This document shows positions 1 through 64,000 of a stretch of DNA of 64,000 nucleotides, one piece after another (positions within the stretch are counted from its first letter, which is position 1; the number at the start of each line of letters is the position of its first letter). A program made the position numbers and the translations under genes. The DNA is taken from assembly GCA_945865925.1 (NCBI GenBank), contig CAMBFG010000001.1, positions 142,854-206,853 on the forward strand, in the 5' to 3' direction. Under the pieces are notes generated by a model. The model was given only the letters and a program-made list of their open reading frames with translations. It ran no database searches and was not told the DNA's origin. Origin of the DNA: Dehalococcoides mccartyi (lineage in GTDB: Bacteria > Chloroflexota > Dehalococcoidia > UBA2979).

Positions 1-834
1 GGCTTCGCGATGTTCACGATGGCGAACATTGCGGGCCACGACGCGATCGGGGCGATGACCGTCGCCGGCACCCGCACCTCGCGCATCCGGCTCGCCACCG
101 GCGTGGTACCGACGTTCCCGCGTCACCCGACGGCGATGGCGCAGCAGGCGCTGACCGCGCAGGCAGCGAGCGGTGGTCGGTTCACCCTCGGCATCGGGCT
201 CTCGCACAAAGTCACGATCGAGGGCGGCTACGGGCTGTCGTTCGACCGCCCCGCCATCCACATGCGCGAGTACCTCAGTGTGCTGATGCCGCTTCTACAC
301 CTCGAACCCGTCCAATTCGACGGCGAGCAGTACCACGTCCGCGCCACGCTGCGGACGCACGACACCACGCCCGTCCGCTGTCTGATCGCCGCGATGGCGC
401 CCGTCATGCTGAACCTCGCGGGTTCGATGGCGGACGGCACCATCCTCTGGATGACCGGCGGTCGAGCCGTCGGTGAGCACATCGTCCCTCGGATCACACG
501 AGCGGCAGCCGCTGCCGGCCGGCCGGCACCTGAGGTCGTGTGCATGCTGCCGATCGCGCTCACCTCCGACCCGGTCGAGGCACGCGCTAGGGCTGCCGGC
601 CAGTTCGAGAACTACGGCCGCCTGCCCTCGTACCGCGCGATGCTCGACAAGGAAGGTGTCGAAGGCCCGGGCGACGTCGCGATCGTGGGGGACGAGGCGA
701 CCCTGCGCGCCGAACTCGGTCGGCTGCGCGACGCCGGGGCGACGACCTTCGTCGGCGGGCTGTTCGACGCGGGTGACGGCTCGGCGGAGCGCACGCGTGC
801 GTTTCTCGCCTCAGTGCTGGGGGAGTACCGCTAG
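1..834 (+). CDS. LLM-class (luciferase-like) F420/flavin-dependent oxidoreductase, 5'-partial
   Basis: ORF 10..834 is open back to base 1. Translation has the luciferase-like TIM-barrel signature typical of F420-dependent LLM oxidoreductases. N-terminus is probably truncated by the window edge. Confidence 0.7.
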   Translation, partial: GFAMFTMANIAGHDAIGAMTVAGTRTSRIRLATGVVPTFPRHPTAMAQQALTAQAASGGRFTLGIGLSHKVTIEGGYGLSFDRPAIHMREYLSVLMPLLHLEPVQFDGEQYHVRATLRTHDTTPVRCLIAAMAPVMLNLAGSMADGTILWMTGGRAVGEHIVPRITRAAAAAGRPAPEVVCMLPIALTSDPVEARARAAGQFENYGRLPSYRAMLDKEGVEGPGDVAIVGDEATLRAELGRLRDAGATTFVGGLFDAGDGSAERTRAFLASVLGEYR

Positions 835-1910
835 CCCAGGCTGTCGAGGACGCCCAGCGCCCCCCGTGCCTCGATCGCCGCGCACAGCCGCTCGATCCCC
901 TGCGCGTGGACGCGGTCCATCCGCGGGTTGGGCGACGGGGAGCCGGCCCCGATCGTGAACACCGCCAGTGAGGCGAGCAGCGCGATGTTGTAGTCGCGCT
1001 CGAACTCCGCCCGGTCGTATGTCGCTCCGCCTGCGGCCAGTGCCTCGAGGTACGCCTCGATGCCCGGCCCTTCGACGTCAGCGCGCGCCGAGGGCTCCAG
1101 GTCCAGCCCGAGGAAGTAGGCGAGGTCGTATGCGCCTCGCGTGCGGCAGGCGAACTGCCAGTCGATCGCCGCGACCTCGATGGGGGCGCCCTCGCTGAAG
1201 AACAGGTTGTCGAGGCGGAAGTCGCCGTGCGTCAGCGTCCGAGGTGGCCGCGCGATCGCCTCCAGCAGCGGCACGTACGCCTCGGCCAGCCGCCCGCGCG
1301 CGGCCCTCACGTCTGGCGTCAGCAGCGTCCCGGCGCCATCGAGGGCACGCGCGAAAGCACCGGCGACGCGTGACGCACGCGTGAGCCCCACGGTGGTGTC
1401 CGGTAGCCACTCGGCCGCCTCGATCTCGGGGGAGCCCCACCACGTCGCATGGTGCGCGCCGATGGCGCGGGCGACCGCGAGCGCCTGCTCCAGTGTGCAG
1501 GAGCGCTCCTGGTCACCATGCACGAGCGGGTCGAGGTGCTCCAGCAGCAGCACGCACTCGCCCGGCCCACCGAGTGCGACCGCGTGCGCCTGAGGCGTGC
1601 GGAGCGGCGTCCGCGTCGCGAACTGCTCGTAGAACCGCACCTCGCGCTCATACCAGCCCTGGAAGACGGCGACGCCGCGCACACCGGGCGTCCCGAATTT
1701 CGCGACGAGCCGCGCTGGCCCCGGTTCGCCCTCGTACGTGAGCGCGAGGTGGAACGCGTCGCCGTTGACCCCGCCGCGCTCGCCGACCGGCTTTGCCGAC
1801 ACGCTCGCAACGTGTGAGGCCGCTGGGAGTGCTCCGGAGGCATGCAGGGATGCATCGACCCAGGCGGTAGTGAGGCCCTCGATCCCGAACGGAGGTGCCT
1901 CGGAGGTCAC
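831..1910 (-). CDS. phosphotransferase-family (APH/choline-kinase-like) protein
   Basis: HGDFRLDNLFF catalytic loop and DWQFA...YDLAYFL motif. ORF extends to 2123, but a GTG at 1910 overlaps the amidase stop (GTGA) and is preceded by GGAG. Upstream of that the translation is low-complexity R/A-rich. Confidence 0.75.
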   Translation of the reverse strand: MTSEAPPFGIEGLTTAWVDASLHASGALPAASHVASVSAKPVGERGGVNGDAFHLALTYEGEPGPARLVAKFGTPGVRGVAVFQGWYEREVRFYEQFATRTPLRTPQAHAVALGGPGECVLLLEHLDPLVHGDQERSCTLEQALAVARAIGAHHATWWGSPEIEAAEWLPDTTVGLTRASRVAGAFARALDGAGTLLTPDVRAARGRLAEAYVPLLEAIARPPRTLTHGDFRLDNLFFSEGAPIEVAAIDWQFACRTRGAYDLAYFLGLDLEPSARADVEGPGIEAYLEALAAGGATYDRAEFERDYNIALLASLAVFTIGAGSPSPNPRMDRVHAQGIERLCAAIEARGALGVLDSLG

Positions 1911-3226
1911 AGCAGTGGCTCCAGCACCTCGCCGAGTGCCAGCAGTTCCTCGTCGCGCCCGAGGCGTGCCACCACCTGCATGCCGAGGGGCATCGAGTCC
2001 ACGCGACCAGCGGGGAGGGTGAGCGCCGGCATCCCCGCGTGCGTCCACGGGAGGTTCATCGTCGGGTCGCCCGTCGAACGCAGCCCGAGCGGTGCGGGCC
2101 CGATCGCTGGCGGGCAGGCCCAAGCATCGATGCCATGCGCGTCCATCAGCGTTTCGAGGGCAGTGCGCAGCGCCCCGCGGCCCGCCAGGCCCTCGGCACG
2201 CTGGGTGGGGGTGACGAGGGCGCCTGCGTCAAACAGCGCGGAACTCGCCGCGCGCACGAGGCTGCCCCAGCGCGCGAACCGCTCGAGGTGCTGCTCACGG
2301 AACTCGGCCGTCGCGAGGTTGCGATGCCGCTCGTTGATCGCCTCGATATCCGCGAGCGCGGAGACGCGCCGGATCGTCACACCGCCGGCCGCGAGATCGC
2401 GCAGCGACTCCTCGAAGGCAGCACGCGCGGCGGGCTCGGTCTGGTCGAGGTAAGGCCCGTCTGGCACGCCGAGCGTGACCGCGGCAGACGCGTCGATCCC
2501 CTCGCGCCACCCATCGAGCAACACCGAGGCAACGAGGCGCATCCCGGGGGCGTCCTGTGTGAACGCGCCGACGTGGTCAACCGAGGGTGAGTAATAGAGG
2601 ACGCCGTCGCTCGGAATGCGCCCATACGTTGGCTTGAAGCCGACCACGCCACAGAACGCCGCCGGACGGATCACAGAACCGACCGTCTGCGTCCCGAGCG
2701 CCACGAGGGCGTACCCGGCAGCCACGGCGGCGGCGGACCCACTACTCGATCCGCCCGGCGTCCGGAGCGGGTCGTGTGGATTCGTCGTCGCCCCCGGATC
2801 GAAGTAGGCGAACTCTGTGGTCACGGTCTTGCCGAGGATCAGCGCGCCGGCTTCGCGCAGACGGCGGACAGCGGGGCCCTCGGTAAGCGGGAACGCCTCG
2901 GCCGGCAGAGCGGAGCCGGCACGGGTCGGCATGCCGTCCACCGTGATGATGTCCTTCACGCCGACCAGGACGCCGTACAGCGGCGGTCGCGAGGCCGCAT
3001 CCGGATAGCGCGCGGCGAGTGCGGACGCCTCGGCGATTAGGCGCTCGCGACGCCCCACCTCGGGCAGCAGGGCGCGCGTCGCCCCGTCGAAGGCGTCCAG
3101 GCGGTCGCAGGCCTCGATCACGTGACGCTCGACGGGCAGCGAGCCGCTGCGCAAGGCGGCGGCGACCGGCGCCAACGGCGCGTGAGGGAGCGAGGAATGT
3201 GGGCGACGTGGCATGGGCCCGATCAT
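1907..3226 (-). CDS. amidase (amidase-signature family)
   Basis: GGSSSGSAAAVAAG...GTQTVGSVIRPAAFCGVVGFKPTYGR amidase-signature Ser-cisSer-Lys region. Confidence 0.85.
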   Translation of the reverse strand: MIGPMPRRPHSSLPHAPLAPVAAALRSGSLPVERHVIEACDRLDAFDGATRALLPEVGRRERLIAEASALAARYPDAASRPPLYGVLVGVKDIITVDGMPTRAGSALPAEAFPLTEGPAVRRLREAGALILGKTVTTEFAYFDPGATTNPHDPLRTPGGSSSGSAAAVAAGYALVALGTQTVGSVIRPAAFCGVVGFKPTYGRIPSDGVLYYSPSVDHVGAFTQDAPGMRLVASVLLDGWREGIDASAAVTLGVPDGPYLDQTEPAARAAFEESLRDLAAGGVTIRRVSALADIEAINERHRNLATAEFREQHLERFARWGSLVRAASSALFDAGALVTPTQRAEGLAGRGALRTALETLMDAHGIDAWACPPAIGPAPLGLRSTGDPTMNLPWTHAGMPALTLPAGRVDSMPLGMQVVARLGRDEELLALGEVLEPLL

Positions 3227-3252
3227 ACCGGTCGCGTGCGCCTCGATGAGGG

Positions 3253-5514
3253 CTAGGCCGCAGCGCGGTGGGCGGTCTCCGCGCGCATCATGCCGGCCAT
3301 CGTGGTCGCGTCCACGGCGGGCGAGTAGTAGTAGCCCTGCGCGAGGTCGCAGCCGATCTCGCGCACCAGGTCGAGGTCACGCTCGCGCTCGACGCCCTCG
3401 GCGACGACCGTGAGCCCGAGGGCGTGGCCCAGAGCGACGACCGCCTCCACGATGGCACGGTCGCCCACTGACTGGTCCATGCCCTGGATGAAGGAGCGGT
3501 CGATCTTCAACGTCTGCACCGGGAAGTGGCGCAGCCGCCCGAGCCAGGAGTGGCCGATTCCGAAGTCGTCGATGGCCGTCGTGATGCCGATGGCATGCAG
3601 TTCGTGCAGCACCTCGATCACCGCGTCCATCGTCAGGCTGGCGGTGGTCTCGGTCAGTTCGAGTTCGAGCAGTTCCGGCTGCAGGCCCGTGCGATCGAGG
3701 ATGCCCCGCACGATGCGGCCGAGGCCGGGCACCATCAACTGGCGTGGCGACAGGTTCACGGCCATGCGCACGGGCGCCATGCCTTCGTCGATCCAGGCCT
3801 GCATCTGGGCACAAGACTGCTCCAGCACCCACTCCCCAACGGACACGATCAGGCCCGTCTCCTCGAGCAGGGGGATGAAGTCCACCGGCGACACCGAGCC
3901 CCGCACCGCGTGCCGCCAGCGCAGCAGCGCCTCCACGGCCCGCAGTTCCTGGCTGACCGGGTCGACCTGCGGCTGGTAGTAGACCTCGAAGGCATGCTGC
4001 TCGACGGCCTCTCGCAGGTCGGCCTCCAACGAGAGGCGGTCGCGCGCGCTGTCGCTCTCCGCGGCCGTGCCCATGCGGAAGCCGTCGCCGCCCTCGTCCT
4101 TGGCGAGGTGGATCGCGCCGTCCGCGATGCGGATCAGGGCCTCGGGGTCCTGGGCGTGCTGCGGGAACAGCGCCACACCAGCGCTCGCCGCGACCTTCAG
4201 CAAACGACCGTCGTGTGGGAACGGCTCGACGAGCGCCTGCAGGACGCGACGTGCGACGCCTTCGGCCGCCGCCGGGACGGGAAGGGCTGGTGCCAGCACG
4301 AGGAATTCGTCGCCGCCGAACCGCGCGACGACGTGCGGAGCGGGGAGGTACTCGTGCAGCCGGTCGGCGACCGCCTTCAGCAGGCGGTCGCCCGAGGCGT
4401 GCCCGAGCGTGTCATTCACCAGTTTGAACCGGTCGAGGTCGATCAGGATGACCGCCACGCACTCCTGGCCCTGCCGTGCGTCGAGGATCGCGCGCTGGAC
4501 GTGCCGGTCGAACAGGTCGCGGCTCGGCAGGCCGGTGAGGCGGTCGTAGTCGGCCATCTGCCGGATCGCGTCGCTGGCGCGGCGGGATTCGGTGAGGTCG
4601 CGCACCTCGATCAGGACGACGGTACCGGCGTCTTCTCTGAGCGCGGACAACGCGATCTCCGCCTCTACGGTCGCGCCGTCGCGGTGGCGCAGGCCAGTCT
4701 CGAACAGTCCCCCGCCGACATCGGCCCAGGCGCGCGAGGCGACGAGGCCGGTCAGCTGGTCGAGCCGCTCCGGTGCCGTCACCTGGTCGAGGTGGATCGG
4801 GACCTCCCGGCCGTAGCCGAGCATCCGCCGAAGCGAGCGGTTCACGAAGATCAGCAACCCGTCGCGGTCGACGAGCATGATGCCGTTTTGCGCGGCCTCC
4901 AGGGCGCGGCGGAGGCGCTCCTCCGAGGCACGGAGCGCGGCCTGCGCTTCCTGCTGATCACCGGGGTCGCGGAGGACACCTCGAATGCTGAGGAGGTTGC
5001 CCTCGCTGTCGCGCACCGCGCGGATCAGGGCGATCTGGTGAATGGCCTCGCCGTTGGCATGGATCCACCGCCCGCTCCAGGTGCCGGAATCGCCCGGCAG
5101 GGCAGCGCCGTCAAGGAACGGGACGGGGTCCGGGCTGATCTCGCAGATCAGCCGGCCATTCAGATCCTCCGGAGCGCGTCCCAGGATCGATCGGGATGCA
5201 CGCGACACACCGACGATGCGCCCTGACGCCGCGATCTCGAACATCATGTCGGGGAGTTCGCGGTTGACCATGCGCACCCAGCCATCCAGCAGCCCGATCT
5301 GGCGCTTCCGGCTGACCGCACCCCGGAACGCGAGGAGCGTCGCACCGCCTGCCAAGGCCAGACCAGGAGCGGCTGCGAGCGGCGCGATCGCCAAGTTCCC
5401 CACGAACGCGAGCGCAGCCCCGGCGAACAGCAGGACGTACGTCGCAACCTCCGGCCACCGGGGGCGCATCTCCGCGATCTGGTGCAGGCGTACGAGGGCG
5501 ATCGTTGGCTCCAC
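3253..5514 (-). CDS. membrane-anchored PAS-GGDEF-EAL c-di-GMP turnover protein
   Basis: Two N-terminal TM helices and PAS-like segments. Intact GGDEF (RFGGDEFLV) and EAL (EALLRWRH) motifs. C-terminal EAL fold. Confidence 0.85.
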   Translation of the reverse strand: MEPTIALVRLHQIAEMRPRWPEVATYVLLFAGAALAFVGNLAIAPLAAAPGLALAGGATLLAFRGAVSRKRQIGLLDGWVRMVNRELPDMMFEIAASGRIVGVSRASRSILGRAPEDLNGRLICEISPDPVPFLDGAALPGDSGTWSGRWIHANGEAIHQIALIRAVRDSEGNLLSIRGVLRDPGDQQEAQAALRASEERLRRALEAAQNGIMLVDRDGLLIFVNRSLRRMLGYGREVPIHLDQVTAPERLDQLTGLVASRAWADVGGGLFETGLRHRDGATVEAEIALSALREDAGTVVLIEVRDLTESRRASDAIRQMADYDRLTGLPSRDLFDRHVQRAILDARQGQECVAVILIDLDRFKLVNDTLGHASGDRLLKAVADRLHEYLPAPHVVARFGGDEFLVLAPALPVPAAAEGVARRVLQALVEPFPHDGRLLKVAASAGVALFPQHAQDPEALIRIADGAIHLAKDEGGDGFRMGTAAESDSARDRLSLEADLREAVEQHAFEVYYQPQVDPVSQELRAVEALLRWRHAVRGSVSPVDFIPLLEETGLIVSVGEWVLEQSCAQMQAWIDEGMAPVRMAVNLSPRQLMVPGLGRIVRGILDRTGLQPELLELELTETTASLTMDAVIEVLHELHAIGITTAIDDFGIGHSWLGRLRHFPVQTLKIDRSFIQGMDQSVGDRAIVEAVVALGHALGLTVVAEGVERERDLDLVREIGCDLAQGYYYSPAVDATTMAGMMRAETAHRAAA

Positions 5515-5650
5515 TCGTGATCTACGTGCGTTAGCGGCGACCGCGCAGGGCTCCCGTCACCACTATCGGCAGACCGACGCGAGGCTGAAGCAGGCGGCTA
5601 GCCGGTAGGCAGGGCAGCGGTACGATGCCGCCCTCGGATTCGGACAAGCA

Positions 5651-6907
5651 GTGCCCAGATTCGGCCCCGCGGGCACGAGGACGGCGATGGCCCAGGCAGA
5701 AGCCCCGTTCCGGCTGCGCTCGCTGGGCCTGTCTGTCTACCTGCCGACGGTGCTCTTCGCCATCGGTCAGGGCGCCGCGCTGCCAGTGATCCCCCTGTTT
5801 GCGAAAGACCTCGGCGCCTCGGTGGCGTTCGCCGCCACCATCGTCGGCCTGCGCGGGTGGGGCACGATGGTGTTCGATCTCCCAGCGGGCGCGATGATCG
5901 CGCGCTTCGGCGAGCGGCGGTCGATGCTCTTCGGCACGATCGCGCTGGCGGTGATGCCATTCATCATCCTCGTCAGTCGTTCGCCAATCGTCTTCGCGGC
6001 GCTCGTGTTCGTGATGGGCTGCTCGTTCGCCATCTGGCAACTCGCGCGCCTCGCCTACGTCACCGAACGGGCACCGCTCGAGGTGCGCGGACGGGCGCTG
6101 TCGCTCCTCGGCGGCACGAACCGCGTCGGCAACCTGATCGGGCCGCTGGTGGGTGGTGTGGCTGCCGAGGCCTACGGGCTGGAGACCGCCTTCTGGCTGC
6201 AGGCAGCGCTCTCCGTCGCCGCGTCGGCAGTGATGTATCTCCTCGTGCGTGCGGACGACCACGCCCCTGCCGAGATGTCCCACAGCGGTATCTACGGACG
6301 CTTCGCGACGGTGGTCGTGGAGCACCGGAAGGTGTTCCTCACGGCGGGCCTCGCCACCGTGGCGATCCAGGTGCTGCGCCGCTCGCGGGAGGCGGCGATC
6401 CCGCTGTGGGGCGACTCGATTGGCATGTCGCCGAGCCAGATCGGCTTCATCCTCAGTGGTTCCATCCTGATCGAGGTGCTGCTGTTCTACCCGACGGGGA
6501 TCGTGATGGACCGCTGGGGCCGGAAGTGGACCGGGGTGCCGTGCCTCGTCTTCATGGCGATCGGCCTGATGCTGTTCCCCTTCGCCCATTCGTTCACGGG
6601 CCTGCTGCTCGCGGGGATGGTCACCGGCCTGGGCAACGGCTTTGGCGCGGGGATTGCAATGACCCTGGGTGCCGACTTCTCGCCCGCTGTGGGACGCAAC
6701 GAGTTCCTAGGTGTCTGGCGGCTGGTGGGCGACATCGGCGGGGCGGCTGGACCGATGGTGATTGGGGGCCTCGCGGGCCCGATTGGGCTGGGTGGCGCGA
6801 TCGTCGCGTCGGGCGGCCTCGGCGCGCTGGGTGCGATCGTGCTGATGTTCTTCGTCGCCGAACCGCTCAAGCGGAAGCGCGCCCCGGTGGAGCCGCGCCC
6901 CGGCTAG
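5651..6907 (+). CDS. MFS transporter
   Basis: Twelve predicted TM helices with MFS-like spacing and a Gly-rich C-terminal half. Alternative start at M13 (5687). Confidence 0.75.
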   Translation: MPRFGPAGTRTAMAQAEAPFRLRSLGLSVYLPTVLFAIGQGAALPVIPLFAKDLGASVAFAATIVGLRGWGTMVFDLPAGAMIARFGERRSMLFGTIALAVMPFIILVSRSPIVFAALVFVMGCSFAIWQLARLAYVTERAPLEVRGRALSLLGGTNRVGNLIGPLVGGVAAEAYGLETAFWLQAALSVAASAVMYLLVRADDHAPAEMSHSGIYGRFATVVVEHRKVFLTAGLATVAIQVLRRSREAAIPLWGDSIGMSPSQIGFILSGSILIEVLLFYPTGIVMDRWGRKWTGVPCLVFMAIGLMLFPFAHSFTGLLLAGMVTGLGNGFGAGIAMTLGADFSPAVGRNEFLGVWRLVGDIGGAAGPMVIGGLAGPIGLGGAIVASGGLGALGAIVLMFFVAEPLKRKRAPVEPRPG

Positions 6908-8241
6908 CCATCGACGACGACCCCGAACCGACCGAGGTCACCGCGCACCGCCTCGGCATCCCCGACGGCGACGATCGTCAGGCGCTCCGGACGCAGGTAG
7001 TCACGCGTCACGCGCCACACGTCGGCCGGTGTCACGCTGCGCACGCGCGCCTCGTACATCGCCGTGTAGGTGTCGTCGAGGCCGTGCAGCGCGAGGAACT
7101 CGAGGTGGTCGAGGAGTCCGTTGAGCGTGGCGCCTCGGATGGCGGAGATACCAGCGACGTAATTCGTAATGCCCAGCACCTCGGCCTCCGGTGGGGCGTC
7201 GGCCCGCAGGCGGTCGATCTCCCCGAGGATCTCGTCGAGCGCTGGGGCCGTCACGGCTGTGGTGACGTCCGCCGCCTCCACCCAGTATGCGTCGCGGGGA
7301 CGGGTTGAGATCTGGCTACTCGGTGAGTACGTGTAGCCCTTCTGCTCGCGGATGTTCTGCGTGATCCGTGAGTTGAACGAACCGCCGAGCAGTGAGTTGG
7401 CGACTTCGAGGGCGATGTAGTCGCCGTGGCCCGGTGGTGGCACGGGGGCGCCGACGCGCAGTGTGGTCTGCTCCGAGCCCGGTCGCGCCACGAACCGCAC
7501 CACGCGGCTTCCGCTCACGTGGGCGGGCTGCACCGATGCCACCTCGGGGGTTGCCCAGCCATCCGAGGCGCGCGCGGCAGCCTCGGTCACGGCACCGGCA
7601 TCGAACTTCCCGGCCGCCATCAGGGTGGCGCGGCCAGCCCCGGTGTGACGCTCCCAGAATGCGCGCGCGTCGGCGGCGGTGAACGCGGCGAGCGTCTCCG
7701 CCTGCGGCAGGACCGTGCCGTAGGGGTGACCTCGATAGAGCGAGGCACGGAAGGTCGCGTGGGCCCGCCACGCAGGCTCTTGCGCCACGATCTCGGCCCA
7801 GCGCTGCTGGTCGGCGACGAGCCGCGCCGTCTCCTCCGCCGGGATGCGAGGCGTGCGCGCCAGCCCGATCAGCATCGATGCCGCCTCGGCGGCATGCTCG
7901 GCGAGCACCTGTGTGCGCAGCACCGTGGTGTGTTCGTCACCGTCGACGTCCAGTGAGCCCCCCATCGCGGCGAGGGCATCCGCAAACGCGGCACGGTCGT
8001 GTGTCGCACTGCCTTCGCGGAGGAAGTCGTGCAGCAGGCGATCGAGCCACGCCTGTCCCGGCTGGAGGTGTGCCGAACCCACATCGACGACCAGGCGCAG
8101 CGCGACGATCGGCACGCTCCCGCTCTGCACGAGCGCAGTGCTCATCCCCGAGGCCAACACCTCGCGCCGTCGGGGGGCCAGCACCGTGGGGCGCGGCGTG
8201 CCGAGGATCGGACGCGGCGGGAGTGTGGCCTCGACGGTCAC
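6904..8241 (-). CDS. M16-family peptidase, non-catalytic partner subunit
   Basis: Insulinase/pitrilysin-like fold but no HxxEH motif. Overlaps the downstream M16 gene by 4 nt. Confidence 0.7.
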   Translation of the reverse strand: MTVEATLPPRPILGTPRPTVLAPRRREVLASGMSTALVQSGSVPIVALRLVVDVGSAHLQPGQAWLDRLLHDFLREGSATHDRAAFADALAAMGGSLDVDGDEHTTVLRTQVLAEHAAEAASMLIGLARTPRIPAEETARLVADQQRWAEIVAQEPAWRAHATFRASLYRGHPYGTVLPQAETLAAFTAADARAFWERHTGAGRATLMAAGKFDAGAVTEAAARASDGWATPEVASVQPAHVSGSRVVRFVARPGSEQTTLRVGAPVPPPGHGDYIALEVANSLLGGSFNSRITQNIREQKGYTYSPSSQISTRPRDAYWVEAADVTTAVTAPALDEILGEIDRLRADAPPEAEVLGITNYVAGISAIRGATLNGLLDHLEFLALHGLDDTYTAMYEARVRSVTPADVWRVTRDYLRPERLTIVAVGDAEAVRGDLGRFGVVVDG

Positions 8242-9578
8242 GAAGCGGCTTCGCTCTCGGCAGCCACCGCGGCTCCGGCGTGGAGTTCGAGGATCACCCG
8301 GTTCTCCCGCTTCAAGTAGTCATGGGCGACCTGCGCCACGAGTTCCGGCGTGACGGCGGCGAAGCGAGCATCGAGGTCGTTCACACGGCTCGCGTCGCCC
8401 TCGATCAGTTCGAAGGAAGCGAGGAGGTCGGCGAGGCCGAAGCCGGGGATGTACCCGGCGACGGTGTTAAAGAGCGACGCGCGCGCCTTCGTCCGCGACC
8501 GTGCGAGCGCACCCGAGTCCAGGCCACGCTCGCGGACGCCCTCGATCACCGCGTCAAAGGCTTCGAGGATGGCGTCAGCGGTGACTTCGGCGTCGTGGAC
8601 GAGTGTCACGCACCATAGCAGCGGCGTCCGCGCATTGTGCATATGGCCGAGGAAGTTGATCCCGCCATCGACCTCCGAGGCGTACCCACGCTTCGAGACG
8701 AGTTCGGCGTGCAGCAGCGCGTCGTCGCCCTCGGCGAGCGCCTCGTGCAGCAGGCCCAGCGCGTAGTACTCGGGCGTCCCGGCGGGCGGCGTGTGGTAGG
8801 CAATCGCGATGGCCGGTGTCGGCGCAAGCGGGTCGACGCGGGTGAAGCGCTTCTCTTCCTCCTGCGGTGGTTCTTCGATCTGGGCCTGCGGCGGAGTCGG
8901 CGCTGCGGGGATGCCTTCGAAGTAGCGCTGCGCCATCTCGAAGACCTCGGCTGGCTCGGCGTCGCCGACGACCACCAACGCGGCGTTCGCGGGCGAGTAA
9001 TAGGCGTCGAAGAAGGCGCGGACATCCGCCATCGAGGCGGCGTCGAGGTCGACCATGTCGCCGTAGCCGTTGTGGGCGTTGTGCCAGTTCGTGTAGGCGC
9101 GCTCCTGCATGTCGATCCACGGGAAGGAGCCGTAGGGCCGGTTGAGCACGTTCACGCGGATCTCGTTCTTGACCACGTCGCGCTGGTTGTCCAGTTCGGC
9201 CTGCGTGATCACCGGGCCGCGCATCCGGTCGGCCTCCATCCACAGCGCCAGCTCGAGGGTGTGCGAGGGCATCACCTCGAAGTAGTTCGTGAAGTCGGTA
9301 CGCGTGGAGCCGTTGAGCAGCCCACCGTTCGCCTGGACAAGGCCCACGAGTTCCATCTTCGCCATCTGCGGCGACCCCTGGAACATCAGGTGCTCGAACA
9401 GGTGCGCGAACCCCGTCCGCCCACGCGGTTCGAGGCGCATCCCCACGCCGTAGTAGACCGCGACGCACACCACCGGCGCGCTGTGCTCGGCGGACACGAC
9501 CACGCGCAGCCCGTTCGCGAGCGTCATCCGCGCGACGGGCACCTGGAACGAGGCGGCGGTGTCGAGGCCTGAGGTCAC
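8238..9578 (-). CDS. M16-family zinc peptidase (catalytic subunit)
   Basis: HLFEHLMFQGS inverted zinc-binding motif (HxxEH). ORF runs to 9773, but a GTG at 9578 is preceded by GAGGAG+5 nt and avoids overlapping the divergent deacetylase gene. Confidence 0.75.
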   Translation of the reverse strand: MTSGLDTAASFQVPVARMTLANGLRVVVSAEHSAPVVCVAVYYGVGMRLEPRGRTGFAHLFEHLMFQGSPQMAKMELVGLVQANGGLLNGSTRTDFTNYFEVMPSHTLELALWMEADRMRGPVITQAELDNQRDVVKNEIRVNVLNRPYGSFPWIDMQERAYTNWHNAHNGYGDMVDLDAASMADVRAFFDAYYSPANAALVVVGDAEPAEVFEMAQRYFEGIPAAPTPPQAQIEEPPQEEEKRFTRVDPLAPTPAIAIAYHTPPAGTPEYYALGLLHEALAEGDDALLHAELVSKRGYASEVDGGINFLGHMHNARTPLLWCVTLVHDAEVTADAILEAFDAVIEGVRERGLDSGALARSRTKARASLFNTVAGYIPGFGLADLLASFELIEGDASRVNDLDARFAAVTPELVAQVAHDYLKRENRVILELHAGAAVAAESEAAS

Positions 9579-9717
9579 GAGGACTCCTCGATGTGAGCCC
9601 AGCGAGGCTCCTCGAATCTGTGCGAGGGATCGTACTGCCCTCACGCGGTAGTGGTGAGGGCGGTCTGGCAGCCTCACTGACAGGATGGCCAGCCCGCCGA
9701 GCGCGTAGGATCGAGGC

Positions 9718-10452
9718 ATGAACTCGCTCACGCGTGCTGCACTGCTGACGGGGATCGCCTCGGCTGCTGCCATCGCTGCGGCGACCGTCGCCCCGTGGTA
9801 CTACCAGCCGAGGACGCTCACCCGTGCGATGCAGAAGCGCTGGGGCTACGGCGCGCTCTTCCAGGTGGACACGGACGAGCCGCTGTTCGCCCTGACGTTC
9901 GACGACGGCCCGCACCCCCCGTACACCGACGCCGTCCTCGATGCCCTCGCGGCTCACGACGCGAAGGCGACCTTCTTCTGTATGGGTGAGCAGATCGAAC
10001 GCCACCCGGCGACGTTCGCCCGCATCATCGCGGAAGGGCACGAGGTGGGGAACCACTTCTGGGACGACCGCGCCGGCGTCACGCTCACCGGCGATGAGAC
10101 GGTCACCTCACTCGAACGCACCGCGGCGCTGATCGAGGATGCGAATCCGGCGCGCCTCGTCCGCCCTGCGAGCGGGTTTATCCGTGCCGAGCAGCGCCGT
10201 CTGCTGGGGGAGCGGAACTACCAGATCGTCATCGGCAGCGCGTACACCTCGGACGCGACGTACCCGCCGGCTTCCTACATGAAGTGGGCGCTGAAGCAGA
10301 TGCTGGAGCCCGGCCGCATCGTGATCCTGCACGATGGCCGGAAGCACCGCCAGCGCACCGTCGAGGTGCTGCCGGACGTCCTCGATGCAGCCGCGCGGCT
10401 GGGACTGCGTGCTGTTACCGTCTCGCAACTGATCGCCGCCGCGCGCCCGTAG
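9718..10452 (+). CDS. polysaccharide deacetylase (NodB-homology) with N-terminal TM anchor
   Basis: FDDGPHPPYT...HEVGNHFWDD NodB motifs. N-terminal hydrophobic helix. Confidence 0.8.
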   Translation: MNSLTRAALLTGIASAAAIAAATVAPWYYQPRTLTRAMQKRWGYGALFQVDTDEPLFALTFDDGPHPPYTDAVLDALAAHDAKATFFCMGEQIERHPATFARIIAEGHEVGNHFWDDRAGVTLTGDETVTSLERTAALIEDANPARLVRPASGFIRAEQRRLLGERNYQIVIGSAYTSDATYPPASYMKWALKQMLEPGRIVILHDGRKHRQRTVEVLPDVLDAAARLGLRAVTVSQLIAAARP

Positions 10453-10487
10453 ACCTCTCCGAGCGCGCCACCACGAGGGGGTGGGGC

Positions 10488-10892
10488 ATGCTCGCAGAGT
10501 TCAAGCAGTTCCTGCTTCGGGGCAACGTCGTCGACCTCGCGGTCGGCGTGATCATCGGCGTCGCCTTCGGCGGTGTCGTCACGGCGCTCGTCGAGGGCGT
10601 GTTCACGCCGCTGATCGCTGCTGTCGTTGGTCAGCCGGACTTCTCCTCGATTGGTTTCGATCTGAACGAGAGCCGGATTGAGGTCGGACTGCTCCTGAAC
10701 GCGCTCTTCGCGTTCCTGGTGGTCGCAGCCGTGGTCTTCTTCTTCATCGTCACGCCCGTCAACCGCATGACGGCGCGCGCACGCACCGAGGCTCCCGTAG
10801 AGCCGACGCTGAAGAAATGCCCCGAGTGCCTGATGGATGTCCCGCGCGCCGCGAAGCGCTGTGGCCACTGCACGAGCCCACTCGCGGCCTAG
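10488..10892 (+). CDS. mscL: large-conductance mechanosensitive channel MscL with C-terminal zinc-ribbon
   Basis: MLAEFKQFLLRGNVVDLAVGVIIGVAFG... is the canonical MscL N-terminus. ATG at 10488 rather than the ORF-track start 10284. C-terminus has CPEC...CGHC. Confidence 0.85.
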   Translation: MLAEFKQFLLRGNVVDLAVGVIIGVAFGGVVTALVEGVFTPLIAAVVGQPDFSSIGFDLNESRIEVGLLLNALFAFLVVAAVVFFFIVTPVNRMTARARTEAPVEPTLKKCPECLMDVPRAAKRCGHCTSPLAA

Positions 10893-10900
10893 GGGACGCC

Positions 10901-11776
10901 TCAGCGCGCCAGCACGGCCTTCAGGGCGGCCTCGACCTCTTCACGGGCGGCGTAGGCCTCGAAGCGGTTGGCCACGCGCCCATCTGACGCGACCACGAAG
11001 GTCCACTCATCGGTGCTGATGCCCCACTCCGCGAGGAGTGGAGAGCGGCGGGCACGTGACAGATCGCCCTTGATCTCGTGCGGGTTATCGTAAATGTCGA
11101 CGTGGATGAACTCCGCCCGCCCGGCGTACTGCTTCGCGAGCGCGCCGAGGTCCTCCACCTGTGGCCCGCAGAGCGGCGTCGTGCAGAACGCCGGTGAGGC
11201 AAACACCACCACGAATGGCCGTCCGGCGGCGAGCGCGTCGGCGATGCGCGCCCGATACAGCGCCGGATCTGCTTCGGTCGATGTCGTCAGTTCGGCGAGC
11301 GACCCAACGTCCGAGGAGATGCGGTTGCGACTGGCGGGCGCCCGGTCACCGATGGCGGGCGATTTCGGCGTTGCGGCGACCTGCACCGGGAACGTGAGGC
11401 GTGTCGCCTTCCCCTCGATGGGTACAGCAACATCGAGGGTGTAATCGCCCGTCTTCGCGAACGTCGCTTGCGTGACGTAGACGCCTCGGGTGCCGGCCGG
11501 GAAGGGGTGGTAGCGGGCGCTCAGTGCCTGCCGCTCGCTGCCCCTGCGCACGATGACCTCGATGGCTGGTGCGCGCACCAGCGCGTCGCGCGCAGTGATG
11601 GCAAAGGCGATCCGCTGTTCCCCGGTGCCGAGGTCCGGCGTGCCGAAGAGGATGTCCAGGCCGCTCGCCTCGTCGCGGTACATCGGATAGCCGCCGGAGA
11701 AGGGATCTTGCACGCGCTTCATCGTGTCGCCGCCGCACGCCGCGAGGAGGGCGACGAACGTGGCGACGAGGAGCAT
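10901..11776 (-). CDS. thioredoxin-fold (redoxin/TlpA-like) lipoprotein
   Basis: Lipobox-like LLAACGG at the internal M (11776). C-terminal thioredoxin-like fold around FASPAFCTTPLCG (CxxxC). The longer ORF extension is R/S-rich and implausible. Confidence 0.6.
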   Translation of the reverse strand: MLLVATFVALLAACGGDTMKRVQDPFSGGYPMYRDEASGLDILFGTPDLGTGEQRIAFAITARDALVRAPAIEVIVRRGSERQALSARYHPFPAGTRGVYVTQATFAKTGDYTLDVAVPIEGKATRLTFPVQVAATPKSPAIGDRAPASRNRISSDVGSLAELTTSTEADPALYRARIADALAAGRPFVVVFASPAFCTTPLCGPQVEDLGALAKQYAGRAEFIHVDIYDNPHEIKGDLSRARRSPLLAEWGISTDEWTFVVASDGRVANRFEAYAAREEVEAALKAVLAR

Positions 11777-11870
11777 GGCAAGGCGGTGCGGCACGGCGTC
11801 CTCGATAGGCGGTTGGGAAGGCGATCGTACCGCGCCGGGCGTTACGCTCCTCGCTGATTGGGAGGGCGCG

Positions 11871-12803
11871 ATGCGGCACGTGCTGGCGGCGGACATCGGC
11901 GGGACGCACATGCGCGCCGCCGTCGTGCGGGAAGACAGCGCGATCCTTGCGCGGGTCAGTGCGCCCACCCTGCCCGGCGAGGGTTTCGATGCCGCCACGG
12001 AGCACCTCTCGCTGCTGTTCCAGCAAGTCGCGGCACGCGCCCTCGCGCCTGACCTCCTCGCCATCGGGATCTCGACCGCCGGCCCGGTCGATCCCACGGA
12101 TGGCACCTACCGCCACCCGCCCAATCTCGAGGGCTGGGACGGTCGCTCGATGATCCCCATGCTGACCGACCACCTGGGGATGCCCGTGCGGGTCGGGCAC
12201 GATGCCACGCTCGCGGCGCTGGCTGAGACGCGCTGGGGCCACCGCTCCGGCGCGAAGCACCTGCTGTACGTCACCGTCAGCACCGGCATCGGCGCGGGGA
12301 TCATCGTGGACGGGCGGCCAGTCACCGGTGCCTCCGGCGGTGCGGGCGAGGTCGGCCACATGATCGTGGCGCCGGGTGGCGCCTCATGTGGCGCTGGCTG
12401 CCCCGGCTGCCTCGAAGGGAACGCCTCCGGCCGCGCGATCGCCCTCGCTGCGCGCGTCGCCATCGAGGGTGGCGCGCACACGATCCTCATGACGGATGCC
12501 GACGCTGCCGCCGTGTTCGCCGCTGCCGAGGCGGGCGACAGCGTCGCGGACGCGATCGTCGAGGGGGCAATGGGGCACCTCGCGGCGGGGATCGCGGGGC
12601 TGCTCGCGATCTTCGACCCGGAGGTGATCATCCTCGGCGGTGGGGTCGCGGAGGGATTTGTGACCCGCTGGGACGCACTGATCGCCGCGATCCAGGAGCG
12701 CGCGCTGCCGCGCTACGCCTCGGGCGTCCCGGTCGAACGCACCACGCTCGGGGACGAGGTCGGCCTGCTGGGCGCGGCGCTCTGGGCGCTGGGCGAGGAG
12801 TAG
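11871..12803 (+). CDS. ROK-family sugar kinase (glucokinase-like)
   Basis: MRHVLAADIGGTHMR ATP-binding N-terminus. ROK zinc motif GHM...CGAGCPGCLEG. ATG at 11871. Confidence 0.8.
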   Translation: MRHVLAADIGGTHMRAAVVREDSAILARVSAPTLPGEGFDAATEHLSLLFQQVAARALAPDLLAIGISTAGPVDPTDGTYRHPPNLEGWDGRSMIPMLTDHLGMPVRVGHDATLAALAETRWGHRSGAKHLLYVTVSTGIGAGIIVDGRPVTGASGGAGEVGHMIVAPGGASCGAGCPGCLEGNASGRAIALAARVAIEGGAHTILMTDADAAAVFAAAEAGDSVADAIVEGAMGHLAAGIAGLLAIFDPEVIILGGGVAEGFVTRWDALIAAIQERALPRYASGVPVERTTLGDEVGLLGAALWALGEE

Positions 12804-12860
12804 GCGAGGAGCGACAGAGCGGCGTTCGCCCTCGACGGCGGCGCACCGTAGCCTGTCCTC

Positions 12861-14459
12861 ATGATCTTCTCGGAGTCCCTGTCCAAGTCCTACGGGCGAG
12901 CGCGCGTCCTGCGCGACGCTTCCTTCATCATCGGCGACGGTGAGCGGGTGGGACTCGTCGGCCCGAACGGCGCCGGGAAGTCGACGATCCTTGAGATCGT
13001 GGCGGGCGAGGAAGAGGCAGACAGCGGCAAGGCCGGCTGGCGTGGCGGCGACATGGGCTTCCACCACCAGGAGGCCCGCCTGGCTGCCGAGCGCACCCTC
13101 GTCGAGGAACTGTGGACCGCCTTCCCGGAGGCCCGCGCAATCGAGCGCGACCTCACCTCCGTCGCCGCACAGATCGAGGCGGGCGACGGCGACCTCGACG
13201 TCCTGATCGAAGAACAGACCTCGCTGTTCGAACGGTTCGAGGCGCTGGACGGGTACCGCATCGACCAGCGGATCGGGCGCGTGCTGGACGGCCTCGGGTT
13301 CGCGGTCACCGACCGGGACAAGTTGTGCGGCGACTTCTCCGGCGGCTGGCAGATGCGCGTCTCGCTCGCGAAGGTGCTGGTCCACCGACCGCCGAACATC
13401 GTGCTGGACGAGCCGACGAACCACCTCGACATTGCCGCGCGGGACTGGCTGGCGCTCGAACTGGGTGAGTACCGCGGCACCGTATTGATCGTCACACACG
13501 ACACCGAGTTTATGGACATCGTCGCGACCCGCATCCTGGAACTGAAGGACGGCGCGATCACCTCGTACACCGGGAACTACACGGACTATCAGCGCCAGAA
13601 GGCGGACCGCATCTCGCAGCAGGACCGCGCGGCCGCGCGACAAGAGCGCGAGATCGATAAGCAGACGAAGTTCATCGAGCGGTTCCGCTACAAGCAGACC
13701 AAGGCGACCGCCGTGCAGTCGCGCATCAAGGCGGTCGAGCGCATCGAACGCATCGAGCGCCCCAACCAGCGCGAGCAGACCGTCTCCTTCCAGTTGCAGG
13801 CCACCGGCCGTACGGAACGCGACCTGCTCGCTGTCACCAACGTGGCCCACGCCTACGGCGAGCACCAGGTACTCACGGACGTCACGCTCCACGTGGAGCG
13901 CGGCGACCGTGTCGTGTTCATTGGCCCGAACGGCAGCGGGAAGTCCACGCTGCTCAAGATCGTCGCGAGGCTCCTCGAACCGACCGGCGGCGCCGTCGTG
14001 TGGTCGGACCGAGCGCGCCTCGGCTACTACGACCAGCACCAAGACGAGGCGCTGGAGTCCGGACGGACGGTGATCGAGGAAGTGCGTGCGGTCGCCACGG
14101 ACGAACCGGACGAGCGCTTGCGCAACATCCTCGGCCGCTTCCTGTTCCGCGGTGACGATGTCTACAAGCCGATCTCCGTGTTGTCAGGCGGGGAGCGCAG
14201 CCGCGTCGCGCTCGCCAAGTTCCTGATCGAGCCCTCGAACGTCCTCCTGCTGGACGAACCCACCAACCACCTGGACGTGGGGACCCGCCGCCGCCTGCTC
14301 GATGCCCTCGAGGGTTACGACGGCACGATCATCTGCGCGAGCCACGATGCCACGATCCTCGAACGCGTGGCGACGCGGGTCTACGAGGTCGACGGTGGGA
14401 CGGCCGTGGAGAAGGAAGACATGCGGCGCGAACTGCCGCCGGTGAAGCGCTCGCGGTAG
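12861..14459 (+). CDS. ABC-F family ATPase (tandem ABC domains, no TMD)
   Basis: Two Walker A sites (GPNGAGKST, GPNGSGKST) and two LSGG signatures (FSGGWQMR, LSGGERSR) separated by a linker. This is ABC-F architecture. Confidence 0.85.
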   Translation: MIFSESLSKSYGRARVLRDASFIIGDGERVGLVGPNGAGKSTILEIVAGEEEADSGKAGWRGGDMGFHHQEARLAAERTLVEELWTAFPEARAIERDLTSVAAQIEAGDGDLDVLIEEQTSLFERFEALDGYRIDQRIGRVLDGLGFAVTDRDKLCGDFSGGWQMRVSLAKVLVHRPPNIVLDEPTNHLDIAARDWLALELGEYRGTVLIVTHDTEFMDIVATRILELKDGAITSYTGNYTDYQRQKADRISQQDRAAARQEREIDKQTKFIERFRYKQTKATAVQSRIKAVERIERIERPNQREQTVSFQLQATGRTERDLLAVTNVAHAYGEHQVLTDVTLHVERGDRVVFIGPNGSGKSTLLKIVARLLEPTGGAVVWSDRARLGYYDQHQDEALESGRTVIEEVRAVATDEPDERLRNILGRFLFRGDDVYKPISVLSGGERSRVALAKFLIEPSNVLLLDEPTNHLDVGTRRRLLDALEGYDGTIICASHDATILERVATRVYEVDGGTAVEKEDMRRELPPVKRSR

Positions 14460-14492
14460 ACGCGACTGCTGCTTCGGTTGGACTGACCTCGA

Positions 14493-15842
14493 CTACGGCG
14501 TGAGCACGAGGATCTCGGCGGTGTAGCCGACCTGGCGCCACCAATCCCCACCCTCGTCAGCACTGGCGAACCAGATGTCGCGATGACTCCTGGTGACCCC
14601 GCCGCCCGTGTCCTTGCAGATGTACACCCGGTTCAGCGGGTCTCCCACGATGAGGAATCGCTGCCCCATGTAGGCCGAGGCGCACGACGCGGCGCCGGCA
14701 TGGACGCGTTCGCCGTTCGCCATGTAGCCACAGAAGCCGCCGCCGTCGCCCACAGCGCCGGAACGGACGCCCGGTGAGCAGTAGTAGAACGTGACGGTCG
14801 CGACTCCGTACGAAACGGTGTTCGATGCGCCTGTCGGGACGGGCGCCGCGACCGGCGCCGGGGGCGCGCTTGCGGTGGGCACAGGCGTGGAGGCCGCTGG
14901 GGTGATCGTGGCGAGAGCGCCCGTTCGCTTCACGAACACGACGCTATCCGCGGCCAGCAAGCCACTGGTCAGCGAGTTGGCGAAGCCGGGGGCACCCGCG
15001 ATATAGGAGAGCCAGCGCTGGCTACCCGGCTCCCACATGCTGACTGACTCAACCGGGAAGGCCTGCGCGGCCACCAGAGCGGCGAGGTCGCTCGTCCCCG
15101 CCAGTCCAACTGTCGTGCCGCTAACCGCCGGTGCCGTGAAGGCGACAGCCATCCCACCGCCCGAGGCAGCCGCAACGGGCGCTGGGAGCGTCGTTGGGAG
15201 GTCGCCCTGGCGGCGGATGAAGACGGCGCTGTTCAGCGGCAGCGGATCCTCGCCGATGGTGTTGAACGGGGAACCGGGGATGTAGGTCAGGAAGCGCCGG
15301 GTAGCCGTGTCGTAGACGGCGAGCGAGGTGACCTCGAACGCCTGGGCCGCGACCACCGCGCGAGGTGACAGTCCGCTCACCAGGCCAACCGTGAGCCCTC
15401 CAGCCGGGGGTAGGCGGCTCGGCAGGGCGATGCTGGCCCGACTGGCGGTGACGGTCGCTGCCGGGATTGCCACTGAGGTTGCCGCTGTCGGGACGGGCGC
15501 GGCCACCGGGGTGCCGCTGTCCGTCGTCAGGTACTGCGCCGCGGACCAGCCGACCGTCTCGCCCCAACGGACGAGCGTCCACGCGAGTCCATCGGCCGTA
15601 GCCTGCTGCCCGGCGTCCACGACCAGCGTGCCGTCCGGGATACAGCCGATGGCGGGGCCAGCGAGGCCAGCGCTCGCGCGCATCCGCAAGCAGTCGCCCT
15701 GCGCGCTCACCCGGAGGTTCGAGGCGGCCTCGATGGCCGGTGGCGCGGCCGCCAGGGCGGCGACGAGGAGCACGGCGACAACGAAACCGGCGGAGATCCG
15801 CCGGTGACGGGGTGCGAACAGATGTACGAAGTTGTTTAACAT
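14493..15842 (-). CDS. secreted SH3b + 3D-domain cell-wall protein
   Basis: Signal peptide (RRISAGFVVAVLLVAALAAAPPAIEA). SH3b-like segment. C-terminal 3D/MltA-like domain (CKDTGGGVTRSHRDIWFASADEGGDWW). Confidence 0.65.
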   Translation of the reverse strand: MLNNFVHLFAPRHRRISAGFVVAVLLVAALAAAPPAIEAASNLRVSAQGDCLRMRASAGLAGPAIGCIPDGTLVVDAGQQATADGLAWTLVRWGETVGWSAAQYLTTDSGTPVAAPVPTAATSVAIPAATVTASRASIALPSRLPPAGGLTVGLVSGLSPRAVVAAQAFEVTSLAVYDTATRRFLTYIPGSPFNTIGEDPLPLNSAVFIRRQGDLPTTLPAPVAAASGGGMAVAFTAPAVSGTTVGLAGTSDLAALVAAQAFPVESVSMWEPGSQRWLSYIAGAPGFANSLTSGLLAADSVVFVKRTGALATITPAASTPVPTASAPPAPVAAPVPTGASNTVSYGVATVTFYYCSPGVRSGAVGDGGGFCGYMANGERVHAGAASCASAYMGQRFLIVGDPLNRVYICKDTGGGVTRSHRDIWFASADEGGDWWRQVGYTAEILVLTP

Positions 15843-16006
15843 CCCGAAAACCGTAGTCGCCCCGCTGCGGGTTTGGGAACCCCAGGCCGTCAGAAATCTT
15901 CACGAACTATGACCAAATGTGTTGAACTGATGATCCACCTGATCACGTTCAAGGAATCTGGCACGGACTTTCCTCCGACTCCGGGGTCGGATACGGTACG
16001 AGCCGA

Positions 16007-16082
16007 GCCGAGGTAGCTCAGTTGGTAGAGCACGCGACTGAAAATCGCGTGGTCGCCGGTTCAAGTCCGGCCCTCGGCACCA
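16007..16082 (+). tRNA. tRNA-Phe (anticodon GAA), CCA encoded
   Basis: Hand-folded cloverleaf: 7-bp acceptor GCCGAGG/CCUCGGC, D-arm GCUCAGUUGGUAGAGC, anticodon loop CUGAAAA, T-arm GCCGGTTCAAGTCCGGC, discriminator A + CCA. Confidence 0.9.
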
Positions 16083-16128
16083 ACCTTTCCTCGGTGGGAA
16101 CGCTCCGAGGTCTGCGGATGGACGGCGG

Positions 16129-16968
16129 ATGACCCGCATCCTGATAGCCGCCAGTACGCCCGGCGCAGGCGCGACCACGGTCGCCGTCGGCCTCGCGCAT
16201 CGCCTTGCCTACGCTGGCCACGAGGTACGCCTCGAGCGCCTGTCGGGCGATGACCGTGCCCCGTCGGACGCCGCCGTCTTCGCCACCCTCGACTTTTGCT
16301 CGGCCTCCGGTTCGCCCGTGGACGCCTCCGCTGTGCCGGATGGCGCCGTCGTGGTGATCGAGGCGCCAGCCGGCGCCGATGCCGCTGCGCTTGCCTCACG
16401 CCTCGGGGCGAAACTCGTCGCTGTGGACGGTGGGTCCGGAGCGCCTTCGGGTGCCGCACTCACGATCCTGAACCGCGCCCGCAAGGGCGGCGCGCTGACG
16501 TTGCCCGAGGATCGCCTGCTGGCAGCGCCGACCGTCGGCCAGATCGCGGAGACCGCACGCGCGCGCGTCCTTGTGCGGTCGCAAGAAGGCGACAGCGCGG
16601 TCATCGAGCACATCGTCATCGGCGCGATCTCGCACGACTCGGCGGACACGTACTTCGAGCGGTTCCCGCGAAAGGCCGTCGTCTGCCGCGCGGAGAAGAC
16701 CGACCTGGGCCTTGCGGCGCTGATCACGGGTGCTGAGGTGATGGTGCTGTCCGGTGGCAATGACCCGAGCCCGTACCTCCTCGACCGCGCCGGTGCGAGC
16801 CGGACGACGACGGTCCTGCTGGCACCGGAGGGCACGGTCGAGACCGTGCGTGACATCGAGGGCCTGTACGGCACCGCGCCGTTCTCCCACGCGGCGAAGG
16901 TGGAGCGCGCCGGCGAACTCATCGCCGCCGCCATCGACGACGCCTCGCTCGCCTCGCTGCTCGCCTGA
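16129..16968 (+). CDS. DRTGG / phosphotransacetylase-N-terminal-like domain protein (no catalytic Pta domain)
   Basis: N-terminal P-loop-like AASTPGAGATTV (CobQ/DTB-synthetase-like) and C-terminal DRTGG-like MVLSGGNDPS. Starts 46 nt after the tRNA. Confidence 0.55.
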   Translation: MTRILIAASTPGAGATTVAVGLAHRLAYAGHEVRLERLSGDDRAPSDAAVFATLDFCSASGSPVDASAVPDGAVVVIEAPAGADAAALASRLGAKLVAVDGGSGAPSGAALTILNRARKGGALTLPEDRLLAAPTVGQIAETARARVLVRSQEGDSAVIEHIVIGAISHDSADTYFERFPRKAVVCRAEKTDLGLAALITGAEVMVLSGGNDPSPYLLDRAGASRTTTVLLAPEGTVETVRDIEGLYGTAPFSHAAKVERAGELIAAAIDDASLASLLA

Positions 16969-17070
16969 GCAACCGTCCGAGCGCCACACACCCCTTCGAG
17001 GACACCAACCGCGGCGATACACTTTGCCTCGGTGTTCCATGTCCGATCGGATGCGTTTGAGGAGTGATCA

Positions 17071-18228
17071 ATGGCCGTCGTGCGTGTGCTCGTGGGGACT
17101 CGGAAGGGTGCGTGGGTCTACACGTCGGACGCCGCCCGTACCTCCTGGACGATCTCCAAGCCGATGATCCCGGGCTGGAGCGTGTCCCACATGAACGTGG
17201 ACACGCGGCGCGGCACGCCTCGACTGTTCGCCTCCGGTGGGCACTGGGCATGGGGCCCATAAGTCGCGCGCAGCGACGATCAGGGTGCGACGTGGGACCA
17301 GCGCTCGCCCGGCCTCGCGTTCCCGGCGGACATGGGCGCGACGATAGCCTCCGTCTGGAACGTGCAGCCCGCGATCGCCTCGCGGCCGGGGGTCGTCTAT
17401 GCGGGCACACAGCCCGCGGGCCTCTTCCGCAGCGAGGACTGGGGCGAGACCTGGGCCCCGGTCGAGGAAGTCAACAACCACCCGTTCCGCCAGTTCTGGG
17501 GCGAGACGGGCGGTGGCGCCTCGACGCTCCACACGATCGCGATGCATCCGACCGACCCGGAGTGCATGTACATCTCCGTCGCGACCGGCGGGACGTATGT
17601 GACCCACAACGGTGGCAAGACCTGGGAGATCTGCTCCCACCGTGCCATTGCGACGAACCCGATGCAGAAGAAGATGTGGGAAGAGTTCGCGGTGAACTAC
17701 CCGCAGTTCGCCAACCAGGACTTCCCGGTGCCGCCCGGAGTCGACCCGGAAGCGGTGAACGAGATGCACAAGATGCGGCTCGACACCACCAACCCGCAGC
17801 GGCTGTGGGCCCAGACGCACGTCGGCGTCTTCCGGTCGGACGATGGCGGTGACCACTGGGACGACGTGACTCAAGGCTTGCCCTCGTTCCACGGCTTCCC
17901 GATCGGCGTTTCGAAGACCGGCGACGGCGCCGCCTTCGTCGTCCCGCTGACCTTCGAGGCCGACAACTTCCGTGTGGTGGACGGCCAGTTCGCCGTCTGG
18001 CGCACGCGCGATGACGGTGCTTCGTGGACCTGCCTGACCGAAGGCCTCCCGGGGCCAAATGACTACCAGAGCGTCTACCGCGAGGGCATGGACACGGACG
18101 ACGAGGGCGGCGTGTACGTCGGGACGACGAATGGCGCGGTCTACGCCTCAGCCGACGGTGGCGACCACTGGCAGCGCCTGCCGGGGACGCTGCCGCCGAT
18201 CGTCAGCGTGACGGCCGTGCGGTACTAG
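17071..18228 (+). pseudogene. BNR/Asp-box repeat (Ycf48-/sialidase-like beta-propeller) gene interrupted by in-frame TAA
   Basis: ORFs 17071..17262 and 17332..18228 are in the same frame. The 69 nt between them translate to VARSDDQGATWDQ..., a BNR motif. A single TAA sits at 17260-17262. Six SxDxGxTW motifs in total. Strong RBS (TGAGGAG-6-ATG) at 17071. Confidence 0.7.
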
Positions 18229-18255
18229 CCAGCATCGAGGGTGATCTGGCGCCGG

Positions 18256-18690
18256 CTAGGCGCCACCCTCGAGCAGTTTCTTCATCTCGCCGAGCACCAT
18301 CGCCCAGTTGGCGGCGGAGTGGTCGCGCGCTTCCTCGTTCGGGACGTTGTCCTGCGACATCGTGACGAGAGTCGAGCCGCCTCGATCCTCCACGCGCTGG
18401 TCGATGCGCTGGCGATTCTCCGGAGTGTCGGCGACCCCAGAGAAGTTGCTCCAGTACGAGAACGCGAGGTGGCGCTGCGGCTCGAACTCGAGCACGGTGC
18501 CGAGGTCCTCGTACGGTTTCCCCTCCCACTCGCCTCGGTAGGTGATCGGGCTACCGACCTTCCAGTCGGTCGCCATCTCCGTGCCGAAGAAATACTGCTT
18601 CACGAGTGCCGGCTCGGTCAGCGCCGCCCAGACACGCGCCACGGGCGCGGCAATCTCGATGCTGGCCTCAGCGATCAGGTCCGTCGCCAT
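18256..18690 (-). CDS. SRPBCC-superfamily protein (AHSA1/polyketide-cyclase-like)
   Basis: START/Bet v1-like pattern (IAAPVARVWAALTEP...). Confidence 0.65.
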   Translation of the reverse strand: MATDLIAEASIEIAAPVARVWAALTEPALVKQYFFGTEMATDWKVGSPITYRGEWEGKPYEDLGTVLEFEPQRHLAFSYWSNFSGVADTPENRQRIDQRVEDRGGSTLVTMSQDNVPNEEARDHSAANWAMVLGEMKKLLEGGA

Positions 18691-19208
18691 CAGTGGGATC
18701 CTTCCCGCACGACTCCGGTCTCTCCGAACGACCTCACGAGGTTCGTGAGGTAGCCGGTGACGGTACGGTCGTGCCCGATGATGAATTTGCTCACCGTGCG
18801 GAAGAGCGGGTGGTATACCTCGCCGGCTTCCGTCACGGCGACCTCGGTGCCACCCGGCGCCTGACGGAGCGTGACCGTCCAGGTGCCTCCAAACATCCTA
18901 TTCGCCACGACCCGCCGTACGAGGCGTCCCGGTGGCACTGCCTCAACCGTTTCAAGGGCTATGTCCCCGGCTTCGCGCCAGACCTCATGCCCATCGTGAT
19001 CATCGAGGCGGACGGGGCGCTTCACGTCCGGTCGCCACGCGGTTTGCCCGGCGAAGTCCACGATGCGTGCCCAGATCAACTCGCGCGGCTGCTGGATGAC
19101 CACGCTGCGTGTGACGGTGTGGCGCACCGGTAGGAAGAGGCCGATGGCCACCGGTGACACGACCAGCACGATCAGGACGGTCAGGACAGGGAGGAGAAGC
19201 GGCGACAC
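18690..19208 (-). CDS. membrane-anchored SRPBCC-superfamily protein
   Basis: N-terminal TM helix (LLLPVLTVLIVLVVSPVAIGLFL) then SRPBCC fold (PRELIWARIVDFAGQTAW). GTG at 19208 chosen because longer starts would overlap the divergent S2P gene. Confidence 0.55.
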   Translation of the reverse strand: MSPLLLPVLTVLIVLVVSPVAIGLFLPVRHTVTRSVVIQQPRELIWARIVDFAGQTAWRPDVKRPVRLDDHDGHEVWREAGDIALETVEAVPPGRLVRRVVANRMFGGTWTVTLRQAPGGTEVAVTEAGEVYHPLFRTVSKFIIGHDRTVTGYLTNLVRSFGETGVVREGSH

Positions 19209-19287
19209 GGGAGATCCTCGGGTGGGGCGTGGGGTGCCGTACCATCGTATCGGGACGTCAGCGTGACGCGACGCACCGAGGACGCAC

Positions 19288-20389
19288 ATGAACCTGGGCC
19301 AGGGCCTTGTGATCGGGCGGATCCGCGGGATCGCGATCCGTGTGCACTGGTCGTGGCTCGCGGTCGCGGCCCTCATCTCCTGGTCACTCGCCACCGGCTT
19401 CTTTGCCGAGGAGTTCCAGTGGAGCGTGCCCAAGCGCTGGGCGTGGGCCATCGGCTGCGCGGTCGCCTTCTTCGTCTCTGTCCTGCTGCACGAACTGTCA
19501 CACGCCTTCGTCGCCCAGCGGTACGCGATGAAGGTGCCCTCGATCACCCTGTTCATCTTCGGCGGCGTCTCGAACATCGAGGGCGAGATGAAGACGCCCG
19601 GCCAGGAGTTCCGCGTCGCGATCGCTGGTCCTGGGGATCACGCTCGTCGCGGCAGGAAGCGCCACGAGTCACGATGTAGGCAAGGTGGCGCTCTACCTCG
19701 GCTTCGCGAACGTAACGCTCGGGCTGTTCAACCTGCTGCCCGGATTCCCCCTCGATGGTGGCCGGGTGTTCCGCTCGGCGGCGTGGGCGCGCACCGGTGA
19801 CCTTACCCGCGCGACGAGGATCGCGGCCGCCGTCGGCACCGGGATCGCGTGGATCATGATCGTGGGCGGCTCGCTGTGGCTGCTGTTCGTGGGGCTGGCG
19901 GGCGCCTGGTACGTGCTGATCGGCTACTTCCTGAAGTCAGCCTCGGAGTCCGCGCTGGGACAGGTGATCGCCGACCGCATGCTGGCGCCGCTCGTCGTGA
20001 GCGATGTGATGCGCGATCCGCCCGAGCCCGTCGACGCGGACACCTCGCTGCTCGCGATCATCGACGACCGCGTGGTGGCACGTGGAGAGCGCTGCATCTT
20101 GCTCTCGCGCGACGGCGCGGTCACCGGCCTGCTGACGGTGACCGACCTCATCCGAGTGCCCCGGGAACGCCTCGCCGAAACGCGGGCGTCCGAGATCATG
20201 GTGCCGGTCGCGGACGTGGTGACGGTGACACCGAAGACCTCCGTCAGCGAGGCGATGCGGCTGATGGTGGAGCGCGACCTGCACCAGTTGCCCGTCATCG
20301 AGGACGGGCGGCTGACCGGCATCATCGGGCGGGGCGACGTCCTGCAGCAGGTGGAAGCGCGCATGCGCTTCGGCCGGATCCCGAGTTAG
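19288..20389 (+). pseudogene. site-2 protease (M50) with tandem CBS domains, +1 frameshift in a G4 run
   Basis: Frame 1 (19288..) gives HELSHA (HExxH) ...VAIAGP. Frame 2 from ~19634 continues ...GITLVAAGS...NLLPGFPLDGGRV and two CBS domains. One extra base in CCTGGGG (19630-19636) splits the gene. Confidence 0.65.
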
Positions 20390-20395
20390 ACCCGG

Positions 20396-22612
20396 CTAAT
20401 CGTGTGAGACGGGCTCGAGGCGTGCGAACGACTGCAGGAGTTTCTTCACCCCCTGATCGGGGAACGCGACGGTGACCTGCTGATCGCCGCCCTGGAGCGC
20501 GACGGCAATCACCACCCCGACGCCAAACGTACCGTGCCGCACCCGGTCTCCCGGGGAGAACCCCGGCTGTGCCTCGAAGTCCTCTTCACGGCGGGCGGCG
20601 GCGGCAGCACGGAGCCCGCGAGGCGACATCGTGTCGCCGCGTCGCGCCTCGCCACCCGGGGCGGAGACCTCTTCGTTCGGGATATCCGCGAGGAAGCGCG
20701 AGGCGGGGTGCGCGCGGATCGAACCGTACATAAAGCGACGCCGTGCGCGCGTCAGGAACAGCCGGTCGCGGGCGCGTGTCATCCCGACGTAGCAGATGCG
20801 CCGCTCTTCCTCCATCTGCGTGCGGTCGGGCATCGCCTCGATGGCGCGGAAGTGAGGCAGCAACCCCTCCTCCATGCCCGCGATGAACACCACGGGGTAC
20901 TCGAGGCCCTTGGCGGCGTGGAGGGTGATCAGCGTGACGGCGTCTGGCGCTTCCGCCCCCGGGTCATCGATGTCTGAGACCAGTGCTACCTCTTCGAGGA
21001 ACGCCGACAGCGAGGCCTCACGCTCGACCTCCTCGTACTGGGCGGCGACGGCACGGAGTTCCTGCACGTTCTCCCAGCGCGTCTCCGCGTGGTCACGGTC
21101 GTGCTTCTCCAGGTACTCCTTGTAGTTGATCCGCGCGAGGACGCGGTCGAGAAGGTCGGCGACGGAGAGGTGCTCGCGCTCGCGGCTGACCGCGTCCATC
21201 AGGTCGAGGAAGACCGCGAGCGCCTGCCGCGATCGGAGGGCGAGTTTCGGGATCGCGCTCGACTCATCATCGCCTCGGACGGTGCGGTGGGCGGCGGCGA
21301 TCGGCGAGAGGCCGAGTTCGGCGGCACCCGCGACGACCTCACCAGCCGTCTTGTCGCCGATGCCGCGGTTCGGCACGTTCACGATGCGACGGAAGGCGAC
21401 GGTGTCGTACTCGTTGTGGATCAGGCGGAGGTAGGCGAGCAGGTCGCGGACCTCCGCGCGGTCGTAGAACCTCGTGCCACCCACGATGCGGTAGCGCACA
21501 CCACGGGCGAGGAACGCTTCCTCGATGGCGCGGGACTGTGCGTTCGTGCGGTACATCACGGCGACGCCCGCCGGCTTCACCTGCCCGCTGCGCACGAGTT
21601 TGTTGATCTCGCCCGCGATGAAGAGGCCTTCTTCTTCGCTGAAGTCGGCCTCGAACTCGATGACCTTGGAGCCCTCGGGGTTCTCGGTCCACAGACGCTT
21701 CTCCGGGCGGCCCTCGGCGCGCGCGATCACGGCGTGGGCGGCGCGCAGGATATGGCCGGTCGAGCGGTAGTTCTGCTCCAGCAGCACCGTGGTGGCGTCC
21801 GGGAAGTCCTCTTCGAAGTTGAGGATGTTGCGGATATCCGCCGCTCGCCACGAGTAGATCGACTGGTCGGGGTCGCCCACCACGGTCAGGTTGCGATGTG
21901 TCCCGGCGAGGATCCGCGCCAGCCGGAACTGCACGAGGTTGGTGTCCTGGAACTCGTCCACCAGCACGTGGAGGTAGCGCTCCGCGTACCGCTCGGCGAC
22001 CTCCGGGAAACCATCGAACAGTTCGAGGGTGCGCCCGAGGAGGTCGTCGAAGTCGACGGCGCCGGCGCGGCGTAGCGCGGCCTCGTACTTCGTGTACACG
22101 CGCGCGACGATCTCTTCGTAGTAAGAGTCGGCCTGACGCTGGAACTGCTCGGGGCCGCGCTGCTCGTTCTTCGCCGTCGAGATCGCGGAGAGCACGGCCC
22201 GCGGCGGAAAGCGCTTCGGGTCGATGTCCAGTTCGGACTCGATGCCGCGGATCAGCGACATCTGGTCGTCCGTGTCGTAGATGGCGAAGTCGCGCGAGAG
22301 GCCGATCGGCTCGCCGTCACGCCGGAGGATGCGCGCGCAGATCGAGTGGAACGTCCCCATCGCGAGTTCCGAGGCAGCCGAGCCGAGGAGGTCCTCGACA
22401 CGTTCGCGCATCTCGCGGGCGGCCTTGTTCGTGAACGTCACGGCCATGATCCGCCAGGGCGGGATGTGCTGCTCCTCGACGAGGAAGGCGATGCGGTGCG
22501 CGATGACGCGCGTCTTCCCCGACCCCGGCCCGGCGAGGATCATCAGGGGGCCGCCGGACGCCATGACGGCGCGGCGCTGGGCCTCGTTCAACAGATCGTG
22601 AGATGCGGGCAT
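20396..22612 (-). CDS. pcrA: ATP-dependent DNA helicase PcrA/UvrD
   Basis: GPGSGKT Walker A, UvrD helicase motifs, C-terminal Tudor-like tail. ATG at 22612 (M17 of the ORF). Confidence 0.9.
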   Translation of the reverse strand: MPASHDLLNEAQRRAVMASGGPLMILAGPGSGKTRVIAHRIAFLVEEQHIPPWRIMAVTFTNKAAREMRERVEDLLGSAASELAMGTFHSICARILRRDGEPIGLSRDFAIYDTDDQMSLIRGIESELDIDPKRFPPRAVLSAISTAKNEQRGPEQFQRQADSYYEEIVARVYTKYEAALRRAGAVDFDDLLGRTLELFDGFPEVAERYAERYLHVLVDEFQDTNLVQFRLARILAGTHRNLTVVGDPDQSIYSWRAADIRNILNFEEDFPDATTVLLEQNYRSTGHILRAAHAVIARAEGRPEKRLWTENPEGSKVIEFEADFSEEEGLFIAGEINKLVRSGQVKPAGVAVMYRTNAQSRAIEEAFLARGVRYRIVGGTRFYDRAEVRDLLAYLRLIHNEYDTVAFRRIVNVPNRGIGDKTAGEVVAGAAELGLSPIAAAHRTVRGDDESSAIPKLALRSRQALAVFLDLMDAVSREREHLSVADLLDRVLARINYKEYLEKHDRDHAETRWENVQELRAVAAQYEEVEREASLSAFLEEVALVSDIDDPGAEAPDAVTLITLHAAKGLEYPVVFIAGMEEGLLPHFRAIEAMPDRTQMEEERRICYVGMTRARDRLFLTRARRRFMYGSIRAHPASRFLADIPNEEVSAPGGEARRGDTMSPRGLRAAAAARREEDFEAQPGFSPGDRVRHGTFGVGVVIAVALQGGDQQVTVAFPDQGVKKLLQSFARLEPVSHD

Positions 22613-22729
22613 CCTGCGATTGTAGGCAGGCATCCGGTACACGGGCGCCGCCGTCCACACTCCTCTCCACGCTTCGTGAAACCTGCCGCGAACGCGTCCA
22701 CGAGGCTCGCGTGATAGCCTTCCTGCTGG

Positions 22730-23356
22730 GTGGAGGACGGAGTTCCGATGCTGGATCGAGGCCTCGCAACCAGTGTGCTGATCGGCTGGCCGGGCGGAAG
22801 CCTGGAGTCGGCGATCCGCCTCTTAGCGTTCCTGTTCGGCTCCTACTTCCTCATCATGTGGCTCGCCTCGATCGCCTGGGTGTACCGCGACGTGCGCCAG
22901 CGCACTGACGATATGGCGACGCAGATCGTCGCAATCGCCATCGCGGTGGTGTTCCCGATCGCCGGACTCCCGGTGTACCTCGTACTGCGCCCGCGCGAGA
23001 CGCTGCAGGACTCCTACGACCGGCAACTTGAGGAGAACGTGATCCTCACGGAACTCCACAACCAGAATGTCTGCCCCAACTGTCGTCGCCCAGCCCAGCC
23101 TGACTTCGTCGTGTGCGCGCACTGCGCAACGGCGCTGAAGCAGGCCTGCCAGCAGTGCGGCCGGCTGCTCCACGTGCAATGGCGACACTGCCCGTACTGC
23201 GCTGCACCGCGCGTCACCGCACGCCCCCGCAGCGAGATCGAGGGCGACCCGCCTCGGCTGCGTCGCACGGCCCCGGCCGCCGTCGTCGACGACGACGAGC
23301 CGCGCTCACGGGCGACTCGTGCCCAACGCTTCGACGAGGTGGACGAGCGGGACTAG
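22730..23356 (+). CDS. membrane protein with double zinc-ribbon (4x CxxC)
   Basis: Two TM helices then CPNC...CAHC...CQQC...CPYC. Confidence 0.55.
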   Translation: MEDGVPMLDRGLATSVLIGWPGGSLESAIRLLAFLFGSYFLIMWLASIAWVYRDVRQRTDDMATQIVAIAIAVVFPIAGLPVYLVLRPRETLQDSYDRQLEENVILTELHNQNVCPNCRRPAQPDFVVCAHCATALKQACQQCGRLLHVQWRHCPYCAAPRVTARPRSEIEGDPPRLRRTAPAAVVDDDEPRSRATRAQRFDEVDERD

Positions 23357-23377
23357 ACCTCGGATTCACCGGACAAC

Positions 23378-23408
23378 GAGAGAGGCCGCCCGATGGGCGG
23401 CCTCTCTG
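23378..23408. terminator. bidirectional terminator-like hairpin
   Basis: 13-bp stem GAGAGGCCGCCC/GGGCGGCCTCTCT with a 3-nt loop, between convergent stops at 23356 and 23428. Confidence 0.45.
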
Positions 23409-23427
23409 TAGGTGCGTCAGCCGAGGG

Positions 23428-24048
23428 CTAGCCTAGGGCTTCCTCGATGAGGGCGCGGATCTCGGAAGCCTGCGCGTCGCGCCAGCCCTCCGCGTACTCC
23501 CAGGTCGCCACGTTGTACTTCGCGCGGGCCTCTTCCCAGGCGGGGGTGTCGCGTTCGACGCCCGCGAGGATCTGGCGCAGGGCCGGCATCTCCGCGTTCG
23601 CCTTGTCGGCGCGCTCGATCCAGTGGCCCAGGTACTTGTGGTCGCGGTCGTACAGGACGATCGCCGGGATGGACTCGAACTCACCGTTCTTGAGGAACTC
23701 GGACATCATGTCTTTGTTCTCGTCGCGCTTGAAGTAGCGCACCTGCATGCCGGTCAGTTCGCCGATGCGCGCCATGGTCGGCAGGCCGCGCCAGACGTCC
23801 GGGCACCAGTCCTCGCCGATGACAGCGGCCTTCACGCCGTGCTTCTCGACGGCAGCCTTGATCGCGGCGAGGTCGCCGGCGTCCGGGAGCCACTCGTCGT
23901 AGTGGCGCTGGAAGTTCTCTTTGTTCAGCTCAATCGCGGCCATCCACGCCGTAAACGAGTCGAACCCCTTCGTGAAGCGGTCCGGCGTCACCACCGAGTC
24001 GGCCTTGGGAGCCTGTGCGCGGCGCGTGATGGTTGAAGTAGCGGTCAT
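23428..24048 (-). CDS. thioredoxin-like family protein (monothiol WCPDV motif)
   Basis: GEDWCPDVW at the thioredoxin active-site position with a single Cys. Confidence 0.55.
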   Translation of the reverse strand: MTATSTITRRAQAPKADSVVTPDRFTKGFDSFTAWMAAIELNKENFQRHYDEWLPDAGDLAAIKAAVEKHGVKAAVIGEDWCPDVWRGLPTMARIGELTGMQVRYFKRDENKDMMSEFLKNGEFESIPAIVLYDRDHKYLGHWIERADKANAEMPALRQILAGVERDTPAWEEARAKYNVATWEYAEGWRDAQASEIRALIEEALG

Positions 24049-24160
24049 CTCTCAGCCTTTCCACCCGTCACCCGGGTGCCTCGATCCAGTCGAGGGGTGC
24101 AATCTGACGGAATGCCGTCGGACGGAAGGGTAACACCGTTGCCCGTGGGCGCTGTAAAAA

Positions 24161-25198
24161 CTACTGCGCGCTCTCGCGACCACCGGCGACCGCGTCCCAG
24201 ACCGCCGCGTGCGTCCCCGCGTCCTGCGCTGCGACCTCGGCGTCCGAGGCCCGTGAAACAGTCTCCAGCGCCCGAAACGCCGAGGCGAACCGCTCCGAGG
24301 TCAGCCGCAGCGCCTCCTCGGCGTCCACATCGCGCTCACGCGCGAGGCGGACGGCGGCGAAGAGCAGCGCCCCCACGTCGCCGGCATCGAGAGCAGCGCG
24401 AGCAGCCTCGGTGGGTGGTGTCGACGATGGTGCGAGGCCGCCGGTGCCAGCACGACCGATCAGCGACTGGGTCCGCACCAGCGCCGGGGCCGCTAGCGGG
24501 ATCGAGTCGAGAGCGCCCTCTACCGGCGCGTCCTCGGACTCACCCTTCGCGGCGCGTTCGGCGCGCTTGATCGTCTCCCAGCGGTCGAGGAGCGCCTCCA
24601 TCGACCCGGCTTCCTCCTCGCCGAAGACGTGAGGGTGGCGGCGCACGAACTTCGCGGTCGCGTACTCCAGCACGTCTTCGAGGCTGAACGTGCCGGCCTG
24701 CTGCGCGAGCGCGGTCTGCATGAACATGTGCGCAAGCACGTCGCCCAGTTCCTCGCGCATACCGTCGGAGTCGCCCCGGTCGATGGCGTCGACGAGCTCG
24801 TAGGTCTCCTCGAGGAGATAGCGCCGAAGGCTCTCGGGGGTCTGTTCGCGATCCCACGGGCAGCCGTCCGGGGCGAAGAGCCGCTCCATCACCCCTCGCA
24901 GTCCAGCGAGGGCGCGCAGGTCCTCCTCCGGTGCGAGCGCGGGGAGCAGCCACGCCTCCGCATCGAGCGGCAGCGCGGCGACGGCACACGCCTCGACCGT
25001 GCCACCGCGCACCACACGCGCGGACTTCGAGGCCGCATAGCGGCGGCGGACCTCCGGGCGGGCCGCCTCGAATTGCGGCGGGAGCACGAGGAGCGGGCGC
25101 TGTGCGTCGAAGGTGGGGTGCTCGGGGTCGAACGCCTGCACGGCGTGCGGCGCGAGGTCGAGGGCCACGCAGATCGCGTCGAGTGAGAGGGCGGACAT
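24161..25198 (-). CDS. mazG: MazG-family nucleoside triphosphate pyrophosphohydrolase
   Basis: Tandem MazG EExxE-type helices (LLEETYELVDAI...EELGDVL and a second repeat). ATG at 25198. Confidence 0.8.
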   Translation of the reverse strand: MSALSLDAICVALDLAPHAVQAFDPEHPTFDAQRPLLVLPPQFEAARPEVRRRYAASKSARVVRGGTVEACAVAALPLDAEAWLLPALAPEEDLRALAGLRGVMERLFAPDGCPWDREQTPESLRRYLLEETYELVDAIDRGDSDGMREELGDVLAHMFMQTALAQQAGTFSLEDVLEYATAKFVRRHPHVFGEEEAGSMEALLDRWETIKRAERAAKGESEDAPVEGALDSIPLAAPALVRTQSLIGRAGTGGLAPSSTPPTEAARAALDAGDVGALLFAAVRLARERDVDAEEALRLTSERFASAFRALETVSRASDAEVAAQDAGTHAAVWDAVAGGRESAQ

Positions 25199-25231
25199 GC
25201 GTCGAGTATAGGCGGCGACTACGCTCGCCTC

Positions 25232-26086
25232 ATGGACACGAGACCCCTCGTCCTCCCCGACTTCGAGGCCTTCCCGCACGCTGTAGTGCTCGACCTGGAC
25301 GGCACGCTGCTCGACCCCGACGTCAAATTCCGACCTCGGAGCCGCGCAGCCGTCGAAGCATTGTTAGCGCGTGAGGTCCCGGTGATCGTCGCGACTGCGA
25401 GGCCGGTGCGGACGGTCCGGATGCTGCTCGGCGAGCCGCTGCTGGAACGCGTTGCCCTCGTGCAGATGAACGGCAGCGCGTTCCGGCACGCGGGGGGCTT
25501 GCATACCGCGGTCGCACCGTTTCCAGCAGAGATAGTGCGACGCATCGCCGCACTTGCCGCGGCCCACCTGCCGGCGGCTCGCGTGATCGCCGAGATCGAA
25601 GGGGACGCGTTCGGCTGCGACACTCCGCTCACGCCGGAAATGCTGTGGCAGACCAACTGGGCGACGCCAGACATGGTGATGCCCGTTCATGCGGCAGCCG
25701 ATCGAGGCGCCGCGAAGGTCGCGATCAACGGTCTCAACCAGGCCGTGGGCGACCTCGTGGCACGGATCCGCGAGGAGTTGGGTGAACACGTCGAGGTCAT
25801 CGCGGAAGGCAGCGGGACGTTCGCGAACGTGGTCCCTCGTGGGGTCTCCAAGCAGGCCTCGCTCCTGCGGCTGCTCGCGCATCCAGAACGTGCCGACCCG
25901 TGGCCGGGCATGCTCGCCTTTGGCGATGACATCGCTGATCTGGAGATGCTCCGACTCGCCGAGTGGGGCGTCGCGATGGCAAACGCGCATCCGGAGGTCC
26001 ACGCCGCCGCCCGTTACCGCACCCACTCCAATGCCGACGACGGCGTGGCGCACGTCATCGAGGGGCTGCTGGCACAGCATGGCTGA
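25232..26086 (+). CDS. HAD-IIB (Cof-type) hydrolase
   Basis: DLDGTLL motif I, Cof-like cap, C-terminal GDDIADLEM motif IV. Confidence 0.8.
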   Translation: MDTRPLVLPDFEAFPHAVVLDLDGTLLDPDVKFRPRSRAAVEALLAREVPVIVATARPVRTVRMLLGEPLLERVALVQMNGSAFRHAGGLHTAVAPFPAEIVRRIAALAAAHLPAARVIAEIEGDAFGCDTPLTPEMLWQTNWATPDMVMPVHAAADRGAAKVAINGLNQAVGDLVARIREELGEHVEVIAEGSGTFANVVPRGVSKQASLLRLLAHPERADPWPGMLAFGDDIADLEMLRLAEWGVAMANAHPEVHAAARYRTHSNADDGVAHVIEGLLAQHG

Positions 26087-26107
26087 TCGAGGCTCGGAGC
26101 AGGTCGG

Positions 26108-26875
26108 TTGCCTATACTGGGCAGCATGTCATTCGTCCGGTACTTCGCGCAGACGGTCTTCCTGATCTGCATCCCGATCTTCCTCGTGACGACGAACGTG
26201 CGTGTCGCCACCTCGTGGGAGGCGACGTACCACTACGCCTTCTCGCAGTACGACGTGCCCGGGGTGACGGGGCTCGAGCGGAGCGAACTCGACCGCGCGG
26301 CGACGCAGATCGTGGACTACTTCCAGTCCGCCCAGCCCGGCACGCTTCTCGACATCCGCGTGAAGCAGGGCACGGAGACCGCGCCGCTCTACAGCGAGCG
26401 CGAGGTGCTGCATATGGCCGACGTCCTGGGACTGATGCGCTTCGTCTTCCGCCTCCAGGAGTTCACGTTCATCTACGTGGTGATGTACCTGGCCGGGATC
26501 TATCTCTGGAGCCGCGAACGCTCGCTCCTCCACCTCGCCAAGATGTCGATGTGGGCGGGGGCGGGAACGGCGGCCGTCCTCGGCGTCGCCGCGGTCGCGA
26601 TGCTGGTGGGGTTCGATTCGCTGTTCCTGAAGTTCCACCAGTTGTCATTCGCCAACGACTTCTGGGCGCTCGATCCGGCACGTGACCGCCTCGTCCAGAT
26701 GTTCCCGCAGGGCTTCTGGTTCGACGTCTCCTTCGCCGTCGGCATCGTCACCGTGATCGAGGGCGGCCTCGTCTTCCTCGCGGGCTACGGCTTCCTCGCC
26801 TGGAACGACCGCCGCCGCCCCGGCCGCGTCGCCCCGCCCCAGCGGCACATCAGGATCACGGGGACGAGCGAGTAG
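26108..26875 (+). CDS. TIGR01906/DUF1461-family integral membrane protein
   Basis: Multi-TM protein with characteristic YxYAFSQYD and FHQLSFANDFW motifs. Confidence 0.6.
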   Translation: MPILGSMSFVRYFAQTVFLICIPIFLVTTNVRVATSWEATYHYAFSQYDVPGVTGLERSELDRAATQIVDYFQSAQPGTLLDIRVKQGTETAPLYSEREVLHMADVLGLMRFVFRLQEFTFIYVVMYLAGIYLWSRERSLLHLAKMSMWAGAGTAAVLGVAAVAMLVGFDSLFLKFHQLSFANDFWALDPARDRLVQMFPQGFWFDVSFAVGIVTVIEGGLVFLAGYGFLAWNDRRRPGRVAPPQRHIRITGTSE

Positions 26876-26885
26876 CGCGCATACG

Positions 26886-26912
26886 AAGACGCCCGGGAAA
26901 CCGGGCGTCTCG
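26886..26912. terminator. bidirectional terminator-like hairpin between convergent genes
   Basis: GACGCCCGG-GAAA-CCGGGCGTC, a perfect 9-bp stem with GNRA-like loop, between the 26875 (+) and 26931 (-) stops. Confidence 0.5.
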
Positions 26913-26930
26913 TTCGGCCTCGATGTCAGC

Positions 26931-27158
26931 CTAGAAGTCGAAGTCGTCCCCACCGTCGAGGAAGTCCTCGGGTTCGCCTTCGCCGGCGTAGGCGTCCGGG
27001 CGGACACCCTGCATGATGGCGATGCGGTTGACCTGGGCGCGCACGGCCTTCGTGGCCTTGCAGTGCGGGCAGACGGTCGCGTCGTCACGTTTCGCGACGC
27101 TGCGCATTAACTCGAACTTCTTCTGGCACTTCGCGCAGCGGTACTCGTAATTCGGCAT
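26931..27158 (-). CDS. FmdB-family zinc-ribbon protein
   Basis: MPNYEYRCAKCQKKFE...CPHC and an acidic tail. Canonical FmdB/CxxC_CxxC_SSSS architecture. Confidence 0.8.
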   Translation of the reverse strand: MPNYEYRCAKCQKKFELMRSVAKRDDATVCPHCKATKAVRAQVNRIAIMQGVRPDAYAGEGEPEDFLDGGDDFDF

Positions 27159-27202
27159 CGATCCCTCGGTCCTGTCGCCTGATCTCGATGTCGCCCCAGT
27201 GG

Positions 27203-28735
27203 CTAGTCCAGGTAATCCTTCAGTTTGCGCGAGCGCGTGGGGTGGCGGAGCTTCCGGAGCGCCTTCGCCTCGATCTGGCGGATGCGCTCGCGGGTGACGT
27301 TGAACTCGCGGCCGACCTCCTCCAGCGTGCGGGAGCGACCGTCTTCGAGGCCGAAGCGCAGTTCGAGCACCTTGCGCTCGCGGGGCGTGAGGGACGAGAG
27401 GACGTCCATCACCTGCTCCTTGAGCAACTGGTGGCTGGCGGCGTCCTGCGGCGCGAGCGCCGTCGGGTCCTCCAGGAAGTCACCGAGGTGGGAGTCCTCC
27501 TCCTCACCGATCGGCGTCTCCAGCGACACCGGCTCCTGCGAGACCTTCAGGATCTCGCGGACGCGCTCGGGCGGGAGCTCCAGTTCCTTGCCGATCTCCT
27601 CCGGCGTCGGCTCGCGACCGAACTCCTGGACGAGGCGGCGCTGGATGCGCACGAGTTTGTTGATCGTCTCCACCATGTGGACGGGGATGCGGATGGTCCG
27701 CGCCTGGTCCGCGATGGCCCTCGTGATCGCCTGCCGGATCCACCACGTCGCGTACGTGGAGAACTTGAAGCCCTTGCGATAGTCGAACTTCTCGACGGCT
27801 CGGATGAGGCCGATGTTGCCTTCCTGGATCAGGTCCAGCAGCGACATCCCGCGGCCGATGTACTTCTTCGCGACGGAGACGACGAGGCGCAGGTTGGCCT
27901 CGGTCAGCTGCCGCTCGGAGCGCTTGCCGTCGAAGATGATCTTCTGGAAGTAGTACTGCAGCCCGGAGCCGTGGGCCGTCATCATCTGCTCCGCCAGCGA
28001 CTTCGGCGGCGGGAACAACTTCGACTCCGACTCCACGAACTCAGCGGCGCGCAGCAGGTGCTCCGGCCGCATGATGTGGGTGATGATCGAGAGGCGGATC
28101 AGGGCGTCCTTCGCCCGCTCCTCGTCCCACTTCAGATCCTTGCGCACGGCCTCCAGGGCGCCCTCGTCACGCTCGCCGTCCAGCGTGCGGCGGAACTTCA
28201 CGTCCACGATCCGCTCGTGTACGGACTGCCGAGGCAGTTCGATGTAGCGGCTGACCGAGGCGTAGACGTCGCGCATGTGGTGGAACTGGCGGAGCAGTTC
28301 CACGTACACCTCACCCCAGGACGGCTCGTCACCGGTCTCGTCGCGGTACTCGTCGAGGATGTCCTCGATGTGCAGCCACTCCTCGATGGCGCGGGAGAGG
28401 CGCTTCTCGTCGTCCGCGGTGAGCAGCGAGACCTTACCGATCTCGCGCAGGTACATGCGGACGGGGTCATCGATGCCGGCGACTTCATCGACGAAGCGCT
28501 TGGTGGCCTCGTGGATGCCGCCTTCCTCGCGCGCGGCGATCGGATCCACCTTGACGGTGATCCCGTTCTCCGCGAGTTGCGAGATGATCGAGGCGAGTTT
28601 CTCCGCCGAGATCTCCGCGTCCGGGATCGCCTCCAACACGTCATCCGCGGTCACGGAACCGGAGCGGCGTCCCTTGTTCAGGAGCGCGTCCAGTCCGGCG
28701 TCCGCCAGCGTGGTCTCTTCAAATGCCTGTGTCAT
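27203..28735 (-). CDS. rpoD: RNA polymerase primary sigma factor (sigma-70 family)
   Basis: Regions 1.1 to 4 present, including [27 protein letters not shown] (region 2.4/3) and region 4.2 HTH. Confidence 0.95.
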
Positions 28736-30694
28736 CTACTCCACCTCTTCCCGGTCGGAGTCGCCGACGCTTGTTCGACGCTCATCACGGACGATCTCCT
28801 GCATGCGTTCGACCGTCGCCACAAACTCTCCCGCGAGGGCGGCCGACTCTTCGGCAAGGCCCTCGGGTACTACCCCACCGTGGGCGGCGCGGGCGGCATC
28901 GAGCACCGCCGCACCCCCTCTACGTGCTTCAACGAATTCGGCGGTGCGTTGTTCCGCCGCAAATCTGGTGCGCGACTTCTGGCGGCGCAATCGAATCGTT
29001 TTCGCCATGTCGTCCACCATTGCAGGGACGTGACGGGCCTCGAAGTCGCGGAGCGGTACCGCAGCCAATTCTTCGTATTTCGTGCGCACGAGGTCATCGA
29101 GGTCGGCGAGGCGCTCACCGAGGTGGGCGTCCGCGACCCAGGCCTCCCAGAGCGCGCGGTTCACAGAATCCTCGAACACCTCGGGGGCGAGTTCGAGGCC
29201 GGCGGCGCGTGCCTCCGGGCGGGCAAGCAGCAGGCACAGCAATTGCCCTTCGCCATCGAGGACGGTGGGGGCGGCCTTCTTCGCCTGCTGGACCTCGCGC
29301 GGCGTCGCCACCGGGCGAGGGGTGACCGGCCGGCCGTAGGGGCCCTGTGTCCCCTGCGAAGCGCCTCCCGCGAGCAGCGCGAGCACGGTGCGCTCGTCCA
29401 CCTGTCCGAGGCGTGCCATGCGCGCGACGTAGTGCGACCGCACGACGGGGTCAGCGATCGCGGAGACCGTGGGCGCGAGGGCTTGCAGCGCCTTCGAGCG
29501 CGAGCGGGGGTCGTTGACGTCCGTGCCGGCCTCGATGGCGCGGAACAGGTGGTCGGCGACCGGGAGGGCGGCATCGAGCATCGCGCGGAACGCCTCGGGG
29601 TCGCGACGGACCATTGAGTCCGGGTCGTCGCCAGCGGGGAGCGTCACAACGCGAATGTCGGCCTCCAGCACATCCTGGTAGGAGACGAGGCCGCGCCAGT
29701 CGACGACGGGCACGGCGGTGTGTTCCGAAACGCCCGTGGCGACCTCGATCCCGCGAAGCGCAGCGGCCGATCCGGCGGCGTCCGCATCCAGGCCCAGGAT
29801 CACGTTGTGGCTGTAGCGCTTGAGCAGCGCCATCTGCTTCTCCGTGATCGAGGTGCCGTTGGAGGCGACGACGTGCTCGAAGCCGTACTGGTGGCAGGCG
29901 ATCACGTCCATGTAGCCCTCGACCACCACGGCACGGTCGAGGCGGCGGATCGCGTCACCGGCCCGGTCAAGGCCATAGAGGTTGCCGCTCTTGTCGAAGA
30001 GCGGGGTCTGCGGCGTGTTCAGGTATTTCGGCTCGTCGCCGGGCTTCATCGCGCGGGCACCGAAGCCGATCAGACGACGACGTCCGTCCCGCGTGGGGAA
30101 CATCAGGCGGTAGCGGAAGCGGTCGTAGATGCCTCGGTCACCCTTGATCGCCAAGCCGGCCTCGATCAGGTCGTCCTCGCTGAAGCCGCGGGCGACGAGG
30201 TGATCGGTGAGGCTGCGCCAGCCGTCCGGCGCGAAGCCGAGCTGCCACGCACGCACGGTGGCGTCGTCCAGGCCTCGACGCTCCGCGTAGGCACGGGCGT
30301 CTCCGCCTTCCGCGCCGGCGAGGGCGGCCTGCCAGAAGACGGCAGCCGCCTCGTTGGCGGCGAGCAGGCGCTCGTGCTGCTCTCGCTCCTCGCGCTCACG
30401 CGGGGACTGCTGGCGCAACTCGACGCCCGCGCGCTCGGCGAGGCGTTGGAGGGCTTCGCGGAAGTCGAGGTTCTCGACCTTGCGGACGAACTCGATGACG
30501 TCGCCGCCGGTGGAGCAGGAGCCGAAGCAGTGCCAGGTCTGGCGCTCCGGATCCACGGCGAACGACGGCGTCCGCTCACTGTGGAACGGGCACCGCGCCT
30601 TCCAGGTACGCCCGGCTTTTTTCAGCTCGGGTACATATCCGGAGACGACCTCGACGATGTCGAGGCGAGATTTGACGTCATCGATCACTGTCAT
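28736..30694 (-). CDS. dnaG: DNA primase
   Basis: N-terminal zinc ribbon CPFHSERTPSF...HCFGC, TOPRIM domain, C-terminal helicase-interaction domain. Confidence 0.95.
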   Translation of the reverse strand: MTVIDDVKSRLDIVEVVSGYVPELKKAGRTWKARCPFHSERTPSFAVDPERQTWHCFGSCSTGGDVIEFVRKVENLDFREALQRLAERAGVELRQQSPREREEREQHERLLAANEAAAVFWQAALAGAEGGDARAYAERRGLDDATVRAWQLGFAPDGWRSLTDHLVARGFSEDDLIEAGLAIKGDRGIYDRFRYRLMFPTRDGRRRLIGFGARAMKPGDEPKYLNTPQTPLFDKSGNLYGLDRAGDAIRRLDRAVVVEGYMDVIACHQYGFEHVVASNGTSITEKQMALLKRYSHNVILGLDADAAGSAAALRGIEVATGVSEHTAVPVVDWRGLVSYQDVLEADIRVVTLPAGDDPDSMVRRDPEAFRAMLDAALPVADHLFRAIEAGTDVNDPRSRSKALQALAPTVSAIADPVVRSHYVARMARLGQVDERTVLALLAGGASQGTQGPYGRPVTPRPVATPREVQQAKKAAPTVLDGEGQLLCLLLARPEARAAGLELAPEVFEDSVNRALWEAWVADAHLGERLADLDDLVRTKYEELAAVPLRDFEARHVPAMVDDMAKTIRLRRQKSRTRFAAEQRTAEFVEARRGGAAVLDAARAAHGGVVPEGLAEESAALAGEFVATVERMQEIVRDERRTSVGDSDREEVE

Positions 30695-30765
30695 AGGTAC
30701 TTATTACGACACCGGATGGGGAGATCCGTTACGCCCAAATGGCACTGGAATCTGAGATTGACGTG

Positions 30766-31188
30766 TTATCGCTGGATCACGGGAATCTGGGGCGGCGGCG
30801 GTGGCGCCGGTGGCCGGTTCCGTATCCGTTCAACGGCCGCGGCCTCCAGCCGTTCGACTTCCGCGACCAACGCGGTCACCCGGGCCGCGTCAGCCTGAGG
30901 GGCATCGAGGGTGCGCACGATGCGATAGCGGGCGCCGGCGAGGTCGTGGACGACCTGCGGGGGCAGCGGCTTCTCCGGAGGCGCCCCGTGCGTGCCGGTG
31001 CCACCGGCCTCGACGACCGCGCGGTGCTCCAGGGCGGCGAGGTTGGCGAGGAAGCGCACGACGGTCTGCCCGTCTCCGAGATCGGCGGCGAAGTCGCGCT
31101 CGGTGAGGCCCTCGAGCGCGCCGAGCAGCCCATGGCGGGCGGCGTCCAGCCGGACGGTGAGGGCGGTGCGCAGGGCGGGGTCGATCAC
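30766..31188 (-). CDS. DinB/YfiT-like four-helix-bundle protein
   Basis: DinB_2-like pattern with a Pro-rich C-terminus. Confidence 0.45.
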   Translation of the reverse strand: MIDPALRTALTVRLDAARHGLLGALEGLTERDFAADLGDGQTVVRFLANLAALEHRAVVEAGGTGTHGAPPEKPLPPQVVHDLAGARYRIVRTLDAPQADAARVTALVAEVERLEAAAVERIRNRPPAPPPPPQIPVIQR

Positions 31189-31210
31189 GCAAGTGCCTCA
31201 TCAGCCTCGA

Positions 31211-32338
31211 TCAGCGGGGGTAGGTGTTGTTGCCGAGGACGGCGTCCGCGATGGCATCCGTGGAGAGGCTGACGGCGATCAGACTCATGTCCACATCGCG
31301 CAGGCCAGTGAAGGGGATCGCCAGTGTCCCGTTCGGCTCGATGGTGCCCGACTGTTCGAGGCGGTCGAGGAGCCGTGTGCCCGGCAGTGGCTCCCGCACC
31401 GTGATGGTGTAGACGCCGCTGATCGGGATGCTACTGCGGTTGCGCACGGTCACCACGAGCGCGGTCGCACCGCGCTCCACGTTCGCAATTTCGAGGTCAG
31501 TCGGTTGATCCGGCTCGACGATGCCGGTGAAGGTGTTGTTCGCCGAATCGACTTCGGTTACAGCCGGGTTCGTGGTGATGGTGACGTTCACGGTGCCGCG
31601 GATCTGGACGTACACGCCTCGAACTGCTGCTTGCAGGCGCTGGCCGGCGCGCAGGCCTTCGTCGCTTTTGCCCTCGATGGGTGCGGGCGAGCCTCCGTCG
31701 ACTGAGGCGAGGAGCGTGCCGCGGAGGTCGGCGGGGCCGAGGTTCAGCACGGAGACGTAGAGCCGGTTGTCCTTCACGTAGGCAGACTCGATGCGCAGGT
31801 CAGGGCGGTCGGATGGCCCAGCCGGTGCTGTCCGCGCCGTGGCCGCGTTCGGATCCGCCGTCACGGTGCCGATGGAGGCGAGGTCGATGCCCTCGACATC
31901 ATTGCTCGGCAGCCAGCCGACGAGGTCAGGACGGTCGGCGGCGGCAGCAGCGATCCATGCACCGTCCGGGGACCGACCGACGATCCGCAGTTGCGTGCGT
32001 GCCGCGAGGCGGATGAGCACCGTGGCGTCTTCGCGGGGTTCTGCGCGGAGCGGCGCATCCCGCTTGAGCGTGGGGCCCCCAACGGTCGCTGTGGGCGTTG
32101 CGGGCGTGTTCGGCAGCTCGAAGGGGAACCACTCGGGGCGCAGCGCGATGACGGTCCCAGCGACCGCGATGACGAGCGTCCCAGCAGCGAGCAGGAGCCG
32201 TCCGCCGCGACCACCCCGATCGCGCCGAGTGGCGGCACGCGCGGCGTTCGCCACGACCTCGAGGTCACGGGCGGCGTCATGCGGCTCGTCGTCATGGAGG
32301 AGGTCGTCCAGCGGCTCGTCCGGGCGGCGCTCGGTCAT
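31211..32338 (-). CDS. membrane-anchored SH3b + tandem CARDB-domain protein
   Basis: Cytoplasmic N-terminus, one TM, SH3b-like segment (RIVGRSPDGAWI), two CARDB-like repeats (PDLRIESAYV..., PTDLEIANVERG...). Confidence 0.6.
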   Translation of the reverse strand: MTERRPDEPLDDLLHDDEPHDAARDLEVVANAARAATRRDRGGRGGRLLLAAGTLVIAVAGTVIALRPEWFPFELPNTPATPTATVGGPTLKRDAPLRAEPREDATVLIRLAARTQLRIVGRSPDGAWIAAAAADRPDLVGWLPSNDVEGIDLASIGTVTADPNAATARTAPAGPSDRPDLRIESAYVKDNRLYVSVLNLGPADLRGTLLASVDGGSPAPIEGKSDEGLRAGQRLQAAVRGVYVQIRGTVNVTITTNPAVTEVDSANNTFTGIVEPDQPTDLEIANVERGATALVVTVRNRSSIPISGVYTITVREPLPGTRLLDRLEQSGTIEPNGTLAIPFTGLRDVDMSLIAVSLSTDAIADAVLGNNTYPR

Positions 32339-33114
32339 CGCGCACCGCCCGCACCGACGAGGAGCACGCGGCGGATGTTGTTGACCTCGCTGGACTCTTT
32401 CACGCGGTTGCCGCGGTCGACCTCGATCACGAAGAGCCCGGTGCTGCGCACCTCCACACCCGTGTTCACTGAGGCGGAGCGCCCGGTGGCGAGGGGGCGT
32501 TCGGTCAGGTCGACTTCCAACACGCCGAGGATCTCGCCGTCGGCGCCCGCGACCTGGAGGCCGACGCGGCCCGCGAAGGCGGCGCGACCCTCGTTCGTGA
32601 TCCGGACGGAGAGGTTGCCGTTGGGTTGGACGTCCGCGCTCGCGACTGTGAGGTCGGGCAGGGCGTCTGCCTCAGCGGCAGCCGAGCCAGTGGTACCGCT
32701 CGCGGCCACCTCGGCGGCAAGCGCGGGCACCGAGGCGAGGTCGGGGAGGCCGGCGGTGACGAAATTCGCGCGCGGCACCCAGCCTTCGAGGCTCGACTGC
32801 GGCGGGTAGACCACACGTAGCCAGACGGCGTCCTCGGTCCGGCCGGTGACGAGCGCATCGTGGCCCGCGGGGATCACGGCGACCAGATCCGAGGCGCGGG
32901 CCGGGCGGGCGTAGAGGTTCGAGGTGGTCGCGAGACGTGCGGTCGAGGCGGCCATGACAGGCGTCGCGGCGTCAACGGGCGCCGTGGCACCACGACCGCC
33001 GTCCGCGAGCAAGATGACAGCGATGGCGCCAGCGGCAACCAGAACGACGCCGGCAGCGGCGATGACGGGTGGGCGAGGGGTTCCGATCGTCCGTGCCTCC
33101 GGCCCCCGCTGCAC
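32335..33114 (-). CDS. membrane-anchored SH3b + CARDB-domain protein (paralogue of 31211..32338)
   Basis: Same TM-SH3b-CARDB architecture (PDLTVASADVQPNGNLSVRITNEG...EVNNIRRV). 4-nt overlap with its paralogue. Confidence 0.6.
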   Translation of the reverse strand: MQRGPEARTIGTPRPPVIAAAGVVLVAAGAIAVILLADGGRGATAPVDAATPVMAASTARLATTSNLYARPARASDLVAVIPAGHDALVTGRTEDAVWLRVVYPPQSSLEGWVPRANFVTAGLPDLASVPALAAEVAASGTTGSAAAEADALPDLTVASADVQPNGNLSVRITNEGRAAFAGRVGLQVAGADGEILGVLEVDLTERPLATGRSASVNTGVEVRSTGLFVIEVDRGNRVKESSEVNNIRRVLLVGAGGAR

Positions 33115-33153
33115 TCGCAGTCTAGGCGCGCGGCTTGTCGGGCGGCCAGACCG

Positions 33154-34194
33154 CTAGCGGATGAGCCCGAGCGAGTGCGCCTGCCAGAGGGCGTAGCCGT
33201 CCGTCATGCCGGAGACGTAGTCGGCGGCCCGCCGCCACGCCGGATCGTCCGGGAGCGACCAGCCGGGGATCGCGGCAGGGCGTGCCTCGTAATGGACGAA
33301 CAGCACCTCGACGACCTGCTGGCCGCGTTCGGCCTCCTTCAGGACGTCCGGGTGGAGGTACACCCGCTCGAACATGAACTCGCGGAGGGCGTCGGTGGCG
33401 GCCAGCACCTCGTCGGAGAGGCGAATGTGAGGGGCGGCGGCCTCGAAGGTCTCGACGGAGGCGAGGACGCAGTCGGTGACAAGGGCGGCGACGCGGTCGC
33501 TGTGAGTGCGTCCGAGGACAGCGTGGGCAGCGGAGGGCAACTGTGACTCGGCGATCAATTCGGCGCGGATCGCGTCCTGGATGTCGTGGTTGAGGTAGGC
33601 GATGGAGTCCGCCAACTTCACGATCTGCCCTTCCAGCGTCGAGGCGTTCCCCCACGCCTCGGAGGCGACGGAGTCGCGCGTCTTCGAGTGCTTCAGGATG
33701 CCCTCGCGGGTCTGGTCGGTGAGGTTGAGGCCGCGGCCGCCATTTTCGAGGAGGTCCACGATGCGGAGGGACTGCTCGTTGTGTCGGAAGCCCTCGGGCA
33801 GCAGCGTGGCAAGCTGCTCTTCGCCGGCGTGTCCGAAGGGGGTGTGGCCGAGGTCGTGCGCAAAGCCGATCGCCTCCGCCAGGTCCTCGTTCAGGTTGAG
33901 CGCGCGGGCGATCGTCCGCGCGACCTGCTGGACCTCGATGGTGTGGGTCATGCGGGTGACGACGTGGTCGGAGTCGGGATGCACGAAGACCTGCGTCTTG
34001 TGCTTCAACCGTCGGAATGCCCTCGTGTGGATGACCCGGTCGCGGTCGACCTGGAACGCGAGGCGGATCGGGTCGGGCGGCTCCGAGCGCCCTCGGGTGG
34101 CGGCGGTGTCGCGCGTGGCGAGCGGGTGCAGTGAGGCCTCGCGGGCGGCCATCTGCTCACGGAGACGCTGGAGTCGGGCGGGGTCCACGCTCAT
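33154..34194 (-). CDS. dgt: dGTP triphosphohydrolase-like HD-domain protein
   Basis: HD motif THTIEVQQVARTIA...GFAHDLGHTPFGH. ATG at 34194 (the ORF's 5' extension is non-coding). Confidence 0.85.
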   Translation of the reverse strand: MSVDPARLQRLREQMAAREASLHPLATRDTAATRGRSEPPDPIRLAFQVDRDRVIHTRAFRRLKHKTQVFVHPDSDHVVTRMTHTIEVQQVARTIARALNLNEDLAEAIGFAHDLGHTPFGHAGEEQLATLLPEGFRHNEQSLRIVDLLENGGRGLNLTDQTREGILKHSKTRDSVASEAWGNASTLEGQIVKLADSIAYLNHDIQDAIRAELIAESQLPSAAHAVLGRTHSDRVAALVTDCVLASVETFEAAAPHIRLSDEVLAATDALREFMFERVYLHPDVLKEAERGQQVVEVLFVHYEARPAAIPGWSLPDDPAWRRAADYVSGMTDGYALWQAHSLGLIR

Positions 34195-34203
34195 GAGGGC
34201 ACC

Positions 34204-34245
34204 GTAACGAAATGGTTCATCAGGTGATACCGAACCAACGTTAAC
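34204..34245. promoter_or_regulatory. imperfect palindrome in the dgt/ppdK divergent intergenic region
   Basis: aaCGaaaTGGTTC-atcaggtgatacc-GAACCAaCGtt with 6-bp core arms TGGTTC/GAACCA. Inner ATCAggTGAT dyad. In the most AT-rich stretch of the intergenic region. A TATACT -10-like hexamer lies at 34270-75 on the ppdK side. Confidence 0.35.
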
Positions 34246-34428
34246 CCTCGACTCAATCCGCCTCCGACGTATACTCGATGCTGTCGACCCCACCGGTGCG
34301 GCCGGTCGGGCCCGAGACGATTCCTCCCCACGTGACCCAGATTCGGCGGCTCGCCCGCCGCATCGCCGGTGCCGCCGGGGATGGTGCTGTTGCCCGCGAA
34401 CGGCCCGCGAGTGGAAGGTGCGCCTCAG

Positions 34429-37152
34429 ATGACCACCACGACCAAGGAGAGCGACGCTCCGCGCCTCAGCGAGCGGATGGTCTACTTCTTCGGCAAGGGT
34501 CAGTCGTCGGACGGGCGCGGGCTGCGCGACCTCCTGGGCGGCAAGGGCGTGGGCCTCGCGGAGATGTCCAGCCTCGGCATCCCGGTGCCGCCGGGCTTCA
34601 CCATCACCACCGAGGTGTGCAACGCGTTCTACGCGCTCGGACGGAAATACCCGGACGGCCTCGAACCCCAGGTGCTCGAGGGGCTGCGCCAGATCGAGGA
34701 GCAGGTGGGAGCGACCTTCGGGGACGCCGACAACCCGCTGCTGGTCTCCGTACGTTCCGGCGCCCGCGTGTCGATGCCCGGCATGATGGACACCATCCTC
34801 AACCTCGGCCTGAACGACGTCACGGCAGCCGGCCTTGCGAAGCGCTCCGGCAACGAGCGCTTCGTCTTCGACTCCTACCGTCGCTTCGTGCAGATGTACG
34901 GGGACGTAGTCCTCGGCGTCGGCAAGGCAAGCGACACCGACCACGACCCGTTCGAGGTGCTGCTGACCGCGAAGAAGAAGGCGCGCGGCGTCGCCGTGGA
35001 CACTGACCTCGACGCGGCGGCGCTCAAGGAGCTCGTCGCGGAGTTCAAGGCGCTCGTGCTGGAGCGCACGGGCAGCCCGTTCCCGGAAGATCCGAAGGTG
35101 CAGTTGTGGGGCGCCATCGGCGCCGTGTTCAACTCCTGGGAGACCCCTCGGGCGTCGGTCTACCGGCAGATGCACGGCTACCCGGACACCTGGGGCACCG
35201 CCGTCAACGTGCAGGCGATGGTCTTCGGCAACCTCGGTGACGACTGCGCCACGGGCGTGCTGTTCACGCGCAACCCTTCGACGGGTGAGCGGCGCATCTT
35301 CGGCGAGTTCCTAGTGAACGCGCAGGGTGAGGACGTGGTCGCGGGAACGCGCACACCGCAGCCGATCCTGAAGGCCGACTCGAAGCCGGGCCTGATCTCG
35401 CTCGAAGAGTCGATGCCGCAGGCGTACTCCGAGATCGCCGCCGCGTGCGAGCGGTTGGAGTCGCATTTCCGCGACATGCAGGACATCGAGTTCACCATCC
35501 AGCAGCAGCGCCTCTGGATCCTTCAGACGCGTGGCGGCAAGCGCTCCGGCGCCGCGATGGTGAAGGTCGCCGTCGACATGGTGGACGAGGCGCTGATCTC
35601 GAAGCGGGAGGCGCTGCTGCGTCTTGACCCGGAGCAACTCGACGAGCTGCTGCACCCGGTCTTCCAGCCCGGTAGCAAGCGCGAAGTGATCGCGACCGGC
35701 CTCGGCGCGTCGCCCGGAGCCTCCGTCGGCAAGGTCGTATTCACGCCCGGTGACGCCGTGCAGTGGGCCGCGCGCGGCGAGGACGTCATCCTCGTGCGCG
35801 ACGAGACCAGCCCGGAGGACATCGAGGGGATGAAGGACGCGCAGGCGATCCTGACGGCACGCGGCGGGATGACATCGCACGCGGCGGTCGTGGCGCGCGG
35901 CATGGGCAAATGCTGCGTCACCGGCTGTTCGTCCCTCGAGATCGACTACGCGCACCGCGAGTTCACCGTGGACGTGCCGGGCAAGGGCCGCGTGATCGTG
36001 CGCGAGGGCGACGTGCTCTCGATCGACGGCACCACGGGCGAGGTCATGCTGGGCGCCCTGCCGCTCGAGGCGCCCTCGTTCCCGCCGGAGTACGACCGGC
36101 TGATGGGCTGGGTAGACGAGGAGCGCCGTCTGCGCGTGCGCGCCAACGCCGACACGCCCGAGGACGCCGAGCGCGCGCGCTCGTTCGGCGCGGAGGGCAT
36201 CGGCCTCTGCCGCACGGAGCACATGTTCTTCGGCGCGGACCGTATCCTGGCCGTGCGCCAGATGATCCTGTCGCAGACCGAGGAGGAGCGCCGCGCCGCG
36301 CTCGCGAAGATCCTCCCGTACCAGCGCGAAGACTTCGCGGGCATCCTGCGTGCGATGTCGCCGTTCCCGGTGACGATCCGCCTGCTCGACCCGCCGTTGC
36401 ACGAATTCCTCCCGCACACCGCGACCGAGATCGCCGAACTCGCCCAGGCGCTCAACCTGCGCGTGGCCGAGGTAGAGCGACGCGTCGAGGGCTTGCGTGA
36501 GGCGAACCCGATGCTCGGCCACCGCGGGGTCCGTCTCGCGATCACGTACCCGGAGATCTACGAGATCCAGGTGCGCGCGATCATGGAGGCCGCCTGTGCC
36601 CTCAAGAAGGAGGGCATCGACGTCCACCCCGAGATCATGATCCCGCTCGTGGGTGTCGAGGCCGAGCTGTCAGAGCTGCGTGCCCTCACCATCAAGACCG
36701 TCGAACAGGTGCAGCAAGAATGCGGCACGGAGGTCGCGTACACGGTCGGCACGATGATCGAGTTGCCCCGGGCGTGCATGGTCGCCGACCGGATCGCGCT
36801 GCACGCGGACTTCTTCTCGTTCGGCACGAACGACCTGACGCAGACGACCTTCGGCCTCTCGCGTGACGACGCAGGCCGCTTCCTGCCGTCCTACCTGAAG
36901 CAGCACATCCTCGAGCGAGACCCGTTCGTCGAACTCGACCGCGAGGGCGTCGGCGGCCTGATCCGCCTCGCGATCGAGAAGGGCCGGACGACGAAGCCCG
37001 GCCTGAAGGTCGGCATCTGCGGCGAGCACGGCGGCAACCCGCCCAGCGTCCACTTCTGCCACGAAGCCGGCCTCGACTATGTGTCGTGCTCGCCGTACCG
37101 CGTACCGATCGCGCGCCTCGCGGCGGCCCAGGCGGCACTCGCTCAGGGGTAG
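34429..37152 (+). CDS. ppdK: pyruvate, phosphate dikinase
   Basis: N-terminal ATP-grasp, phospho-His domain (TSHAAVVARGMGKCCV), C-terminal PEP-utilising TIM barrel. ATG at 34429 preceded by GGAAGG. Confidence 0.9.
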   Translation: MTTTTKESDAPRLSERMVYFFGKGQSSDGRGLRDLLGGKGVGLAEMSSLGIPVPPGFTITTEVCNAFYALGRKYPDGLEPQVLEGLRQIEEQVGATFGDADNPLLVSVRSGARVSMPGMMDTILNLGLNDVTAAGLAKRSGNERFVFDSYRRFVQMYGDVVLGVGKASDTDHDPFEVLLTAKKKARGVAVDTDLDAAALKELVAEFKALVLERTGSPFPEDPKVQLWGAIGAVFNSWETPRASVYRQMHGYPDTWGTAVNVQAMVFGNLGDDCATGVLFTRNPSTGERRIFGEFLVNAQGEDVVAGTRTPQPILKADSKPGLISLEESMPQAYSEIAAACERLESHFRDMQDIEFTIQQQRLWILQTRGGKRSGAAMVKVAVDMVDEALISKREALLRLDPEQLDELLHPVFQPGSKREVIATGLGASPGASVGKVVFTPGDAVQWAARGEDVILVRDETSPEDIEGMKDAQAILTARGGMTSHAAVVARGMGKCCVTGCSSLEIDYAHREFTVDVPGKGRVIVREGDVLSIDGTTGEVMLGALPLEAPSFPPEYDRLMGWVDEERRLRVRANADTPEDAERARSFGAEGIGLCRTEHMFFGADRILAVRQMILSQTEEERRAALAKILPYQREDFAGILRAMSPFPVTIRLLDPPLHEFLPHTATEIAELAQALNLRVAEVERRVEGLREANPMLGHRGVRLAITYPEIYEIQVRAIMEAACALKKEGIDVHPEIMIPLVGVEAELSELRALTIKTVEQVQQECGTEVAYTVGTMIELPRACMVADRIALHADFFSFGTNDLTQTTFGLSRDDAGRFLPSYLKQHILERDPFVELDREGVGGLIRLAIEKGRTTKPGLKVGICGEHGGNPPSVHFCHEAGLDYVSCSPYRVPIARLAAAQAALAQG

Positions 37153-37173
37153 GTCAGTTCAGATCAAACGAAA

Positions 37174-37199
37174 CAGGCGCCGATCTTTCTCGGCGCCTG
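37174..37199. terminator. bidirectional terminator-like hairpin after ppdK
   Basis: CAGGCGCCGA-TCTTTC-TCGGCGCCTG, a perfect 10-bp stem, between the ppdK stop (37152) and the convergent gene stop (37225). Confidence 0.5.
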
Positions 37200-37224
37200 C
37201 TTCGTACTCGTGGAACGATCTCGA

Positions 37225-37509
37225 CTACCGCGCCAGCACCGGCTCGTCGACCTCGCGGAGCATGCGCTCGACGGTGGCGAGACGCTGCTCGACTTCCTCG
37301 AGGCGCGTGAGGGCCTGGGCGGTCTCGCGCTGGGCTGTCGCAAGTTCATCGGCGAGCCGGCGCTGCTCTCGCAGTTCCGCAAGCGTCGCGTTGGTCCGCG
37401 TGCGTTCCCGCATGATCAGCATGACCTGACGCGCCAGGACGGTGAACACGATCGCGAGGATCGCGAAACCCGTCATCGCGAAGATCATTCCTGCCAACTC
37501 GTGGTTCAT
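37225..37509 (-). CDS. small membrane protein with C-terminal coiled coil
   Basis: One TM helix (MIFAMTGFAILAIVFTVLA) then a heptad-like Glu/Arg/Leu-rich segment. 10 nt downstream of the ArsR gene. Confidence 0.5.
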   Translation of the reverse strand: MNHELAGMIFAMTGFAILAIVFTVLARQVMLIMRERTRTNATLAELREQRRLADELATAQRETAQALTRLEEVEQRLATVERMLREVDEPVLAR

Positions 37510-37519
37510 CGATGTACCC

Positions 37520-37882
37520 CTAACTGTCCGTGTTCGTGCCCGTGGTGAGTCCGGCGCGCACCGCTGTTGCTACGACCTCGGGGGTGAGGTGCAAGGCGAA
37601 GGGCGTGGTAGCCACGTACCGCATCGCCTTGCCGTCTTCCGAGATCTCCATGCTGCTCCGCACGAGCCCGGCGGCTTCCAGCCGCTGAAGGTGCATGTGG
37701 AGCAGCGGCCGTCCGATCTGGAGGTCGCGCGCCAGCTGGCTCACGTAGTTCCGGCCGCCCGCGATCGCCTCGACGATGCGGAGCCGGTGCGGATGAGCCA
37801 GGGCCGTGAGCACGCGCAGCAGTCCGTCTCCATCCAGGGAGGCTCGGGCGGGATCTGCCGGTGCGTGGCTCACGTCGACCAT
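37520..37882 (-). CDS. ArsR/SmtB-family transcriptional regulator
   Basis: Winged-helix segment LRVLTALAHPHRLRIVEAIAGGRNYVSQLARDLQIGRPLLHMHLQRLEAAGLV. Confidence 0.8.
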   Translation of the reverse strand: MVDVSHAPADPARASLDGDGLLRVLTALAHPHRLRIVEAIAGGRNYVSQLARDLQIGRPLLHMHLQRLEAAGLVRSSMEISEDGKAMRYVATTPFALHLTPEVVATAVRAGLTTGTNTDS

Positions 37883-37918
37883 GTGTCAGAACATACTGAC
37901 ACATGACGACTCTGTCAA
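37880..37918 (-). promoter_or_regulatory. sigma-70-like promoter (TTGACA-17-TATGTT) with overlapping 10-6-10 perfect palindrome, leaderless start
   Basis: Minus strand reads TTGACA gagtcgtcatgtgtcag TATGTT ctgacac ATG. Palindrome CATGTGTCAG-aacata-CTGACACATG (37880-37905) brackets the -10 and includes the start codon. Confidence 0.65.
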
Positions 37919-37928
37919 TCATCGATGA

Positions 37929-38645
37929 CTAGCGGGGAGCCCTCGCGTCCGCGCAGGCGGCGGAGACGGCGGCCAGGGCACGGTCGGCGGGGCCCCAGGA
38001 GTTCGCACGGGCGAACTGCATCGCGACGGTGGTGCCGGTCAGACACTCGTTGAGGGACTGGATGCGCTGTTCGGCGCGAGTGGTGGCTTCCTTCGCGGCC
38101 TTCGCCTCCGCTGCGGCCTTCGTGACCTGCTCACGCAGGCCCTTCGCCTCAGTCTCGGCAGCGGTCGCGCGGGCCTCCACCTCCGCCTGAGTGCGTCCTC
38201 GGGCGGCTTCGAGGTCCTTCAGGCGCTGCTGCGTGGCGTCGAGGGCGGTCTGCAGTTCTACCTGCTTCGCGCCACTGGCAGCAGCCGAGGACTGCGCCGC
38301 TGCCAGTTCGGACTCGGAGGCGCCACTGGGCATCGTCACCAGGATCAGCGCGATGAGCGCGATGAGGGCCGCGCTCCCGATGACACCGAGCACCCTTCCG
38401 GACGGCCGGTCGAGATGTGGTACGCGCGAGAGATTGGGTACGTGAGGCCGCGCAGATGTCCGCGATGGGCGGGGCACGGCCAGTCGCAGGCCTCGCGCCT
38501 GTGTGAGCACACCGACGGCGGCGGCACGGCTGCGCTCGACCGCTTGTTCGAGGCCGTTGGGACGTCCGAGCGGAGATGCTGCACCACAGAAATCGCATTC
38601 AGCGCGCAACGGGTGCAACGGTCGGCCACATTCTGCACATTTCAT
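37929..38645 (-). CDS. zinc-ribbon / TM / coiled-coil protein
   Basis: N-terminal CAEC...CDFC zinc ribbon, central TM (VIGSAALIALIALILV), long Ala/Glu/Lys-rich coiled-coil tail. Confidence 0.55.
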   Translation of the reverse strand: MKCAECGRPLHPLRAECDFCGAASPLGRPNGLEQAVERSRAAAVGVLTQARGLRLAVPRPSRTSARPHVPNLSRVPHLDRPSGRVLGVIGSAALIALIALILVTMPSGASESELAAAQSSAAASGAKQVELQTALDATQQRLKDLEAARGRTQAEVEARATAAETEAKGLREQVTKAAAEAKAAKEATTRAEQRIQSLNECLTGTTVAMQFARANSWGPADRALAAVSAACADARAPR

Positions 38646-38734
38646 CAGGCACCTCGCTGTCTCGAGGCCAATACGGGCCTCAGAAGGACAACGACGCGAC
38701 GCCGTTCGCCGTTCCGTCCGGGCTCACAGAAATA

Positions 38735-38762
38735 GGACGGCGCCGGTTGCCCGACGCCGTCC
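38735..38762 (-). terminator. intrinsic terminator-like hairpin downstream of glmS
   Basis: GGACGGCG-12-CGCCGUCC stem, followed on the minus strand by CUAUUUCUGU. Confidence 0.5.
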
Positions 38763-38795
38763 CCCCCGAAGCCGCACGGGCTCTGGTGCGCGTGG

Positions 38796-40634
38796 CTACT
38801 CCACGACGACGGTCTTGGCGAGGTTCCGCGGCTGGTCCACATCAGCACCGCGTTCGGTGGCGATGTAGTACGAGAGCAATTGCAGCGGTACGACGCTGAC
38901 GAGTGGGGCAAGGCACGAGTCGACCTCGGGCAGTTCGACGACCTCGGACGCGATGGCGTCCAGCGAGTGATCGCCGTGCGAGACCATCGCGATCACCTCA
39001 CCACGACGGGCGCGCACCTGCTCGATGTTCGAGCGCATCTTGTCGAACACCTCGTCACGTGGGGCGATCGCGAGGGTGGGCATGCGCTCATCGATCAGTG
39101 CGATCGGACCATGCTTCATCTCGCCGGCCGCGTAGCCCTCGGCATGGATGTAGGAGACTTCCTTCAACTTCAGCGCGCCTTCGAGGGCGATCGGGTAGCC
39201 GAGGCCGCGCCCGAGAAAGAGGAAGTTCTCCACCTGCGCATACCTCGTCGCGATCGTCTCGATGTGGCCGGCGGTCTCGAGGGCTTCGCCAATGGCGCGG
39301 GGCAACCGGAGGGCCGAACGCACCTGCTCCGCCTCGACCTCGGGGTCGAGCGTGCCGCGCAGGCGGCCGAGGTAGAGCGAGAGACCGTGCAGCAGCAGCA
39401 TGCTCGCGAGCATCGTCTTGGTGGACGCGACGGCGATCTCCGGGCCGACGCGCATGAGCAGCGTGCCGTCCGCGACTCGGGTGGTCTGGGCGCCCGGGGT
39501 GTTGCAGATGGTGATCTGCGGACAGCCGGCACGCTTCGCCTCGTCCATGGCGGCGAGCGTGTCGACGGTCTCGCCAGACTGGGCGATCGAGATGACGAGG
39601 GTGTGCGGGTCGAGGATGGGACGGCGGTAACGGAACTCGGCGGCGTTATCGACCTCGGCAGGGATGCGCGCGAAGCGCTCGATGTAGTGCCGTCCGACCA
39701 TCGCGGAGTGCATCGAGGTGCCCATACCGACGAGGACGACGCGGTTGATCTGCTTCGCCCATGCGGCATCGAAGGGGACGCCGTCCGACATGTCCACGTG
39801 GCCGTCCGGGAAGTAGCGCCCGCGCATGACGTCGAGCACCGCGTCCGGCTGCTCGAAGATCTCCTTCTGCATGAAGTGCTTGTACGGGCCCTTCACGGCG
39901 GCGACCGGGTCATAGGGCAGCGTCTCCGGCGTCTTCACGAGGTCACGCCCAGCGGCATCGACGTAGCGGACGGACTCGGCGCGGATGTCCGCGAACTCGC
40001 CAGGCTCGACGAAGACGACCTGGCGCGTGTGGGGGAGCAGCGCGTTCAGGTCGGAGGCAGCGAGGTTTTCGTGCTCACCGACCCCGACGACGATCCCACC
40101 GGCGTTGCCGATGCGTGCGGCGACGAGGCGTCCCGGGTCATGCGAGTCCACCGCGATCAGCGAGTACGCCCCGGCCGCTTCCGCCACCACGGCGCGCACC
40201 GCATCGAGGAGATCCTCGCCGGACTCGATGCGGCCTGCGAGCATGTGCGCCAGCACCTCGGTATCGGTCTCGGAACGGAACACACCACGCGCGTACCTGC
40301 GGCGGAGGTCCTCGAAGTTCTCGATGATGCCGTTGTGGACGACGGCGATGCGGCCGTCCGGGTCGAGTTGCGGGTGAGCGTTGCGGTCCGCAGGTTCGCC
40401 GTGGGTGGCCCAGCGGGTGTGGCCCAGGCCGGCGACGGCCGGCGGCAGGGTGCCTTCGACGCGCTGGACGAGCGCATCGAGTTTGCCCGTGGCGTGGGCG
40501 ACGTAGAAGTCCTGGTGTGTGCCGAAGAGGGCGATACCGGCGGAGTCATAGCCGCGGTATTCGAGGCGCCGTAGTCCATCGAGGATGATGGGGCCTGCCG
40601 GGCGACTGCCCGTGTAGCCGATGATTCCACACAT
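38796..40634 (-). CDS. glmS: glutamine--fructose-6-phosphate aminotransferase
   Basis: MCGIIGY N-terminal nucleophile Cys, two SIS domains. Confidence 0.95.
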   Translation of the reverse strand: MCGIIGYTGSRPAGPIILDGLRRLEYRGYDSAGIALFGTHQDFYVAHATGKLDALVQRVEGTLPPAVAGLGHTRWATHGEPADRNAHPQLDPDGRIAVVHNGIIENFEDLRRRYARGVFRSETDTEVLAHMLAGRIESGEDLLDAVRAVVAEAAGAYSLIAVDSHDPGRLVAARIGNAGGIVVGVGEHENLAASDLNALLPHTRQVVFVEPGEFADIRAESVRYVDAAGRDLVKTPETLPYDPVAAVKGPYKHFMQKEIFEQPDAVLDVMRGRYFPDGHVDMSDGVPFDAAWAKQINRVVLVGMGTSMHSAMVGRHYIERFARIPAEVDNAAEFRYRRPILDPHTLVISIAQSGETVDTLAAMDEAKRAGCPQITICNTPGAQTTRVADGTLLMRVGPEIAVASTKTMLASMLLLHGLSLYLGRLRGTLDPEVEAEQVRSALRLPRAIGEALETAGHIETIATRYAQVENFLFLGRGLGYPIALEGALKLKEVSYIHAEGYAAGEMKHGPIALIDERMPTLAIAPRDEVFDKMRSNIEQVRARRGEVIAMVSHGDHSLDAIASEVVELPEVDSCLAPLVSVVPLQLLSYYIATERGADVDQPRNLAKTVVVE

Positions 40635-40720
40635 GGGGTGTCACTCCTGAGTGCCACCCCGCCCGAGAGAAAGTGTACGGCACCAACGCCGACCCGTCTC
40701 GGGAATGTGGCAGGGACAGG

Positions 40721-41515
40721 CTACTCCTCTGCGGGAGCGCCCTCTGCGCCTTCGGCGGCCTCCGCAGCCTGGGCGGCTTCCGAGGCGGCATCGACCGCGG
40801 CCTCGTTGGCGTTCCGGTCGCGGACGCGGGCAACGACGATCGTGCCCTCGGAGCCGGCACCGTAGGCGCCTCGGTAGTCTTCCGGGAGCATGGCGGCGAT
40901 GCGACGCATGATCGCGTCGGTCGCGGCTTCGGCGCCCTTGCTGTCGGCGCGGTGGCCCTCCATGACGAACGGCTCACCGAACTCGACTCGGATGTGGGGG
41001 CGGCGGCGGAGTGCCCACTGCCAGAAGACCGCGGGAAGTTTGATCCGCGAGCCGGTGATCGCGACGGGCACGATGGGGGACTTCGCGAGGACGGCGACCA
41101 TCGCGGCGCCGGGGAGCGCCGGGCGCATGCCCGCACCGCGCGAGCGAGTGCCCTCGGGGAACATCAGGACGACCTCGTTGTTGCGCAGGTAGTTCCGAGC
41201 GACGCGCAGGGCGCCCATGTCGCCGGAGAAGCGGCGGACGGGGAAGGCGCCCCAGAGCCAGAACCACCAGCCAATCAACGGCACCTCGAAGAGTTCGCGC
41301 TTCGCCATCGGATGCACGCGACGGCGCGCCGAGGCTGCGACGAGCGGCGGGTCGATGATGTGGACGTGGTTGGAGACAAAGATGATGGGGCCGCCCTCGG
41401 GCACCCGGTCGCCGCCGACGACCTCCCAGCGCGCGAACGTGCGAAGGAGCATCCGCATCAGCCAGGTGCTCGCCACGTAGGCGAACGGGAGCAGGCGGCG
41501 CCTCAACTGCGCCAT
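40721..41515 (-). CDS. plsC: 1-acyl-sn-glycerol-3-phosphate acyltransferase
   Basis: HxxxxD acyltransferase motif (NHVHIIDPPL) and FPEGTRS motif. Confidence 0.8.
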   Translation of the reverse strand: MAQLRRRLLPFAYVASTWLMRMLLRTFARWEVVGGDRVPEGGPIIFVSNHVHIIDPPLVAASARRRVHPMAKRELFEVPLIGWWFWLWGAFPVRRFSGDMGALRVARNYLRNNEVVLMFPEGTRSRGAGMRPALPGAAMVAVLAKSPIVPVAITGSRIKLPAVFWQWALRRRPHIRVEFGEPFVMEGHRADSKGAEAATDAIMRRIAAMLPEDYRGAYGAGSEGTIVVARVRDRNANEAAVDAASEAAQAAEAAEGAEGAPAEE

Positions 41516-41518
41516 CGT

Positions 41519-42229
41519 CTACGCGCCGGGGTTCTGGCGGCGGTACGCCTCGATGCAGCGGGCGACGACTTCGTCGATGCCGAGGGCATCGGTCTCCACG
41601 AGCAACGCGCCGTCCGCCCGCTGTTCAGGGTGGATGGCACGATGGCCGGTGTTGTCCAACTCGTCACGTCGACGCGTCGCGACCAGCACCTCGTCGAACG
41701 TGGAGGCACGACCAGCCTCGCGCTCCTCGGCCTGGCGGCGTTGAGCGCGCACAGCGCTCGATGCGTCGAGGAAAATCTTCGTCCGGGCCTCCTTGAGCAC
41801 GCGCGTACCGATGTCGCGGCCCGCCATGACCACAGGTTCTCGACTGGCGATCTCTCGCTGACGACGCACGAGTTCCGCGCGTACGTCCTCGATGCGAGAC
41901 ACGAGCGAGACCTTCGCTTCAATCTCCTGAGTGCGGAGGAGGGGGGTGACATCTTCATCGCCGAGGTACACGTGCGGCTCGGTGGGGTCAGGCCAGCGCA
42001 TGTCGAGCGGGAGCGAACAGATCAGGTCCGTGACAGCGCGTTCGTCTTCGATTGCCGTCCCCGCCCGCATCACGGCGAGGGTGCATGCGCGGTACATCAG
42101 GCCAGTGTCGAAAAAGCCGACGCGCAACGCCTCGGCCAGTGCCTGCCCCACGGCAGTCTTGCCGGAGGCCGTTGGTCCATCGATGGCGATGCAGCGGGCG
42201 AGCGATTCCGCCCCGGTGATGCCCGGCAT
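41519..42229 (-). CDS. cmk: cytidylate kinase
   Basis: IAIDGPTASGKT P-loop and CMP-binding region. Confidence 0.9.
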   Translation of the reverse strand: MPGITGAESLARCIAIDGPTASGKTAVGQALAEALRVGFFDTGLMYRACTLAVMRAGTAIEDERAVTDLICSLPLDMRWPDPTEPHVYLGDEDVTPLLRTQEIEAKVSLVSRIEDVRAELVRRQREIASREPVVMAGRDIGTRVLKEARTKIFLDASSAVRAQRRQAEEREAGRASTFDEVLVATRRRDELDNTGHRAIHPEQRADGALLVETDALGIDEVVARCIEAYRRQNPGA

Positions 42230-42301
42230 CAGGCGCTCCCTCGTACGTTCGGTGACCGGATCATAAGTACCGGCCAGCCGTCCGGCCAGCCACGAGGCGT
42301 C

Positions 42302-43075
42302 TTACCCCTGATCGAGGCCCGCCCGGTGGCGCAATGCGCGCTCCTCGGCGTCCGTGATCGGGCGCACCGCACCCTCCTCGAGCTCGCCGAGGCGAATGGG
42401 GCCGACGGCGATGCGGCGGAGCCGCCGGACGTGGTGGCCCACCGCCTCGAACATCCGGCGCACCTGACGGCTGCGGCCCTCGTGGATCGCGATGCGGATC
42501 AGGCCGCTCGACAGGCGGACGACGTCTGCGGGCGCCGTCGGGCCGTCCTCGAGATCCACGCCGCGCCGGAGGCGCGTCAGTGAGGCATCAGAGAGTTCGC
42601 CCTCGACGATCGCCTCGTAGACCTTCTCGACCTTGTATCGCGGGTGGGTGAGGCGGTTCGCGAGGTCGCCGTCCGTGGTGAGGAGCAGCAGCCCGGTCGT
42701 GTCGCGGTCGAGGCGTCCGACGTAGCGCAGGCCCGGCGGGACGGGCATCGACTGGGCCACGATGTCGAAGACTGTCGCCCGGCCGCGTTCGTCCGAGGCG
42801 GTGACGACGACGCCGAATGGCTTGTGCAGGACGAGCGTGACGGCTCGGGCGGTCTCGCCACCACGAGTGTCGAAGCGGATCGGGCGGCCGTCGACGGCGA
42901 TGAGCGAGCGCGTGGGGTCGACCTTCGTACCGAGGGTGGCGACAACGCCGTCAACGGTGACGCGACCGGCGGCGATCAGCGCTTCGGCGGGACGGCGCCC
43001 ACCGATGCCGGTGCTGGCCAGCACCTTCTGGAGGCGCTGCGGGCCGGCCTCGGGTTCAGGGGTGTTCGAGGGCAT
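42302..43075 (-). CDS. rluB: pseudouridine synthase (RluB/RsuA family)
   Basis: S4 domain (QRLQKVLASTG) and catalytic Asp motif (GRLDRDTTGLLLLT). ATG at M20 of the ORF preferred because the upstream small ORF stops 10 nt before it. Confidence 0.8.
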   Translation of the reverse strand: MPSNTPEPEAGPQRLQKVLASTGIGGRRPAEALIAAGRVTVDGVVATLGTKVDPTRSLIAVDGRPIRFDTRGGETARAVTLVLHKPFGVVVTASDERGRATVFDIVAQSMPVPPGLRYVGRLDRDTTGLLLLTTDGDLANRLTHPRYKVEKVYEAIVEGELSDASLTRLRRGVDLEDGPTAPADVVRLSSGLIRIAIHEGRSRQVRRMFEAVGHHVRRLRRIAVGPIRLGELEEGAVRPITDAEERALRHRAGLDQG

Positions 43076-43085
43076 GGGCGACCGG

Positions 43086-43376
43086 CTAGCGGCGCTGGCG
43101 CATCCGCTCGACGACGGTCGTCTCTGTGACAACGACCGTGCGCCGGACGGCAGTGGCGCGCTCGCGCGGGGTGATCAGCCGCTCGCCCGCACCACCGACG
43201 GCGCGCATCGCGAGGCCGGCCAGCGCCCGCTCGGCAGCCATCGAGGCGACCACGGTGGCGGCGGAAGCGGCAACAAACGGCAGCAGGCGGCGGGCCACGG
43301 CCACGCCAACCTCCCGAGGTACGGGGAGGGAGCGGCGCTGCGGCACCAGGCTCCGGTTGGCAGGGATCAGGCTCAC
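43086..43376 (-). CDS. small basic hypothetical protein (96 aa)
   Basis: GTG start preceded by GAGGAG+5 nt. Strong GC3 bias. Stop TAG 10 nt before the rluB ATG. No recognisable domain. Confidence 0.4.
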   Translation of the reverse strand: MSLIPANRSLVPQRRSLPVPREVGVAVARRLLPFVAASAATVVASMAAERALAGLAMRAVGGAGERLITPRERATAVRRTVVVTETTVVERMRQRR

Positions 43377-43479
43377 GGATGCTCCTCGATGGCGGCAGCG
43401 GACGCCGGACCGAGCAGGGAGCGTACCCCGACGGGCGGCGGGGCCGCTACCGATACCCGGTCACGACCCGCGAAGGCGC

Positions 43480-44232
43480 TCAGGAGGCATCGAGGCGGGC
43501 CTCGACCTCGTCGGTGAGGTCGAGCGGGACGCCGAGCCCCGAGCGGCCTTCGGCTTCCGCCTGGAGGGCGGCGACGAGGAAGGCGGTCTCACGACGTAAT
43601 CCTGCGGCGCGGATCGCGGTGAAATGGGCGGACGCCTCGATCTCGGCGTCGGAGGCGTCCGGGGTGGGTTCGGCGACGTCGATGTCGTAGCGGCAGAACG
43701 CGGCGACCGGCCCCATGTCCACCTCCGGGATGGCGAGGTGAGCCATGACGCCGCTTTCGGAGGCGCCAGAGCGGATCAGGTCGCGGATCACCTCGCGCCA
43801 GGTGCCAGTCGGGCCGCCGGGAAGGGCGGGATGGAGGTTGAGCAGGCGGTGGGTGCGGACGAAGGGGGCGGTGAAGATCAGCATGTAGCCGGCCAGCACC
43901 CCGATCTCCGCGCCGTGGGGATCGACGAGGCGAGCGACCTCGGCGTCGTACGCCTCGCGCCACCCGGGGAGCGGCGCGCCGGGGCGCGAGCGGGTACCGC
44001 CTCGTTCCTTGCGAAAGCGCACCGAGGACAGTGTGACGAGCGGGATGCCCTCAGCGCGCACGGCCTCGAAGAAGGCGTCGGTCGCGGGGTCCTCGCCAGG
44101 CTCGCGGTTGCAGAAAACGAAGGCGAACGAGGCATCGAGGGTGCCCGCACGGATGGCGTCGCGCACCGCCTCGAACATCCCGCGCGAGCCAGCGCCGCGT
44201 CCGGTGGTGTACCAGCCGACCCGGAGTGTCAC
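43480..44232 (-). CDS. formyltransferase-family (PurN-like) protein
   Basis: LLNLHPALPGG resembles the PurN/Fmt (L)LNIHPSLLP motif. N-terminal Rossmann-like region. Confidence 0.5.
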   Translation of the reverse strand: MTLRVGWYTTGRGAGSRGMFEAVRDAIRAGTLDASFAFVFCNREPGEDPATDAFFEAVRAEGIPLVTLSSVRFRKERGGTRSRPGAPLPGWREAYDAEVARLVDPHGAEIGVLAGYMLIFTAPFVRTHRLLNLHPALPGGPTGTWREVIRDLIRSGASESGVMAHLAIPEVDMGPVAAFCRYDIDVAEPTPDASDAEIEASAHFTAIRAAGLRRETAFLVAALQAEAEGRSGLGVPLDLTDEVEARLDAS

Positions 44233-44481
44233 CTACTCGCCGCCCTGGCGGAGTACCTCGATGCGCTGCTCAGCCGCGTCCAGCAGCGCCTGCGCGCGGC
44301 GCGAGAGCGCGATGCCCTGCTCGTAGAGGGCGAGCGTCTGGTCGAGCGTTAGCCCGCCCTCTTCGAGACGCTTCGCGACGCCATCGAGGCGGCTGTAGAT
44401 CGCCTCGAAGCCATCGTCGTCGCCAAAGGCGAAGGCGGCTTGCAGGGCGTCCTGGCGTTCGGACTCAGCGGCTGACGTCAT
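44233..44481 (-). CDS. xseB: exodeoxyribonuclease VII small subunit
   Basis: Small helical protein with the XseB consensus (LEEGGLTLDQTLALYEQGIAL). Confidence 0.85.
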   Translation of the reverse strand: MTSAAESERQDALQAAFAFGDDDGFEAIYSRLDGVAKRLEEGGLTLDQTLALYEQGIALSRRAQALLDAAEQRIEVLRQGGE

Positions 44482-45728
44482 GCCTGCGAGCCTACCGCGC
44501 CACCCGCCGAACCGCCGCTGTCCGTGGCACTGACCGTCGCGGATCGTGATCCGTCCGCCCAGCGCACCTCGATCTGATCGCCAATCGCCACCGAGGCGGC
44601 ACGCGAGGCAGGTGTCCCGTCCGCTTTCGAGACGAGGGCGTAGCCGCGCGCGAGCGTGGCGTGTGGCGAGAGCGCCTGCACGCGCGCCGCAAGGCCCGCC
44701 GTCGCCTCGCGTGCCTCGCGTGCCGAGCGGTGGGCGAGGTGGGCGATGCCATCGGCGTGCGCGGCGACGCGCCGCTGCCAGCCGTTCGTGTCAGGCAGGA
44801 GCCGATCCATCCGATTCGCGAGCCGGTGCGAGGCCTCGCGGGCGATCCCCGTCCGCTGGCGCGAGCGTGCGTAGACGGTCGCCTCCAGCGCTCGGACGGC
44901 TCGGGCCACCTCGATCCGGTCGGGCGCAGCGAGTTCCGCCGCCGCCGAGGGGGTGGGCGCGCGCACGTCCGCGACGAGGTCGGCGAGGGTGACATCGGTC
45001 TCATGACCGACGGCGGAGATCACGGGGACCGGACAGCCGTGGATCGCGCGGATCACGGGCTCTTCGTTGAAGGCCCAGAGGTCCTCCGCCGATCCGCCAC
45101 CACGGCCGACGATGACCACGTCCGGGCGGGCCTCCGGCTTACGGTGCAGGCCGATGCTCCGCACGGCCTCGGCGATCTCGATGGCTGCATCATCGCCCTG
45201 CACGGGAGTGGCACGGAACAGCACGGTCGCGAGCGGCCAGCGGCGTTCGAGGATCGTCGTGATGTCGTGATAGGCAGCACCGGTCTGGCTGGTGATCACG
45301 CCGATGGTGCGCGGGAACTGCGGCAACCGGCGCTTCCGAGCGGGATCGAAGAGCCCGTCCTCCTCGAAGCGTGCGCGCCGACGCTCGAACTCGGCCTGCA
45401 GCGCGCCGACGCCGGCGGGCTGCGCGAAGTCGACCATGCACTGGAGGGTGCCACCCTGCGGGTAGAACTCGATCTTCCCGTGGACGATCACGGCATCGCC
45501 GTTACGCATCGGCTCTGTGAGGCGGACGCGGACGTTGTTGTTGCGGAAGTAGACGCAGCGCAGGGCGCCACCCTGGTCCTTCAGGGTGAAATAGATGTGA
45601 CCCGCCGAGGAGGTCGTGAGGTTGGAAATCTCACCACCGATCCACAGGTCGGCCATCGCCGGGTCACGCTCCAGCATCTCGCGCAGATAGCGCGCGACCT
45701 GCCAGACGGGGCGTGCCTCGGGTGGCAT
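44478..45728 (-). CDS. xseA: exodeoxyribonuclease VII large subunit
   Basis: OB-fold N-terminus (GEISNLTTSSAGHIYFTLKD) and catalytic core (VIVGRGGGS). Confidence 0.9.
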   Translation of the reverse strand: MPPEARPVWQVARYLREMLERDPAMADLWIGGEISNLTTSSAGHIYFTLKDQGGALRCVYFRNNNVRVRLTEPMRNGDAVIVHGKIEFYPQGGTLQCMVDFAQPAGVGALQAEFERRRARFEEDGLFDPARKRRLPQFPRTIGVITSQTGAAYHDITTILERRWPLATVLFRATPVQGDDAAIEIAEAVRSIGLHRKPEARPDVVIVGRGGGSAEDLWAFNEEPVIRAIHGCPVPVISAVGHETDVTLADLVADVRAPTPSAAAELAAPDRIEVARAVRALEATVYARSRQRTGIAREASHRLANRMDRLLPDTNGWQRRVAAHADGIAHLAHRSAREAREATAGLAARVQALSPHATLARGYALVSKADGTPASRAASVAIGDQIEVRWADGSRSATVSATDSGGSAGGAVGSQA

Positions 45729-45750
45729 CGAGGGCTCCTCGGAGGCCTCG

Positions 45751-46311
45751 CTAGGCCTTCACACGCTCGATGTAGCGGGCGTCCGCAGTGTTCACCTTGA
45801 TCCGGTCGCCGGGGCCCACGAACAGCGGGACGTTGACGATGAGGCCGGTCTCCAGGGTGGCGGGCTTCGTCGCGCCCTGGGCGGTGTCGCCCTTCACGCC
45901 GGGGTCGGACTCTGTGATCAGCAGTTCGACGGCAGCCGGCAGTTCGATGCCGAGCGCTTCATCGCCGTAGATGATCATCTGCGTGTCGTCGTTCTCCTTG
46001 AGGTACGGCAGCGCGTCCGCGATCGTCTCGCGCCGGACCAGGATCTGGTCGAACGTCTCGGAGTTCATGAACGTGTACATCTCGCCGTCGCCGTAGAGGT
46101 ACTGCATCGTCCGACGCTCGACGCGTGCGACGGGCAATTTGTCACCCGCGTTGAACGTACGCTCGGTGATGTGGCCGGCGCGAAGGTCACGCAACTTCAC
46201 ACGGTAGACCGCAGACTTCTTCGTCTTGACGTGCTGCACTTCCTCCATGCGGTAGAGGTGGCCGTCCAATTCCACGGTAGCCCCGCGCTTGAAGTCAGAA
46301 GTCGAGATCAC
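45751..46311 (-). CDS. efp: elongation factor P
   Basis: Three-domain EF-P with the KPG-loop region (VKTKKSAVYRVKLRDL). Confidence 0.9.
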   Translation of the reverse strand: MISTSDFKRGATVELDGHLYRMEEVQHVKTKKSAVYRVKLRDLRAGHITERTFNAGDKLPVARVERRTMQYLYGDGEMYTFMNSETFDQILVRRETIADALPYLKENDDTQMIIYGDEALGIELPAAVELLITESDPGVKGDTAQGATKPATLETGLIVNVPLFVGPGDRIKVNTADARYIERVKA

Positions 46312-46345
46312 AGTCAGGCTCCCTCATACCGCCCACGCGGTTTCT

Positions 46346-47443
46346 CTAGCGGATCACCGCTAGATCGAACTTCGGCGCGGTGGAGATCGACCGCAGGCGG
46401 CCATTCTCCATCACGCACTGGTCTTCGATGCGTATCCCGCCCCAGCCGGGCAGGTAGATCCCTGGTTCCACGGTCACCACGTGGCCGTCCTGCAGCGGGA
46501 TGTCGCCCGCCGGCGCCAGTCGAGGGTCCTCGTGGATGTCGAGGCCTACCCCATGACCCAGGCCGTGGCCGAAGTGCTCCCGATGCCCCGCCGCCGCGAT
46601 GATCTCCATCGCGATCGCGTGGCCGTCACGGCCGAGCATCCCCGCCTCGATCCGCTCCTCAGCCATCGTTTGCGCCGTCAGCACGATGTCGTACACGCGG
46701 GCGAACTCGGCGGACGGCTTCCCGAGGAAGATCGTACGCGTCAGGTCGGAACAGTACCCGTCCACGATGACACCCATGTCGATCACGACTCCGGTGCCGG
46801 CTTCGAGGACGGCATCACTCGCACGCCAGTGCGGGAGGGCGCCGTGCGCGCCGCCGCCGATGATCGTGCCAAAGGACATCGACTCCGCGCCATGCGTCAG
46901 CGCGTACTCCTCGATGACCCAGGCCAACTGGCGCTCCGTCATGCCCGGCTCGACGCGGTCGAGGGCGTGGCGGAACGCCTCGTCACCGAGCAGGACAGCG
47001 CGGGTGAGCGCCTCGATCTCTTCGGGTTCCTTCACCATCCGCAAGTCCTCGATGGCGCGAGGAGCGGGGACGAGACGCGGGCGAGAGTGGGCGGGAACTT
47101 CCTCGATCGCGCGCATCCACTCGTGGTGCGCGGCGTAGGTGAGGTGGGCCGGCTCGAAGCCGAGGCGAAGACTCTCAAGGCCCTCGATGATTGCCGGGGT
47201 GACACCGGTCGTCGCTCCGGCCACCTGGACGAGGTGGAAGCCGGGGCACTGCTGCCCGACCTGCTCCCAGTAGCGCGAGTCGGTGGCGAAGCGCGCCTCG
47301 TCACGCAGGACGAGGACGACGCCTGCCGAGCCGGTGAAGCCGCTGATCCATCGTCGGTTGGACGGCGCTGTAACCAGCATGCCATCGATCCCGAGCGCCT
47401 CGAAACGTGCGCGCAGCCGGTCGAGGCGCGAAGGCAGGGTCAC
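46346..47443 (-). CDS. pepP: Xaa-Pro aminopeptidase (M24B family)
   Basis: Pita-bread fold with metal ligands ([13 protein letters not shown]). GTG at 47443 overlaps the aroQ stop (GTGA). Confidence 0.8.
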
Positions 47444-47883
47444 GCCGGCTGCTCGGCGTGGTAGCGGCTGTGCAGCAGGTCGAGCGCCGCGTGGTAGCCG
47501 CGGTAGCCGAAGCCGACCACCTGGCCCCACGCGACGGCGGAGACATATGAGTGCTGACGGAAGGCCTCGCGCTTGTGGACGTTCGACAGGTGGACCTCGA
47601 CGACGGGGGCGGAGGCGCCAGCGATGGCGTCCGCCAGCGCAATCGAGGTGTGGCTATAGCCGGCGGGGTTCAGGATGATCCCGTCCCAATCGCGGTGATC
47701 ATGGATCGCGTCGATCAGTCCACCCTCGTGGTTTGACTGGACGAACTCGATCTCGATGTCGAGGCCCTCGGCGTGACCGCGCATGCCTTCCTCGATGTCA
47801 GCGAGCGTTTCGTGACCGTAAATTTCGGGCTCGCGTGAGCCGAGGAGGTTCAGATTCGGACCGTTGAGTACCAGGACGCGCAT
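47440..47883 (-). CDS. aroQ: type II 3-dehydroquinate dehydratase
   Basis: [23 protein letters not shown]... canonical type II DHQase. Confidence 0.9.
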
Positions 47884-47941
47884 AGTTCTCCCTGCCCGGC
47901 ACTGGCGCCGCGGCGAACCTCGATCTTACTCGGCGGGGCAG

Positions 47942-48964
47942 TCAGACGGCAGGGGCGACGTCACGCCTATCGACGGGTAGCCCGAGGCCCTCGCTGCGGG
48001 CTGCCTCCGACGATCGAGCGCGGGCGAGGGCGTCGGAGATGAGTGTGCTCTTCCGACGGTGGGCGACAGCCGTGTAGATCTGCGTCGTGTCAGCCGAGGC
48101 GTGCCCCAGCAGGTGCTGCACGATGCGAAGGTCGGCGGAGCCCTCGATCAGGTGGGTGGCGAAGGTGTGGCGCAGCATGTGCGGGTGGACGAGGGCATCG
48201 AGGCCCGCCTGCATGCCGGCGTTCCGCACCATCGTCTGCACAGACCGGGCGGTCAGACGACCACCTGAGCGGTTGAGGAACAGCGCGGTCTGCGCGCCCG
48301 TCGCCAGCATCGGACGGCCGTCGTCGAGGTACCGGCGGATCGCCGTCCGGGCGGGGTTGCCATAGAGGCAGATACGCGTCTTGTCGCTCTTGCCGGTCAC
48401 GCGCACCTGGCCGTTCGCCAGGTCGAGGTCGACGATATCGAGGCCGGCGACCTCGCTGACGCGCAGGCCCGCGCCCCACAGCAGTTCGAGGATGGCGCGG
48501 TCGCGCAGGCCCTTCGGGGTGTCCTTGTTCGCCTTCTCCACCAGCGCGGTGGCCTCCTCCTGCGAGAGGAAGTGCGGGAGGCGACGCCCAACTTTCGGGT
48601 AGCGCAGGCGAAGGATCGAGTCGCCCGGGCGATTGTGGAGTGCGACACCCTCGGCATCCAGCCAGCGGTAGAAGCCGCGCACGGTCGCCGCACGCCGGCG
48701 GATCGAGGCGTCCGCCAACTCCTCGTCACGCAGCCGCGCGAGGTAGCCGCGGACGTCCGTGCGCCCGGCCGCATCGTGCTCGATGCCGCGAGCGGCGAGG
48801 TGGCCGAGGTAGTGGGTGAGGTCGCTGCGGTAGTTCCGGACGGTGAGCAGCGAACGGCGGCGGACAGCCTCAACCTGCGAGAGGTAGGCATCCAGCGCAG
48901 CCAGCGAGGCGGGCGGTAGTTCGACGGGGGCCGCAGGTTCCTGCGCGCGTGCGGATCGAGGCAT
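47942..48964 (-). CDS. xerD: site-specific tyrosine recombinase XerC/XerD
   Basis: R...HxxR...Y tyrosine-recombinase catalytic residues (HMLRHTFATHL, GHASADTTQIY). Chromosomal context next to topA. Confidence 0.8.
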   Translation of the reverse strand: MPRSARAQEPAAPVELPPASLAALDAYLSQVEAVRRRSLLTVRNYRSDLTHYLGHLAARGIEHDAAGRTDVRGYLARLRDEELADASIRRRAATVRGFYRWLDAEGVALHNRPGDSILRLRYPKVGRRLPHFLSQEEATALVEKANKDTPKGLRDRAILELLWGAGLRVSEVAGLDIVDLDLANGQVRVTGKSDKTRICLYGNPARTAIRRYLDDGRPMLATGAQTALFLNRSGGRLTARSVQTMVRNAGMQAGLDALVHPHMLRHTFATHLIEGSADLRIVQHLLGHASADTTQIYTAVAHRRKSTLISDALARARSSEAARSEGLGLPVDRRDVAPAV

Positions 48965-49037
48965 CGGGTCGCCCTCGGATTCCCCGCCCGAGGCTGTGCT
49001 CAGGGTACGCCGAGGGCGAACGCGGGGCTAGGTGAGG

Positions 49038-51827
49038 CTACGCCGAGCGGCGCGGGCTACGAGTGGTGCGGCTGGCGGCGGCGCGGGGCTTGGAGGTCGT
49101 CGCGCGGGGGCGGGTGGCCTTCGCTTTGGGCGCGCGCGGGTCCTTGCCCTCCGCGCGCAGGCGCTCCTCGCGGGCAGCGAGAAGGTCGAGGGCACCCTGT
49201 ATGTCGAGGGACTTCGGGTCGCGTCCCTTAGGCAAGGAGGCGTTGACGACACCGTCCGTCACGTACGGACCGAATTTGCCGGAGCGCACGGTGATCGCCG
49301 CGCCGCTGTCGGGGTGGTTGCCGAGACTCGCGAGGGCGGACTGCGAGACACCAGCGCCTCGGCCGAACTTCCGAGGCTCGGCGAGCAGGCGGAGCGCCTC
49401 ATCGAGGGTGATGGTCTTCATCGCGAAGTGGCCGCCCTCGATGCTGCGGCTGTTCGTCCCGGACTTCACATAAGGGCCGCGCGGGCCGTCCTGCGCGGTC
49501 ACGTCGTCGCCAGTCTCCGGGTGCTGGCCGAGGACCTTGGGGAATGAGAGCACCGTGAGTGCGTCATCGAGGGCGAGCCCCTCGGGTGTCATGCCCGGCC
49601 ACAGCGATCCGCGGCGCGGCTTCTCGGCCTTCGGCGACTCGGGATCCTCGCCCAACTGCACGTACGGGCCGAAGCGACCGCTCTTCACATACACAGCCAT
49701 CCCGGTCTGTGGGTCGGCGCCGAGCGGGGTGTCACCGAGGGCCTCTTCGCGGAGGAGGCGCGTGGCACTCTCCAGCGTGAGTTCGTCAGGCGCGATCTCG
49801 GCGGGGACGCTGGCACGCTGGTCGGTATCGCCAATCTGGATGTAGGGGCCGTAGCGGCCGACGCGCACGGCGACCTCGTTGCCCTCCGGGTCGCGACCGA
49901 GGGGGATCGAGCAGACGGCGCGAGCGTCGATGGCTTCCCAGCCGCCCTCGATCGCCTGGTGGAGGCCCTGGTGGGCGACGCGGTCGCCCTCGGGGGCGTT
50001 CGGGTCGCCGAAGTAGAAGGACCGCAGCCAGGGCCTGGAGTCGCGTTCGCCATCGGCGATCTCGTCGAGGCGCTCCTCCATCTTCGCGGTGAAGCCGAAG
50101 TCCACGAGGTCGGGGAAGTGCAGTTCCAGCAGGTTCACGACGGCGAAGGCGACGAACGTGGGGATCAGCGCCGTCCCCTTCTTCCACACGTAGCCGCGGT
50201 CCTGGATCGTCTCGAGGATCGAGGCGTAGGTGGATGGGCGGCCGATGCCGCGCTCTTCCAGTTCGCGGATCAGGCTCGCCTCGGTCCAGCGGGCGGGAGG
50301 CTGCGTCTCGTGGCCACGTGCGTCGACGCTCACGGGGTCGAGGCCCTGGCCGGCGGCGAGCGGCGGCAAGACGCGCTCCTGGTCTTCAAGTTCGGCGTCC
50401 GGGTCGTCCGAGCCCTCCACGTAGGCGCGGAGGAAGCCGGGGAAGGAGATCACCTTGCCGGAGGTCTGGAAGACCGCGCGACCCTCGGCGCCCGCGTCAC
50501 CGGAGAGGCGGACCGATGTGCGAAGGCCGTTCGCGTCCCGCATCTGGGAGGCGACGGTGCGCTTCCAGACGAGGTCGTACAGGCGATGCGCGTCGGCATC
50601 GAGTTCACCCTGCAGGCTCTCGGGCGTGCGGAAGGCGTCGCCAGCGGGGCGGATGGCCTCGTGGGCCTCCTGCGCGCCTCGTGCCTTCGCGGTGTACTGG
50701 CGAGGGGCGTCCGGGAGGTAGGTGGGGCCGTACAACTCGCGGATCTGGGCACGGGCGGCGGCGACGGCCTGTTCGGACAAGTTGGTGCTGTCCGTACGCA
50801 TGTAGGTGATGTAGCCGTTCTCGTAGAGCCGCTGCGCGACGGCCATCGTGCGCGCGGCGGAGTAGCGCAGTTTGCGCGCCGCCTCCTGCTGGATCGTGGA
50901 CGTGATGAAGGGTGCGGGGGGGCGCTGCGTGAACGGGCGCTCCTGGACGTCGTCCACGACGAACTTCGCACGGCTGAGTGTCGAGGCGAGGGCCTTCGCG
51001 TCGGCCTCAGCGAGCAGACGCGCGTCGCTCGCCAGGGTGCCTGTCTCCGCGTCGAAGTCGCGACCGGAGGCGACGCGGCGACCGCCGACTTCGACGAGGC
51101 GGGCGGGGACGCGGTCGGCTGTCGGGGTCTGAGTGGCGAGGACGGCGTCCAGGTCCCAATACTGCGCGGCCCGGAAGCGCATCCGCTGGCGCTCGCGCTC
51201 CACGATCAGCCGGACGGCGACGGACTGCACACGGCCGGCGGAGAGCCGAGGCGCGACCTTCTTCCAGAGCACCGGTGAGACCTCGTACCCATAAAGGCGG
51301 TCGAGGATGCGGCGCGCTTCCTGCGCGTGGACGAGGTCGAGGTCGATGTCACGTGGGTTCGCGATCGCAGCCTCGATGGCGGGGCGGGTGATCTCGTGGA
51401 ACACCATCCGCTTCACGGGGACGCGGGGCTTCAGCACCTCGTTCAGGTGCCAGGCGATGGCCTCACCCTCGCGGTCTTCATCTGTCGCGAGGAAGAGTTC
51501 GTCGGCGTCCTTCAGCAGTGCTCGGAGTTTGGCGACCTGTGCGGTCTTCTCCGGAGAGATCACGTACAGCGGCTCGAAGTTGTTCTCGATGTCCACGCCG
51601 AGGCGGGCCCAGGCTTGCTTCTTCAGAGCCGCAGGGATCTGCGCCGCTGAGGAGGGGAGGTCGCGGATGTGGCCGATCGAGGACTCCACGACATAATCAC
51701 TGCCGAGGTACTGGCTGATCGTCCGGGCCTTCGCCGGCGACTCCACGATCACCAGACGGCGGCTACCCCCGGCAGTGACAGGGGTGGCGCGGCGGCGAGC
51801 GGGGCGCGGGGCGGCATCGGTCGTCAC
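49038..51827 (-). CDS. topA: DNA topoisomerase I
   Basis: TOPRIM (LVIVESPAKA), catalytic Tyr region, C-terminal repeated GPYV domains and a Lys/Arg-rich tail. Confidence 0.95.
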   Translation of the reverse strand: MTTDAAPRPARRRATPVTAGGSRRLVIVESPAKARTISQYLGSDYVVESSIGHIRDLPSSAAQIPAALKKQAWARLGVDIENNFEPLYVISPEKTAQVAKLRALLKDADELFLATDEDREGEAIAWHLNEVLKPRVPVKRMVFHEITRPAIEAAIANPRDIDLDLVHAQEARRILDRLYGYEVSPVLWKKVAPRLSAGRVQSVAVRLIVERERQRMRFRAAQYWDLDAVLATQTPTADRVPARLVEVGGRRVASGRDFDAETGTLASDARLLAEADAKALASTLSRAKFVVDDVQERPFTQRPPAPFITSTIQQEAARKLRYSAARTMAVAQRLYENGYITYMRTDSTNLSEQAVAAARAQIRELYGPTYLPDAPRQYTAKARGAQEAHEAIRPAGDAFRTPESLQGELDADAHRLYDLVWKRTVASQMRDANGLRTSVRLSGDAGAEGRAVFQTSGKVISFPGFLRAYVEGSDDPDAELEDQERVLPPLAAGQGLDPVSVDARGHETQPPARWTEASLIRELEERGIGRPSTYASILETIQDRGYVWKKGTALIPTFVAFAVVNLLELHFPDLVDFGFTAKMEERLDEIADGERDSRPWLRSFYFGDPNAPEGDRVAHQGLHQAIEGGWEAIDARAVCSIPLGRDPEGNEVAVRVGRYGPYIQIGDTDQRASVPAEIAPDELTLESATRLLREEALGDTPLGADPQTGMAVYVKSGRFGPYVQLGEDPESPKAEKPRRGSLWPGMTPEGLALDDALTVLSFPKVLGQHPETGDDVTAQDGPRGPYVKSGTNSRSIEGGHFAMKTITLDEALRLLAEPRKFGRGAGVSQSALASLGNHPDSGAAITVRSGKFGPYVTDGVVNASLPKGRDPKSLDIQGALDLLAAREERLRAEGKDPRAPKAKATRPRATTSKPRAAASRTTRSPRRSA

Positions 51828-53002
51828 AGGGCGCTCTCGATGGTTCCGGGCGGCCGTCCATCAGATTCGGAAGGGGTGTAGTCACCCTCATCCTCACGGA
51901 CGCGGACGAACTGCATCCCGCCCACATCTCGGACGAGGCCCTTGAGTTCCAGTAGGGCGAGCGTACCGGAGACGGTGGCGGCGGCCAAACCGCTCCGTCG
52001 CACCACAGCGTCGATGTGCTGCGGATCGCGACTCAGCGCGGCCATCAGGGTGCGCTCGTCCGCGCTCTCCGGAGGGGCCGCCCGACCAAAATCGAGTTGT
52101 TTCCCAGCCACGCTCAGATTCAGTGCCTCCAGGATGTCCTCGGCGGTCGCGACCGGGGTGGCGCCGTCTTTGATGAGGCCAAAGGGGCCCTTCGACTGGG
52201 CGGAGAAGATGGAGCCCGGGACCGCGAACACGTCTCGGTTCTGCTCCGTGGCGAATCTGGCGGTGATCATCGCGCCGGAATCATGGTCGCCCTCAACGAC
52301 GAGGGTGCCGAGGCTGACACCGGACAGGATGCGGTTGCGCCGGGGGAAGAAGTCGGCGCGCGGCTTCGTCCCCAGCGGGTAGTCACTCATGACCGCGCCA
52401 CGCTCCGCGATCTCCTCGGACAGCCTGCGGTTCTCCGGTGGGTAGACCGTGTCCAGCCCGTTCGCCAGCACGGCGACGGTGCGACCACCGACATCGAGGG
52501 CGGCGCGGTGGGAGATGGTGTCCACGCCTCGGGCGAGGCCGGAGACGACGGTGATCCCGTTCACGGCGAGGCCACGCGAGAGCTCCTGGGCGGCCATCCG
52601 GCCATACGCGGTCGCTTTGCGCGTGCCGACCACGGCCACGCTCCATTCGTCGGCGTCCGTCCACGCGCCCTTCACGTAGAGGACGGGCGGCGCGTCATCG
52701 ATCTCGCGGAGGCGCGAGGGGTAGCGGGCGTCGTTCTGGGCGAGGGCGGTCACGCCGGCAAGAGCCAGCCGTTCGAGCTCGGCGTCCGGATCCGTCTCAT
52801 CGCGCGCTCGGATCACCTCCTGCGCAGTGCGCTGATCGAGGCCAGCCGCCACGAGCGCCCCGGCAGGGGCGCGCCAGACCTCCTCCATCGAGGCGAAAGC
52901 GCGGTCAAGCAGGCCGAAGCGGACGGCACCCAGCCGGTGCACCCGATGGAGCGCGATCCGGTACGGGAGGTCGGCGGGCGCCTCGGCAGCGGGGTGGTCC
53001 AT
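51824..53002 (-). CDS. dprA: DNA-processing protein DprA/Smf
   Basis: Rossmann-like DprA domain (VVSGLARGVDT...) and C-terminal winged helix. Confidence 0.85.
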   Translation of the reverse strand: MDHPAAEAPADLPYRIALHRVHRLGAVRFGLLDRAFASMEEVWRAPAGALVAAGLDQRTAQEVIRARDETDPDAELERLALAGVTALAQNDARYPSRLREIDDAPPVLYVKGAWTDADEWSVAVVGTRKATAYGRMAAQELSRGLAVNGITVVSGLARGVDTISHRAALDVGGRTVAVLANGLDTVYPPENRRLSEEIAERGAVMSDYPLGTKPRADFFPRRNRILSGVSLGTLVVEGDHDSGAMITARFATEQNRDVFAVPGSIFSAQSKGPFGLIKDGATPVATAEDILEALNLSVAGKQLDFGRAAPPESADERTLMAALSRDPQHIDAVVRRSGLAAATVSGTLALLELKGLVRDVGGMQFVRVREDEGDYTPSESDGRPPGTIESAL

Positions 53003-53059
53003 GGCAGGTAGGGTAGGGAGCGGGTCAACGTTTCGCGGTCACCAACTGGCACCGACGCC

Positions 53060-54367
53060 TCAGGCGGTGGCGCCGTCCTCGTCGCCCGGGGTCCAGCGCT
53101 GGGCGCGCACCTGCTTGGTGCGGCGGCCGAGGATCGACAGCACTCGCAGCGTCACGGCAGGCTCGCCAGCCTCGCGCGCGGCCTCGTCCGGGACGATGAC
53201 CTGGTCGCCGGGGACAGCCAGGCGCCCGAGTTCGGTGGCGATCAGGCCGCCGACGGTGTCGAAGTCGTCAGATTCGATGGCGGTGCCGAAGAGTTCGTTG
53301 AGTTCCCCGATGGTGACCGAGGCGTCCACGATCACCACATCGTCCGATATCCGTTCGAACGGCACCTCGGGTGCGTCGTACTCATCGACGATCGCGCCCA
53401 CGATCTCTTCGAGCAGGTCCTCGACGGTGACGACACCAGCGGTGCCGCCGTACTCGTCGACGGCGATCGCGAGGTGGACCTGGTCGCGGCGCATGTCCGC
53501 CAGCAATTCGTCCGCTCGCTTGGAGTCGGGTACGAGGTACGGGGGGCGGGCGACCTCGCGCAGGCGGGGCATGACCTGCCCCTGGGCGAGGTAGGCGAGG
53601 AGATCCTTCGCGTAGACCACGCCAACCACGCGATCGAGGGACTCCTCGTAGATCGGGATGCGCGAGTAGCCCGTGCGGGAAATCACATCGGTGGCCTCGC
53701 GCGCGGTGGCGTCCGCAGAGAGGGCGGTCACGTCCAGCCGAGGCGTCATCAGTTCGCGCACGGTCTGTCCGGACATCTCCAGCAGGCCGCGCAGCATGCG
53801 CCGCTCCTCCACGAGGGCGGCGTCCTCACCCTCGACGGCCTCGAGGAGGCGCACGAGTTCCTCGGCGGGGTCGACGTCCTCGCTCGTGCCGCGGAGGCCG
53901 AGGGTGCGCATGGGGATGTGGACTGGCGCGCGGAGCAGTCCGGCCGCGGGCGCGAGGAACACCTCCGCGACGCGTGCGGGGCCCTCAAGACGTCGCCCCC
54001 AGACGCCCGGCGACGAGAGCACGAGGACGCGCATGGCGGTGCGCACGAGCGAGACGAGGACGAGGCCGACGAGGGCGACGAACAGCAGGCGGACGATGGA
54101 CCAGTGGCCCCCCGGCGTCGCCATCACGGCCAGCGCGGCTACGAGGAGCGAGGTGGCGAGTGTCACGCCAGCGCGCATCGCCCGAAGCAGGCGCTGGCGG
54201 ACTCGGACGTAGTCGCGAAGCAGATGGGATAGGGAAGGCGAGACCTTGCCGTCGATCATTCGACGGCGGGCAAGCGGGACGGCAGCGGCCTCGATGGCCG
54301 AGGTGAGGGCCAGGAGGAGCAGGGCGGCGGCGGCCAACGCGATGAGGGCGGGAGGGCTGGTATCCAC
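53060..54367 (-). CDS. CNNM/HlyC-CorC family transporter (DUF21 + CBS pair + CorC_HlyC)
   Basis: N-terminal 4-TM DUF21, tandem CBS, C-terminal CorC/HlyC domain. Confidence 0.8.
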   Translation of the reverse strand: MDTSPPALIALAAAALLLLALTSAIEAAAVPLARRRMIDGKVSPSLSHLLRDYVRVRQRLLRAMRAGVTLATSLLVAALAVMATPGGHWSIVRLLFVALVGLVLVSLVRTAMRVLVLSSPGVWGRRLEGPARVAEVFLAPAAGLLRAPVHIPMRTLGLRGTSEDVDPAEELVRLLEAVEGEDAALVEERRMLRGLLEMSGQTVRELMTPRLDVTALSADATAREATDVISRTGYSRIPIYEESLDRVVGVVYAKDLLAYLAQGQVMPRLREVARPPYLVPDSKRADELLADMRRDQVHLAIAVDEYGGTAGVVTVEDLLEEIVGAIVDEYDAPEVPFERISDDVVIVDASVTIGELNELFGTAIESDDFDTVGGLIATELGRLAVPGDQVIVPDEAAREAGEPAVTLRVLSILGRRTKQVRAQRWTPGDEDGATA

Positions 54368-54390
54368 AGGCAGGCGATCGGCCGGGCGGC

Positions 54391-55809
54391 CTACGCCTGA
54401 CGGCCTCCTTCACTCGCAGGAGTGTGCAGACGTGCAGGCACGCCCTTCACGGTGACGCCCGGCGCGACATCGTGCGTGACGACGGCACCCGCAGCAGTGT
54501 GGGCGCCGGGGCCGACCTCGACGGGTGCCACGAGGACGGTGTCGGAGCCGATGAAGGCACCGGCACCGATGACGGTGCGGTGCTTGTCTACGCCGTCGTA
54601 GTTGGCGGTGATGGTGCCCGCGCCGATGTTCACGTCCGCGCCAATCGTCGTGTCACCGATATAGCAGAAGTGGTTGACCTTCGTACGCGCGCCGATGGTG
54701 GACTCTTTCACCTCGACGTAGTTGCCGAGTTCGGCGTCGTCACCGATCACGGCGCCGTGGCGCAGGTGACAGTAGGGCCCGATCCAGACGCGCTGCCCGA
54801 TCATGGCCTGCTCGATCGTGCTCGCGCCGATCGAGGTGCCCGCGCCCACGGTCGTATCCACGAGGACGGCGTTGGGGCCGATGCGACACCCGGCGGCGAT
54901 CTTCGTGCGACCGCTCAGGGTGGTGCCGGGGAGGAGTGTGGTGTCCGGGCCTACCTCGACGCTCGCGTCGACGTAGGTGGTGGCGGGGTCGACGAGCGTG
55001 ACGCCGTCCAGCATCAGCCGCTCGCGCACGCGGTCGCGGAGGATCCGTTCGGCGCGGGCGAGGTCGATACGGTCCTTGACCGGCTGCACCTCAGCGGCCT
55101 CGGCGACCTGGTACGCCTCGACGCCGTCGCCACGCACAGCGATGCCGATGAGGTCGCCCAGCGGCATTTCGCCGACGGTGTTCGGGGTGACGGACGGAAG
55201 GGCCCGCCACAGCCAGTCCGCCTCCACGGCGTACATGCCCGCATTGACCTCGGGTGCGCCGCGCATCGCCGGTGACAGGTCCGCCTCGGAAACGACGCCA
55301 TGCACCTTGCCATTGCGACGCTCGACGCGGTTGTAGCCCTTCGGGTCGGGGACGTAAGCGGTGAGGAAGGTCAGCGCCGTTGGAGCGCTGACGTGACGCC
55401 CGGCCATCTCCAGCAGCGTGCGCGCGGTCAGCAGGGGCATATCGCCGTGCACCAGGAGCACCGGGCCGCTGTCGCCGACACACTCGCGGGCCGCGCGGGC
55501 GGCATCAGCAGTGCCGAGGGGCGCGGCCTGCTCGACGACCTGAGCGCCCGGGCCGACGACGCCACGGATCGCCTCGGCGGATTCGCCGGCGACGACGACG
55601 ATCCGAGGGCAGCCGACGGAGCGGAGCAAGTCGCAGACCAGGCGGATCATGGGGACGCCGGCGACGGGGTGCAGCGCCTTCGGCAGGGTGGAACGCATCC
55701 GGGTGTTGCGGCCGCCCGCGAGGACGACGGCAGTCCAGCCGACGAGCGAGGACGCCGCGCTGGTCATCGGTGTTGCGAGTGCGGGCGCGGCGGCCTGGCG
55801 GGGCGTCAT
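54391..55809 (-). CDS. glmU: bifunctional UDP-GlcNAc pyrophosphorylase / GlcN-1-P acetyltransferase
   Basis: LAGGRNTRM nucleotidyltransferase motif and C-terminal left-handed beta-helix hexapeptide repeats. ATG at 55809 with GAGG upstream. The ORF's upstream extension to 55890 is unlikely to be coding. Confidence 0.9.
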   Translation of the reverse strand: MTPRQAAAPALATPMTSAASSLVGWTAVVLAGGRNTRMRSTLPKALHPVAGVPMIRLVCDLLRSVGCPRIVVVAGESAEAIRGVVGPGAQVVEQAAPLGTADAARAARECVGDSGPVLLVHGDMPLLTARTLLEMAGRHVSAPTALTFLTAYVPDPKGYNRVERRNGKVHGVVSEADLSPAMRGAPEVNAGMYAVEADWLWRALPSVTPNTVGEMPLGDLIGIAVRGDGVEAYQVAEAAEVQPVKDRIDLARAERILRDRVRERLMLDGVTLVDPATTYVDASVEVGPDTTLLPGTTLSGRTKIAAGCRIGPNAVLVDTTVGAGTSIGASTIEQAMIGQRVWIGPYCHLRHGAVIGDDAELGNYVEVKESTIGARTKVNHFCYIGDTTIGADVNIGAGTITANYDGVDKHRTVIGAGAFIGSDTVLVAPVEVGPGAHTAAGAVVTHDVAPGVTVKGVPARLHTPASEGGRQA

Positions 55810-55839
55810 CGTCCTCAACCCTTGAGCAGGCAGCGGAAA

Positions 55840-55869
55840 TTGACCGGCCTGCGAGGGCCATCCTACACT
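55840..55869 (+). promoter_or_regulatory. candidate alaS promoter TTGACC-18-TACACT
   Basis: Hexamers at 55840-45 and 55864-69, ~90 nt upstream of the alaS GTG. Direct repeat GATTCGGC(G/C) x2 in the leader (55908-55929). Confidence 0.35.
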
Positions 55870-55961
55870 CGCGCAGCCGTCGACCTCCAATCTTCAGACG
55901 TCAGCGAGATTCGGCGACTAGATTCGGCCGCCTCGACCGCTCGAACTCGGAGACGCCGCTC

Positions 55962-58637
55962 GTGACCGTCGACGAACTCCGACGCGCGTTCCTCGCCTAC
56001 TTCGAGGAGCGCGGGCACCGACGCATTCCGTCCTCCTCACTCATCCCGCATGGCGATCCCACGCTGCTGTTCACGACGGCCGGGATGGTGCAGTTCAAAC
56101 CGTATTTCATGGGCCTGGCAGAGCCGCCCGCACGCCGCCTGACCTCGATCCAGCGGTGTTTCCGCACCACCGATGTCGAGTCGGTGGGGGACGCAACCCA
56201 CCTGACGGCGTTCGAGATGTTGGGGAACTTCTCCGTCGGGGACTACTTCAAGCCAGAAGCCATCGGCTGGGCGTGGGAGTTCCTGACCGATGTCCTGAAG
56301 ATCGACGCCTCACGTCTCTGGGCCACGGTGTTCACCACGGACGACGAGGCCGCTGCCCTCTGGGCGAAACAAGGCCTCCCCGCCGACCGCATCCTTCGGT
56401 ACACCGCCGAGCAGGGCAACTGGTGGGGCCCGCCGGGCGACACCGGGCCGATGGGCCCGTGCTCCGAGATGCACTACGACTGGGGCAAGACCCCCGGCTG
56501 CCGCCACTGCGAGGCGGACACCTGTCACCCGGACATCGGCTGCGGGAGGTTCCTGGAGATCTGGAACCTCGTCTTCATGACCTACTACCGGGAGGAGGAC
56601 GGCAGCCAGACCGACCTCCCGGCGGCGAACATCGACACCGGCGCGGGCCTCGAGCGGCTCGCCTCCGTGACGCAGGGCGCACGCACGCTGTACGAGACGG
56701 ACGAACTGCATCGACTGGTGGCCGTCGCGGAGCGCGTCTCCGGCCGGAAGTACGACGCCGAAGAATCACCCGAAATCGCCTTCGCCCTGCGCGCGATGAC
56801 GGAACACTCGCGCGCCCTCGCATTCCTCGCGACGGATGGCGTGCTACCGAGCAACGAGGGGCGCGGGTACGTGCTCCGGCGCCTGCTGCGCCGCGCGATC
56901 TACTTCGGGTACAAGATCGGCATCCGCGAGCCGTTCCTGGAGCAGATGGTGGACGCCGCCATCGACCTCTCGCACCAGATCAACCCGCAGATGCTGGAGC
57001 AGCGCGAGTTCATCAAGCGCCTCGCACGCGTGGAGGAGGCCCGCTTCCTCCAGACGCTCGACCGAGGGCTCACGCTCCTCGACGAAGTGATCGTGCGCGA
57101 GGCCGGGACGAAGCGGATCCCCGGCCGTGACGCCTTCACGCTGTACGACACCCACGGCCTTCCGCTCGAACTCACGGTCGAGGTCGCTCAGTCGCACGGG
57201 TACGAGGTCGACCGCGCCGGGTTCGATGCGGAGATGGACCTTCAGCGGGAGCGCTCGCGCGGGGATGAGACGTTCACCTCCAACAACGACGACCGCGCCC
57301 TCCGCTATGCCGCGCTCGGCATCGAGACCGCGTTCGTCGGGTACGACGGCCTGGACGCGCGCAGTGAGGTGTTGCACCTCGAACGCGACGGGGAGCCCGT
57401 CGCTCGCCTCGACACCGGCGAGACGGGCGAGGTCGTCGTGCGCGAGTCGCCAATGTACCCGGAGGGCGGCGGCCAGGTGGGTGACCACGGCCTCGTCGTG
57501 ACGCCGACAGGCCAATTCCGCGTGCGCGACACGCAGCGCTACGGCGAGACGATTGTGCTCACCGGCGAGGTCGAGCGGGGCCACATTGAAGTCAGCGCTG
57601 CCGCCGAGGCGCGCGTGGACGCAGTGCGCCGCTCCGACACTGCGCGGAACCACACGGGGACGCACCTGCTGCACGCCGCGCTGCGCGCCGTCCTTGGGAC
57701 GCATGTGCGGCAGGCAGGGTCGTACGTGGGGCCCGACCGGCTGCGGTTCGACTACACCCACCCGGAGGCGCCGACCGAAGCCGAGATGGCGACCGTGCAG
57801 CGGATGGTGAACGTGAAGATCCGCGCGGACATCCGCTCGGAGACCTTCGTCCTCGGCTACGAGGAAGCGATCGAGCGGGGCGCCATCGCGTTCTTCGAAG
57901 ACCGCTACACGGACACGGTGCGGATGGTGGAGTACTGCGACACACGGGGTTTCGACCCGGAGCACATGCACACGTCCGAGTGCTACAGCCGCGAACTCTG
58001 CGGTGGCACCCATCTGCACGCGACGGGCGAGGTCGGCATGCTGATCGTGGTATCCGATGTCAGCATCGGCGCCGGCCTGCGACGCATCGAGGCGGTCACG
58101 GGCGCCTCGGCGGAGCGGTTCGTGGAGGACCGTGCTGGGCTCGTGAACACGCTCGCGCGTCGCTTCAAAGTGCCGGCTGCCGAGGTGCTGGGCCGCATCG
58201 ACGCGCTCGAAGAGTCGCTGGCCGCAGAGCGGAAGCGCGTCGAGGAGGCGGACCGCCGCGCCTCGGCTGGGCTCGCGGACGACCTCGCGGCGCGCGCGGA
58301 GCAGATCGGTGGGGTCTCCGTGGTGATCGCTCGGATCGAGGCGGAATCACCGGACGCGCTACGTGGGATCTCAGAGCGGCTGCGGAAACTCGGCATCGCC
58401 TTCGTGTTCCTCGCGGCCAACGCCAACGGTCGCCCGGCCTTCGTCGCCGCTGCCTCGGAAGATGTGATCGCCCGAGGGCTGCGTGCGGACGAGGTGGTGC
58501 GGGCTGCCGCAACGCTGGCCGGTGGTGGTGGCGGCGGGCGACCGAACTTCGCACAGGCGGGCGGCAAGGACGCGTCACAGATCGACGCCGCCGTCGAGGT
58601 CGCTCGCAAGGCTGTCCTCGAACGCCTCGGCGGCTGA
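55962..58637 (+). CDS. alaS: alanine--tRNA ligase
   Basis: N-terminal TVDELRRAFLAYFEERGH, class II motifs, editing-domain HxxxH/CxxxH, C-terminal DHHA1. GTG at 55962 preceded by GGAG. Confidence 0.95.
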   Translation: MTVDELRRAFLAYFEERGHRRIPSSSLIPHGDPTLLFTTAGMVQFKPYFMGLAEPPARRLTSIQRCFRTTDVESVGDATHLTAFEMLGNFSVGDYFKPEAIGWAWEFLTDVLKIDASRLWATVFTTDDEAAALWAKQGLPADRILRYTAEQGNWWGPPGDTGPMGPCSEMHYDWGKTPGCRHCEADTCHPDIGCGRFLEIWNLVFMTYYREEDGSQTDLPAANIDTGAGLERLASVTQGARTLYETDELHRLVAVAERVSGRKYDAEESPEIAFALRAMTEHSRALAFLATDGVLPSNEGRGYVLRRLLRRAIYFGYKIGIREPFLEQMVDAAIDLSHQINPQMLEQREFIKRLARVEEARFLQTLDRGLTLLDEVIVREAGTKRIPGRDAFTLYDTHGLPLELTVEVAQSHGYEVDRAGFDAEMDLQRERSRGDETFTSNNDDRALRYAALGIETAFVGYDGLDARSEVLHLERDGEPVARLDTGETGEVVVRESPMYPEGGGQVGDHGLVVTPTGQFRVRDTQRYGETIVLTGEVERGHIEVSAAAEARVDAVRRSDTARNHTGTHLLHAALRAVLGTHVRQAGSYVGPDRLRFDYTHPEAPTEAEMATVQRMVNVKIRADIRSETFVLGYEEAIERGAIAFFEDRYTDTVRMVEYCDTRGFDPEHMHTSECYSRELCGGTHLHATGEVGMLIVVSDVSIGAGLRRIEAVTGASAERFVEDRAGLVNTLARRFKVPAAEVLGRIDALEESLAAERKRVEEADRRASAGLADDLAARAEQIGGVSVVIARIEAESPDALRGISERLRKLGIAFVFLAANANGRPAFVAAASEDVIARGLRADEVVRAAATLAGGGGGGRPNFAQAGGKDASQIDAAVEVARKAVLERLGG

Positions 58638-58709
58638 GCGAGGGCGTTGATTCTCGCGATGCAGACTCCGACAGGGCGCCCAGCAGACGCACGCGGTAGC
58701 CTCGGGCCT

Positions 58710-59114
58710 ATGCGATGGCTTGCGGTTGATGCCGGGACGGTCCGTGTCGGGCTCGCGATTTGCGATCCCGAGGAGCGCCTCGCTGTGCCGCTGGAGATCG
58801 TGTCCGCGTCCGCCGCCTACCCTGCCATTCGCGCGATTGCCGCACGCGAAGCCGTCGAGGGCATCGTGATGGGCTTGCCGCTGCACATGGGCGGTGGCGA
58901 GGGTGACTCCGCCGCGATGGCGCGCCGCCTTGGCGAGCGGATCGCGAAGGGCCTCGGCCTCCCCGTGGAGTACGAGGACGAACGGCTGACCTCGTCGGAG
59001 GCGGAACGCCTCGGAGGGACGGGGAAGCCATCGGACGACCTCGCGGCGGCGCTGATCCTTGAACAGTTCCTCGCACGGCGGCGGTCCGAGGCACGAGACG
59101 CGGGGCGCGCGTGA
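58710..59114 (+). CDS. ruvX: Holliday-junction resolvase-like RuvX/YqgF
   Basis: MRWLAVDAGTVRVGLAICD is the canonical YqgF N-terminus. ATG at 58710. Confidence 0.9.
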   Translation: MRWLAVDAGTVRVGLAICDPEERLAVPLEIVSASAAYPAIRAIAAREAVEGIVMGLPLHMGGGEGDSAAMARRLGERIAKGLGLPVEYEDERLTSSEAERLGGTGKPSDDLAAALILEQFLARRRSEARDAGRA

Positions 59115-60202
59115 GTCTGCGGCGAGCCGATGCCCAACTGGCCCTGCTGGCGGTGGCGATCACGGTGATGATCGCGTTCGCGTGGCGCAGCACGCCCGGC
59201 GTGGTCGCTCGTGCGCTCGCCGGCCAGGAGCGCGCGGGAGCCTCCACCGACCAGACGATCGTGCGTGTGACGATCCCGAGCGGGGCGAGTGCGGCGCAGA
59301 TCGTCGAGGCCCTCGATGTTGCCGGGGCGATCTCGGACGCCGGAGCGCTTCGGGTGCTGATGCGGCTGACGGGTGAAGGTTCCGACCTGCAGGCAGGGCG
59401 CTACCAGTTCCGCACGGCCTCGGGCCCTGCCGAGGTGCTACGCATCCTCCGCGGTGGCCCGAACGGCGTGCAGCGGGTGACGATCCGCGAGGGGCTGCGC
59501 GTGGAGGAGATCGGCGCGCTGGTCGTGCACGAAGGCCTCGCCACCCCAGAGGAGTGGGCCGCGGCCGTCGCGAAGCCGCGGCCGGAGGCGTTCCTGGCGC
59601 AGCGGCCGCCAGGTGCCGACCTGACGGGCTACCTCTTCCCCGCCTCGTACGACATCGATCGCACGACGACCGCCGAGGCCCTGGTCCAGATCATGCTGGA
59701 CACCTTCGCCGAACGGGTGCTGCCGCTGGCCGCGGAAGCGAATGCGAGCGGGCTGTCGCTGCACGAGGTGCTGGCGCTGGCCTCGATCGTGGAGCGCGAG
59801 ACGGCGTTCGCAGAGGAGCGCCCGACGGTGGCGGCGGTGTTCCGGAACCGGCTGCGCGCCGGCATCGGCCTGCAGGCCGACCCAACAGTGCAGTTCGCCC
59901 TGACGCGCGGGCCTCGAGGCGCGGCGAGCATCGCGGAGTCGGGGTACTGGAAGCAGATGCTGACGCCGGACGACCTGCGGATCGACTCGCCGTACAACAC
60001 CTACCTGTCCCCGGGCCTCCCGCCGGGGCCGATCGCCAACCCCGGCCTGGGCGCCATCGAGGCCGCGGTGCGGCCAGCGGCGGTGGACTACCTCTATTTC
60101 GTCGCTGCGCCGTCGTGCGACCGGAAGCACCTCTTCGCGACCACCCTAGATCAACACAACGAGAACGTGGCGCTCTTCCGTACCTCGCAATGCGCGCGCT
60201 GA
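59111..60202 (+). CDS. mltG: endolytic murein transglycosylase MltG (YceG family)
   Basis: N-terminal TM, YceG-like domain (GLQADPTVQFALT...YNTYLSPGLPPGPIANPG). Confidence 0.85.
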   Translation: MSLRRADAQLALLAVAITVMIAFAWRSTPGVVARALAGQERAGASTDQTIVRVTIPSGASAAQIVEALDVAGAISDAGALRVLMRLTGEGSDLQAGRYQFRTASGPAEVLRILRGGPNGVQRVTIREGLRVEEIGALVVHEGLATPEEWAAAVAKPRPEAFLAQRPPGADLTGYLFPASYDIDRTTTAEALVQIMLDTFAERVLPLAAEANASGLSLHEVLALASIVERETAFAEERPTVAAVFRNRLRAGIGLQADPTVQFALTRGPRGAASIAESGYWKQMLTPDDLRIDSPYNTYLSPGLPPGPIANPGLGAIEAAVRPAAVDYLYFVAAPSCDRKHLFATTLDQHNENVALFRTSQCAR

Positions 60203-60234
60203 CCCCCAACTGAGGCGCGCAGTAGGCTAGCGGC

Positions 60235-61134
60235 ATGACGAAGCGGATCGCACTCCTGGGGCACCCCGTCGCACACTCGATCTCCCCCGCCTTCCAGCAG
60301 GCGGCGCTGGACGCGTGTGCGATCGACGCGCGCTACGAGGCCTGGGACACGTCGCCGGAGGATCTGCGGATCGCCGTCGAACGGCTGCGCTCTGGAGACC
60401 TCATGGGCGCGAACGTGACCGTCCCCCACAAGGTCGAGGCGATGCGCCTCGTCGACCGGCCGGACGCGTTGGCGGAGCGCGTCGGCGCCCTCAACACGAT
60501 CGTGCACCGCAACGGGCTGCTAGAAGCGACGAACACCGACGTGACCGGCATCCTGCGCGCCCTCGAGTCCGCCGAGGTCGAGGTGCGCGGGGCCGAGGTG
60601 CTGCTGATCGGGGCTGGCGGTGCGGCCCGGGCGGTCGTGGTGGCGATGCGGCATGCCGGGGCAGCGCGCGTCGTCATCGCCAACCGGACGCCGGGGCGCG
60701 CCGCAGCGCTCGCCTCGCTCGGCGGGGAAGACCTCGACCTGCGGTACGCGCCGCTGGATATCGCCGACGCGACCTTCCGAGGGGCGGCGAACCGGGCGCG
60801 GATCATCGTGCAGTCGACGAGCCTCGGGATGCGCCACGGGCCAGATGAGCGGGCGAACCCGGTGCCGGCGGAACTGATGCACCCCGGTCAGGTCGCGTTC
60901 GACCTCGTCTACGTGCCAGAGGAGACGCCGTTCCTGCGGGCCGCCGCCGAGGCAGGCGCGCGGCCAGTCGGCGGCCTCGCCATGCTGGTGCATCAGGGGG
61001 CCGAGGCGTTCCGGCTCTGGACAGGCGCTCCGCCGCCCATCGATGTGATGTTCGAGGCTGCCCGTGAGGCGCTCGCCGCCCGCTCCGCGGGAGCAGGCTC
61101 GACGGGAGCGGTGGGCGGGCCAGAAGATGGGTAA
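60235..61134 (+). CDS. aroE: shikimate dehydrogenase
   Basis: LLGHPVAHSISPAFQQAAL substrate motif and GAGGAARAV NADP-binding motif. Confidence 0.9.
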   Translation: MTKRIALLGHPVAHSISPAFQQAALDACAIDARYEAWDTSPEDLRIAVERLRSGDLMGANVTVPHKVEAMRLVDRPDALAERVGALNTIVHRNGLLEATNTDVTGILRALESAEVEVRGAEVLLIGAGGAARAVVVAMRHAGAARVVIANRTPGRAAALASLGGEDLDLRYAPLDIADATFRGAANRARIIVQSTSLGMRHGPDERANPVPAELMHPGQVAFDLVYVPEETPFLRAAAEAGARPVGGLAMLVHQGAEAFRLWTGAPPPIDVMFEAAREALAARSAGAGSTGAVGGPEDG

Positions 61135-61176
61135 GCCTCGACCGGCGCGGACCATAGGGGCAGAGGGGGACCGCTG

Positions 61177-61863
61177 ATGGGCCTCGGGCTTGGGATCGTC
61201 GCGTGCCTCGTCACGTTCATCATCGTCGGGATCATGGTGATCCAGGCGCGCTTCGCCGCGCGCGCGTGGCGACGGACGATTGCCGCCGGGGACAACCAGG
61301 CGCTGCACGCCCTCCTGGACCAGACGTTCGAGGCTTGGCGGAACGGCCGCCCGCCCCGCCGGACACCGCCGGCCGACTGGCGCGCGCTGCACACAGCAGC
61401 CGTCGTCGCCGCCGACCGAGAGCGCATTCGCGTCTCGCTCCTCGCCGAACCGGACGTCCGGGTCGTCGAGGGCCAACGGGTCGAGGCCGCGGGTGCCCAG
61501 GAAGTCGCCCGCCGCGCCGCCGTGCGCATGGTGGAGCGGTTGATGTATGAAATGCCGCACGTCTCCTTCGGCCACGCTCAGGTGGACGTGCTGACCGAGT
61601 TCCGTCGCCCGGACGGTGGTGTGACCTCGCAGTGCCTGCTCACGACGCGCGTGACGCGCGACCAGGCGGCAGACGCCGACTGGGACGGCAACGACCACAT
61701 CGCGATGCTGGCGGAGTGGGAGACGCACGAGGTCGCACCCGGCAGCCCGGTCGACCCGGACGCCGGCGCGGTGATCCTCGCGCCGGCGATTGATCCGGCA
61801 GAAGCGGTGCGAGCGGCGGAGGCAGCGCTTCGGGCGCAGCGCGAGAAAGACGGTGACGCATGA
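61177..61863 (+). CDS. hypothetical membrane-anchored protein within the shikimate operon
   Basis: N-terminal TM helix. No recognisable domain. 4-nt overlap with aroC. Confidence 0.5.
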   Translation: MGLGLGIVACLVTFIIVGIMVIQARFAARAWRRTIAAGDNQALHALLDQTFEAWRNGRPPRRTPPADWRALHTAAVVAADRERIRVSLLAEPDVRVVEGQRVEAAGAQEVARRAAVRMVERLMYEMPHVSFGHAQVDVLTEFRRPDGGVTSQCLLTTRVTRDQAADADWDGNDHIAMLAEWETHEVAPGSPVDPDAGAVILAPAIDPAEAVRAAEAALRAQREKDGDA

Positions 61864-63041
61864 CTCAGTTCCGCTGGCTCACGGCCGGGGAGTCCCACGG
61901 CAAGGGCCTGCTGATGATCGTGGAAGGTGTCCCCGCCGGCCTCGAGGTCAGCGAGGCGCAGATCGCTGCTGACCTGAAGCGACGGCAGGCAGGCTATGGC
62001 CGCGGCAAGCGCCAGCAGATCGAGTCCGACTTCGCCGAGATCATCACGGGTGTCCGGCACGGCTTGAGCATGGGCTCGCCCATCGGGCTGCACATCGTGA
62101 ACAAGGACCACCTCAACGCCAACTGGCAGGTCCGTATGTCCCCCGGCACCATCGACGAGGACGTGGAGCGGGTGACGTTGCTGCGTCCCGGCCACGCCGA
62201 CCTCGCGGGCACCCAGAAGTACGGGTTCGACGACGTCCGCCCGATCCTCGAGCGGTCGAGCGCGCGTGAAACGGCGGCACGTGTGGCCGTCGGCGCGATC
62301 GCGCGCGCCCTCGTGCGCACCGTGGGCATCGAGGTGCGGTCGCACACCGTGTCGGTTGGGCCGGTCCACGCGAACGTCGGCGATCGGGTGGACTGGGCGG
62401 CCGTCGAGGCATCGCCCGTACGCTGCGCCGACCCCATCGCCGCCCAGCGGATGATCGAGGAGATCGACGCGACCAAGGAAGCCCTGGACACCATCGGCGG
62501 CATCTTCGAAGTGCGCGCCTCCGGTGTGCCGTTCGGCCTCGGCAGTCACGTGCACTGGGACCGGAAGTTGGACGGGCGGATCGCGCAGGCGTTCATGTCG
62601 ATCAACGCCGTGAAGGCGGTAGAGATCGGCGACGGCGTGCAGAACGTGGAGAAGCGCGGCTCGCTGGTGCAGGACGTGATCCTGCCGCAGTCCGCCTGGG
62701 AACGTCGGAAGTGGGAACGCGCCTCGAACCGCGCGGGCGGCATCGAAGCGGGCATGACGAACGGCGAGGAGATCGTGGTGCGTGGCTTCATCAAGCCGAT
62801 CGCGACGATCCCCCAGCGCATGCAGACCGCTGACCTGCTCACAGGCGAAGAGACACAGTCGTTCTACGAGCGTTCGGACGTCGCGGTCGTGCCGGCCGCC
62901 GGGGTCATCGGCGAAGCGATGCTGGCGATCGTGCTAGCCGAGGCCGTCCTCGAGAAGTTTGGTGGCGACCACGTGGCTGAACTGCGGCGCAACTTCGAGG
63001 CCTTCGAGGCGACCGTTGGCCCCCGGGAGCCGCGCTCGTGA
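61860..63041 (+). CDS. aroC: chorismate synthase
   Basis: WLTAGESHGKGLL and GRGKRQQ motifs. Confidence 0.95.
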   Translation: MTQFRWLTAGESHGKGLLMIVEGVPAGLEVSEAQIAADLKRRQAGYGRGKRQQIESDFAEIITGVRHGLSMGSPIGLHIVNKDHLNANWQVRMSPGTIDEDVERVTLLRPGHADLAGTQKYGFDDVRPILERSSARETAARVAVGAIARALVRTVGIEVRSHTVSVGPVHANVGDRVDWAAVEASPVRCADPIAAQRMIEEIDATKEALDTIGGIFEVRASGVPFGLGSHVHWDRKLDGRIAQAFMSINAVKAVEIGDGVQNVEKRGSLVQDVILPQSAWERRKWERASNRAGGIEAGMTNGEEIVVRGFIKPIATIPQRMQTADLLTGEETQSFYERSDVAVVPAAGVIGEAMLAIVLAEAVLEKFGGDHVAELRRNFEAFEATVGPREPRS

Positions 63042-64000
63042 CGACGACATCCGTGTCGCCAGCGCCCAAGCAAATCGTGCTGGTCGGGCTGTCCGGCGTC
63101 GGCAAGAGCACCGTGGGCAAGGCACTCGCACAACGCCTCGGCTGGTCGTACGTCGACACGGACGACCTCGTCACCGCGCGCGATGGCAAGACACCCGCCG
63201 AGATCATCACGGCGCGTGGTGAGCCCGCGTTCCGTGACATCGAGGCGCGCGCCGTCGTGGAGGCGACGAAGCAGGAGTCGGTGATCATCGCGACGGGTGG
63301 GGGCGCGTTCCAGCGCGGCGCGAACCGACGGGCGCTCGGAGAGCGCGGGCTGATCTGCTTCCTGGATGCCACGCCTACGGAGATCGCACGCCGCCTCCGT
63401 GCCGACACGACGCCACGCCCGCTCGTCGATGGTGACCTGGAGGTGAACCTCGCACGGCTCGATGCCGAACGGCGGCCGACCTACAACCACGCGGACGTGT
63501 GGGTGCCCGTGCAGGGCGCACCGGCCCAGCGTGAGCAGACGTGCGACGCGGCCGTGGCACGGATCCTGCGCGCCTGGACGACCGATGGTGCTTCGCTCCT
63601 CGCCAAGCCGCGCCGCCTCGAGCGGTTGGGGCTGGAGGAGCCGGCGCGAGGGCCTGCCGCGCTCGTGGACACCGGAACAGAGCGCTATCCGATCTGGGTT
63701 GGCCAGGGCGAACTGCGACGGCTACCCGATCGGCTGCGCCAGGTTGGCCTCGAGGGGCGGCGCGTGTTCCTGATCTCAGACACGTCCGTGATCGACGCGC
63801 ATGGTCGCGCTGTCGCGGAAGCCCTCGACACTGCAGGGATCGCAGGCGCTTCGTATGTGATCCCCGCCGGCGAGGCCTCCAAGTCGCAGCGTACGGCGAG
63901 CGAGTTGTACGCCTGGCTCGCGAGCGAACGCGCCGAGCGCCGTGACGTGATCCTGGCGTTGGGCGGCGGCGTCGTCGGCGACCTCGCGGGGTACGTCGCG
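63038..64000 (+). CDS. aroK: shikimate kinase fused in-frame to 3-dehydroquinate synthase (aroK-aroB), 3'-partial
   Basis: GTG at 63038 overlaps the aroC stop. VLVGLSGVGKSTVGK P-loop (AroK, ~165 aa). The same frame continues without a stop into an AroB-like sequence (...GGGVVGDLAGYVA) to the window edge. No complete ORF is listed in this frame, consistent with an open frame. Confidence 0.75.
   Translation, partial: MTTTSVSPAPKQIVLVGLSGVGKSTVGKALAQRLGWSYVDTDDLVTARDGKTPAEIITARGEPAFRDIEARAVVEATKQESVIIATGGGAFQRGANRRALGERGLICFLDATPTEIARRLRADTTPRPLVDGDLEVNLARLDAERRPTYNHADVWVPVQGAPAQREQTCDAAVARILRAWTTDGASLLAKPRRLERLGLEEPARGPAALVDTGTERYPIWVGQGELRRLPDRLRQVGLEGRRVFLISDTSVIDAHGRAVAEALDTAGIAGASYVIPAGEASKSQRTASELYAWLASERAERRDVILALGGGVVGDLAGYVA

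Follow-up and report, generated by a model that had tools for sequence, protein, structure and literature searches.

MscL is the standard example of a mechanosensitive channel, and what its C-terminal bundle does is still argued: the bundle has been regarded as a sieve, as a stabiliser of the oligomer and as a tuner of tension sensitivity, and it is dispensable for gating (PMC6167328; PMC5722894). In the canonical channels of Escherichia coli and Mycobacterium tuberculosis (2OAR), an S1 helix is followed by TM1 with its RGNVVDLAVGVIIG motif, a periplasmic loop, TM2 and a basic cluster after TM2, and the protein ends in an acidic tail with the LLxEIRDLL helix, which forms the five-helix bundle. 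A canonical MscL assembles as a pentamer and has a tension-gated conductance of about 3 nS. A review of MscL calls the C-terminal helix 'generally conserved' (PMC6167328). The helix is typical of MscL but does not define it, because the channel of Methanosarcina acetivorans (MaMscL; 4Y7K/4Y7J), a natural MscL, also lacks the C-terminal helical domain and shows that the bundle is not obligatory (PMC6167328).

A second described system belongs to a different protein. E. coli RadD, a soluble SF2 DNA-repair ATPase, contains the zinc finger ZF2 (residues 432-453, 7R7J), a typical zinc ribbon in which Cys434, Cys437, Cys448 and Cys451 coordinate zinc in the crystal (PMC9049331) and which is thought to aid DNA binding.

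Here we describe an MscL encoded in a 64-kb window, by which we mean the whole stretch of DNA that was analysed (64,000 nucleotides). It shares with the canonical channels every element from S1 to the basic cluster, and its core matches that of MaMscL; where the canonical proteins have the bundle helix and an acidic tail, it has no helix but a C4 ribbon and a positive tail. Whereas MaMscL is simply without a C-terminal domain (PMC6167328), the subfamily of the window protein has a conserved replacement domain. We are highly confident of this description, that is, of an MscL whose helix has been replaced by a conserved, basic module of C4 zinc-ribbon type with fixed geometry.

The mscL locus and its start codon

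The gene occupies positions 10488..10892 of the forward strand, from an ATG at 10488 to a TAG stop codon at 10890-10892, and encodes 134 residues that run from MLAEFKQFLLRGNVVDLAVGVIIG at the N-terminal end to TLKKCPECLMDVPRAAKRCGHCTSPLAA at the C-terminal end. The ORF, its coordinates and the tail quoted in the initial annotation of this DNA were recovered exactly. A Shine-Dalgarno-like GAGGGGG, read from the sequence at 10475..10481 of the forward strand, supports the start codon because it lies 6 nt before the ATG. The mechanically called ORF extends further upstream, in frame, to a GTG at 10284. This longer version was rejected, as it had been in the initial annotation: the extension (10284..10487, forward strand, outside mscL) overlaps the upstream deacetylase gene and homologues begin at MLxEFK, so that ATG 10488, preceded by GAGGGGG, is the correct start.

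The neighbouring genes are ordinary and unrelated to mscL. Upstream lie a 753-residue PAS-GGDEF-EAL signalling protein of cyclic-di-GMP turnover (3253-5514, reverse strand), two M16-family peptidase genes side by side (445 and 511 aa; 6904-9773, reverse strand), each with Peptidase_M16 and M16_C domains, and a polysaccharide deacetylase gene (9718..10452, forward strand; PF01522, E=1e-22), whose stop codon (10450-10452) is 35 nt upstream of the mscL ATG. Judged by sequence, the M16 pair looks like a heterodimeric insulinase-type pair. The mechanical ORF of the M16 peptidase that diverges from the deacetylase (8238..9773, reverse strand) overlaps the deacetylase ORF by 56 nt at their 5' ends (9718-9773), so at least one of the two true starts lies further in. 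The other neighbours are a convergent ORF, a ROK kinase, an ABC-F ATPase and a tRNA-Phe(GAA) at 16007-16082 of the forward strand; in the 64-kb window no other tRNA or Rfam family was detected.

The convergent ORF, which is unannotated, lies on the reverse strand at 10901 to about 11770 and is separated from the mscL stop codon by 8 nt (10893-10900). No terminator-like hairpin was found in these 8 nt, and the two sites that were found are both intracoding. In its mechanical form (401 aa) the convergent ORF overlaps the ROK gene; its true start therefore probably lies further in, near MLLVATFVALLAACGG, a sequence with the look of a lipoprotein signal. A Redoxin identity for its product was considered and rejected, given that the match (E=0.11) is far below threshold, that no Pfam match at 1e-5 is obtained from the likely start, and that the ORF is not conserved beside mscL.

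The channel core has the MscL architecture

That the gene encodes an MscL, as first proposed from the letters of the DNA, is borne out by both family models and predicted structure. Residues 1-118 match the Pfam MscL model PF01741 (E=2.1e-32; score 112.5 bits, cut-off 27.4), and the NCBIfam equivalog TIGR00220 gives 95.7 bits against a cut-off of 71; the protein falls below the cut-off in all the narrower PRK equivalog models. Identity to the E. coli and M. tuberculosis channels is 30-33% over the whole alignment. The best solved relative by sequence is M. tuberculosis MscL 2oar (E=1.4e-16, residues 1-106), and the same structure was the top Foldseek match of the predicted model. Alignments with the solved MscL chains, including those of E. 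coli and M. tuberculosis, end at residue 106-108, and none of them covers the tail.

An AlphaFold2 single-chain model was built from a 44-sequence alignment that reaches down to 58% identity (mean pLDDT 74.7, about 80 over the tail). Its predicted helices at residues 2-11, 14-46 and 67-98 and its loop hairpin at 56-65 reproduce the MscL topology. The amphipathic N-terminal S1 helix (residues 2-11; 10491..10520, forward strand, as are the elements that follow) contains the invariant F5 and F8. The pore-lining TM1 helix (residues 14-46; 10527..10625) carries the RGNVVDLAVGVIIG motif, and the periplasmic loop (residues 47-66; 10626..10685) forms a beta-hairpin with model strands at 56-59 and 62-65. 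TM2 continues into the basic cytoplasmic extension NRMTARAR (residues 67-98; 10686..10781), and the two together align to the TM2 of the E. coli channel and its RKKEE region. Next comes a proline-rich linker, TEAPVEPTLK (residues 99-108; 10782..10811), which has no secondary structure in the model; its family consensus is E-P-P-A-D-P-T-T-K, and P106 and T107 are nearly invariant in the 44-sequence alignment.

The tail is predicted to be a C4 zinc ribbon

The protein has only four cysteines, C111 (10818-20), C114 (10827-29), C125 (10860-62) and C128 (10869-71), which form the pattern CPEC-x10-CGHC over residues 111-128. They lie in the segment KKCPECLMDVPRAAKRCGHCTS (residues 109-130; 10812..10877, forward strand), which the initial annotation had read as a zinc-ribbon-type tail, a reading with which profile matches and the model agree. 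Scanned alone, the tail matches UPF0547 (PF10571; E=4e-5, 23.9 bits, or 20.4 bits for the full protein, with a cut-off of 29), DZR (PF12773; 16.3-20.1 bits, cut-off 27.3) and DZR_2. UPF0547, DZR and Zn_Ribbon_1, of CL0167, the clan of zinc beta-ribbons, are the best matches of the tail yet stay below their curated thresholds, and the window protein itself passes none of the Pfam gathering thresholds of the zinc-ribbon families UPF0547 and DZR. The family-consensus tail comes to 28.2 bits against the UPF0547 cut-off of 29. When four tails were scanned alone, they matched UPF0547 with E=2e-6 to 5e-4, DZR and, for two homologue tails, Zn_Ribbon_1 (PF13240), and precomputed PF10571 matches are present on some homologues. 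The Pfam description of UPF0547 is that of an uncharacterised protein family only.

The model places strands at 108-110 and 117-119 (pLDDT about 80), so that the tail has the two CxxC knuckles and the short beta-hairpin of a C4 zinc ribbon. RadD ZF2, aligned against KKCPECLSEIPIAAKRCAHCTS, has the same C-x2-C-x10-C-x2-C spacing, and in Foldseek the modelled ribbon superposes on it over 27 columns with an rmsd of 0.4 A and 37% identity. Since the sequence match is not significant alone (E=0.08), RadD ZF2 is a structural analogue and not a demonstrated homologue. After RadD 7r7j, the Foldseek matches of the tail were RanBP2 and NZF fingers (rmsd 0.4-1.3 A, RadD ZF2 included), with ribosomal zinc ribbons also among them. 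At E about 1 these structural matches do not reach statistical significance, a consequence of the small size of the domain. No rubredoxin family occurred among the Pfam matches listed for the four tails at E up to 10, which for the fourth tail are the top 25 of 43 families. The sequence may nevertheless be compatible with iron instead of zinc at the four cysteines.

The ribbon replaces the C-terminal helix

The initial annotation had described the ribbon as an addition that comes behind the cytoplasmic helix. When the protein is aligned with five helix-type relatives and with the MscL of E. coli and of M. tuberculosis, the ribbon instead sits in the very columns of the LLTEIRDLL helix. AlphaFold2 predicts no helix beyond residue 98, and the LLxEIRDLL motif was found in none of 240 ribbon-type MscLs, the two tail types being mutually exclusive. 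The ribbon is therefore a domain replacement, and both 'appended' and 'after the cytoplasmic helix' are wrong. In a neighbour-joining tree of the roughly 100-residue core the ribbon and helix types are intermixed, with 13 parsimony changes, which we do not read as evidence for repeated swaps.

Distribution of ribbon-tailed MscL proteins

A word-indexed search yielded at least 8000 matches, and the four-cysteine tail was present in 119 of the 120 best, down to 58% identity. The sole exception, P0020 (123 aa), reads KKCPADVP, a 4-residue deletion having removed its second cysteine, either because this copy has decayed or because it was misassembled. With one genome taken per GTDB species, a scan gave at least 597 confirmed relatives; one of the search patterns fits canonical MscL as well, so these matches are not assignable to a tail type. 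The tail was found in all 80 loci kept, one of which is cut by a contig end. A search with the core only (residues 1-103), which reduces bias, was made against 1.84 billion representatives at 50% identity and returned 12,180 matches; among the best 150 of these, 34 were of the ribbon type and about 21 of the helix type, and the others were fragments or visibly frameshifted metagenomic calls.

Carriers of the ribbon type are spread across at least 10 phyla. Judged by their record titles, they include several classes of Acidobacteriota, with the cultured Acidipila rosea DSM 103428, as well as Chloroflexota, Dormibacterota, Paceibacterota and Saccharibacteria. Within the Actinomycetota they were found in Solirubrobacterales, Gaiellaceae, Thermoleophilia and three cultured Nonomuraea, and further carriers are Armatimonadales, Vulcanimicrobiota, Candidatus Binatus, a Gloeobacterales cyanobacterium and 'delta proteobacteria'. 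The closest MscL relatives of the window protein are labelled Dehalococcoidia MAGs.

Some homologues depart from the common form. Five Thermomicrobiales-like proteins (P0040, P0052, P0125, P0126 and P0193) have an N-terminal extension of 15-50 residues and a first knuckle that reads CPYC[IL]N instead of CPECLS. Three others (P0247, P0236 and P0249) carry 40-56 extra, partly low-complexity residues beyond the last cysteine. In P0162 (283 aa) a long Cys-rich region follows 'KKCP' and may reflect a fusion or a frameshift. Actinomycetes typically have a helix-type MscL like that of M. tuberculosis; the Nonomuraea loci L064, L074 and L077 are of the ribbon type, and these genomes may hold both paralogues, which, if true, would be a natural test of sub-functionalisation.

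The rarity implied by the initial annotation is thus not upheld. It had also asked whether the tail was both common and well described among homologues: it is common, but searches of the literature turned up no account of an MscL tail that is Cys-rich or of zinc-ribbon type, and in databases the relatives carry the plain name 'large conductance mechanosensitive channel protein MscL'. The one trace met with was the remark in a preprint that clan CL0167 contains a large-conductance mechanosensitive channel model (10.1101/2022.09.01.506207), which we would read as a database-level sign of the overlap between MscL and zinc ribbons. The ribbon-tailed MscL is a widespread, undescribed variant of a known channel, neither specific to this window nor categorically new.

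These data also bear on the possibility that the tail is an artefact, being untranslated owing to a frameshift, an early stop or mis-assembly, or being a chance cysteine pattern in a GC-rich frame. G+C content is uniformly 68-71% in the window, many spurious overlapping ORFs occur on both strands of the region, and several metagenomic family representatives are visibly frameshifted in the tail. The reading frame is nevertheless continuous to the TAG at 10890, without the undetected frameshift against which the initial annotation had cautioned, and a protein identical to that of the window occurs on three contigs, up to 579 kb long, of a collection that combines NCBI, ENA and Logan data. With the tail kept in frame in 80 of 80 independent genomes, and with invariant cysteines there and in 119 of the 120 best matches, the conservation data rule this explanation out, and we give it practically no credence.

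Conservation, geometry and charge of the ribbon

The homologue alignment that had been suggested as a check was run, and it returned a tail under strong constraint. In the 44 sequences the four cysteines, P119 and A122 are invariant, and P106, T107, E113, L115 and R124 are nearly so. The spacer between the cysteine pairs is 10 residues long in 240 of 240 ribbon-type homologues, no further cysteine occurs in 230 of these 240 proteins, and 18-19 residues lie between the first cysteine and the P-x-N motif with which TM2 ends in 206 of 232 homologues (89%). Mean column identity is highest in TM1 (0.76), followed by the ribbon (0.71), TM2 (0.60) and the periplasmic loop (0.54). The ribbon is basic, with a mean net charge of +1.85 and a charge of at least +1 in 156 of 161 ribbons, whereas helix-type tails are acidic (mean -1.1; E. 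coli -3).

No conserved partner gene was found among the ORFs within 3-4 kb of mscL in 81 loci, clustered by BLASTP. The only widespread clusters were MscL itself and antisense ORFs overlapping mscL, all others occurring in at most 8 loci. The antisense ORFs recur in 28 loci (for example at 220-576 on the reverse strand of L007); they represent no real gene but a mechanical artefact, and their clustering comes only from the conservation of the sense gene in GC-rich DNA.

A proposed metal-stabilised cap and a possible docking module

The reading that we favour, and as a whole consider slightly more likely than not, is that the ribbon is a cytoplasmic cap, stabilised by metal, in the place of the helical bundle. 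By analogy with RadD ZF2 (PMC9049331), each subunit would bind one structural metal ion, most likely Zn2+, through its four cysteines. With metal bound in each ribbon, the pentamer would carry five small, rigid, positive knobs on short proline-rich linkers, just below its cytoplasmic mouth. There the ribbons would take over the roles of the bundle, namely stabilising the assembly, setting the tension threshold and the sub-conductance behaviour, and acting as a pre-filter that limits the loss of large solutes. The ribbon would then be a structural substitute for the bundle and not a dedicated sensor, and the absence of a conserved neighbour in 81 loci is what is expected of a built-in structural element. 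We know of no zinc ribbons that pentamerise as a coiled-coil helix does, so the phrase 'substitute for the bundle' may overstate the equivalence. It also speaks against the cap that the conservation of the ribbon, as high as that of the pore helices, would seem to exceed what a passive cap needs.

The net charge of the ribbon, +1.9, is opposite to that of helix tails, -1.1; this is a further point against the cap and a hint of another kind of interaction, perhaps with the head groups of anionic lipids. The ribbon might accordingly be a docking module that binds anionic head groups of the inner leaflet, a protein partner or nucleic acid, and so positions or regulates the channel. Besides the positive charge in 156 of 161 ribbons, the high conservation of the linker and of the flanking KK would fit such a module, as would a degree of conservation equal to that of the pore helices and the fact that the closest structural matches (RadD ZF2, RanBP2, NZF and ribosomal zinc ribbons) are ligand-binding fingers. 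Those structural matches are insignificant, however; the most conserved positions (the four cysteines, I/V-P and A) belong to the generic zinc-ribbon fold and not to an extra surface, and none of the 81 loci offers a conserved neighbouring gene that could encode a partner. We regard docking as a tentative and rather unlikely alternative to the cap.

A possible redox or metal switch

The initial annotation suggested that the tail could couple gating to metal or redox state or could mediate partner binding, and neither gene neighbourhoods nor the range of carriers spoke for these ideas. In a redox or metal switch, oxidation of the Zn(Cys)4 site or loss of zinc would unfold the ribbons or cross-link neighbouring subunits; the channel would thereby be locked or its gating threshold moved, and the osmotic valve would answer to oxidative or metal stress. 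Other proteins, Hsp33 and RsrA among them, have redox switches of the Zn(Cys)4 kind, and four invariant, closely spaced thiols per subunit would put twenty in each channel, clustered near the five-fold axis. The product of the convergent neighbour moreover has the weak Redoxin match noted above, but that match is far below threshold, and redox or metal-homeostasis genes are not conserved beside mscL in the 81 loci. The motif itself, like those of UPF0547, DZR and RadD ZF2, is that of a generic structural zinc ribbon. Oxygen exposure differs widely between soil Acidobacteriota or Actinomycetota and CPR bacteria, so the carriers have no obvious tie to an oxidative lifestyle. Taken together, we consider the switch decidedly unlikely.

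More specifically, five Zn(Cys)4 ribbons might form a redox- or zinc-sensitive latch beneath the pore that alters the gating threshold, a proposal that we hold to be very doubtful. If it were true, an osmotic emergency valve gated by chemistry as well as by tension would exist across Acidobacteriota, Chloroflexota, CPR bacteria and some Actinomycetota.

Implications for the MscL family

Our finding is a property of a large protein subfamily that is already in the databases as plain 'MscL'. To our knowledge, all solved full-length MscL structures and nearly all electrophysiology concern helix-type channels. The ribbon subfamily is a natural experiment on what the cytoplasmic domain of MscL must provide, and on whether a module other than a coiled coil is able to do the same. 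As the ribbon type is present in cultured strains, among them Acidipila rosea DSM 103428 and several Nonomuraea, this question is directly testable.

Follow-up and report, generated by a model that had tools for sequence, protein, structure and literature searches.

Clusters of the MMS type have the form X-dnaG-rpoD, as in rpsU-dnaG-rpoD of E. coli, yqxD-dnaG-sigA of B. subtilis and the dgt-dnaG arrangement of many Terrabacteria, and the model MMS operons have known internal promoters for dnaG or rpoD. The locus analyzed here lies in a window of 64,000 nucleotides, by which we mean the whole stretch of DNA under study, and resembles these clusters in that rpoD follows dnaG directly, with abutting stop and start codons, and in that a co-oriented dgt stands upstream of the pair. 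Unlike them, it carries three genes of envelope or DinB type, which we call P3, P2, and P1, between dgt and dnaG. A conserved motif ahead of dnaG parallels the internal promoters of the model operons, but it occurs in one clade only and does not resemble the consensus hexamers of sigma-70.

The products of the three genes also have described relatives. SH3b domains (SH3_3/SH3_16) are known from endolysins, NlpC/P60 peptidases, and muramidases; in contrast to these, P2 and P3 contain no hydrolase domain, and their SH3b domains are tethered to the membrane by an N-terminal anchor and score below threshold in Pfam. CARDB domains (PF07705), exemplified by Pyrococcus PF1109 (3idu) and Methanosarcina MA_4588 (2l0d), are known from large surface proteins and proteases, whereas P2 and P3 are small (250-375 aa) and combine CARDB-type folds with an SH3b domain and a membrane anchor; moreover, the first β-sandwich of P2 falls below the PF07705 threshold and the second matches no Pfam family. 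P1 is like the DinB/YfiT/MST (DUF664) metal-dependent thiol transferases in its four-helix-bundle fold and its weak, consistent MST and DinB_2 matches, and it is clearly homologous to canonical DinB proteins that occupy the same slot in a sister clade, but it has no His ligands, is shorter (140 aa) and, in most members, ends in a proline-rich C-terminal tail. Finally, the layout of P2 and P3, the sigma gene nearby, and the Pro/Thr-rich linker of sister-clade versions recall RsgI-type and other single-pass anti-sigma factors; unlike those, P2 and P3 have no anti-sigma N-terminal domain, their cytoplasmic tails consist of very few residues or show little conservation, and the neighboring sigma factor is the primary one and not of the ECF or SigI type. 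A literature search on CARDB together with SH3b returned only irrelevant SH3BP/SH3BGRL papers, and one on dgt-dnaG-rpoD returned nothing specific.

On the minus strand, the gene order is dgt, P3, P2, P1, dnaG, rpoD (Table 1). An earlier note on this DNA had described three co-directional genes between dgt and dnaG, with a 4-nt overlap between the two membrane genes, and both statements were borne out: P3, P2, and P1 are co-directional open reading frames that fill exactly 30766-33114, and the overlap is present as ATGA at 32335-32338. The intergenic distances are 39 nt (dgt-P3), -4 nt (P3-P2), 22 nt (P2-P1), and 71 nt (P1-dnaG). The dgt assignment is backed by Pfam HD and HD_assoc and by NCBIfam NF002327, whose cut-off of 393 bits it exceeds with 426 bits, and its start codon is confirmed by translation and by orthologues of 346 aa. 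P1, P2, and P3 are real genes. Their GC1/2/3 profiles are typical of the genes of this genome (GC3 0.82-0.87), and we found 25 homologues of P2, 41 of P3, and 68 of P1, annotated as 'hypothetical protein' or 'SH3 domain-containing protein' and all from Dehalococcoidia or Chloroflexota MAGs. When compared with relatives, the genes of this cassette gave dN/dS values of 0.07-0.23 (0.07-0.19 for P3 and 0.12-0.21 for P2), and dgt, dnaG, and rpoD gave 0.03-0.075, with the L002 value for dgt set aside.

Table 1. Coordinates, within the window, of the genes, protein segments and motif at the dgt-dnaG junction.
Feature	Position	Strand	Basis or remark
dgt, dGTP triphosphohydrolase, 346 aa; upstream border of slot	33154..34194	-	NCBIfam and Pfam
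P3, bitopic membrane protein	32335..33114	-	ORF; 41 homologues
P3 probable RBS GGAGG (33096-33100) and non-canonical ATC start (33085-33087)	33085..33100	-	Inferred
P3 transmembrane anchor, residues 17-35, N-terminus cytoplasmic	33010..33066	-	Kyte-Doolittle and flank charges
P3 SH3b domain, about residues 58-118	32761..32943	-	Pfam SH3_3, sub-threshold; homologues with PF08239
P3 CARDB domain, residues 153-248	32371..32658	-	Pfam PF07705
P2, bitopic membrane paralogue, 375 aa	31211..32338	-	ATG overlaps P3 stop codon (ATGA)
P2 transmembrane anchor, residues 48-66	32141..32197	-	Kyte-Doolittle, flank charges, AF2
P2 SH3b domain, about residues 90-148	31895..32071	-	
P2 first β-sandwich, divergent CARDB, residues 178-275	31514..31807	-	
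P2 second β-sandwich, residues 276-375	31214..31513	-	AF2 pLDDT about 90
P1, cytoplasmic DinB-fold four-helix bundle, 140 aa	30766..31188	-	AF2, Foldseek
P1 C-terminal proline-rich tail, RPPAPPPPPQIPVIQR	30769..30816	-	Conserved as RxRPP..PPP..[IF]P[VM][IV]
Promoter-like bipartite motif CGTAAC-N14-GGTGTC and TAnnnA-like hexamer, ending at dnaG ATG	30694..30735	-	
dnaG, primase, 652 aa; downstream border of slot	28736..30694	-	Pfam Zn_ribbon_DnaG, DNAG_N, Toprim, DnaB_bind
rpoD, primary sigma factor, 510 aa	27203..28735	-	Pfam Sigma70 r1.1, r1.2, r2, r3, r4

P3 measures 259 aa if read from the GTG at 33114 and about 250 aa if read from the ATC at 33087. Across the six closest loci, GGAGGCACGGACGATCG in the start region is unchanged; upstream of it these loci disagree in reading frame, and in five of the six the conserved transmembrane segment is not preceded by any canonical in-frame start. 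As judged from this comparison of sequences, 33087 is more likely to be the start than 33114. The cytoplasmic tail of P3 amounts to only about 6-15 residues. The probable use of a non-canonical start codon would lead gene callers to truncate P3, with the loss of its membrane anchor. The anchor itself, with a 19-residue Kyte-Doolittle maximum of 2.84 and three Lys/Arg residues in the N-terminal flank against one in the C-terminal flank, is kept across the P3 family. The SH3b region scored 19.1 bits against SH3_3 (PF08239; E=0.0015), under the gathering score of 27 bits; PF08239 is precomputed for several of the 41 homologues, many of which have matches to CARDB and SH3_3. The CARDB domain of P3 passes Pfam outright (PF07705, 27.5 bits against a gathering score of 22.7, E=3.8e-6, profile positions 2-99 of 101), and PF07705 is likewise carried by many P3 homologues.

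In P2, an acidic cytoplasmic tail of 47 aa precedes the anchor, which reaches a Kyte-Doolittle maximum of 2.49, has six Lys/Arg residues on its N-terminal side and one on its C-terminal side, and corresponds to a helix at residues 44-66 in the AF2 model. A motif in the tail, PLDDLLHD, is conserved in the nearest subclade only and is missing in L006, L011, L004, and P0024. The SH3b region of P2 scored 16.4 bits against SH3_3, again under the 27-bit gathering score, and of the 25 P2-family members, 22 matched SH3_3 (best E=4e-7). Similarly, the first β-sandwich scored below the gathering score of CARDB (15.3 bits, E=0.023), a family that was matched in 13/25 P2-family members (best E=1e-3). The second β-sandwich aligns with the first by hhalign (E=1e-4 over 91 columns) and is probably a divergent internal repeat.

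Comparison of P2 with P3 supported the view of the earlier note that they are paralogues that arose by duplication, with 27% identity over 200 aa by BLASTP (E=1e-7) and a profile-profile alignment by hhalign at 97% probability (E=3e-11 over 183 columns). Their SH3 regions align with each other (hhalign E=7.5e-9), and the two P2 sandwiches align with the CARDB domain of P3 at E=8e-5 and 1.8e-3; homology of the P2 sandwiches to that domain is argued from these hhalign results together with the fold. The Ig-like β-sandwich superposes on solved CARDB domains, and the SH3b region forms an SH3-like β-barrel that resembles wall-binding SH3b domains, so that the SH3b and CARDB assignments made in the same note hold up in both profile and fold comparisons. 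Both proteins have a single hydrophobic stretch with Lys/Arg enriched on its N-terminal side, indicating an N-in orientation. The common architecture that had been proposed, of tail, one transmembrane segment, SH3b, and CARDB, is thus right for the segments that both proteins contain, but it overlooks the second, C-terminal β-sandwich of P2. Given an identity of only 27%, the duplication is old and predates most of the radiation of the clade.

P1 contains no hydrophobic segment and neither a signal peptide nor a transmembrane segment. Its AF2 model (pLDDT 91) consists of four long helices, and its best Foldseek matches were DUF664 and DinB structures (2ou6, 2hkv, 2yqy, the EgtB N-terminal domain, and 2p1a), with TM-scores of 0.59-0.67, probabilities of 0.95-1.0, and weak E-values (best 0.0099). 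The protein itself scored 13.7 bits against Pfam MST, under the 27-bit threshold, and weak matches recur across its family, to MST in 33/39 members and to DinB_2 in 25/39 (best E=7.3e-7). In DinB proteins, a triad of one His in helix 2 and an HxxxH in helix 4 binds the catalytic metal. Alignment with the canonical DinB proteins of the slot showed that all three of these positions are replaced in P1 (AHLLATE to ANLAALE; EHExEH to ERLEAA). The triad occurs in none of roughly 55 closest cluster representatives at 50% identity, and more distant matches have it. P1 and the canonical slot DinBs of the sister clade have the motif PxPQ[IV]vH.L in common. The proline-rich tail is present in most clade members and absent in the P0078/P0088-type subclade. 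The tail was considered as a ligand of the SH3 domains of P2 and P3, an idea we rejected, as P1 is cytoplasmic and the SH3b domains are predicted to lie outside the cell. The description of P1 as DinB-like, given in the earlier note, is therefore apt for the fold and not for the active site, which has lost its His triad. Most probably, P1 arose from a canonical DinB enzyme and acts without catalysis, as a binding protein or adaptor.

The arrangement of the locus had been seen as an unusual insertion, against a premise drawn from Actinobacteria. Neither survived comparison with relatives: the close relatives of this dnaG all come from MAGs of Dehalococcoidia or Chloroflexota, and the cassette was found in the same slot at 19/19 clade loci with a readable slot and at 5/5 further loci located through exact sequences of distant homologues (P0088, P0025, P0024, P0070, P0005). 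The latter five have the synteny cmk-plsC-glmS-ppdK / dgt ... dnaG-rpoD-Zn_ribbon-Lit-MazG-Trx-pcrA, and gene order around the cassette is conserved over more than 15 kb. Every clade member examined carries the cassette, down to 56-62% DnaG identity, and these members are monophyletic on a DnaG neighbor-joining tree, a rough tree of a single protein with no support values. Carriage of the three genes at this locus by close relatives had been named in the earlier note as grounds against an insertion, and those grounds are thus present. P1 always adjoins dnaG. In 12 other Dehalococcoidia loci, dgt directly adjoins dnaG, so that the cassette genes are extra when set against the wider pattern. In the sister clade, the same slot contains either a TM-CARDB protein or a TM-SH3b-Pro/Thr-rich one, the latter accompanied in some loci by a canonical DinB; a canonical His-triad DinB lies immediately upstream of dnaG in L027, L032, and L046, and a membrane protein without any DinB is found in L022, L023, L025, L024, and L029. 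We also considered an origin as a mobile element or genomic island and rejected it. GC content is 0.66-0.73 inside the block and 0.65-0.73 outside it, the only repeats flanking the block are short, imperfect, and at chance level, no integrase or tRNA marks it, its neighbors are housekeeping genes, and its occurrence is not patchy. A XerC/D-type recombinase is encoded at 47942-48964, 15 kb away in a housekeeping dprA-topA context. Because it is clade-wide in one slot, has no marks of mobility, and has simpler versions in the same slot of the sister clade, the cassette is an ancient, vertically inherited feature of the lineage and not a recent insertion.

The motif upstream of dnaG was found solely by comparing loci. 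The site is covered by 25 clade loci, and in every one of them the motif keeps its position and its 14-nt spacer. In the window, the exact GTAAC-N14-GGTGTC match (30708-30732) occurs once, against 0.22 occurrences expected by chance. A generic scan of the minus strand from dgt to rpoD gave no terminator and no sigma-70-type promoter. ECF-type promoters have a -35 element containing AAC, followed after 16-17 nt by a CGT/GTC -10 element. Read as AAC-N17-GTC, the motif resembles such promoters in layout; among the genes of the window that were scanned, none for an ECF sigma factor was found. When the window and 1.25 Mb of loci were scanned with a PWM, no second site reached a comparable score, and we therefore rejected the idea that the motif marks promoters in general or a regulon. 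The only matches in an Rfam search of 26000-36000 (E<=1) were to archaeal snoRNAs; there were two, both sub-threshold, and we treated them as chance. The simplest arrangement would be one expression unit of dgt-P3-P2-P1. Co-expression with dnaG and rpoD, raised as a possibility in the earlier note, may occur in view of the missing terminator, but the clade-specific motif suggests that dnaG-rpoD can start its own transcript, and this promoter-like element may let the pair be expressed independently, possibly as a leaderless mRNA.

Taken together, we think it reasonably probable, though well short of assured, that the dgt-dnaG junction houses an old, vertically inherited accessory module of non-enzymatic envelope binders together with the non-catalytic P1, in a slot that belongs to the housekeeping cluster ppdK<->dgt-...-dnaG-rpoD of one Dehalococcoidia (Chloroflexota) clade. 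P3 and P2 are predicted to be type-II (N-in, C-out) single-pass proteins whose ectodomains consist of an SH3b domain and one (P3) or two (P2) CARDB-type Ig-like sandwiches. As neither contains a catalytic domain, they could act as binders or spacers in the envelope, where the SH3b domain would keep a wall polymer, peptidoglycan or another, near the membrane and the rigid β-sandwiches would reach out into the space of the wall and S-layer. Translational coupling of the P3 and P2 genes makes it probable that the two proteins work as a pair, perhaps as a heteromer. Since the ligands of SH3b domains vary, peptidoglycan binding by those of P2 and P3 is an assumption. The clade that bears the cassette probably makes peptidoglycan. 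Genes for MltG/YceG (E=3e-79), GlmS, and a polysaccharide deacetylase lie in the window, and for this exact lineage it is the MltG and the deacetylase of the window that point to peptidoglycan. Tepidiforma has been shown to possess peptidoglycan and an S-layer around a 40-nm periplasm, and the ancestor of Dehalococcoidia is inferred to have had peptidoglycan as well (PMC10284905).

A purely structural role does not explain why the slot has stayed strictly beside dnaG/rpoD across two deep clades despite turnover of its domains. This persistence is one reason to consider that the SH3b-CARDB proteins sense the state of the wall and that their tails and P1 modulate the dnaG-rpoD promoter, DnaG, or the sigma factor. 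Wall-status signaling of this kind would also fit the short cytoplasmic N-terminus, transmembrane segment, and extracytoplasmic carbohydrate-binding-type region, a layout that recalls RsgI-like anti-sigma factors, as well as the ECF-promoter-like spacing of the gene-specific motif before dnaG, the PLDDLLHD motif in the P2 tail of the nearest subclade, and the linker and terminal hydrophobic motif of P1, which are typical of docking peptides. Nevertheless, we consider it unlikely. Searches of P1, P2, P3, and their families against Pfam and NCBIfam gave no anti-sigma, sigma, or other signaling domain, the genes scanned in the window supply no ECF sigma factor to read the motif, the P1 tail is absent from one subclade, and the cytoplasmic tails, that of P3 being minimal and that of P2 lacking its motif in four loci, are short and not conserved clade-wide, which favors a structural role over signaling. 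Full trans-envelope coupling, with the SH3b-CARDB pair reading peptidoglycan or the S-layer and the P2 tail and P1 tuning primase or sigma activity or the dnaG-rpoD promoter, is in our judgment quite improbable; if true, peptidoglycan-bearing Dehalococcoidia would have a link between the growth of their wall and the initiation of replication and transcription.

The constant position of P1 beside dnaG, and the canonical DinB upstream of dnaG in three sister-clade loci, could instead tie P1 to dgt and DNA metabolism, as a damage- or nucleotide-related DinB accompanied by membrane proteins that are unrelated passengers; the DinB family owes its name to induction by DNA damage. We regard this reading as unlikely, because without its three metal ligands P1 cannot carry out DinB-family chemistry, and because five sister-clade loci keep a membrane protein without a DinB, making the membrane gene the more persistent occupant of the slot and not a passenger. 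Least credible, and in our estimate very improbable, is a recent three-gene insertion, possibly horizontal, that split a conserved operon as an oddity of this genome. The 12 loci with abutting dgt and dnaG do make the extra genes derived relative to that arrangement, but the whole clade carries them, their homologues occur in this slot only, GC and GC3 are normal, repeats and an integrase are missing from the flanks, and the paralogues share no more than 27% identity.

Because the cassette is old and vertically inherited, and not a recent insertion, the finding is a fairly ordinary one, and unless the signaling reading is true, it leaves the current understanding of replication and transcription unchanged. 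It nonetheless corrects a tempting misreading, since the apparent insertion in a core operon is in fact a stable arrangement that defines a clade of uncultured Dehalococcoidia, and it yields, as a by-product for annotation, a conserved promoter-like element specific to dnaG-rpoD. P1 offers a clean case of the passage from enzyme to pseudoenzyme in the DinB family, with canonical and His-less forms in the same slot of sister clades. P2 and P3, for their part, are concrete candidates for membrane-to-wall tethers in the recently recognized envelope of peptidoglycan and S-layer in Dehalococcoidia.

An earlier note had placed three genes between dgt and dnaG, encoding the paralogous SH3b-CARDB membrane proteins P3 and P2 and the DinB-like protein P1, and this was borne out by open reading frames, GC profile, homologues and dN/dS. 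Their upstream neighbor is a dGTP triphosphohydrolase gene (NF002327 at 426 bits versus a curated threshold of 393), and both dnaG and rpoD contain their full domain sets, with the rpoD start abutting the dnaG stop. The P3 stop overlaps the P2 start as ATGA, and these two genes are translationally coupled; gaps of 39 nt (dgt-P3), 22 nt (P2-P1), and 71 nt (P1-dnaG) separate the others. All three open reading frames have a gene-like GC1/GC2/GC3 signature (GC3 0.82-0.87, in a genome of ~68% GC), and homologues number 41 for P3, 25 for P2, and 68 for P1. When compared with three relatives, P1-P3 gave dN/dS values of 0.07-0.23 (versus 0.03-0.075 for the flanking dgt, dnaG, and rpoD), indicative of purifying selection. 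Because of this GC signature, these homologues, and this selection, we consider the block real and not a chance pattern of open reading frames.

Genes of the dgt-rpoD block and the candidate start of P3
Feature	Position	Strand	Length	Basis
dgt	33154-34194	minus	346 aa	ORF list
P3	32335-33114	minus	259 aa	ORF list
P3 candidate start (ATC)	33087, 8 nt after GGAGG (Shine-Dalgarno, 33096-33100)	minus		invariant string
P2	31211-32338	minus	375 aa	ORF list
P1	30766-31188	minus	140 aa	ORF list
dnaG	28736-30694	minus	652 aa	ORF list
rpoD	27203-28735	minus	510 aa	ORF list

The description of P2 and P3 as paralogues also held: BLASTP aligned the two proteins over 200 residues (27% identity, E=1e-7), and hhalign matched their family alignments with 97% probability (E=3e-11) over 183 columns covering the SH3 domain and the first sandwich. 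Each protein has a single strongly hydrophobic stretch (residues 48-66 in P2 and 17-35 in P3), preceded by a short, poorly conserved cytoplasmic tail. Lys and Arg residues are in excess on the N-terminal side of this stretch when compared with the C-terminal side (6 versus 1 in P2, 3 versus 1 in P3), and both proteins are therefore predicted to be N-in, C-out signal anchors. The proposed SH3b/CARDB assignment likewise stood. CARDB was recovered in P3 above the Pfam threshold (27.5 versus 22.7 bits), while P2 qualifies by fold and homology only. Fold and family-level matches support SH3_3, with both window proteins staying below the curated threshold: the P3 match was sub-threshold and SH3 matches of P2 alone were weak, while in the P2 family SH3_3 was matched in 22 of 25 members (best E=4e-7) and CARDB in 13 of 25. 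In the confident AF2 model of the P2 ectodomain (pLDDT ~85-94), two beta-sandwiches come after an SH3-like barrel. Pfam gives no match for the second sandwich, which aligns with the first in hhalign (E=1e-4) and is therefore probably a divergent internal repeat. The ectodomains of both anchored proteins thus combine wall-binding-type SH3b with adhesion/spacer-type Ig-like domains, and no catalytic domain was found in P2 or P3.

The label of DinB-like protein given to P1 proved correct for its four-helix fold, but not for the metal-binding His triad of DinB enzymes. P1 from the window had Pfam matches at noise level only; across its family, weak matches to MST were seen in 33 of 39 members and to DinB_2 in 25 of 39 (best E=7e-7), and the best PDB sequence match of the family profile was the DUF664 protein 2ou6. 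The AF2 model (pLDDT 91) consists of four long helices, for which Foldseek ranked DinB, DUF664, and EgtB N-terminal bundles first, with TM-scores of ~0.6 and weak E-values. Canonical DinB proteins occupy the dgt|dnaG junction (the slot) of three relatives' loci (L027, L032, and L046) and have a PxPQ[IV]vH.L core in common with P1. These slot DinBs retain AHLLATE and EHExEHAGQ, where the P1 clade has ANLAALE and ERLEAAAVER; since the His positions are replaced, P1 no longer has any of the three metal ligands. When 1.84 billion cluster representatives were searched exhaustively with the P1 profile, only 124 matches were obtained at E<=1e-3, and the triad is absent from the ~55 best matches and present again in more distant ones. 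In most clade members, P1 is extended at its C-terminus by a proline-rich tail that terminates in [IF]P[VM][IV]. No hydrophobic segment was found in P1, and it is therefore expected to be cytoplasmic.

The start of P3 appears to be non-canonical. In the five closest relatives (L087, L088, L002, L003, and L019), the segment encoding the P3 transmembrane helix is conserved at the protein level, no in-frame ATG, GTG, or TTG precedes it, and the frames before an upstream indel differ among loci. These five loci and the window share an invariant string, GGAGG-CACGGACG-ATC, and P3 translation therefore probably begins at this ATC rather than at the GTG of position 33114. The resulting N-terminus, MGTPRPPVIAAAG..., agrees with the MRPPTIAG... 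beginning of more distant orthologues. Gene callers demanding canonical starts shorten P3 orthologues to 215-236 aa, with loss of the membrane anchor. L007 and L015 likewise have no canonical start ahead of this segment, and possibly use CTG.

Using tblastn and inspection of open reading frames, we determined the state of the dgt|dnaG junction for 66 usable loci and mapped the states on a DnaG neighbor-joining tree. The closest DnaG relatives among 185,579 species genomes were all Dehalococcoidia or Chloroflexota MAGs, so the actinobacterial premise of the earlier note does not apply. The group to which the window belongs is monophyletic, comprises 19 loci, and extends to DnaG identities as low as ~56-62%; the P3-P2-P1 cassette is present in all 19 loci, 15 with both paralogues and P1 and four (L004, L005, L082, and L083-type) with one paralogue and P1. 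Five more homologues obtained by exact-sequence lookup, including the most distant, all lie in the slot (5/5), with the synteny of the window: cmk-plsC-glmS-ppdK / dgt ... dnaG-rpoD-Zn_ribbon_8-Lit-MazG-Trx9-DZR-pcrA. In a second clade, the slot holds a TM-SH3b protein with a Pro/Thr-rich tail (L022, L023, and L025), a TM-SH3b-Pro/Thr-rich protein plus a canonical DinB (L027, L032, and L046), or a protein with TM, Pro/Thr-rich linker, and CARDB (L024 and L029). In 12 other Dehalococcoidia loci dgt abuts dnaG (10-202 nt apart), and in two further MAGs of this class (L038 and L049, 7591-8004 in each) the slot is filled by an acidic protein of 137 aa that is unrelated and dissimilar to P1-P3. Which small genes the junction admits seems to vary with the lineage.

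The block lies among housekeeping genes, its GC content is unremarkable, and no flanking repeats of note were found around it. With the cassette in 19/19 clade loci, the earlier picture of an unusual insertion largely gives way to that of an ancient, clade-typical accessory module. Judged from these loci, the slot genes are an addition relative to bare dgt-dnaG, but an old one, whose gain either predates the split of the two deep clades or happened twice. Inheritance has been vertical since then, while domains were remodeled, a single duplication took place, and one of the paralogues was sometimes lost.

Neither a sigma-70-like promoter nor an intrinsic terminator was detected in a generic scan of the minus strand from dgt to rpoD. 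Comparison of P1-dnaG spacers uncovered a bipartite motif, CGTAAC-N14-GGTGTC (window minus strand 30694-30735, including a TAnnnA-like hexamer that in most loci follows the motif, 5-6 nt before the dnaG ATG). The motif is single in the 64-kb window (30708-30732; 0.22 expected) and sits at the same position in all 25 clade loci covering the site (L002-L016, L019, L045, and L081-L088); no comparable PWM score was found elsewhere in 1.25 Mb of loci on both strands. A related CGTAA[CT]-N14-G..GTT motif lies upstream of dnaG in sister-clade loci with slot genes (L022, L024, L027, L029, and L046), and is absent where dgt abuts dnaG. In L004 (4078-4110), an out-of-frame short duplication of ATGAGCAC lies 14 nt upstream of the annotated dnaG ATG, and the motif-to-start-codon distance is therefore longer.

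Promoters are typically recognized by conserved hexamers that flank a spacer of fixed length but variable sequence, and the AAC-N17-GTC layout is reminiscent of ECF-type promoters. The motif looks like a promoter dedicated to dnaG, which may be of the ECF kind; another option is that the TAnnnA hexamer would yield a leaderless dnaG mRNA. From these sequence patterns, we infer that dnaG-rpoD start their own transcript in these clades and that P3-P2-P1 would form the tail of the dgt transcription unit, with read-through into dnaG possible. Such a start lessens, without refuting, the idea that the cassette is co-expressed with dnaG-rpoD.

To our knowledge, the best-known Dehalococcoidia members have no wall. 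The window encodes MltG/YceG (59111-60202, plus strand, E=3e-79), a polysaccharide deacetylase (9718-10452, plus strand, E=1e-22), and GlmS, and this organism therefore probably makes peptidoglycan; the first two indicate peptidoglycan metabolism in the present Dehalococcoidia lineage. The envelope of cultured Tepidiforma, also of the Dehalococcoidia, comprises a membrane, an S-layer, and a 40-nm periplasm that houses a peptidoglycan layer ~20 nm thick, and the ancestor of the class is inferred to have had peptidoglycan (PMC10284905). P3 and P2 are most likely non-enzymatic tethers or spacers between the membrane and the wall or S-layer, probably functioning as a pair, and P1 would be a non-catalytic binding protein. 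An attractive but less likely alternative is that the genes form a regulatory module that senses the wall and acts on dnaG-rpoD, which would account for the otherwise unexplained positional conservation beside these genes and for the promoter-like motif dedicated to dnaG, but no signaling domain supports a regulatory role. In a rival reading, P1 would act in DNA metabolism, independently of the membrane proteins.

Other features of the region were recorded. Gene order is kept across the clade for >15 kb (window ~19685-47530; L083-L085) as cmk-plsC-glmS-(x)-ppdK <-> dgt-cassette-dnaG-rpoD..., and the small Zn_ribbon_8 gene downstream of rpoD is seen in relatives. Throughout the clade, rpoD has beside it a gene whose product is homologous to the lipoprotein intramolecular transacylase Lit (26108-26875, plus strand, PF07314 E=1.4e-31). 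Lit, which produces lyso-form lipoproteins, is known mainly from Firmicutes; finding it in Dehalococcoidia may be a clue to their lipoprotein chemistry. A 238-aa open reading frame without a Pfam match (37929-38645, minus strand), flanked by glmS and a gene for an ArsR-type regulator, has a CxxC...CxxC zinc-ribbon-like N-terminus and a single hydrophobic segment; its C-terminal half is rich in Ala and Glu and resembles a coiled coil. Three long minus-strand open reading frames with gene-like GC3 (10901-12106, 14493-15842, and 60520-61728; 401, 449, and 402 aa) had no Pfam match at E<=1e-4. A 753-aa PAS-GGDEF-EAL protein (3253-5514, minus strand) points to c-di-GMP signaling in this organism.

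The dgt-cassette-dnaG-rpoD cluster belongs, as a variant, with the MMS-type dnaG-rpoD clusters. Every homologue of P1-P3 is annotated as hypothetical, and the three proteins are new, uncharacterized members of the SH3b, CARDB, and DinB-fold superfamilies, with nothing categorically new among them. Two loose ends are the most notable: linkage to dnaG/rpoD that stays strict while domains turn over, and a promoter-like motif specific to dnaG.

Follow-up and report, generated by a model that had tools for sequence, protein, structure and literature searches.

A putative two-gene unit of an ArsR-type regulator and a small membrane protein beside a lineage-specific zinc-ribbon gene

Three genes of a Dehalococcoides mccartyi contig (assembly GCA_945865925.1, contig CAMBFG010000001.1) lie between glmS and ppdK, and a first-pass annotation had read them as a single membrane-tethered module, reminiscent of signalling or anti-sigma systems. 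Do the three genes belong together, and what might they do? To address this, we analyzed the surrounding 64,000 nt (contig positions 142,854-206,853), referred to here as the window, in which all positions below are numbered.

The interval between glmS and ppdK

The three genes are all on the minus strand, with gaps of 46 and 10 nt, and terminator hairpins bound them on both sides, as first described (Table 1). Both hairpins are strong. The glmS terminator has a 13-bp stem with 10 GC pairs, followed by ATTTCTGT (dG -30.5 kcal/mol, z -4.2). The hairpin on the ppdK side has a 16-bp stem followed by UUUCGUUUG on the minus strand (dG -32.9 kcal/mol, z -6.7) and is also stable on the plus strand (dG -28.0 kcal/mol, z -5.2). 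Its better U-tract is on the side of the 94-aa gene, and it is predicted to be a common terminator of the ArsR/94-aa operon and the convergent ppdK. The sole match in an Rfam scan of the window was a tRNA elsewhere, with no glmS ribozyme or riboswitch. The dN/dS values against a sister species (0.145 for the 238-aa gene, 0.038 for the ArsR gene and 0.40 for the 94-aa gene), together with GC3 values of 0.76-0.85, indicate that all three genes are coding.

Table 1. Features of the glmS-ppdK interval (window positions).
Feature	Positions	Strand	Basis or remark
ppdK	34369-37152	+	
Bidirectional intrinsic-terminator hairpin, between 94-aa gene and ppdK	37168-37205	both	
Small membrane protein gene, 94 aa	37225-37509	-	ORF
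ArsR-type regulator gene, 120 aa	37520-37882	-	ORF, Pfam HTH_5
Predicted ArsR operator, CATGTGTCAG-N6-CTGACACATG	37880-37905		perfect 10+10 palindrome
Predicted -10 hexamer, TATGTT	37890-37895	-	equals the 6-nt palindrome spacer
Predicted -35 hexamer of ArsR/94-aa operon, TTGACA	37913-37918	-	inside the 46-nt gap
Zinc-ribbon (ZnR) membrane protein gene, 238 aa	37929-38645	-	ORF
glmS intrinsic terminator, separates glmS from zinc-ribbon gene	38734-38763	-	hairpin + T-run
glmS	38796-40634	-	

The zinc-ribbon gene has a GAGGTG Shine-Dalgarno sequence 5 nt before its ATG. Its product is predicted to begin in the cytoplasm with a CxxC...CxxC zinc ribbon, from which a helix and then a disordered, Pro/Arg-rich linker lead to a transmembrane (TM) helix (residues 85-103). 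Outside the membrane, a helix of about 100 residues is predicted, and the conserved C-terminal helix, which contains C201 and C231, would fold back. The ribbon cysteines (C3/C6 and C17/C20) are invariant or nearly so in 17 homologues, and the AlphaFold model (pLDDT 74) has a single helix of about 100 residues at 110-212. Thus, the zinc ribbon, the two single-pass membrane proteins and the two coiled coils of the first-pass annotation all stand, the 94-aa protein having one hydrophobic segment (8-26) and an Ala/Leu/Arg/Glu-rich helix. In Pfam and NCBIfam profile searches neither the 238-aa nor the 94-aa protein reached any curated family cut-off, consistent with the annotation, which had considered the function not inferable from sequence. 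Nor did the 238-aa protein have a significant match in a profile search against the PDB or when its AlphaFold model was run through Foldseek; we discarded its coiled-coil matches (lamin, tropomyosin, SMC, TraP) as noise, and its generic zinc-ribbon matches (L37e, NZF/RanBP2), none of either kind being significant.

The 238-aa protein resembles ZAS anti-sigma factors in the order of its parts: in both, an N-terminal cytoplasmic Cys zinc module is joined by a linker to a single TM helix, with a further domain outside the membrane. It differs from them in having a CxxC...CxxC ribbon (H11...C17xxC20) instead of HxxxCxxC, H11 being six residues before C17 rather than four, so that the absence of a ZAS motif was correctly called. 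It also differs in its outside part, where a two-Cys helical hairpin accompanies a single helix some 100 residues long. There is no zf-HC2 match (Pfam) and no sigma factor gene within ~6 kb on either side, and the anti-sigma-like interpretation is not supported. The protein has only 17 homologue clusters, all from metagenomes or MAGs and all from relatives of this Chloroflexota lineage. Wherever upstream sequence exists, its gene is directly downstream of glmS, with or without the ArsR/94-aa pair. As a tentative role, it may be an envelope-spanning structural or signalling protein.

Are the zinc-ribbon gene and the other two genes parts of one device? The first-pass model, in which the zinc-ribbon and small proteins jointly control the ArsR regulator, is consistent with the shared gene direction, with the lack of a terminator between the zinc-ribbon and ArsR genes, which makes read-through possible, and with the conserved arrangement in one sister species (91% ZnR identity). 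However, the three genes are found together only in the window species and that sister, so that the trio holds among the closest relatives and is not co-located beyond them. The glmS-ZnR-ppdK synteny exists without the pair in three relatives, L007, L006 and L009 (67%, 50% and 41% ZnR identity, respectively), and all 12 of the 12 pair loci outside the window lineage, which span three phyla, lack the zinc-ribbon gene. Further, the pair has its own predicted promoter and operator inside the 46-nt gap, the positive-inside rule predicts the two coiled coils to be on opposite sides of the membrane, and the anti-sigma hallmarks are missing, as described above. The phyletic data thus already largely argue down the three-gene model, which we consider very improbable. 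We conclude that the interval very probably comprises two units, and that the zinc-ribbon gene appears, from its distribution, to be an unrelated, lineage-specific neighbor of the pair. A membrane-tethered signalling unit is still plausible for the ArsR and 94-aa proteins, but the zinc-ribbon gene is not part of it. The second unit (37929-38645) would encode a lineage-specific envelope protein whose zinc ribbon is in the cytoplasm and whose long coiled-coil stalk is outside the membrane; it keeps synteny with glmS and would have no functional link to the first unit. Shared strand and tight spacing in one genome had made a lineage-specific neighbor resemble a module member; cross-genome comparison is what split the two units.

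The regulator, its small partner and the predicted operator

The 120-aa protein passes the Pfam cut-off for HTH_5 (41.6 bits, cut-off 22, E 1.1e-10), upholding its annotation as an ArsR regulator, and that for HTH_20 (38.3 bits, cut-off 27). The AlphaFold model (pLDDT 84) contains a1-a4, a beta wing and a5, with helices at 18-28, 31-41, 47-54, 58-70 and 101-109 and strands at 74-80 and 86-92. It has 36 ArsR-type structural matches in the PDB at E <= 1e-3. The best solved match is Pyrococcus Phr (2p4w), characterized by an rmsd of 1.9 A over 86 residues with 31% identity, which is also the best PDB sequence match (E 1.1e-5). Sequence score and predicted fold thus both place the protein among ArsR/SmtB-family winged helices. 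Homologues that are 56-74% identical are found in Streptomyces, Thermomicrobiales and Dehalococcoidia.

The 94-aa gene follows with an AGGGG Shine-Dalgarno-like sequence that overlaps the ArsR stop codon. In its predicted product, a short N-terminus on the outside leads into a TM helix (8-26), after which an amphipathic helix with hydrophobic residues spaced by 3-4 is in the cytoplasm. From hydrophobicity and flanking charges, no Lys or Arg precedes the TM helix and four follow it, which places the C-terminus inside; by the positive-inside rule, the helix is therefore predicted to be in the same compartment as the repressor. Family members start with a membrane helix, continue with an EYRxLAE motif and an amphipathic helix, and have (V/I)ERMLREV(D/E) as their C-terminal motif; the two motifs read EQRRLADE and VERMLREVDEPVLAR in the window protein. 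The soluble helix, which is conserved, takes up some 60 of the 94 residues. In family alignments, conservation sits in the two cytoplasmic motifs and not in the membrane segment, suggesting a cytoplasmic partner; the C-terminal 37 aa have a dN/dS of 0.14. An exhaustive search of 1.84 billion proteins gave 13 representative clusters, compared to only 2 clusters from a word-indexed search with the 94-aa protein; family members are 73-101 aa long. The small-protein family stays below the cut-off of every Pfam, NCBIfam and PDB family. DUF948 (PF06103) was rejected as a candidate (20.9 bits, cut-off 37.2; only 3 of 20 members match). RefSeq labels the small protein "hypothetical protein" in both annotated records.

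To get a broader picture, we examined 14 independent loci, a small sample of the more than 3,400 ArsR clusters with E <= 1e-15. At all 14, in Chloroflexota, Actinomycetota (including cultured Streptomyces) and a Bacillota plasmid, the ArsR-subfamily gene is directly followed by a small ORF. 12 of these small proteins are intact and belong to one family, one is frameshifted and one was unreadable. The association holds from either side. Loci found via the small protein have an ArsR homologue directly upstream (4 of 4; L019, L020/L023, L021, L022), and those found via ArsR have a small ORF directly downstream (8 of 8, of which seven could be read: six intact members and the frameshifted one). 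A locus search with a 7-sequence small-protein alignment gave only three genome and two metagenome loci. The two genes overlap by 4 nt in L024, L025, L028, L029 and L031 (NCBI/ENA contigs), and also in L030 and the P0110 locus, and by 1 nt in L033. The pair adjoins a glutamine-synthetase-family gene and an MMPL gene in two Streptomyces species, and is in the glmS-ppdK neighborhood in several Chloroflexota. Linear plasmids of Streptomyces have further copies, as does a Peribacillus plasmid (L032), in which the pair adjoins a tyrosine recombinase gene. Its absence from the close relatives L006 and L007 shows that the pair is dispensable. Taken together, gene order and family membership indicate that the ArsR-type regulator and the 94-aa protein are a real two-gene unit across three bacterial phyla. 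We found no paper describing such a pair, nor anything under SCO2242 or SCO2243, which may be the Streptomyces coelicolor orthologues; the unit has apparently not been studied before.

A promoter of its own is predicted for the pair. TTGACA-17-TATGTT matches at 10 of 12 positions, with 0.1 such sites expected in shuffled sequences, and TTGACA or a close variant is present upstream of the ArsR homologues in L010, L019, L020, L025, L029 and L031. The two arms of the predicted operator palindrome flank the -10 hexamer, and the promoter-distal arm has the ArsR start codon (37880-37882) as its last three bases. The 64-kb window has a single copy of the palindrome core, TGTCAG-N6-CTGACA. Similar sites are in the same position at related loci, with 0-1 mismatch in L019, L020, L024 and L028, two mismatches in L025, L029 and L031, and an AT-rich version (TGTAAT-N6-ATTACA) in the Peribacillus plasmid. 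The arrangement of a palindrome around the -10 followed by the start codon thus recurs in several Chloroflexota, an actinobacterial MAG and a Bacillota plasmid; the palindrome is absent from L021 and L033. L020 and two chromosomal Streptomyces loci (L024, L028) have a second site overlapping the -35. At the related loci, matches with at most one mismatch are found only upstream of the ArsR gene, and no extra sites are present in the window or beside the MMPL genes. We consider it likely, from this pattern, that the regulator represses its own operon at the palindrome. The ArsR ATG is 7 nt after the -10 hexamer with no Shine-Dalgarno sequence ahead of it, and the position of the palindrome, around the -10 and into the ATG, implies that the transcript is leaderless and autorepressed. 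The gene is thus probably translated from a leaderless mRNA. This mode of expression is not universal in the subfamily, since a leader that contains a Shine-Dalgarno sequence precedes the Streptomyces homologues.

A possible membrane switch and its alternatives

We propose that the first unit (37168-37918) is an autoregulated operon of an ArsR repressor without a visible sensory site and a small, PspB-like membrane protein. Transcription would start at, or within about a base of, the A of the regulator ATG to give a leaderless mRNA, and a repressor dimer would bind the palindrome over the -10 and start site, switching its own operon off. The membrane protein would be the sensor. A change in membrane state may alter its TM and juxtamembrane segment, upon which its cytoplasmic EYRxLAE and ERMLREVD motifs would bind the repressor at the membrane, so that the operon is derepressed. 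Newly made membrane protein would then be output and feedback element at once, with the switch logic of SdpI/SdpR and of PspB/C titrating PspA. For this full chain, from autoregulated operon to membrane capture, the case falls just short of an even call. That the membrane protein modulates the repressor by direct binding is a tentative proposal that we lean slightly against. If the small protein were no more than a regulated product, the same co-occurrence and translational coupling would be expected. Broader still, the idea that the pair is a previously unrecognized minimal transmembrane dyad, in which a single-pass sensor captures a sensor-less repressor in Chloroflexota, Actinomycetota and Bacillota, is doubtful at present.

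The signal might instead be read by the regulator. A conventional ArsR/SmtB metal or metalloid sensor, controlling a small membrane protein for metal tolerance, would fit the HTH_5 match and the weak NCBIfam matches to the metalloregulator model NF033788 (E 4e-12) and to CmtR (E 1.2e-8). Yet both matches are below the curated cut-offs (45.8 bits versus 55, and 34.8 versus 150, respectively), the regulator has no Cys, and a 30-sequence subfamily alignment shows no conserved set of a3N or a5 metal ligands, the conserved His62 and His64 being in the recognition helix. The operon also lacks a transporter, reductase or metallothionein gene. We dropped this interpretation on sequence grounds as extremely improbable; the protein appears to be a repressor without a recognizable sensory site. 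A cytoplasmic cue of another kind, such as temperature or a small molecule, could still be sensed by the repressor itself, with the small protein as an effector outside any feedback loop. Such an effector might, as a PspB-like protein, protect the membrane. Among solved structures, the nearest is that of a heat-shock regulator (Phr, 2p4w), and the restriction of operator sites with at most one mismatch to the region upstream of the operon makes the small protein the only visible output. The co-occurrence and coupling suit a regulator and its target just as well. However, the regulator consists of little more than a winged helix with disordered tails, and apart from its DNA-binding and dimer elements it has no conserved site that might bind a ligand, and conservation in the small protein favors the cytoplasmic motifs over the membrane segment. 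We regard this alternative as rather unlikely.

The layout also recalls type II toxin-antitoxin operons, with an HTH gene first, a small second gene with a 4-nt overlap and a palindrome over the promoter, in which the winged helix would be an autoregulating antitoxin and the small protein a membrane toxin or immunity factor. The patchy presence among close relatives, and the copies on the Peribacillus plasmid beside a recombinase gene and on Streptomyces linear plasmids, suit such an addiction or immunity cassette. Against this, the regulator was present in only 6 plasmid records among 72,556 and absent from all 50,697 phage records, and no known toxin or defense family was matched among the Pfam, NCBIfam and PADLOC models. 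PADLOC gave no real match, only generic coiled-coil hits and, for the regulator, the generic HTH regions of Csa3/CasR models, and we rejected a defense or mobile-element role. Unlike fast-evolving antitoxins, the regulator is well conserved across phyla, and the chromosomal position of the pair is stable in the two Streptomyces species and, between glmS and ppdK, in several Chloroflexota. The long conserved soluble helix is unlike typical small pore-forming toxins. This makes a toxin-antitoxin-like cassette quite unlikely.

If the membrane-capture switch is correct, the pair would be a very small, widespread membrane-to-DNA device other than a two-component system, made of a regulator of ~120 aa, a membrane protein of 73-101 aa and one operator, and would provide the first function for a small membrane protein family that RefSeq labels only as hypothetical. 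The palindrome around the -10 and ending in the start codon would be a clean natural example of leaderless-transcript repression. Since the pair occurs in cultured, genetically tractable Streptomyces, the hypothesis is directly testable.

Comparison with known membrane-coupled regulators

By both sequence and structure, Phr from Pyrococcus furiosus is the closest winged-helix match to the regulator. The C-terminal part of Phr is a dimerizing helical domain, and temperature sensing has been proposed for archaeal Phr. Only residues 2-75 of the 202-aa Phr align with the 120-aa regulator, so the C-terminal half of Phr has no counterpart in it, and with the NCBIfam Phr model the regulator reaches 23.9 bits (cut-off 320).

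In the phage-shock system, the negative regulator PspA is titrated by two small bitopic membrane sensors, PspB and PspC. The 94-aa family shares its size and its architecture of TM anchor and cytoplasmic helix with PspB, which has 74 aa, an N-terminal TM anchor and a cytoplasmic helical domain and is reported to be rare outside Proteobacteria (PMC11237479). The NCBIfam PspC model (TIGR02978) matches 13 of 20 family members (best E 9.8e-6), with the window protein at 17.8 bits (cut-off 104) over model positions 35-107 only, and the PspB model (TIGR02976) matches 3 of 20 (best E 4.9e-5). The window protein scores 11.6 bits with Pfam PspB (PF06667; E 0.3, cut-off 25.6). hhalign pairs the family C-terminal motif with E. 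coli PspB residues 51-65, KRMRERIQALESILD (44% probability, 15 columns), and aligns only the TM helix with PspC, the PspB/PspC probabilities being just 44-51% over 15-26 columns. The similarity is thus weak and could result from a shared TM-plus-amphipathic-helix composition. The small-protein family has no match to the PspC N-terminal domain (PF04024), and no PspA, PspC or PspF-type gene was found in the Pfam-annotated contigs or in two plasmid records; L019-L021 were inspected for psp genes as raw ORFs only. The partners also differ, PspA in the phage-shock system and a DNA-binding winged-helix repressor here.

A paper that does not mention ArsR (PMC11237479) proposes that HAAS-PadR-like systems, which combine a standalone winged helix with helical transducers linked to the membrane, can stand in for two-component systems in envelope stress. 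The pair likewise strictly couples a standalone winged-helix regulator to a membrane-linked alpha-helical protein. However, its regulator is of the ArsR/HTH_20 type (PadR match, E 0.11), none of 20 small-protein members matches the HAAS domains DUF1700, DUF1129 or DUF1048 in Pfam, and the HAAS partner has the reverse orientation to the 94-aa protein, in which the TM helix precedes the helices.

In Bacillus subtilis, the immunity and signal-transduction protein SdpI sequesters the ArsR-family autorepressor SdpR at the membrane. In that system and in the pair, a non-metal ArsR-family autorepressor is encoded directly upstream of a membrane protein in one (here predicted) autoregulated operon, and in both the membrane partner would capture the repressor and induce its own synthesis. 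The regulator is not of the SdpR subfamily (NF033789, 23.8 bits, cut-off 100), and the toxin gene sdpC of the Sdp system has no equivalent near the pair. SdpI is polytopic, with 3-12 TM segments in its family (PMC2910880), in contrast to the single TM helix and cytoplasmic helix of the 94-aa partner. CdsR (PMC11009283), another non-metal ArsR protein considered, is unrelated and has no membrane partner. Should the proposed switch prove correct, the pair would form a third class of membrane transducer with a standalone winged helix, beside SdpI/SdpR and HAAS/PadR, and possibly a non-proteobacterial counterpart of PspB/C signalling.

Layout of the glmS-ppdK interval

Three minus-strand ORFs lie between glmS and ppdK and encode a zinc-ribbon membrane protein (ZnR), an ArsR-type regulator and a small membrane protein, separated by gaps of 46 nt (238-aa/120-aa) and 10 nt (120-aa/94-aa). 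The hairpin between the 94-aa gene and ppdK folds at −32.9 kcal/mol (z −6.7) on the minus strand and at −28.0 on the plus strand, with the better U-tract on the side of the 94-aa gene. The window has a G+C content of 69%; the related genomes are MAGs that carry a Chloroflexi or Chloroflexota label. GC3 of the three ORFs and glmS is 0.76-0.87. Relative to the sister species, dN/dS is 0.145 for the 238-aa gene, 0.038 for the 120-aa gene, 0.40 for the 94-aa gene and 0.024 for glmS; judged by this comparison, all three ORFs are evolving as coding sequence. The ORF coordinates, folds and coding signals bear out the ORFs, gaps and flanking hairpins described in the first-pass annotation. The sole match in an Rfam scan of the window was a tRNA, with no glmS ribozyme upstream of glmS.

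Coordinates of the features discussed, in the window unless another locus is named
Feature	Locus	Position	Strand	Remarks
238-aa ORF (ZnR)	window	37929-38645	−	zinc-ribbon membrane protein
120-aa ORF	window	37520-37882	−	ArsR-type regulator
94-aa ORF	window	37225-37509	−	small membrane protein
94-aa gene, codons 1-57	window	37339-37509	−	compared with L010 6001-6171
glmS	window	38796-40634	−	one flank of the three-ORF interval
ppdK	window	34369-37152	+	other flank
glmS terminator hairpin	window	38734-38763		dG −30.5 kcal/mol
Hairpin, 94-aa gene/ppdK	window	37168-37205	both	bidirectional, strong fold on both strands
Palindrome	window	37880-37905		CATGTGTCAG-TATGTT-CTGACACATG, perfect; spacer is the −10 hexamer
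208-aa ORF	window	22730-23356	+	another zinc-ribbon membrane protein
tRNA	window	16007-16079	+	Rfam match
253-aa ORF	L006	6629-7390		in the slot of the pair
154-aa ZnR calls	L002	1663-2127		similar in other contigs
	L011	2259-2723
85-aa ORF	L020	1815-2072		second small ORF
Split small gene	L031	3366-3730		frameshift
Different inverted repeat	L021	~4590-4625
	L033	~2440-2470		GCACCTGC-N12-GCATGTGC
MMPL-family genes	L021	5386-7698		directly after the pair
	L024	3874-5994
	L028	3814-5928

The first-pass annotation had grouped the three genes into one module. Relatives share the gene order xseAB, purN-like, rluB, cmk, plsC, glmS, ZnR and ppdK, and all three genes occur together only in the window species and one sister species (91% identity for ZnR, 98% for the regulator and 69% for the 94-aa protein). 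ZnR abuts ppdK in L007 (ZnR 67% identical), with 3 nt between the stop codons, and in L006 (50% identical) the next ORF is an unrelated one of 253 aa; neither locus contains the ArsR or 94-aa gene, and a ZnR relative in L009 also lacks the pair. The grouping is thus not borne out. The L006 ORF, whose product has a single TM helix and is Arg-rich at the N-terminus, overlaps the end of ZnR by 20 nt and has no Pfam match on record. Since the pair is found near glmS (L019) or near ppdK (L020) in other Chloroflexota, it may have occupied this neighbourhood before ZnR, a lineage-specific addition, and have been lost in L006 and L007.

The zinc-ribbon gene

ZnR is a real, conserved and lineage-restricted gene. 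Its homologues form only 17 clusters among 5.8 billion, all from metagenomes or MAGs, and it lies just past the glmS terminator at every locus with upstream sequence. It has its own Shine-Dalgarno sequence (GAGGTG), and the promoter scan called no promoter for it. The 238-aa protein begins with a CxxC...CxxC ribbon (C3, C6, C17, C20), followed by a helix, a disordered Pro/Arg-rich linker and a TM helix (85-103). Positive charge on the N-terminal side of the TM helix predicts a cytoplasmic ribbon. Beyond the membrane, a single helix (110-212) and a back-folding helix (217-235) are predicted, giving an extracytoplasmic stalk of ~100 residues (~15 nm if fully helical) with a two-Cys helical tip. 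Conservation peaks over the final ~40 residues, and both C201 and C231 are invariant. With such an architecture the protein may span the envelope in a structural or signalling role; Pfam, NCBIfam, PDB profile and Foldseek searches linked it to no known family.

A role as a ZAS anti-sigma factor was considered and rejected: the protein has no HxxxCxxC motif and no zf-HC2 match, and no sigma gene lies nearby. Taken as a whole, the initial sequence description stands, and its interpretation is supported only in part.

Gene callers often start ZnR at the TM helix (Val85), yielding a 154-aa product that has lost the ribbon. Public annotations have probably miscalled the start codon here; the 238-aa form is favoured because the ribbon is conserved in all homologues. 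In a second zinc-ribbon membrane protein in the window (208 aa), hydrophobic segments at the N-terminus precede the motifs CPNC...CAHC and CQQC...CPYC; this protein matches the 238-aa ribbon weakly (tblastn E 0.04).

The regulator and its small membrane partner

Our main result differs from the three-gene proposal and is a widespread dyad that pairs a putative ArsR-type autorepressor with a small PspB-like membrane protein and has a conserved layout of predicted operator and promoter. The conservation pattern of the dyad is solid; its mechanism we infer. An ArsR homologue (56-70% identical) lies directly upstream at every locus reached via the small protein (Chloroflexota L019, Dehalococcoidia L020/L023, Actinomycetota L021 and metagenome L022). 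Likewise, a small ORF lies directly downstream at every locus reached via the regulator: Streptomyces L024 and L028 (84 aa), Thermomicrobiales L025 (100 aa), Mycobacteriales L029 (78 aa), the P0110 locus (84 aa), the Streptomyces clavifer linear plasmid L033 (82 aa), the Peribacillus plasmid L032 (73 aa, ending IEKILKEVE) and the 1.28-Mb contig L031, where the small gene is split. Counting the window and sister species, the regulator is followed by a small ORF in 14/14 loci (12 intact and confirmed family members, one frameshifted and one unread). The overlap between the two genes is 4 nt in the five NCBI/ENA contigs L024, L025, L028, L029 and L031, in the P0110 locus and in L030; in L033 it is 1 nt. 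The regulator and small-protein genes are strictly paired and translationally coupled.

Some features are particular to single loci. In L031, the TM part and EEAYRKLAEE...IEKMLREVE stand in successive frames, so that the gene could be a pseudogene or the frameshift an error of long-read assembly. In L020, a Dehalococcoidia MAG, the 98-aa family member is directly followed by an 85-aa ORF that may be a degenerate paralogue. Its product has a TM helix at the N-terminus and a helix rich in Arg/Glu, and lacks the ERMLREVD motif. An MMPL-family transporter gene directly follows the pair in the chromosomal Actinomycetota loci L021, L024 and L028, with no operator copy before it, and is absent after the pair in L029 and L033. 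The two chromosomal Streptomyces loci also have a glutamine-synthetase-family gene divergently upstream.

The 94-aa protein consists of a single hydrophobic helix (residues 8-26) and an amphipathic helix rich in Ala/Leu/Arg/Glu. With no K/R before the TM helix and four after it, the N-terminus is predicted to be outside and the C-terminal helix cytoplasmic; the coiled coils of the 94-aa and 238-aa proteins would thus be on opposite membrane faces. An exhaustive HMMER search returned 13 representative clusters, every one 91-100 aa, characterized by the N-terminal TM helix, an (E/D)YRxLAE motif, a variable helical stretch and the C-terminal motif (V/I/M)E(R/K)(M/I/L)(L/M)RE(V/I)(D/E). RefSeq names the small proteins in annotated records 'hypothetical protein', and Pfam, NCBIfam and PDB comparisons gave no family at threshold. 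NCBIfam PspC is matched by 13/20 family members (best E 9.8e-6) and PspB by 3/20; for the window protein the PspC score is 17.8 bits (cut-off 104). With hhalign, EEVEQRLATVERMLR aligned to PspB KRMRERIQALESILD at 44% probability, and the TM helix alone aligned to PspC. These matches hint at a likeness to PspB/PspC in the sense of 'works like', not of family membership.

The TM/juxtamembrane half evolves faster than the C-terminal motif region (dN/dS 0.44 vs 0.14). For codons 1-57 of the 94-aa gene, dS is 0.77 and dN 0.34 between window and sister species; dS is ~0.2 for the ArsR gene and glmS and 0.28 for the C-terminal 37 codons. These codons form a local divergence hotspot restricted to the TM/juxtamembrane part, which might instead be a patch of recombination.

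The 120-aa regulator belongs to the ArsR/HTH_20 winged helices (Pfam HTH_5, E 1.1e-10); AlphaFold models it with helices a1-a4, a wing and a5 (pLDDT 84). Its nearest solved relative is Phr, a Pyrococcus heat-shock regulator (2p4w; sequence E 1.1e-5, rmsd 1.9 Å over 86 residues). The subfamily comprises 3,489 clusters at E <= 1e-15, many 65-74% identical, and includes cultured Streptomyces. Strain Tu 2975 and S. clavifer NBC_00558 are examples of cultured Streptomyces that have both genes of the pair.

Predicted operator and mechanism

The 46-nt gap contains TTGACA-17-TATGTT, which matches 10/12 positions (0.1 expected by chance) and is the only sigma-70-like promoter called within the 2.1 kb scanned. 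The last three bases of the palindrome form the ArsR start codon. Since the ATG lies 7 nt past the −10 hexamer with no Shine-Dalgarno sequence, the ArsR mRNA is probably leaderless. L010 (the sister species), L019 and L020 carry TGTCAG-N6-CTGACA, then C or T, then ATG; L025 has GTAAG-N6-CTTAC at the corresponding place, L029 and L031 have close variants, and the low-GC L032 has TGTAAT-aaaatt-ATTACAT, then ATG. A leaderless layout would apply to most loci read. The palindrome is also present in the two chromosomal Streptomyces loci, where there is in addition a leader containing a Shine-Dalgarno sequence; these two loci, like L020, have a second site, TGTCAG-N6-TTGACA, overlapping the −35 hexamer. 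The exact operator core occurs once in the 64-kb window, and in related loci matches at <= 1 mismatch lie upstream of the ArsR gene only. Among the loci read, the palindrome is absent from L021 and L033, which have a different inverted repeat. Their regulators have the recognition helix SRALLQ(I/V)HLKKLE, elsewhere (G/S)RPLLHMHLQRLE; this co-variation of operator and recognition helix is suggestive, not proof. From these sequence features, the most economical reading is that the regulator autorepresses at the palindrome.

What relieves repression is more speculative. The regulator has no recognisable sensory site: inspection of the sequence and subfamily found neither cysteine nor a metal site of the a3N or a5 type, and the regulator falls below the cut-offs of the NCBIfam metalloregulator, CmtR, BigR and SdpR models. 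A metal sensor is the least credible reading. The partner's conserved motifs are predicted to be cytoplasmic. The small protein might be a membrane-anchored modulator that, when the membrane is perturbed, would capture the repressor and so de-repress the operon; direct modulation is our tentative preference, held with less than even confidence. That the regulator itself senses and the small protein is merely the product is unlikely. A toxin-antitoxin-like cassette is decidedly improbable, as the regulator occurs in only 6/72,556 plasmid records and 0/50,697 phage records, is very highly conserved and has a stable chromosomal position. Lower still we place the original three-gene module.

A literature search found no description of an ArsR/small-protein dyad, which is limited evidence of absence. 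The theme behind it is familiar, and direct modulation of the repressor is a hypothesis open to test in Streptomyces. The dyad is a variant on a known theme, a standalone winged-helix regulator plus a membrane partner. The proposed membrane capture is comparable to SdpI/SdpR, and the titration-like logic to PspB/C acting on PspA. The dyad logic also resembles that of the HAAS-PadR dyads, which have been put forward as an alternative to two-component signalling (PMC11237479).

Follow-up and report, generated by a model that had tools for sequence, protein, structure and literature searches.

A gene for a small protein of the ArsR type begins 46 nt downstream of the stop codon of its neighbour, and the question raised by this locus is what the short gap between the two genes does. 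The initial annotation had proposed, from the letters of the DNA, that the gap holds a near-consensus promoter, a palindromic operator through which the regulator represses itself, and a start codon without a leader. The window (the whole stretch of DNA analysed here, 64 kb in length) has a GC content of 69%, and that of the 49-nt stretch 37880-37928 is 43%. The best GlmS matches are to Dehalococcoidia/Chloroflexota MAGs, which assigns this high-GC DNA to an uncultured member of the Chloroflexota; an actinobacterial origin was rejected on this ground. The reading that we consider probable is that the gap is the own promoter and operator of a two-gene operon, which would be leaderless and tightly autorepressed, with the partner protein encoded by the second gene as the likeliest signal.

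Promoter and inverted repeat in the gap

On the minus strand, positions 37928..37880 of the window read TCATCGATGA-TTGACA-N17-TATGTT-ctgacac-ATG. This is, base for base, the layout given in the initial annotation, including the 46-nt distance between the upstream stop codon and the ATG. The features of this region, in the direction of transcription, are as follows.

37929-38645, minus strand: upstream ORF of 238 aa, with its TAG stop at 37931-37929
37919-37928, minus strand: 10-bp palindrome TCATCGATGA, which adjoins the -35 and was judged to be no functional element
37913..37918, minus strand: -35 hexamer TTGACA, consensus, from sequence reading and a promoter scan
37912-37896, minus strand: 17-nt spacer gagtcgtCATGTGTCAG between TTGACA and TATGTT
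37880..37905, minus strand: candidate operator dyad CATGTGTCAG-tatgtt-CTGACACATG, perfect 10-6-10, 26 bp, the proposed site for one regulator dimer
37890..37895, minus strand: -10 hexamer TATGTT (TAnnnT), 17 nt from the -35 and exactly the 6-nt spacer of the dyad
37889-37883, minus strand: ctgacac, the 7 nt between the -10 and the ATG
37886..37888, minus strand: in-frame TGA in the right arm (cTGAcacATG), 6 nt upstream of the ATG
37882-37880, minus strand: start codon of the regulator gene (ATG), which makes up the final 3 nt of the right dyad arm and is the proposed leaderless +1
37520..37882, minus strand: 120-aa ArsR-fold winged-helix regulator, no Cys, recognition helix GRPLLHMHLQRLEAAGLV (Pfam, AF2 model, Foldseek)

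In a promoter scan, TTGACA-17-TATGTT matches at 10 of 12 positions, among them the important A2 and T6 of the -10. It is the sole match between 36.5 and 39.5 kb and the better of two between 28 and 48 kb. The number of matches is by itself not significant (two found, 1.1 expected in the 20 kb from 28 to 48 kb), and the match is convincing because of its position and conservation, not because of this count. TTGACA is kept in the two close relatives L088 and L089. The former (88% identical) also retains the 17-nt spacing, the perfect dyad and the ATG within surrounding sequence that has diverged, and has TATAGT, a better -10, at the same place. The latter (98% identical) likewise keeps the -35, the N17 spacer, the -10 (TATGTT), the dyad and the ATG. 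The promoter originally claimed, here taken to be a strong one of the sigma-70 type, is thus supported both by its position and by the retention of its three parts in close relatives.

A repeat search located the arms of the dyad at 37880-37889 and 37896-37905, each 10 nt long, 100% complementary and 6 nt apart, which confirms the perfect 10-6-10 inverted repeat that had been described as flanking the -10 and including the ATG. Only two perfect 10-6-10 repeats are present in the window, namely this dyad and the terminator of the operon. If up to three mismatches are allowed, the dyad pattern is still found only once in the 64-kb window, and 100 dinucleotide shuffles gave no occurrence. The initial annotation had suggested a search for further copies, and its outcome is divided: the dyad recurs at homologous loci, as described below, and the 64-kb window contains no second copy and no other candidate regulon site above 6 bits by PWM.

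The second palindrome noted previously, TCATCGATGA, does abut the -35, but it has neither conservation nor statistical weight. Perfect 10-bp palindromes number 106 in the window (1.66 per kb), so that the occurrence of one in a 46-nt gap is unremarkable. Its counterpart is TCATC--CGA in L088 and CCTCGATGGA in L089, at 88-98% protein identity. Being unconserved in these relatives and not rare, it was ruled out as a second operator, and it probably reflects chance.

Conservation of the dyad and its specificity

The regulator family comprises 3503 homologues, with at least 584 tblastn-confirmed loci among species-representative genomes. We analysed 80 of those loci, and counts are given per 81 or 79 loci; since the loci are phylogenetically related, these counts overstate the number of independent events. 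The loci come from Streptomyces, Streptosporangiales, other Actinomycetota, Dehalococcoidia, Thermomicrobiales, Oxalobacteraceae, one Syntrophomonas and one Thermoplasmatota MAG.

When the sequence preceding the conserved PHRLRI codon was scanned without bias for 10-6-10 complementarity, the same dyad emerged nearly everywhere, with recoveries in Streptomyces, Streptosporangiales, Dehalococcoidia, Thermomicrobiales, Oxalobacteraceae and the Thermoplasmatota MAG. In 79 of 81 homologous loci from several phyla, the -10/start region is overlain by the family motif, CAyrTGTCAG-N6-yTGACAyrTG. By PWM, 93 matches above 14 bits fall in the 140-nt zone from -200 to -60 of the PHRLRI codon (79/81 loci), and only two fall outside the upstream zone in ∼480 kb of loci. 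The only extra site outside the upstream zones is common to L044 and L049 and has no clear target gene. As the seeds of the PWM were picked by regular expression, part of its information content at fixed positions is circular; this does not apply to the enrichment by position or to the unbiased search for palindromes. Of 79 loci, 49 have a match of at least 5/6 to TTGACA at 3-16 nt before the dyad, compared to 8 of 316 control windows (p ∼4e-33).

The recognition helix and the half-site vary together. Helices of the PLLH type (...RPLLH(M/L)HLQ...) are accompanied by TGT(C/A)A(G/A) arms in 96 of 100 arms, and helices of the ALLQ type (...RALLQVHLRK...) by TGC(T/C/A)A(A/G) arms in 54 of 54, a covariation that represents essentially two clades. 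Both helix types are also found as paralogues within single Streptomyces genomes (L010/L053, L033/L046 and L048/L078). Because the half-site co-varies with the recognition helix, the dyad can be assigned to the regulator as its own operator. An exact-match scan with the 20 specified bases of the window's dyad in 241 million metagenome records produced 11 sites, 9 of which are directly upstream of a family member; at five of these sites (L091, L095, L096, L099 and L100), the homologue begins with the arm ATG. The dyad is almost certainly the binding site through which the small ArsR-like repressor shuts off its own promoter. The earlier reading of an autoregulatory operator is in this way supported in silico by the positional conservation at 79 of 81 loci, by the helix covariation and by the adjacency of 9 of the 11 metagenome copies to a family member.

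A different, unlinked transcription factor might instead bind the dyad, with the ArsR-like neighbour being incidental, and one of the exact metagenome copies does precede an unrelated multicopper oxidase gene (L092). We regard this as highly improbable, since the dyad travels with the regulator gene across phyla despite entirely different other neighbours, and the half-site switches along with the recognition helix, also between paralogues of one genome.

The inverted repeat might also act in RNA rather than as a protein operator, as a hairpin that terminates read-through transcripts or hides the ATG in them. The predicted fold of a 76-nt region has -28.1 kcal/mol (z = -2.45) and places the ATG in a stem of 15 pairs. 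No terminator was found between the 238-aa gene and the regulator gene on the same strand, and a leadered read-through transcript from the former may exist in addition. The hairpin or terminator was nevertheless set aside, and we consider it very unlikely, because the stem lacks a following U-tract, the half-site changes together with a protein helix, and the arms are conserved in sequence and not in pairing. Complementarity of the dyad is perfect in only 3 of the 79 loci, with a mode of 7 out of 10 positions; positions 3, 4 and 8 vary independently between the arms, and position 7, the specificity switch, changes in both. Furthermore, the left arm would be absent from transcripts of this promoter, as the -10 lies inside or next to it.

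With the dyad taken as a protein operator, its arrangement in the window can be compared to that in relatives, many of which carry the dyad twice: an additional copy is centred 29-33 bp upstream of the centre of the first and has the -35 TTGACA as its right arm. This upstream copy was found in Streptomyces, L001, L011 and L040. In the window, the geometry is as in L001, with only the right half kept, a degenerate left arm and a PWM score of -3.8 bits. A functional second dyad in the window was ruled out by the degenerate arm and this score, and what is left there would be a vestige at best.

Promoter registers and the start of the regulator gene

The promoter and the dyad are combined in two registers. 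In the first, which includes most loci, 10-11 nt separate the -35 from the dyad and the -10 (TAAnnT, TAGnnT or CAGnnT) overlaps the end of the left arm. For most genes of this register there is a short leader containing AAAGAGG/GAAAGG, and the start lies 12-25 nt downstream. In the second, represented by the window, L001 and the Oxalobacteraceae loci, the -35 and the dyad are 6-7 nt apart and the -10 is the dyad spacer itself (TATGTT in the window, TATCTT in L001 and TATTGT in Oxalobacteraceae), 6-7 nt before the ATG or GTG of the arm. The outer operator consensus (yrTG) invariably has ATG or GTG at its end, which gives the family a built-in start codon. This codon is in frame and open in 7 of the 8 loci with the -35 at 6-8 nt, compared to 15 of the 41 loci with the -35 at 10-13 nt (Fisher p = 0.016). 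It is usable as a start in 31 of 79 loci, of which 17 have no other plausible start; an SD-led start is present in 44 of 79. Leaderless initiation would be a lineage-specific variant and no family rule: some lineages, including that of the window, would use the operator start codon leaderlessly, and others the SD-led start located 12-25 nt further on.

The window has a gap of 7 nt between the -10 and the ATG, with 13 nt from the first T of the hexamer to the start codon. Leaderless starts across bacteria, including Chloroflexi, are preceded by a TANNNT signal ∼12 bp upstream (PMC3160421), and the geometry of the window agrees with that signal. No SD or purine-rich tract was found upstream of the regulator ATG in the window sequence. 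An N-terminal extension of the ORF is excluded by the in-frame TGA inside the dyad arm. The locus thus combines, in silico, a TAnnnT 7 nt before the start with the lack of both an SD and an alternative start. Taken with the conserved geometry, these features lend support to the leaderless mRNA of the initial annotation, and a leaderless regulator transcript is well supported in silico.

We consider it unlikely that the promoter and dyad are real and the mRNA nonetheless has a leader, be it a very short one or that of a read-through transcript, or that translation starts at the GTG present at codon 4 in the window. The choice of a TSS 6-9 nt after a -10 is flexible, and the geometry of most family members predicts a TSS 3-4 nt before the arm ATG, with SD-led starts. 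However, the seventh and eighth nucleotides after the -10 are cA, a pyrimidine-purine start of the kind preferred in TSS selection, and the codon-4 GTG, like the ATG, has no SD before it in the window sequence. This GTG is lost in L088, which retains the ATG, and loci of the same geometric class as the window keep the arm start in frame in seven of eight cases, as noted above.

The two-gene cassette and related systems

Assignment of the regulator to the ArsR/SmtB superfamily is based on its Pfam domain score and winged-helix fold. HTH_5 (PF01022; 41.6 bits, cut-off 22) and HTH_20 (PF12840; 38.3 bits, cut-off 27) both score above gathering. The AF2 model (pLDDT 83) has the topology a1-a2-a3-aR-b1-b2-a5, with helices at residues 18-28, 31-40, 47-53 and 58-70, strands at 74-80 and 86-92, and a further helix at 101-109. 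The top Foldseek matches of this model are Phr, NolR, HlyU, SrnR, CzrA and BigR, with a probability of 1.00 to Phr, NolR, HlyU, CzrA, BigR and SqrR. The domain scores and the ArsR topology uphold the initial description of a 120-aa ArsR-family gene. An identical regulator protein is encoded on a 577-kb ENA metagenome contig (ERZ27280278 k141_524080). A search for defence-system association with PADLOC gave generic HTH matches to Csa3/CasR only, and membership in a defence system was rejected.

No NCBIfam equivalog model reaches its cut-off for the regulator, and the metalloregulator model NF033788 scores 45.8 bits, below its cut-off of 55. The canonical ArsR/SmtB ligand sets (alpha3/alpha3N Cys, alpha5 D/H/E and alpha4C Cys) are absent, and the protein has no Cys. 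Among the invariant columns of 26 homologues, the only candidate ligands are H62 and H64, both of which are in the recognition helix, and H62 is replaced by Q in the second subfamily. Judged by its residues, the regulator is not a classical metal sensor. The metal or oxidant effectors envisaged in the initial annotation are unlikely because the ligand residues are absent, and the score below the NCBIfam metalloregulator cut-off points the same way.

The regulator gene is followed by a second gene, with these features.

37225..37509, minus strand: partner ORF, 94 aa, second gene of the operon; TM helix, coiled coil and C-terminal VERMLREVD
37517..37521, minus strand: SD-like AGGGG of the partner gene, overlapping the regulator TAG stop, 7 nt before the ATG at 37509
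37162..37199, minus strand: intrinsic terminator, a GC-rich 10-6-10 hairpin followed by TTTCGTTTG, at the end of the two-gene operon

The partner ORF is 10 nt downstream of the regulator ORF, and the terminator is common to the operon and a convergent pyruvate phosphate dikinase gene. The AGGGG of the partner gene shows that the organism uses SD sequences and that their lack is a property of the regulator gene. A partner with the C-terminal motif [IVM]E[KR][ML][LM][RK][ED][VI][ED] directly follows the regulator in at least 68 of 81 loci (60-125 aa), and overlaps the regulator stop codon (ATGA) in 53 of those loci. These proteins have an N-terminal transmembrane helix, a basic juxtamembrane stretch, a YRxLAE motif and a coiled coil, and their C-terminal motif is invariant in position, at or near the C-terminus. 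By the positive-inside rule, we infer from the basic juxtamembrane stretch that the C-terminal part, with the coiled coil and the conserved motif, would be cytoplasmic. The partner gene was absent from the initial annotation, and the two-gene cassette is newly recognised here.

No Pfam or NCBIfam family scores above cut-off for the partner. Its sub-threshold matches are DUF948 (20.9 bits, cut-off 37.2) and PspC (17.8 bits, cut-off 104), and DUF948 or PspB/PspC-like matches of this kind occur in only 2-3 of 25 partner proteins. Membership of the partner in a known family was ruled out for want of a match above cut-off. From gene order and predicted topology, the regulator and an uncharacterised single-pass membrane coiled-coil protein form a conserved two-gene cassette.

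The operation of the operon may be pictured as follows. RNA polymerase would use TTGACA-N17-TATGTT and begin transcription 7 nt beyond the -10, at the A of the ATG or at most ∼1 nt from it. Translation of the regulator would be from the leaderless mRNA, and that of the partner from its own SD. A dimer of the regulator is predicted to bind the 26-bp dyad CATGTGTCAG-N6-CTGACACATG. Its recognition helices would read the inner TGTCAG hexamers, at a centre-to-centre distance of 12 bp, and its wings would reach the outer CAyr. As -10, start site and start codon all fall within the dyad, the occupied operator would keep RNA polymerase out, giving a tight negative autoregulation of a strong promoter. 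A metal at the canonical ArsR/SmtB site is unlikely to be the inducer. The most likely candidate for the inducing signal is the co-transcribed membrane protein, which might retain the repressor or let it go, a role proposed by analogy with SdpR/SdpI.

More tentatively, the cassette as a whole could be a horizontally mobile, self-contained module, in which a metal-independent repressor under the control of its membrane partner couples an envelope signal to a conserved operator, and whose lineages toggle between leaderless and SD-led starts. We think this possible rather than likely. Sequestration and release would then operate via the invariant C-terminal EKMLREVE motif, as in SdpR/SdpI or PspA/PspBC.

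The element is of an ordinary kind, a negatively autoregulated repressor promoter with a probably leaderless start. The two-gene cassette is apparently uncharacterised and very widespread, with an operator conserved across phyla; no description of this regulator family was found in the open-access literature searched. Conservation of the site, together with a partner gene for a small membrane protein, extends from Chloroflexota to Streptomyces, Massilia and an archaeon, and characterisation of one member would annotate thousands of genes. The window offers a clean, fully readable example, with operator, -35, -10, predicted TSS and start codon all within 39 nt. The family also contains a natural specificity switch (H62/TGT versus Q62/TGC), and could provide a compact repressor/operator pair with two apparently orthogonal specificities for high-GC hosts.

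The ArsR/SmtB autorepressors (SmtB, CzrA, CadC, NolR, BigR and HlyU) share the fold of a small dimeric winged-helix protein, and likewise have an imperfect-to-perfect inverted-repeat operator over the promoter of their own operon. The regulator here differs in having no Cys and no alpha3N/alpha5 metal ligand set. The operator of SmtB/CzrA is 12-2-12, whereas that described here is 10-6-10. The cargo also differs, being a small membrane coiled-coil protein here and an efflux pump, metallothionein or reductase in the ArsR/SmtB systems.

SdpR of Bacillus subtilis is an ArsR-family autorepressor that is sequestered at the membrane by the co-transcribed SdpI (PMC2910880). The likeness is that of a two-gene operon in which an ArsR-fold autorepressor is co-transcribed with a membrane protein. 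However, the SdpR model NF033789 reaches only 23.8 bits (cut-off 100). SdpI crosses the membrane several times; the partner has a single TM helix and a coiled coil and gives no SdpI match, and no toxin gene is linked to the cassette here.

The best PDB match in sequence and structure is Phr of Pyrococcus furiosus (PDB 2p4w), with 31-32% identity over 74-87 residues. Phr is a heat-shock regulator and an autorepressor whose palindromic site overlaps the start site. It has 202 aa and a long C-terminal dimerisation domain, which the 120-aa regulator lacks. The Phr model NF053602 scores only 23.9 bits (cut-off 320), and the operator sequences differ.

Leaderless repressor genes with the start codon at +1 of an operator-controlled promoter are known, as in lambda cI from PRM, tetR of Tn1721 and many actinobacterial regulators. 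They have in common with the present locus a -10 that is 6-7 nt before the ATG, the lack of an SD and a 5'-terminal AUG. The present family differs from them in that the start codon is part of the operator half-site consensus (yrTG), and in that one and the same operator would serve leaderless starts in some orthologues and SD-led starts in others.

Probable limits of the transcription units in the window

Three features flank the cassette, which comprises the 120-aa ArsR-fold regulator, the dyad over its promoter and start codon, and the gene for a 94-aa membrane coiled-coil partner.

Features flanking the cassette (window positions)
38734–38763 (−), strong terminator-like hairpin after glmS: 13 pairs, then ATTTCTGTGA
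37929–38645 (−), 238-aa ORF upstream of the regulator, with only sub-threshold family matches
37174–37199, besides the dyad the window's only other perfect 10-6-10 inverted repeat, CAGGCGCCGA-tctttc-TCGGCGCCTG

The product of the 238-aa ORF combines a zinc-ribbon-like CxxC...CxxC motif at its N-terminus with a membrane-spanning segment and a long coiled coil rich in Ala and Glu; in other lineages the ORF is not conserved beside the cassette. Since the strong hairpin follows glmS, the 238-aa gene is predicted to be the first gene of a new transcription unit, and transcription from this unit may read into the regulator operon. At the other end, the partner gene and the gene for pyruvate phosphate dikinase are convergent, and the inverted repeat at 37174–37199 separates them; it resembles a bidirectional terminator.

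Dyads beyond the self-operator

On a metagenome contig, the site CATGTGTCAG-aaaact-CTGACACATG (L092:824–849) repeats the window's dyad perfectly, although no family regulator lies close by. The ATG within its arm is the start codon of an ORF (L092:847–2415) whose 522-aa product is a multicopper oxidase; the N-terminus of this protein is twin-arginine-like. The oxidase gene could be an additional regulon target that is also leaderless. In ∼480 kb of related loci, the only strong match to the dyad weight matrix beyond the self-operator zone is CACATGCCAAAAAAGATTAGCAGATG (19.1 bits), at 1478–1503 of locus L044 and in the identical L049; it is located ∼340 nt downstream of the partner gene, with no obvious candidate target ORF at the locus.

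In Streptomyces sp. Tu 2975 (L081:5001–9878), a glutamine synthetase gene is divergent from the cassette, which is followed on its own strand by MMPL, DUF3105 and DUF305 genes. Taken together, these neighbours and the multicopper oxidase hint at a link between the cassette and the envelope or copper.

Spread and pairing of the cassette

The complete cassette also occurs in an archaeal Thermoplasmatota MAG (L012) and in the Firmicute Syntrophomonas (L014), which suggests that the self-contained module has spread horizontally as a whole, unless the MAG is contaminated. In Streptomyces, two paralogous cassettes can share one genome (L010/L053, L033/L046 and L048/L078), each pair consisting of one cassette per specificity type, the recognition helix PLLH with TGTCAG and ALLQ with TGCTAA. 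This coexistence of both types within one genome suggests that the paired cassettes act as insulated, orthogonal repressor-operator pairs.
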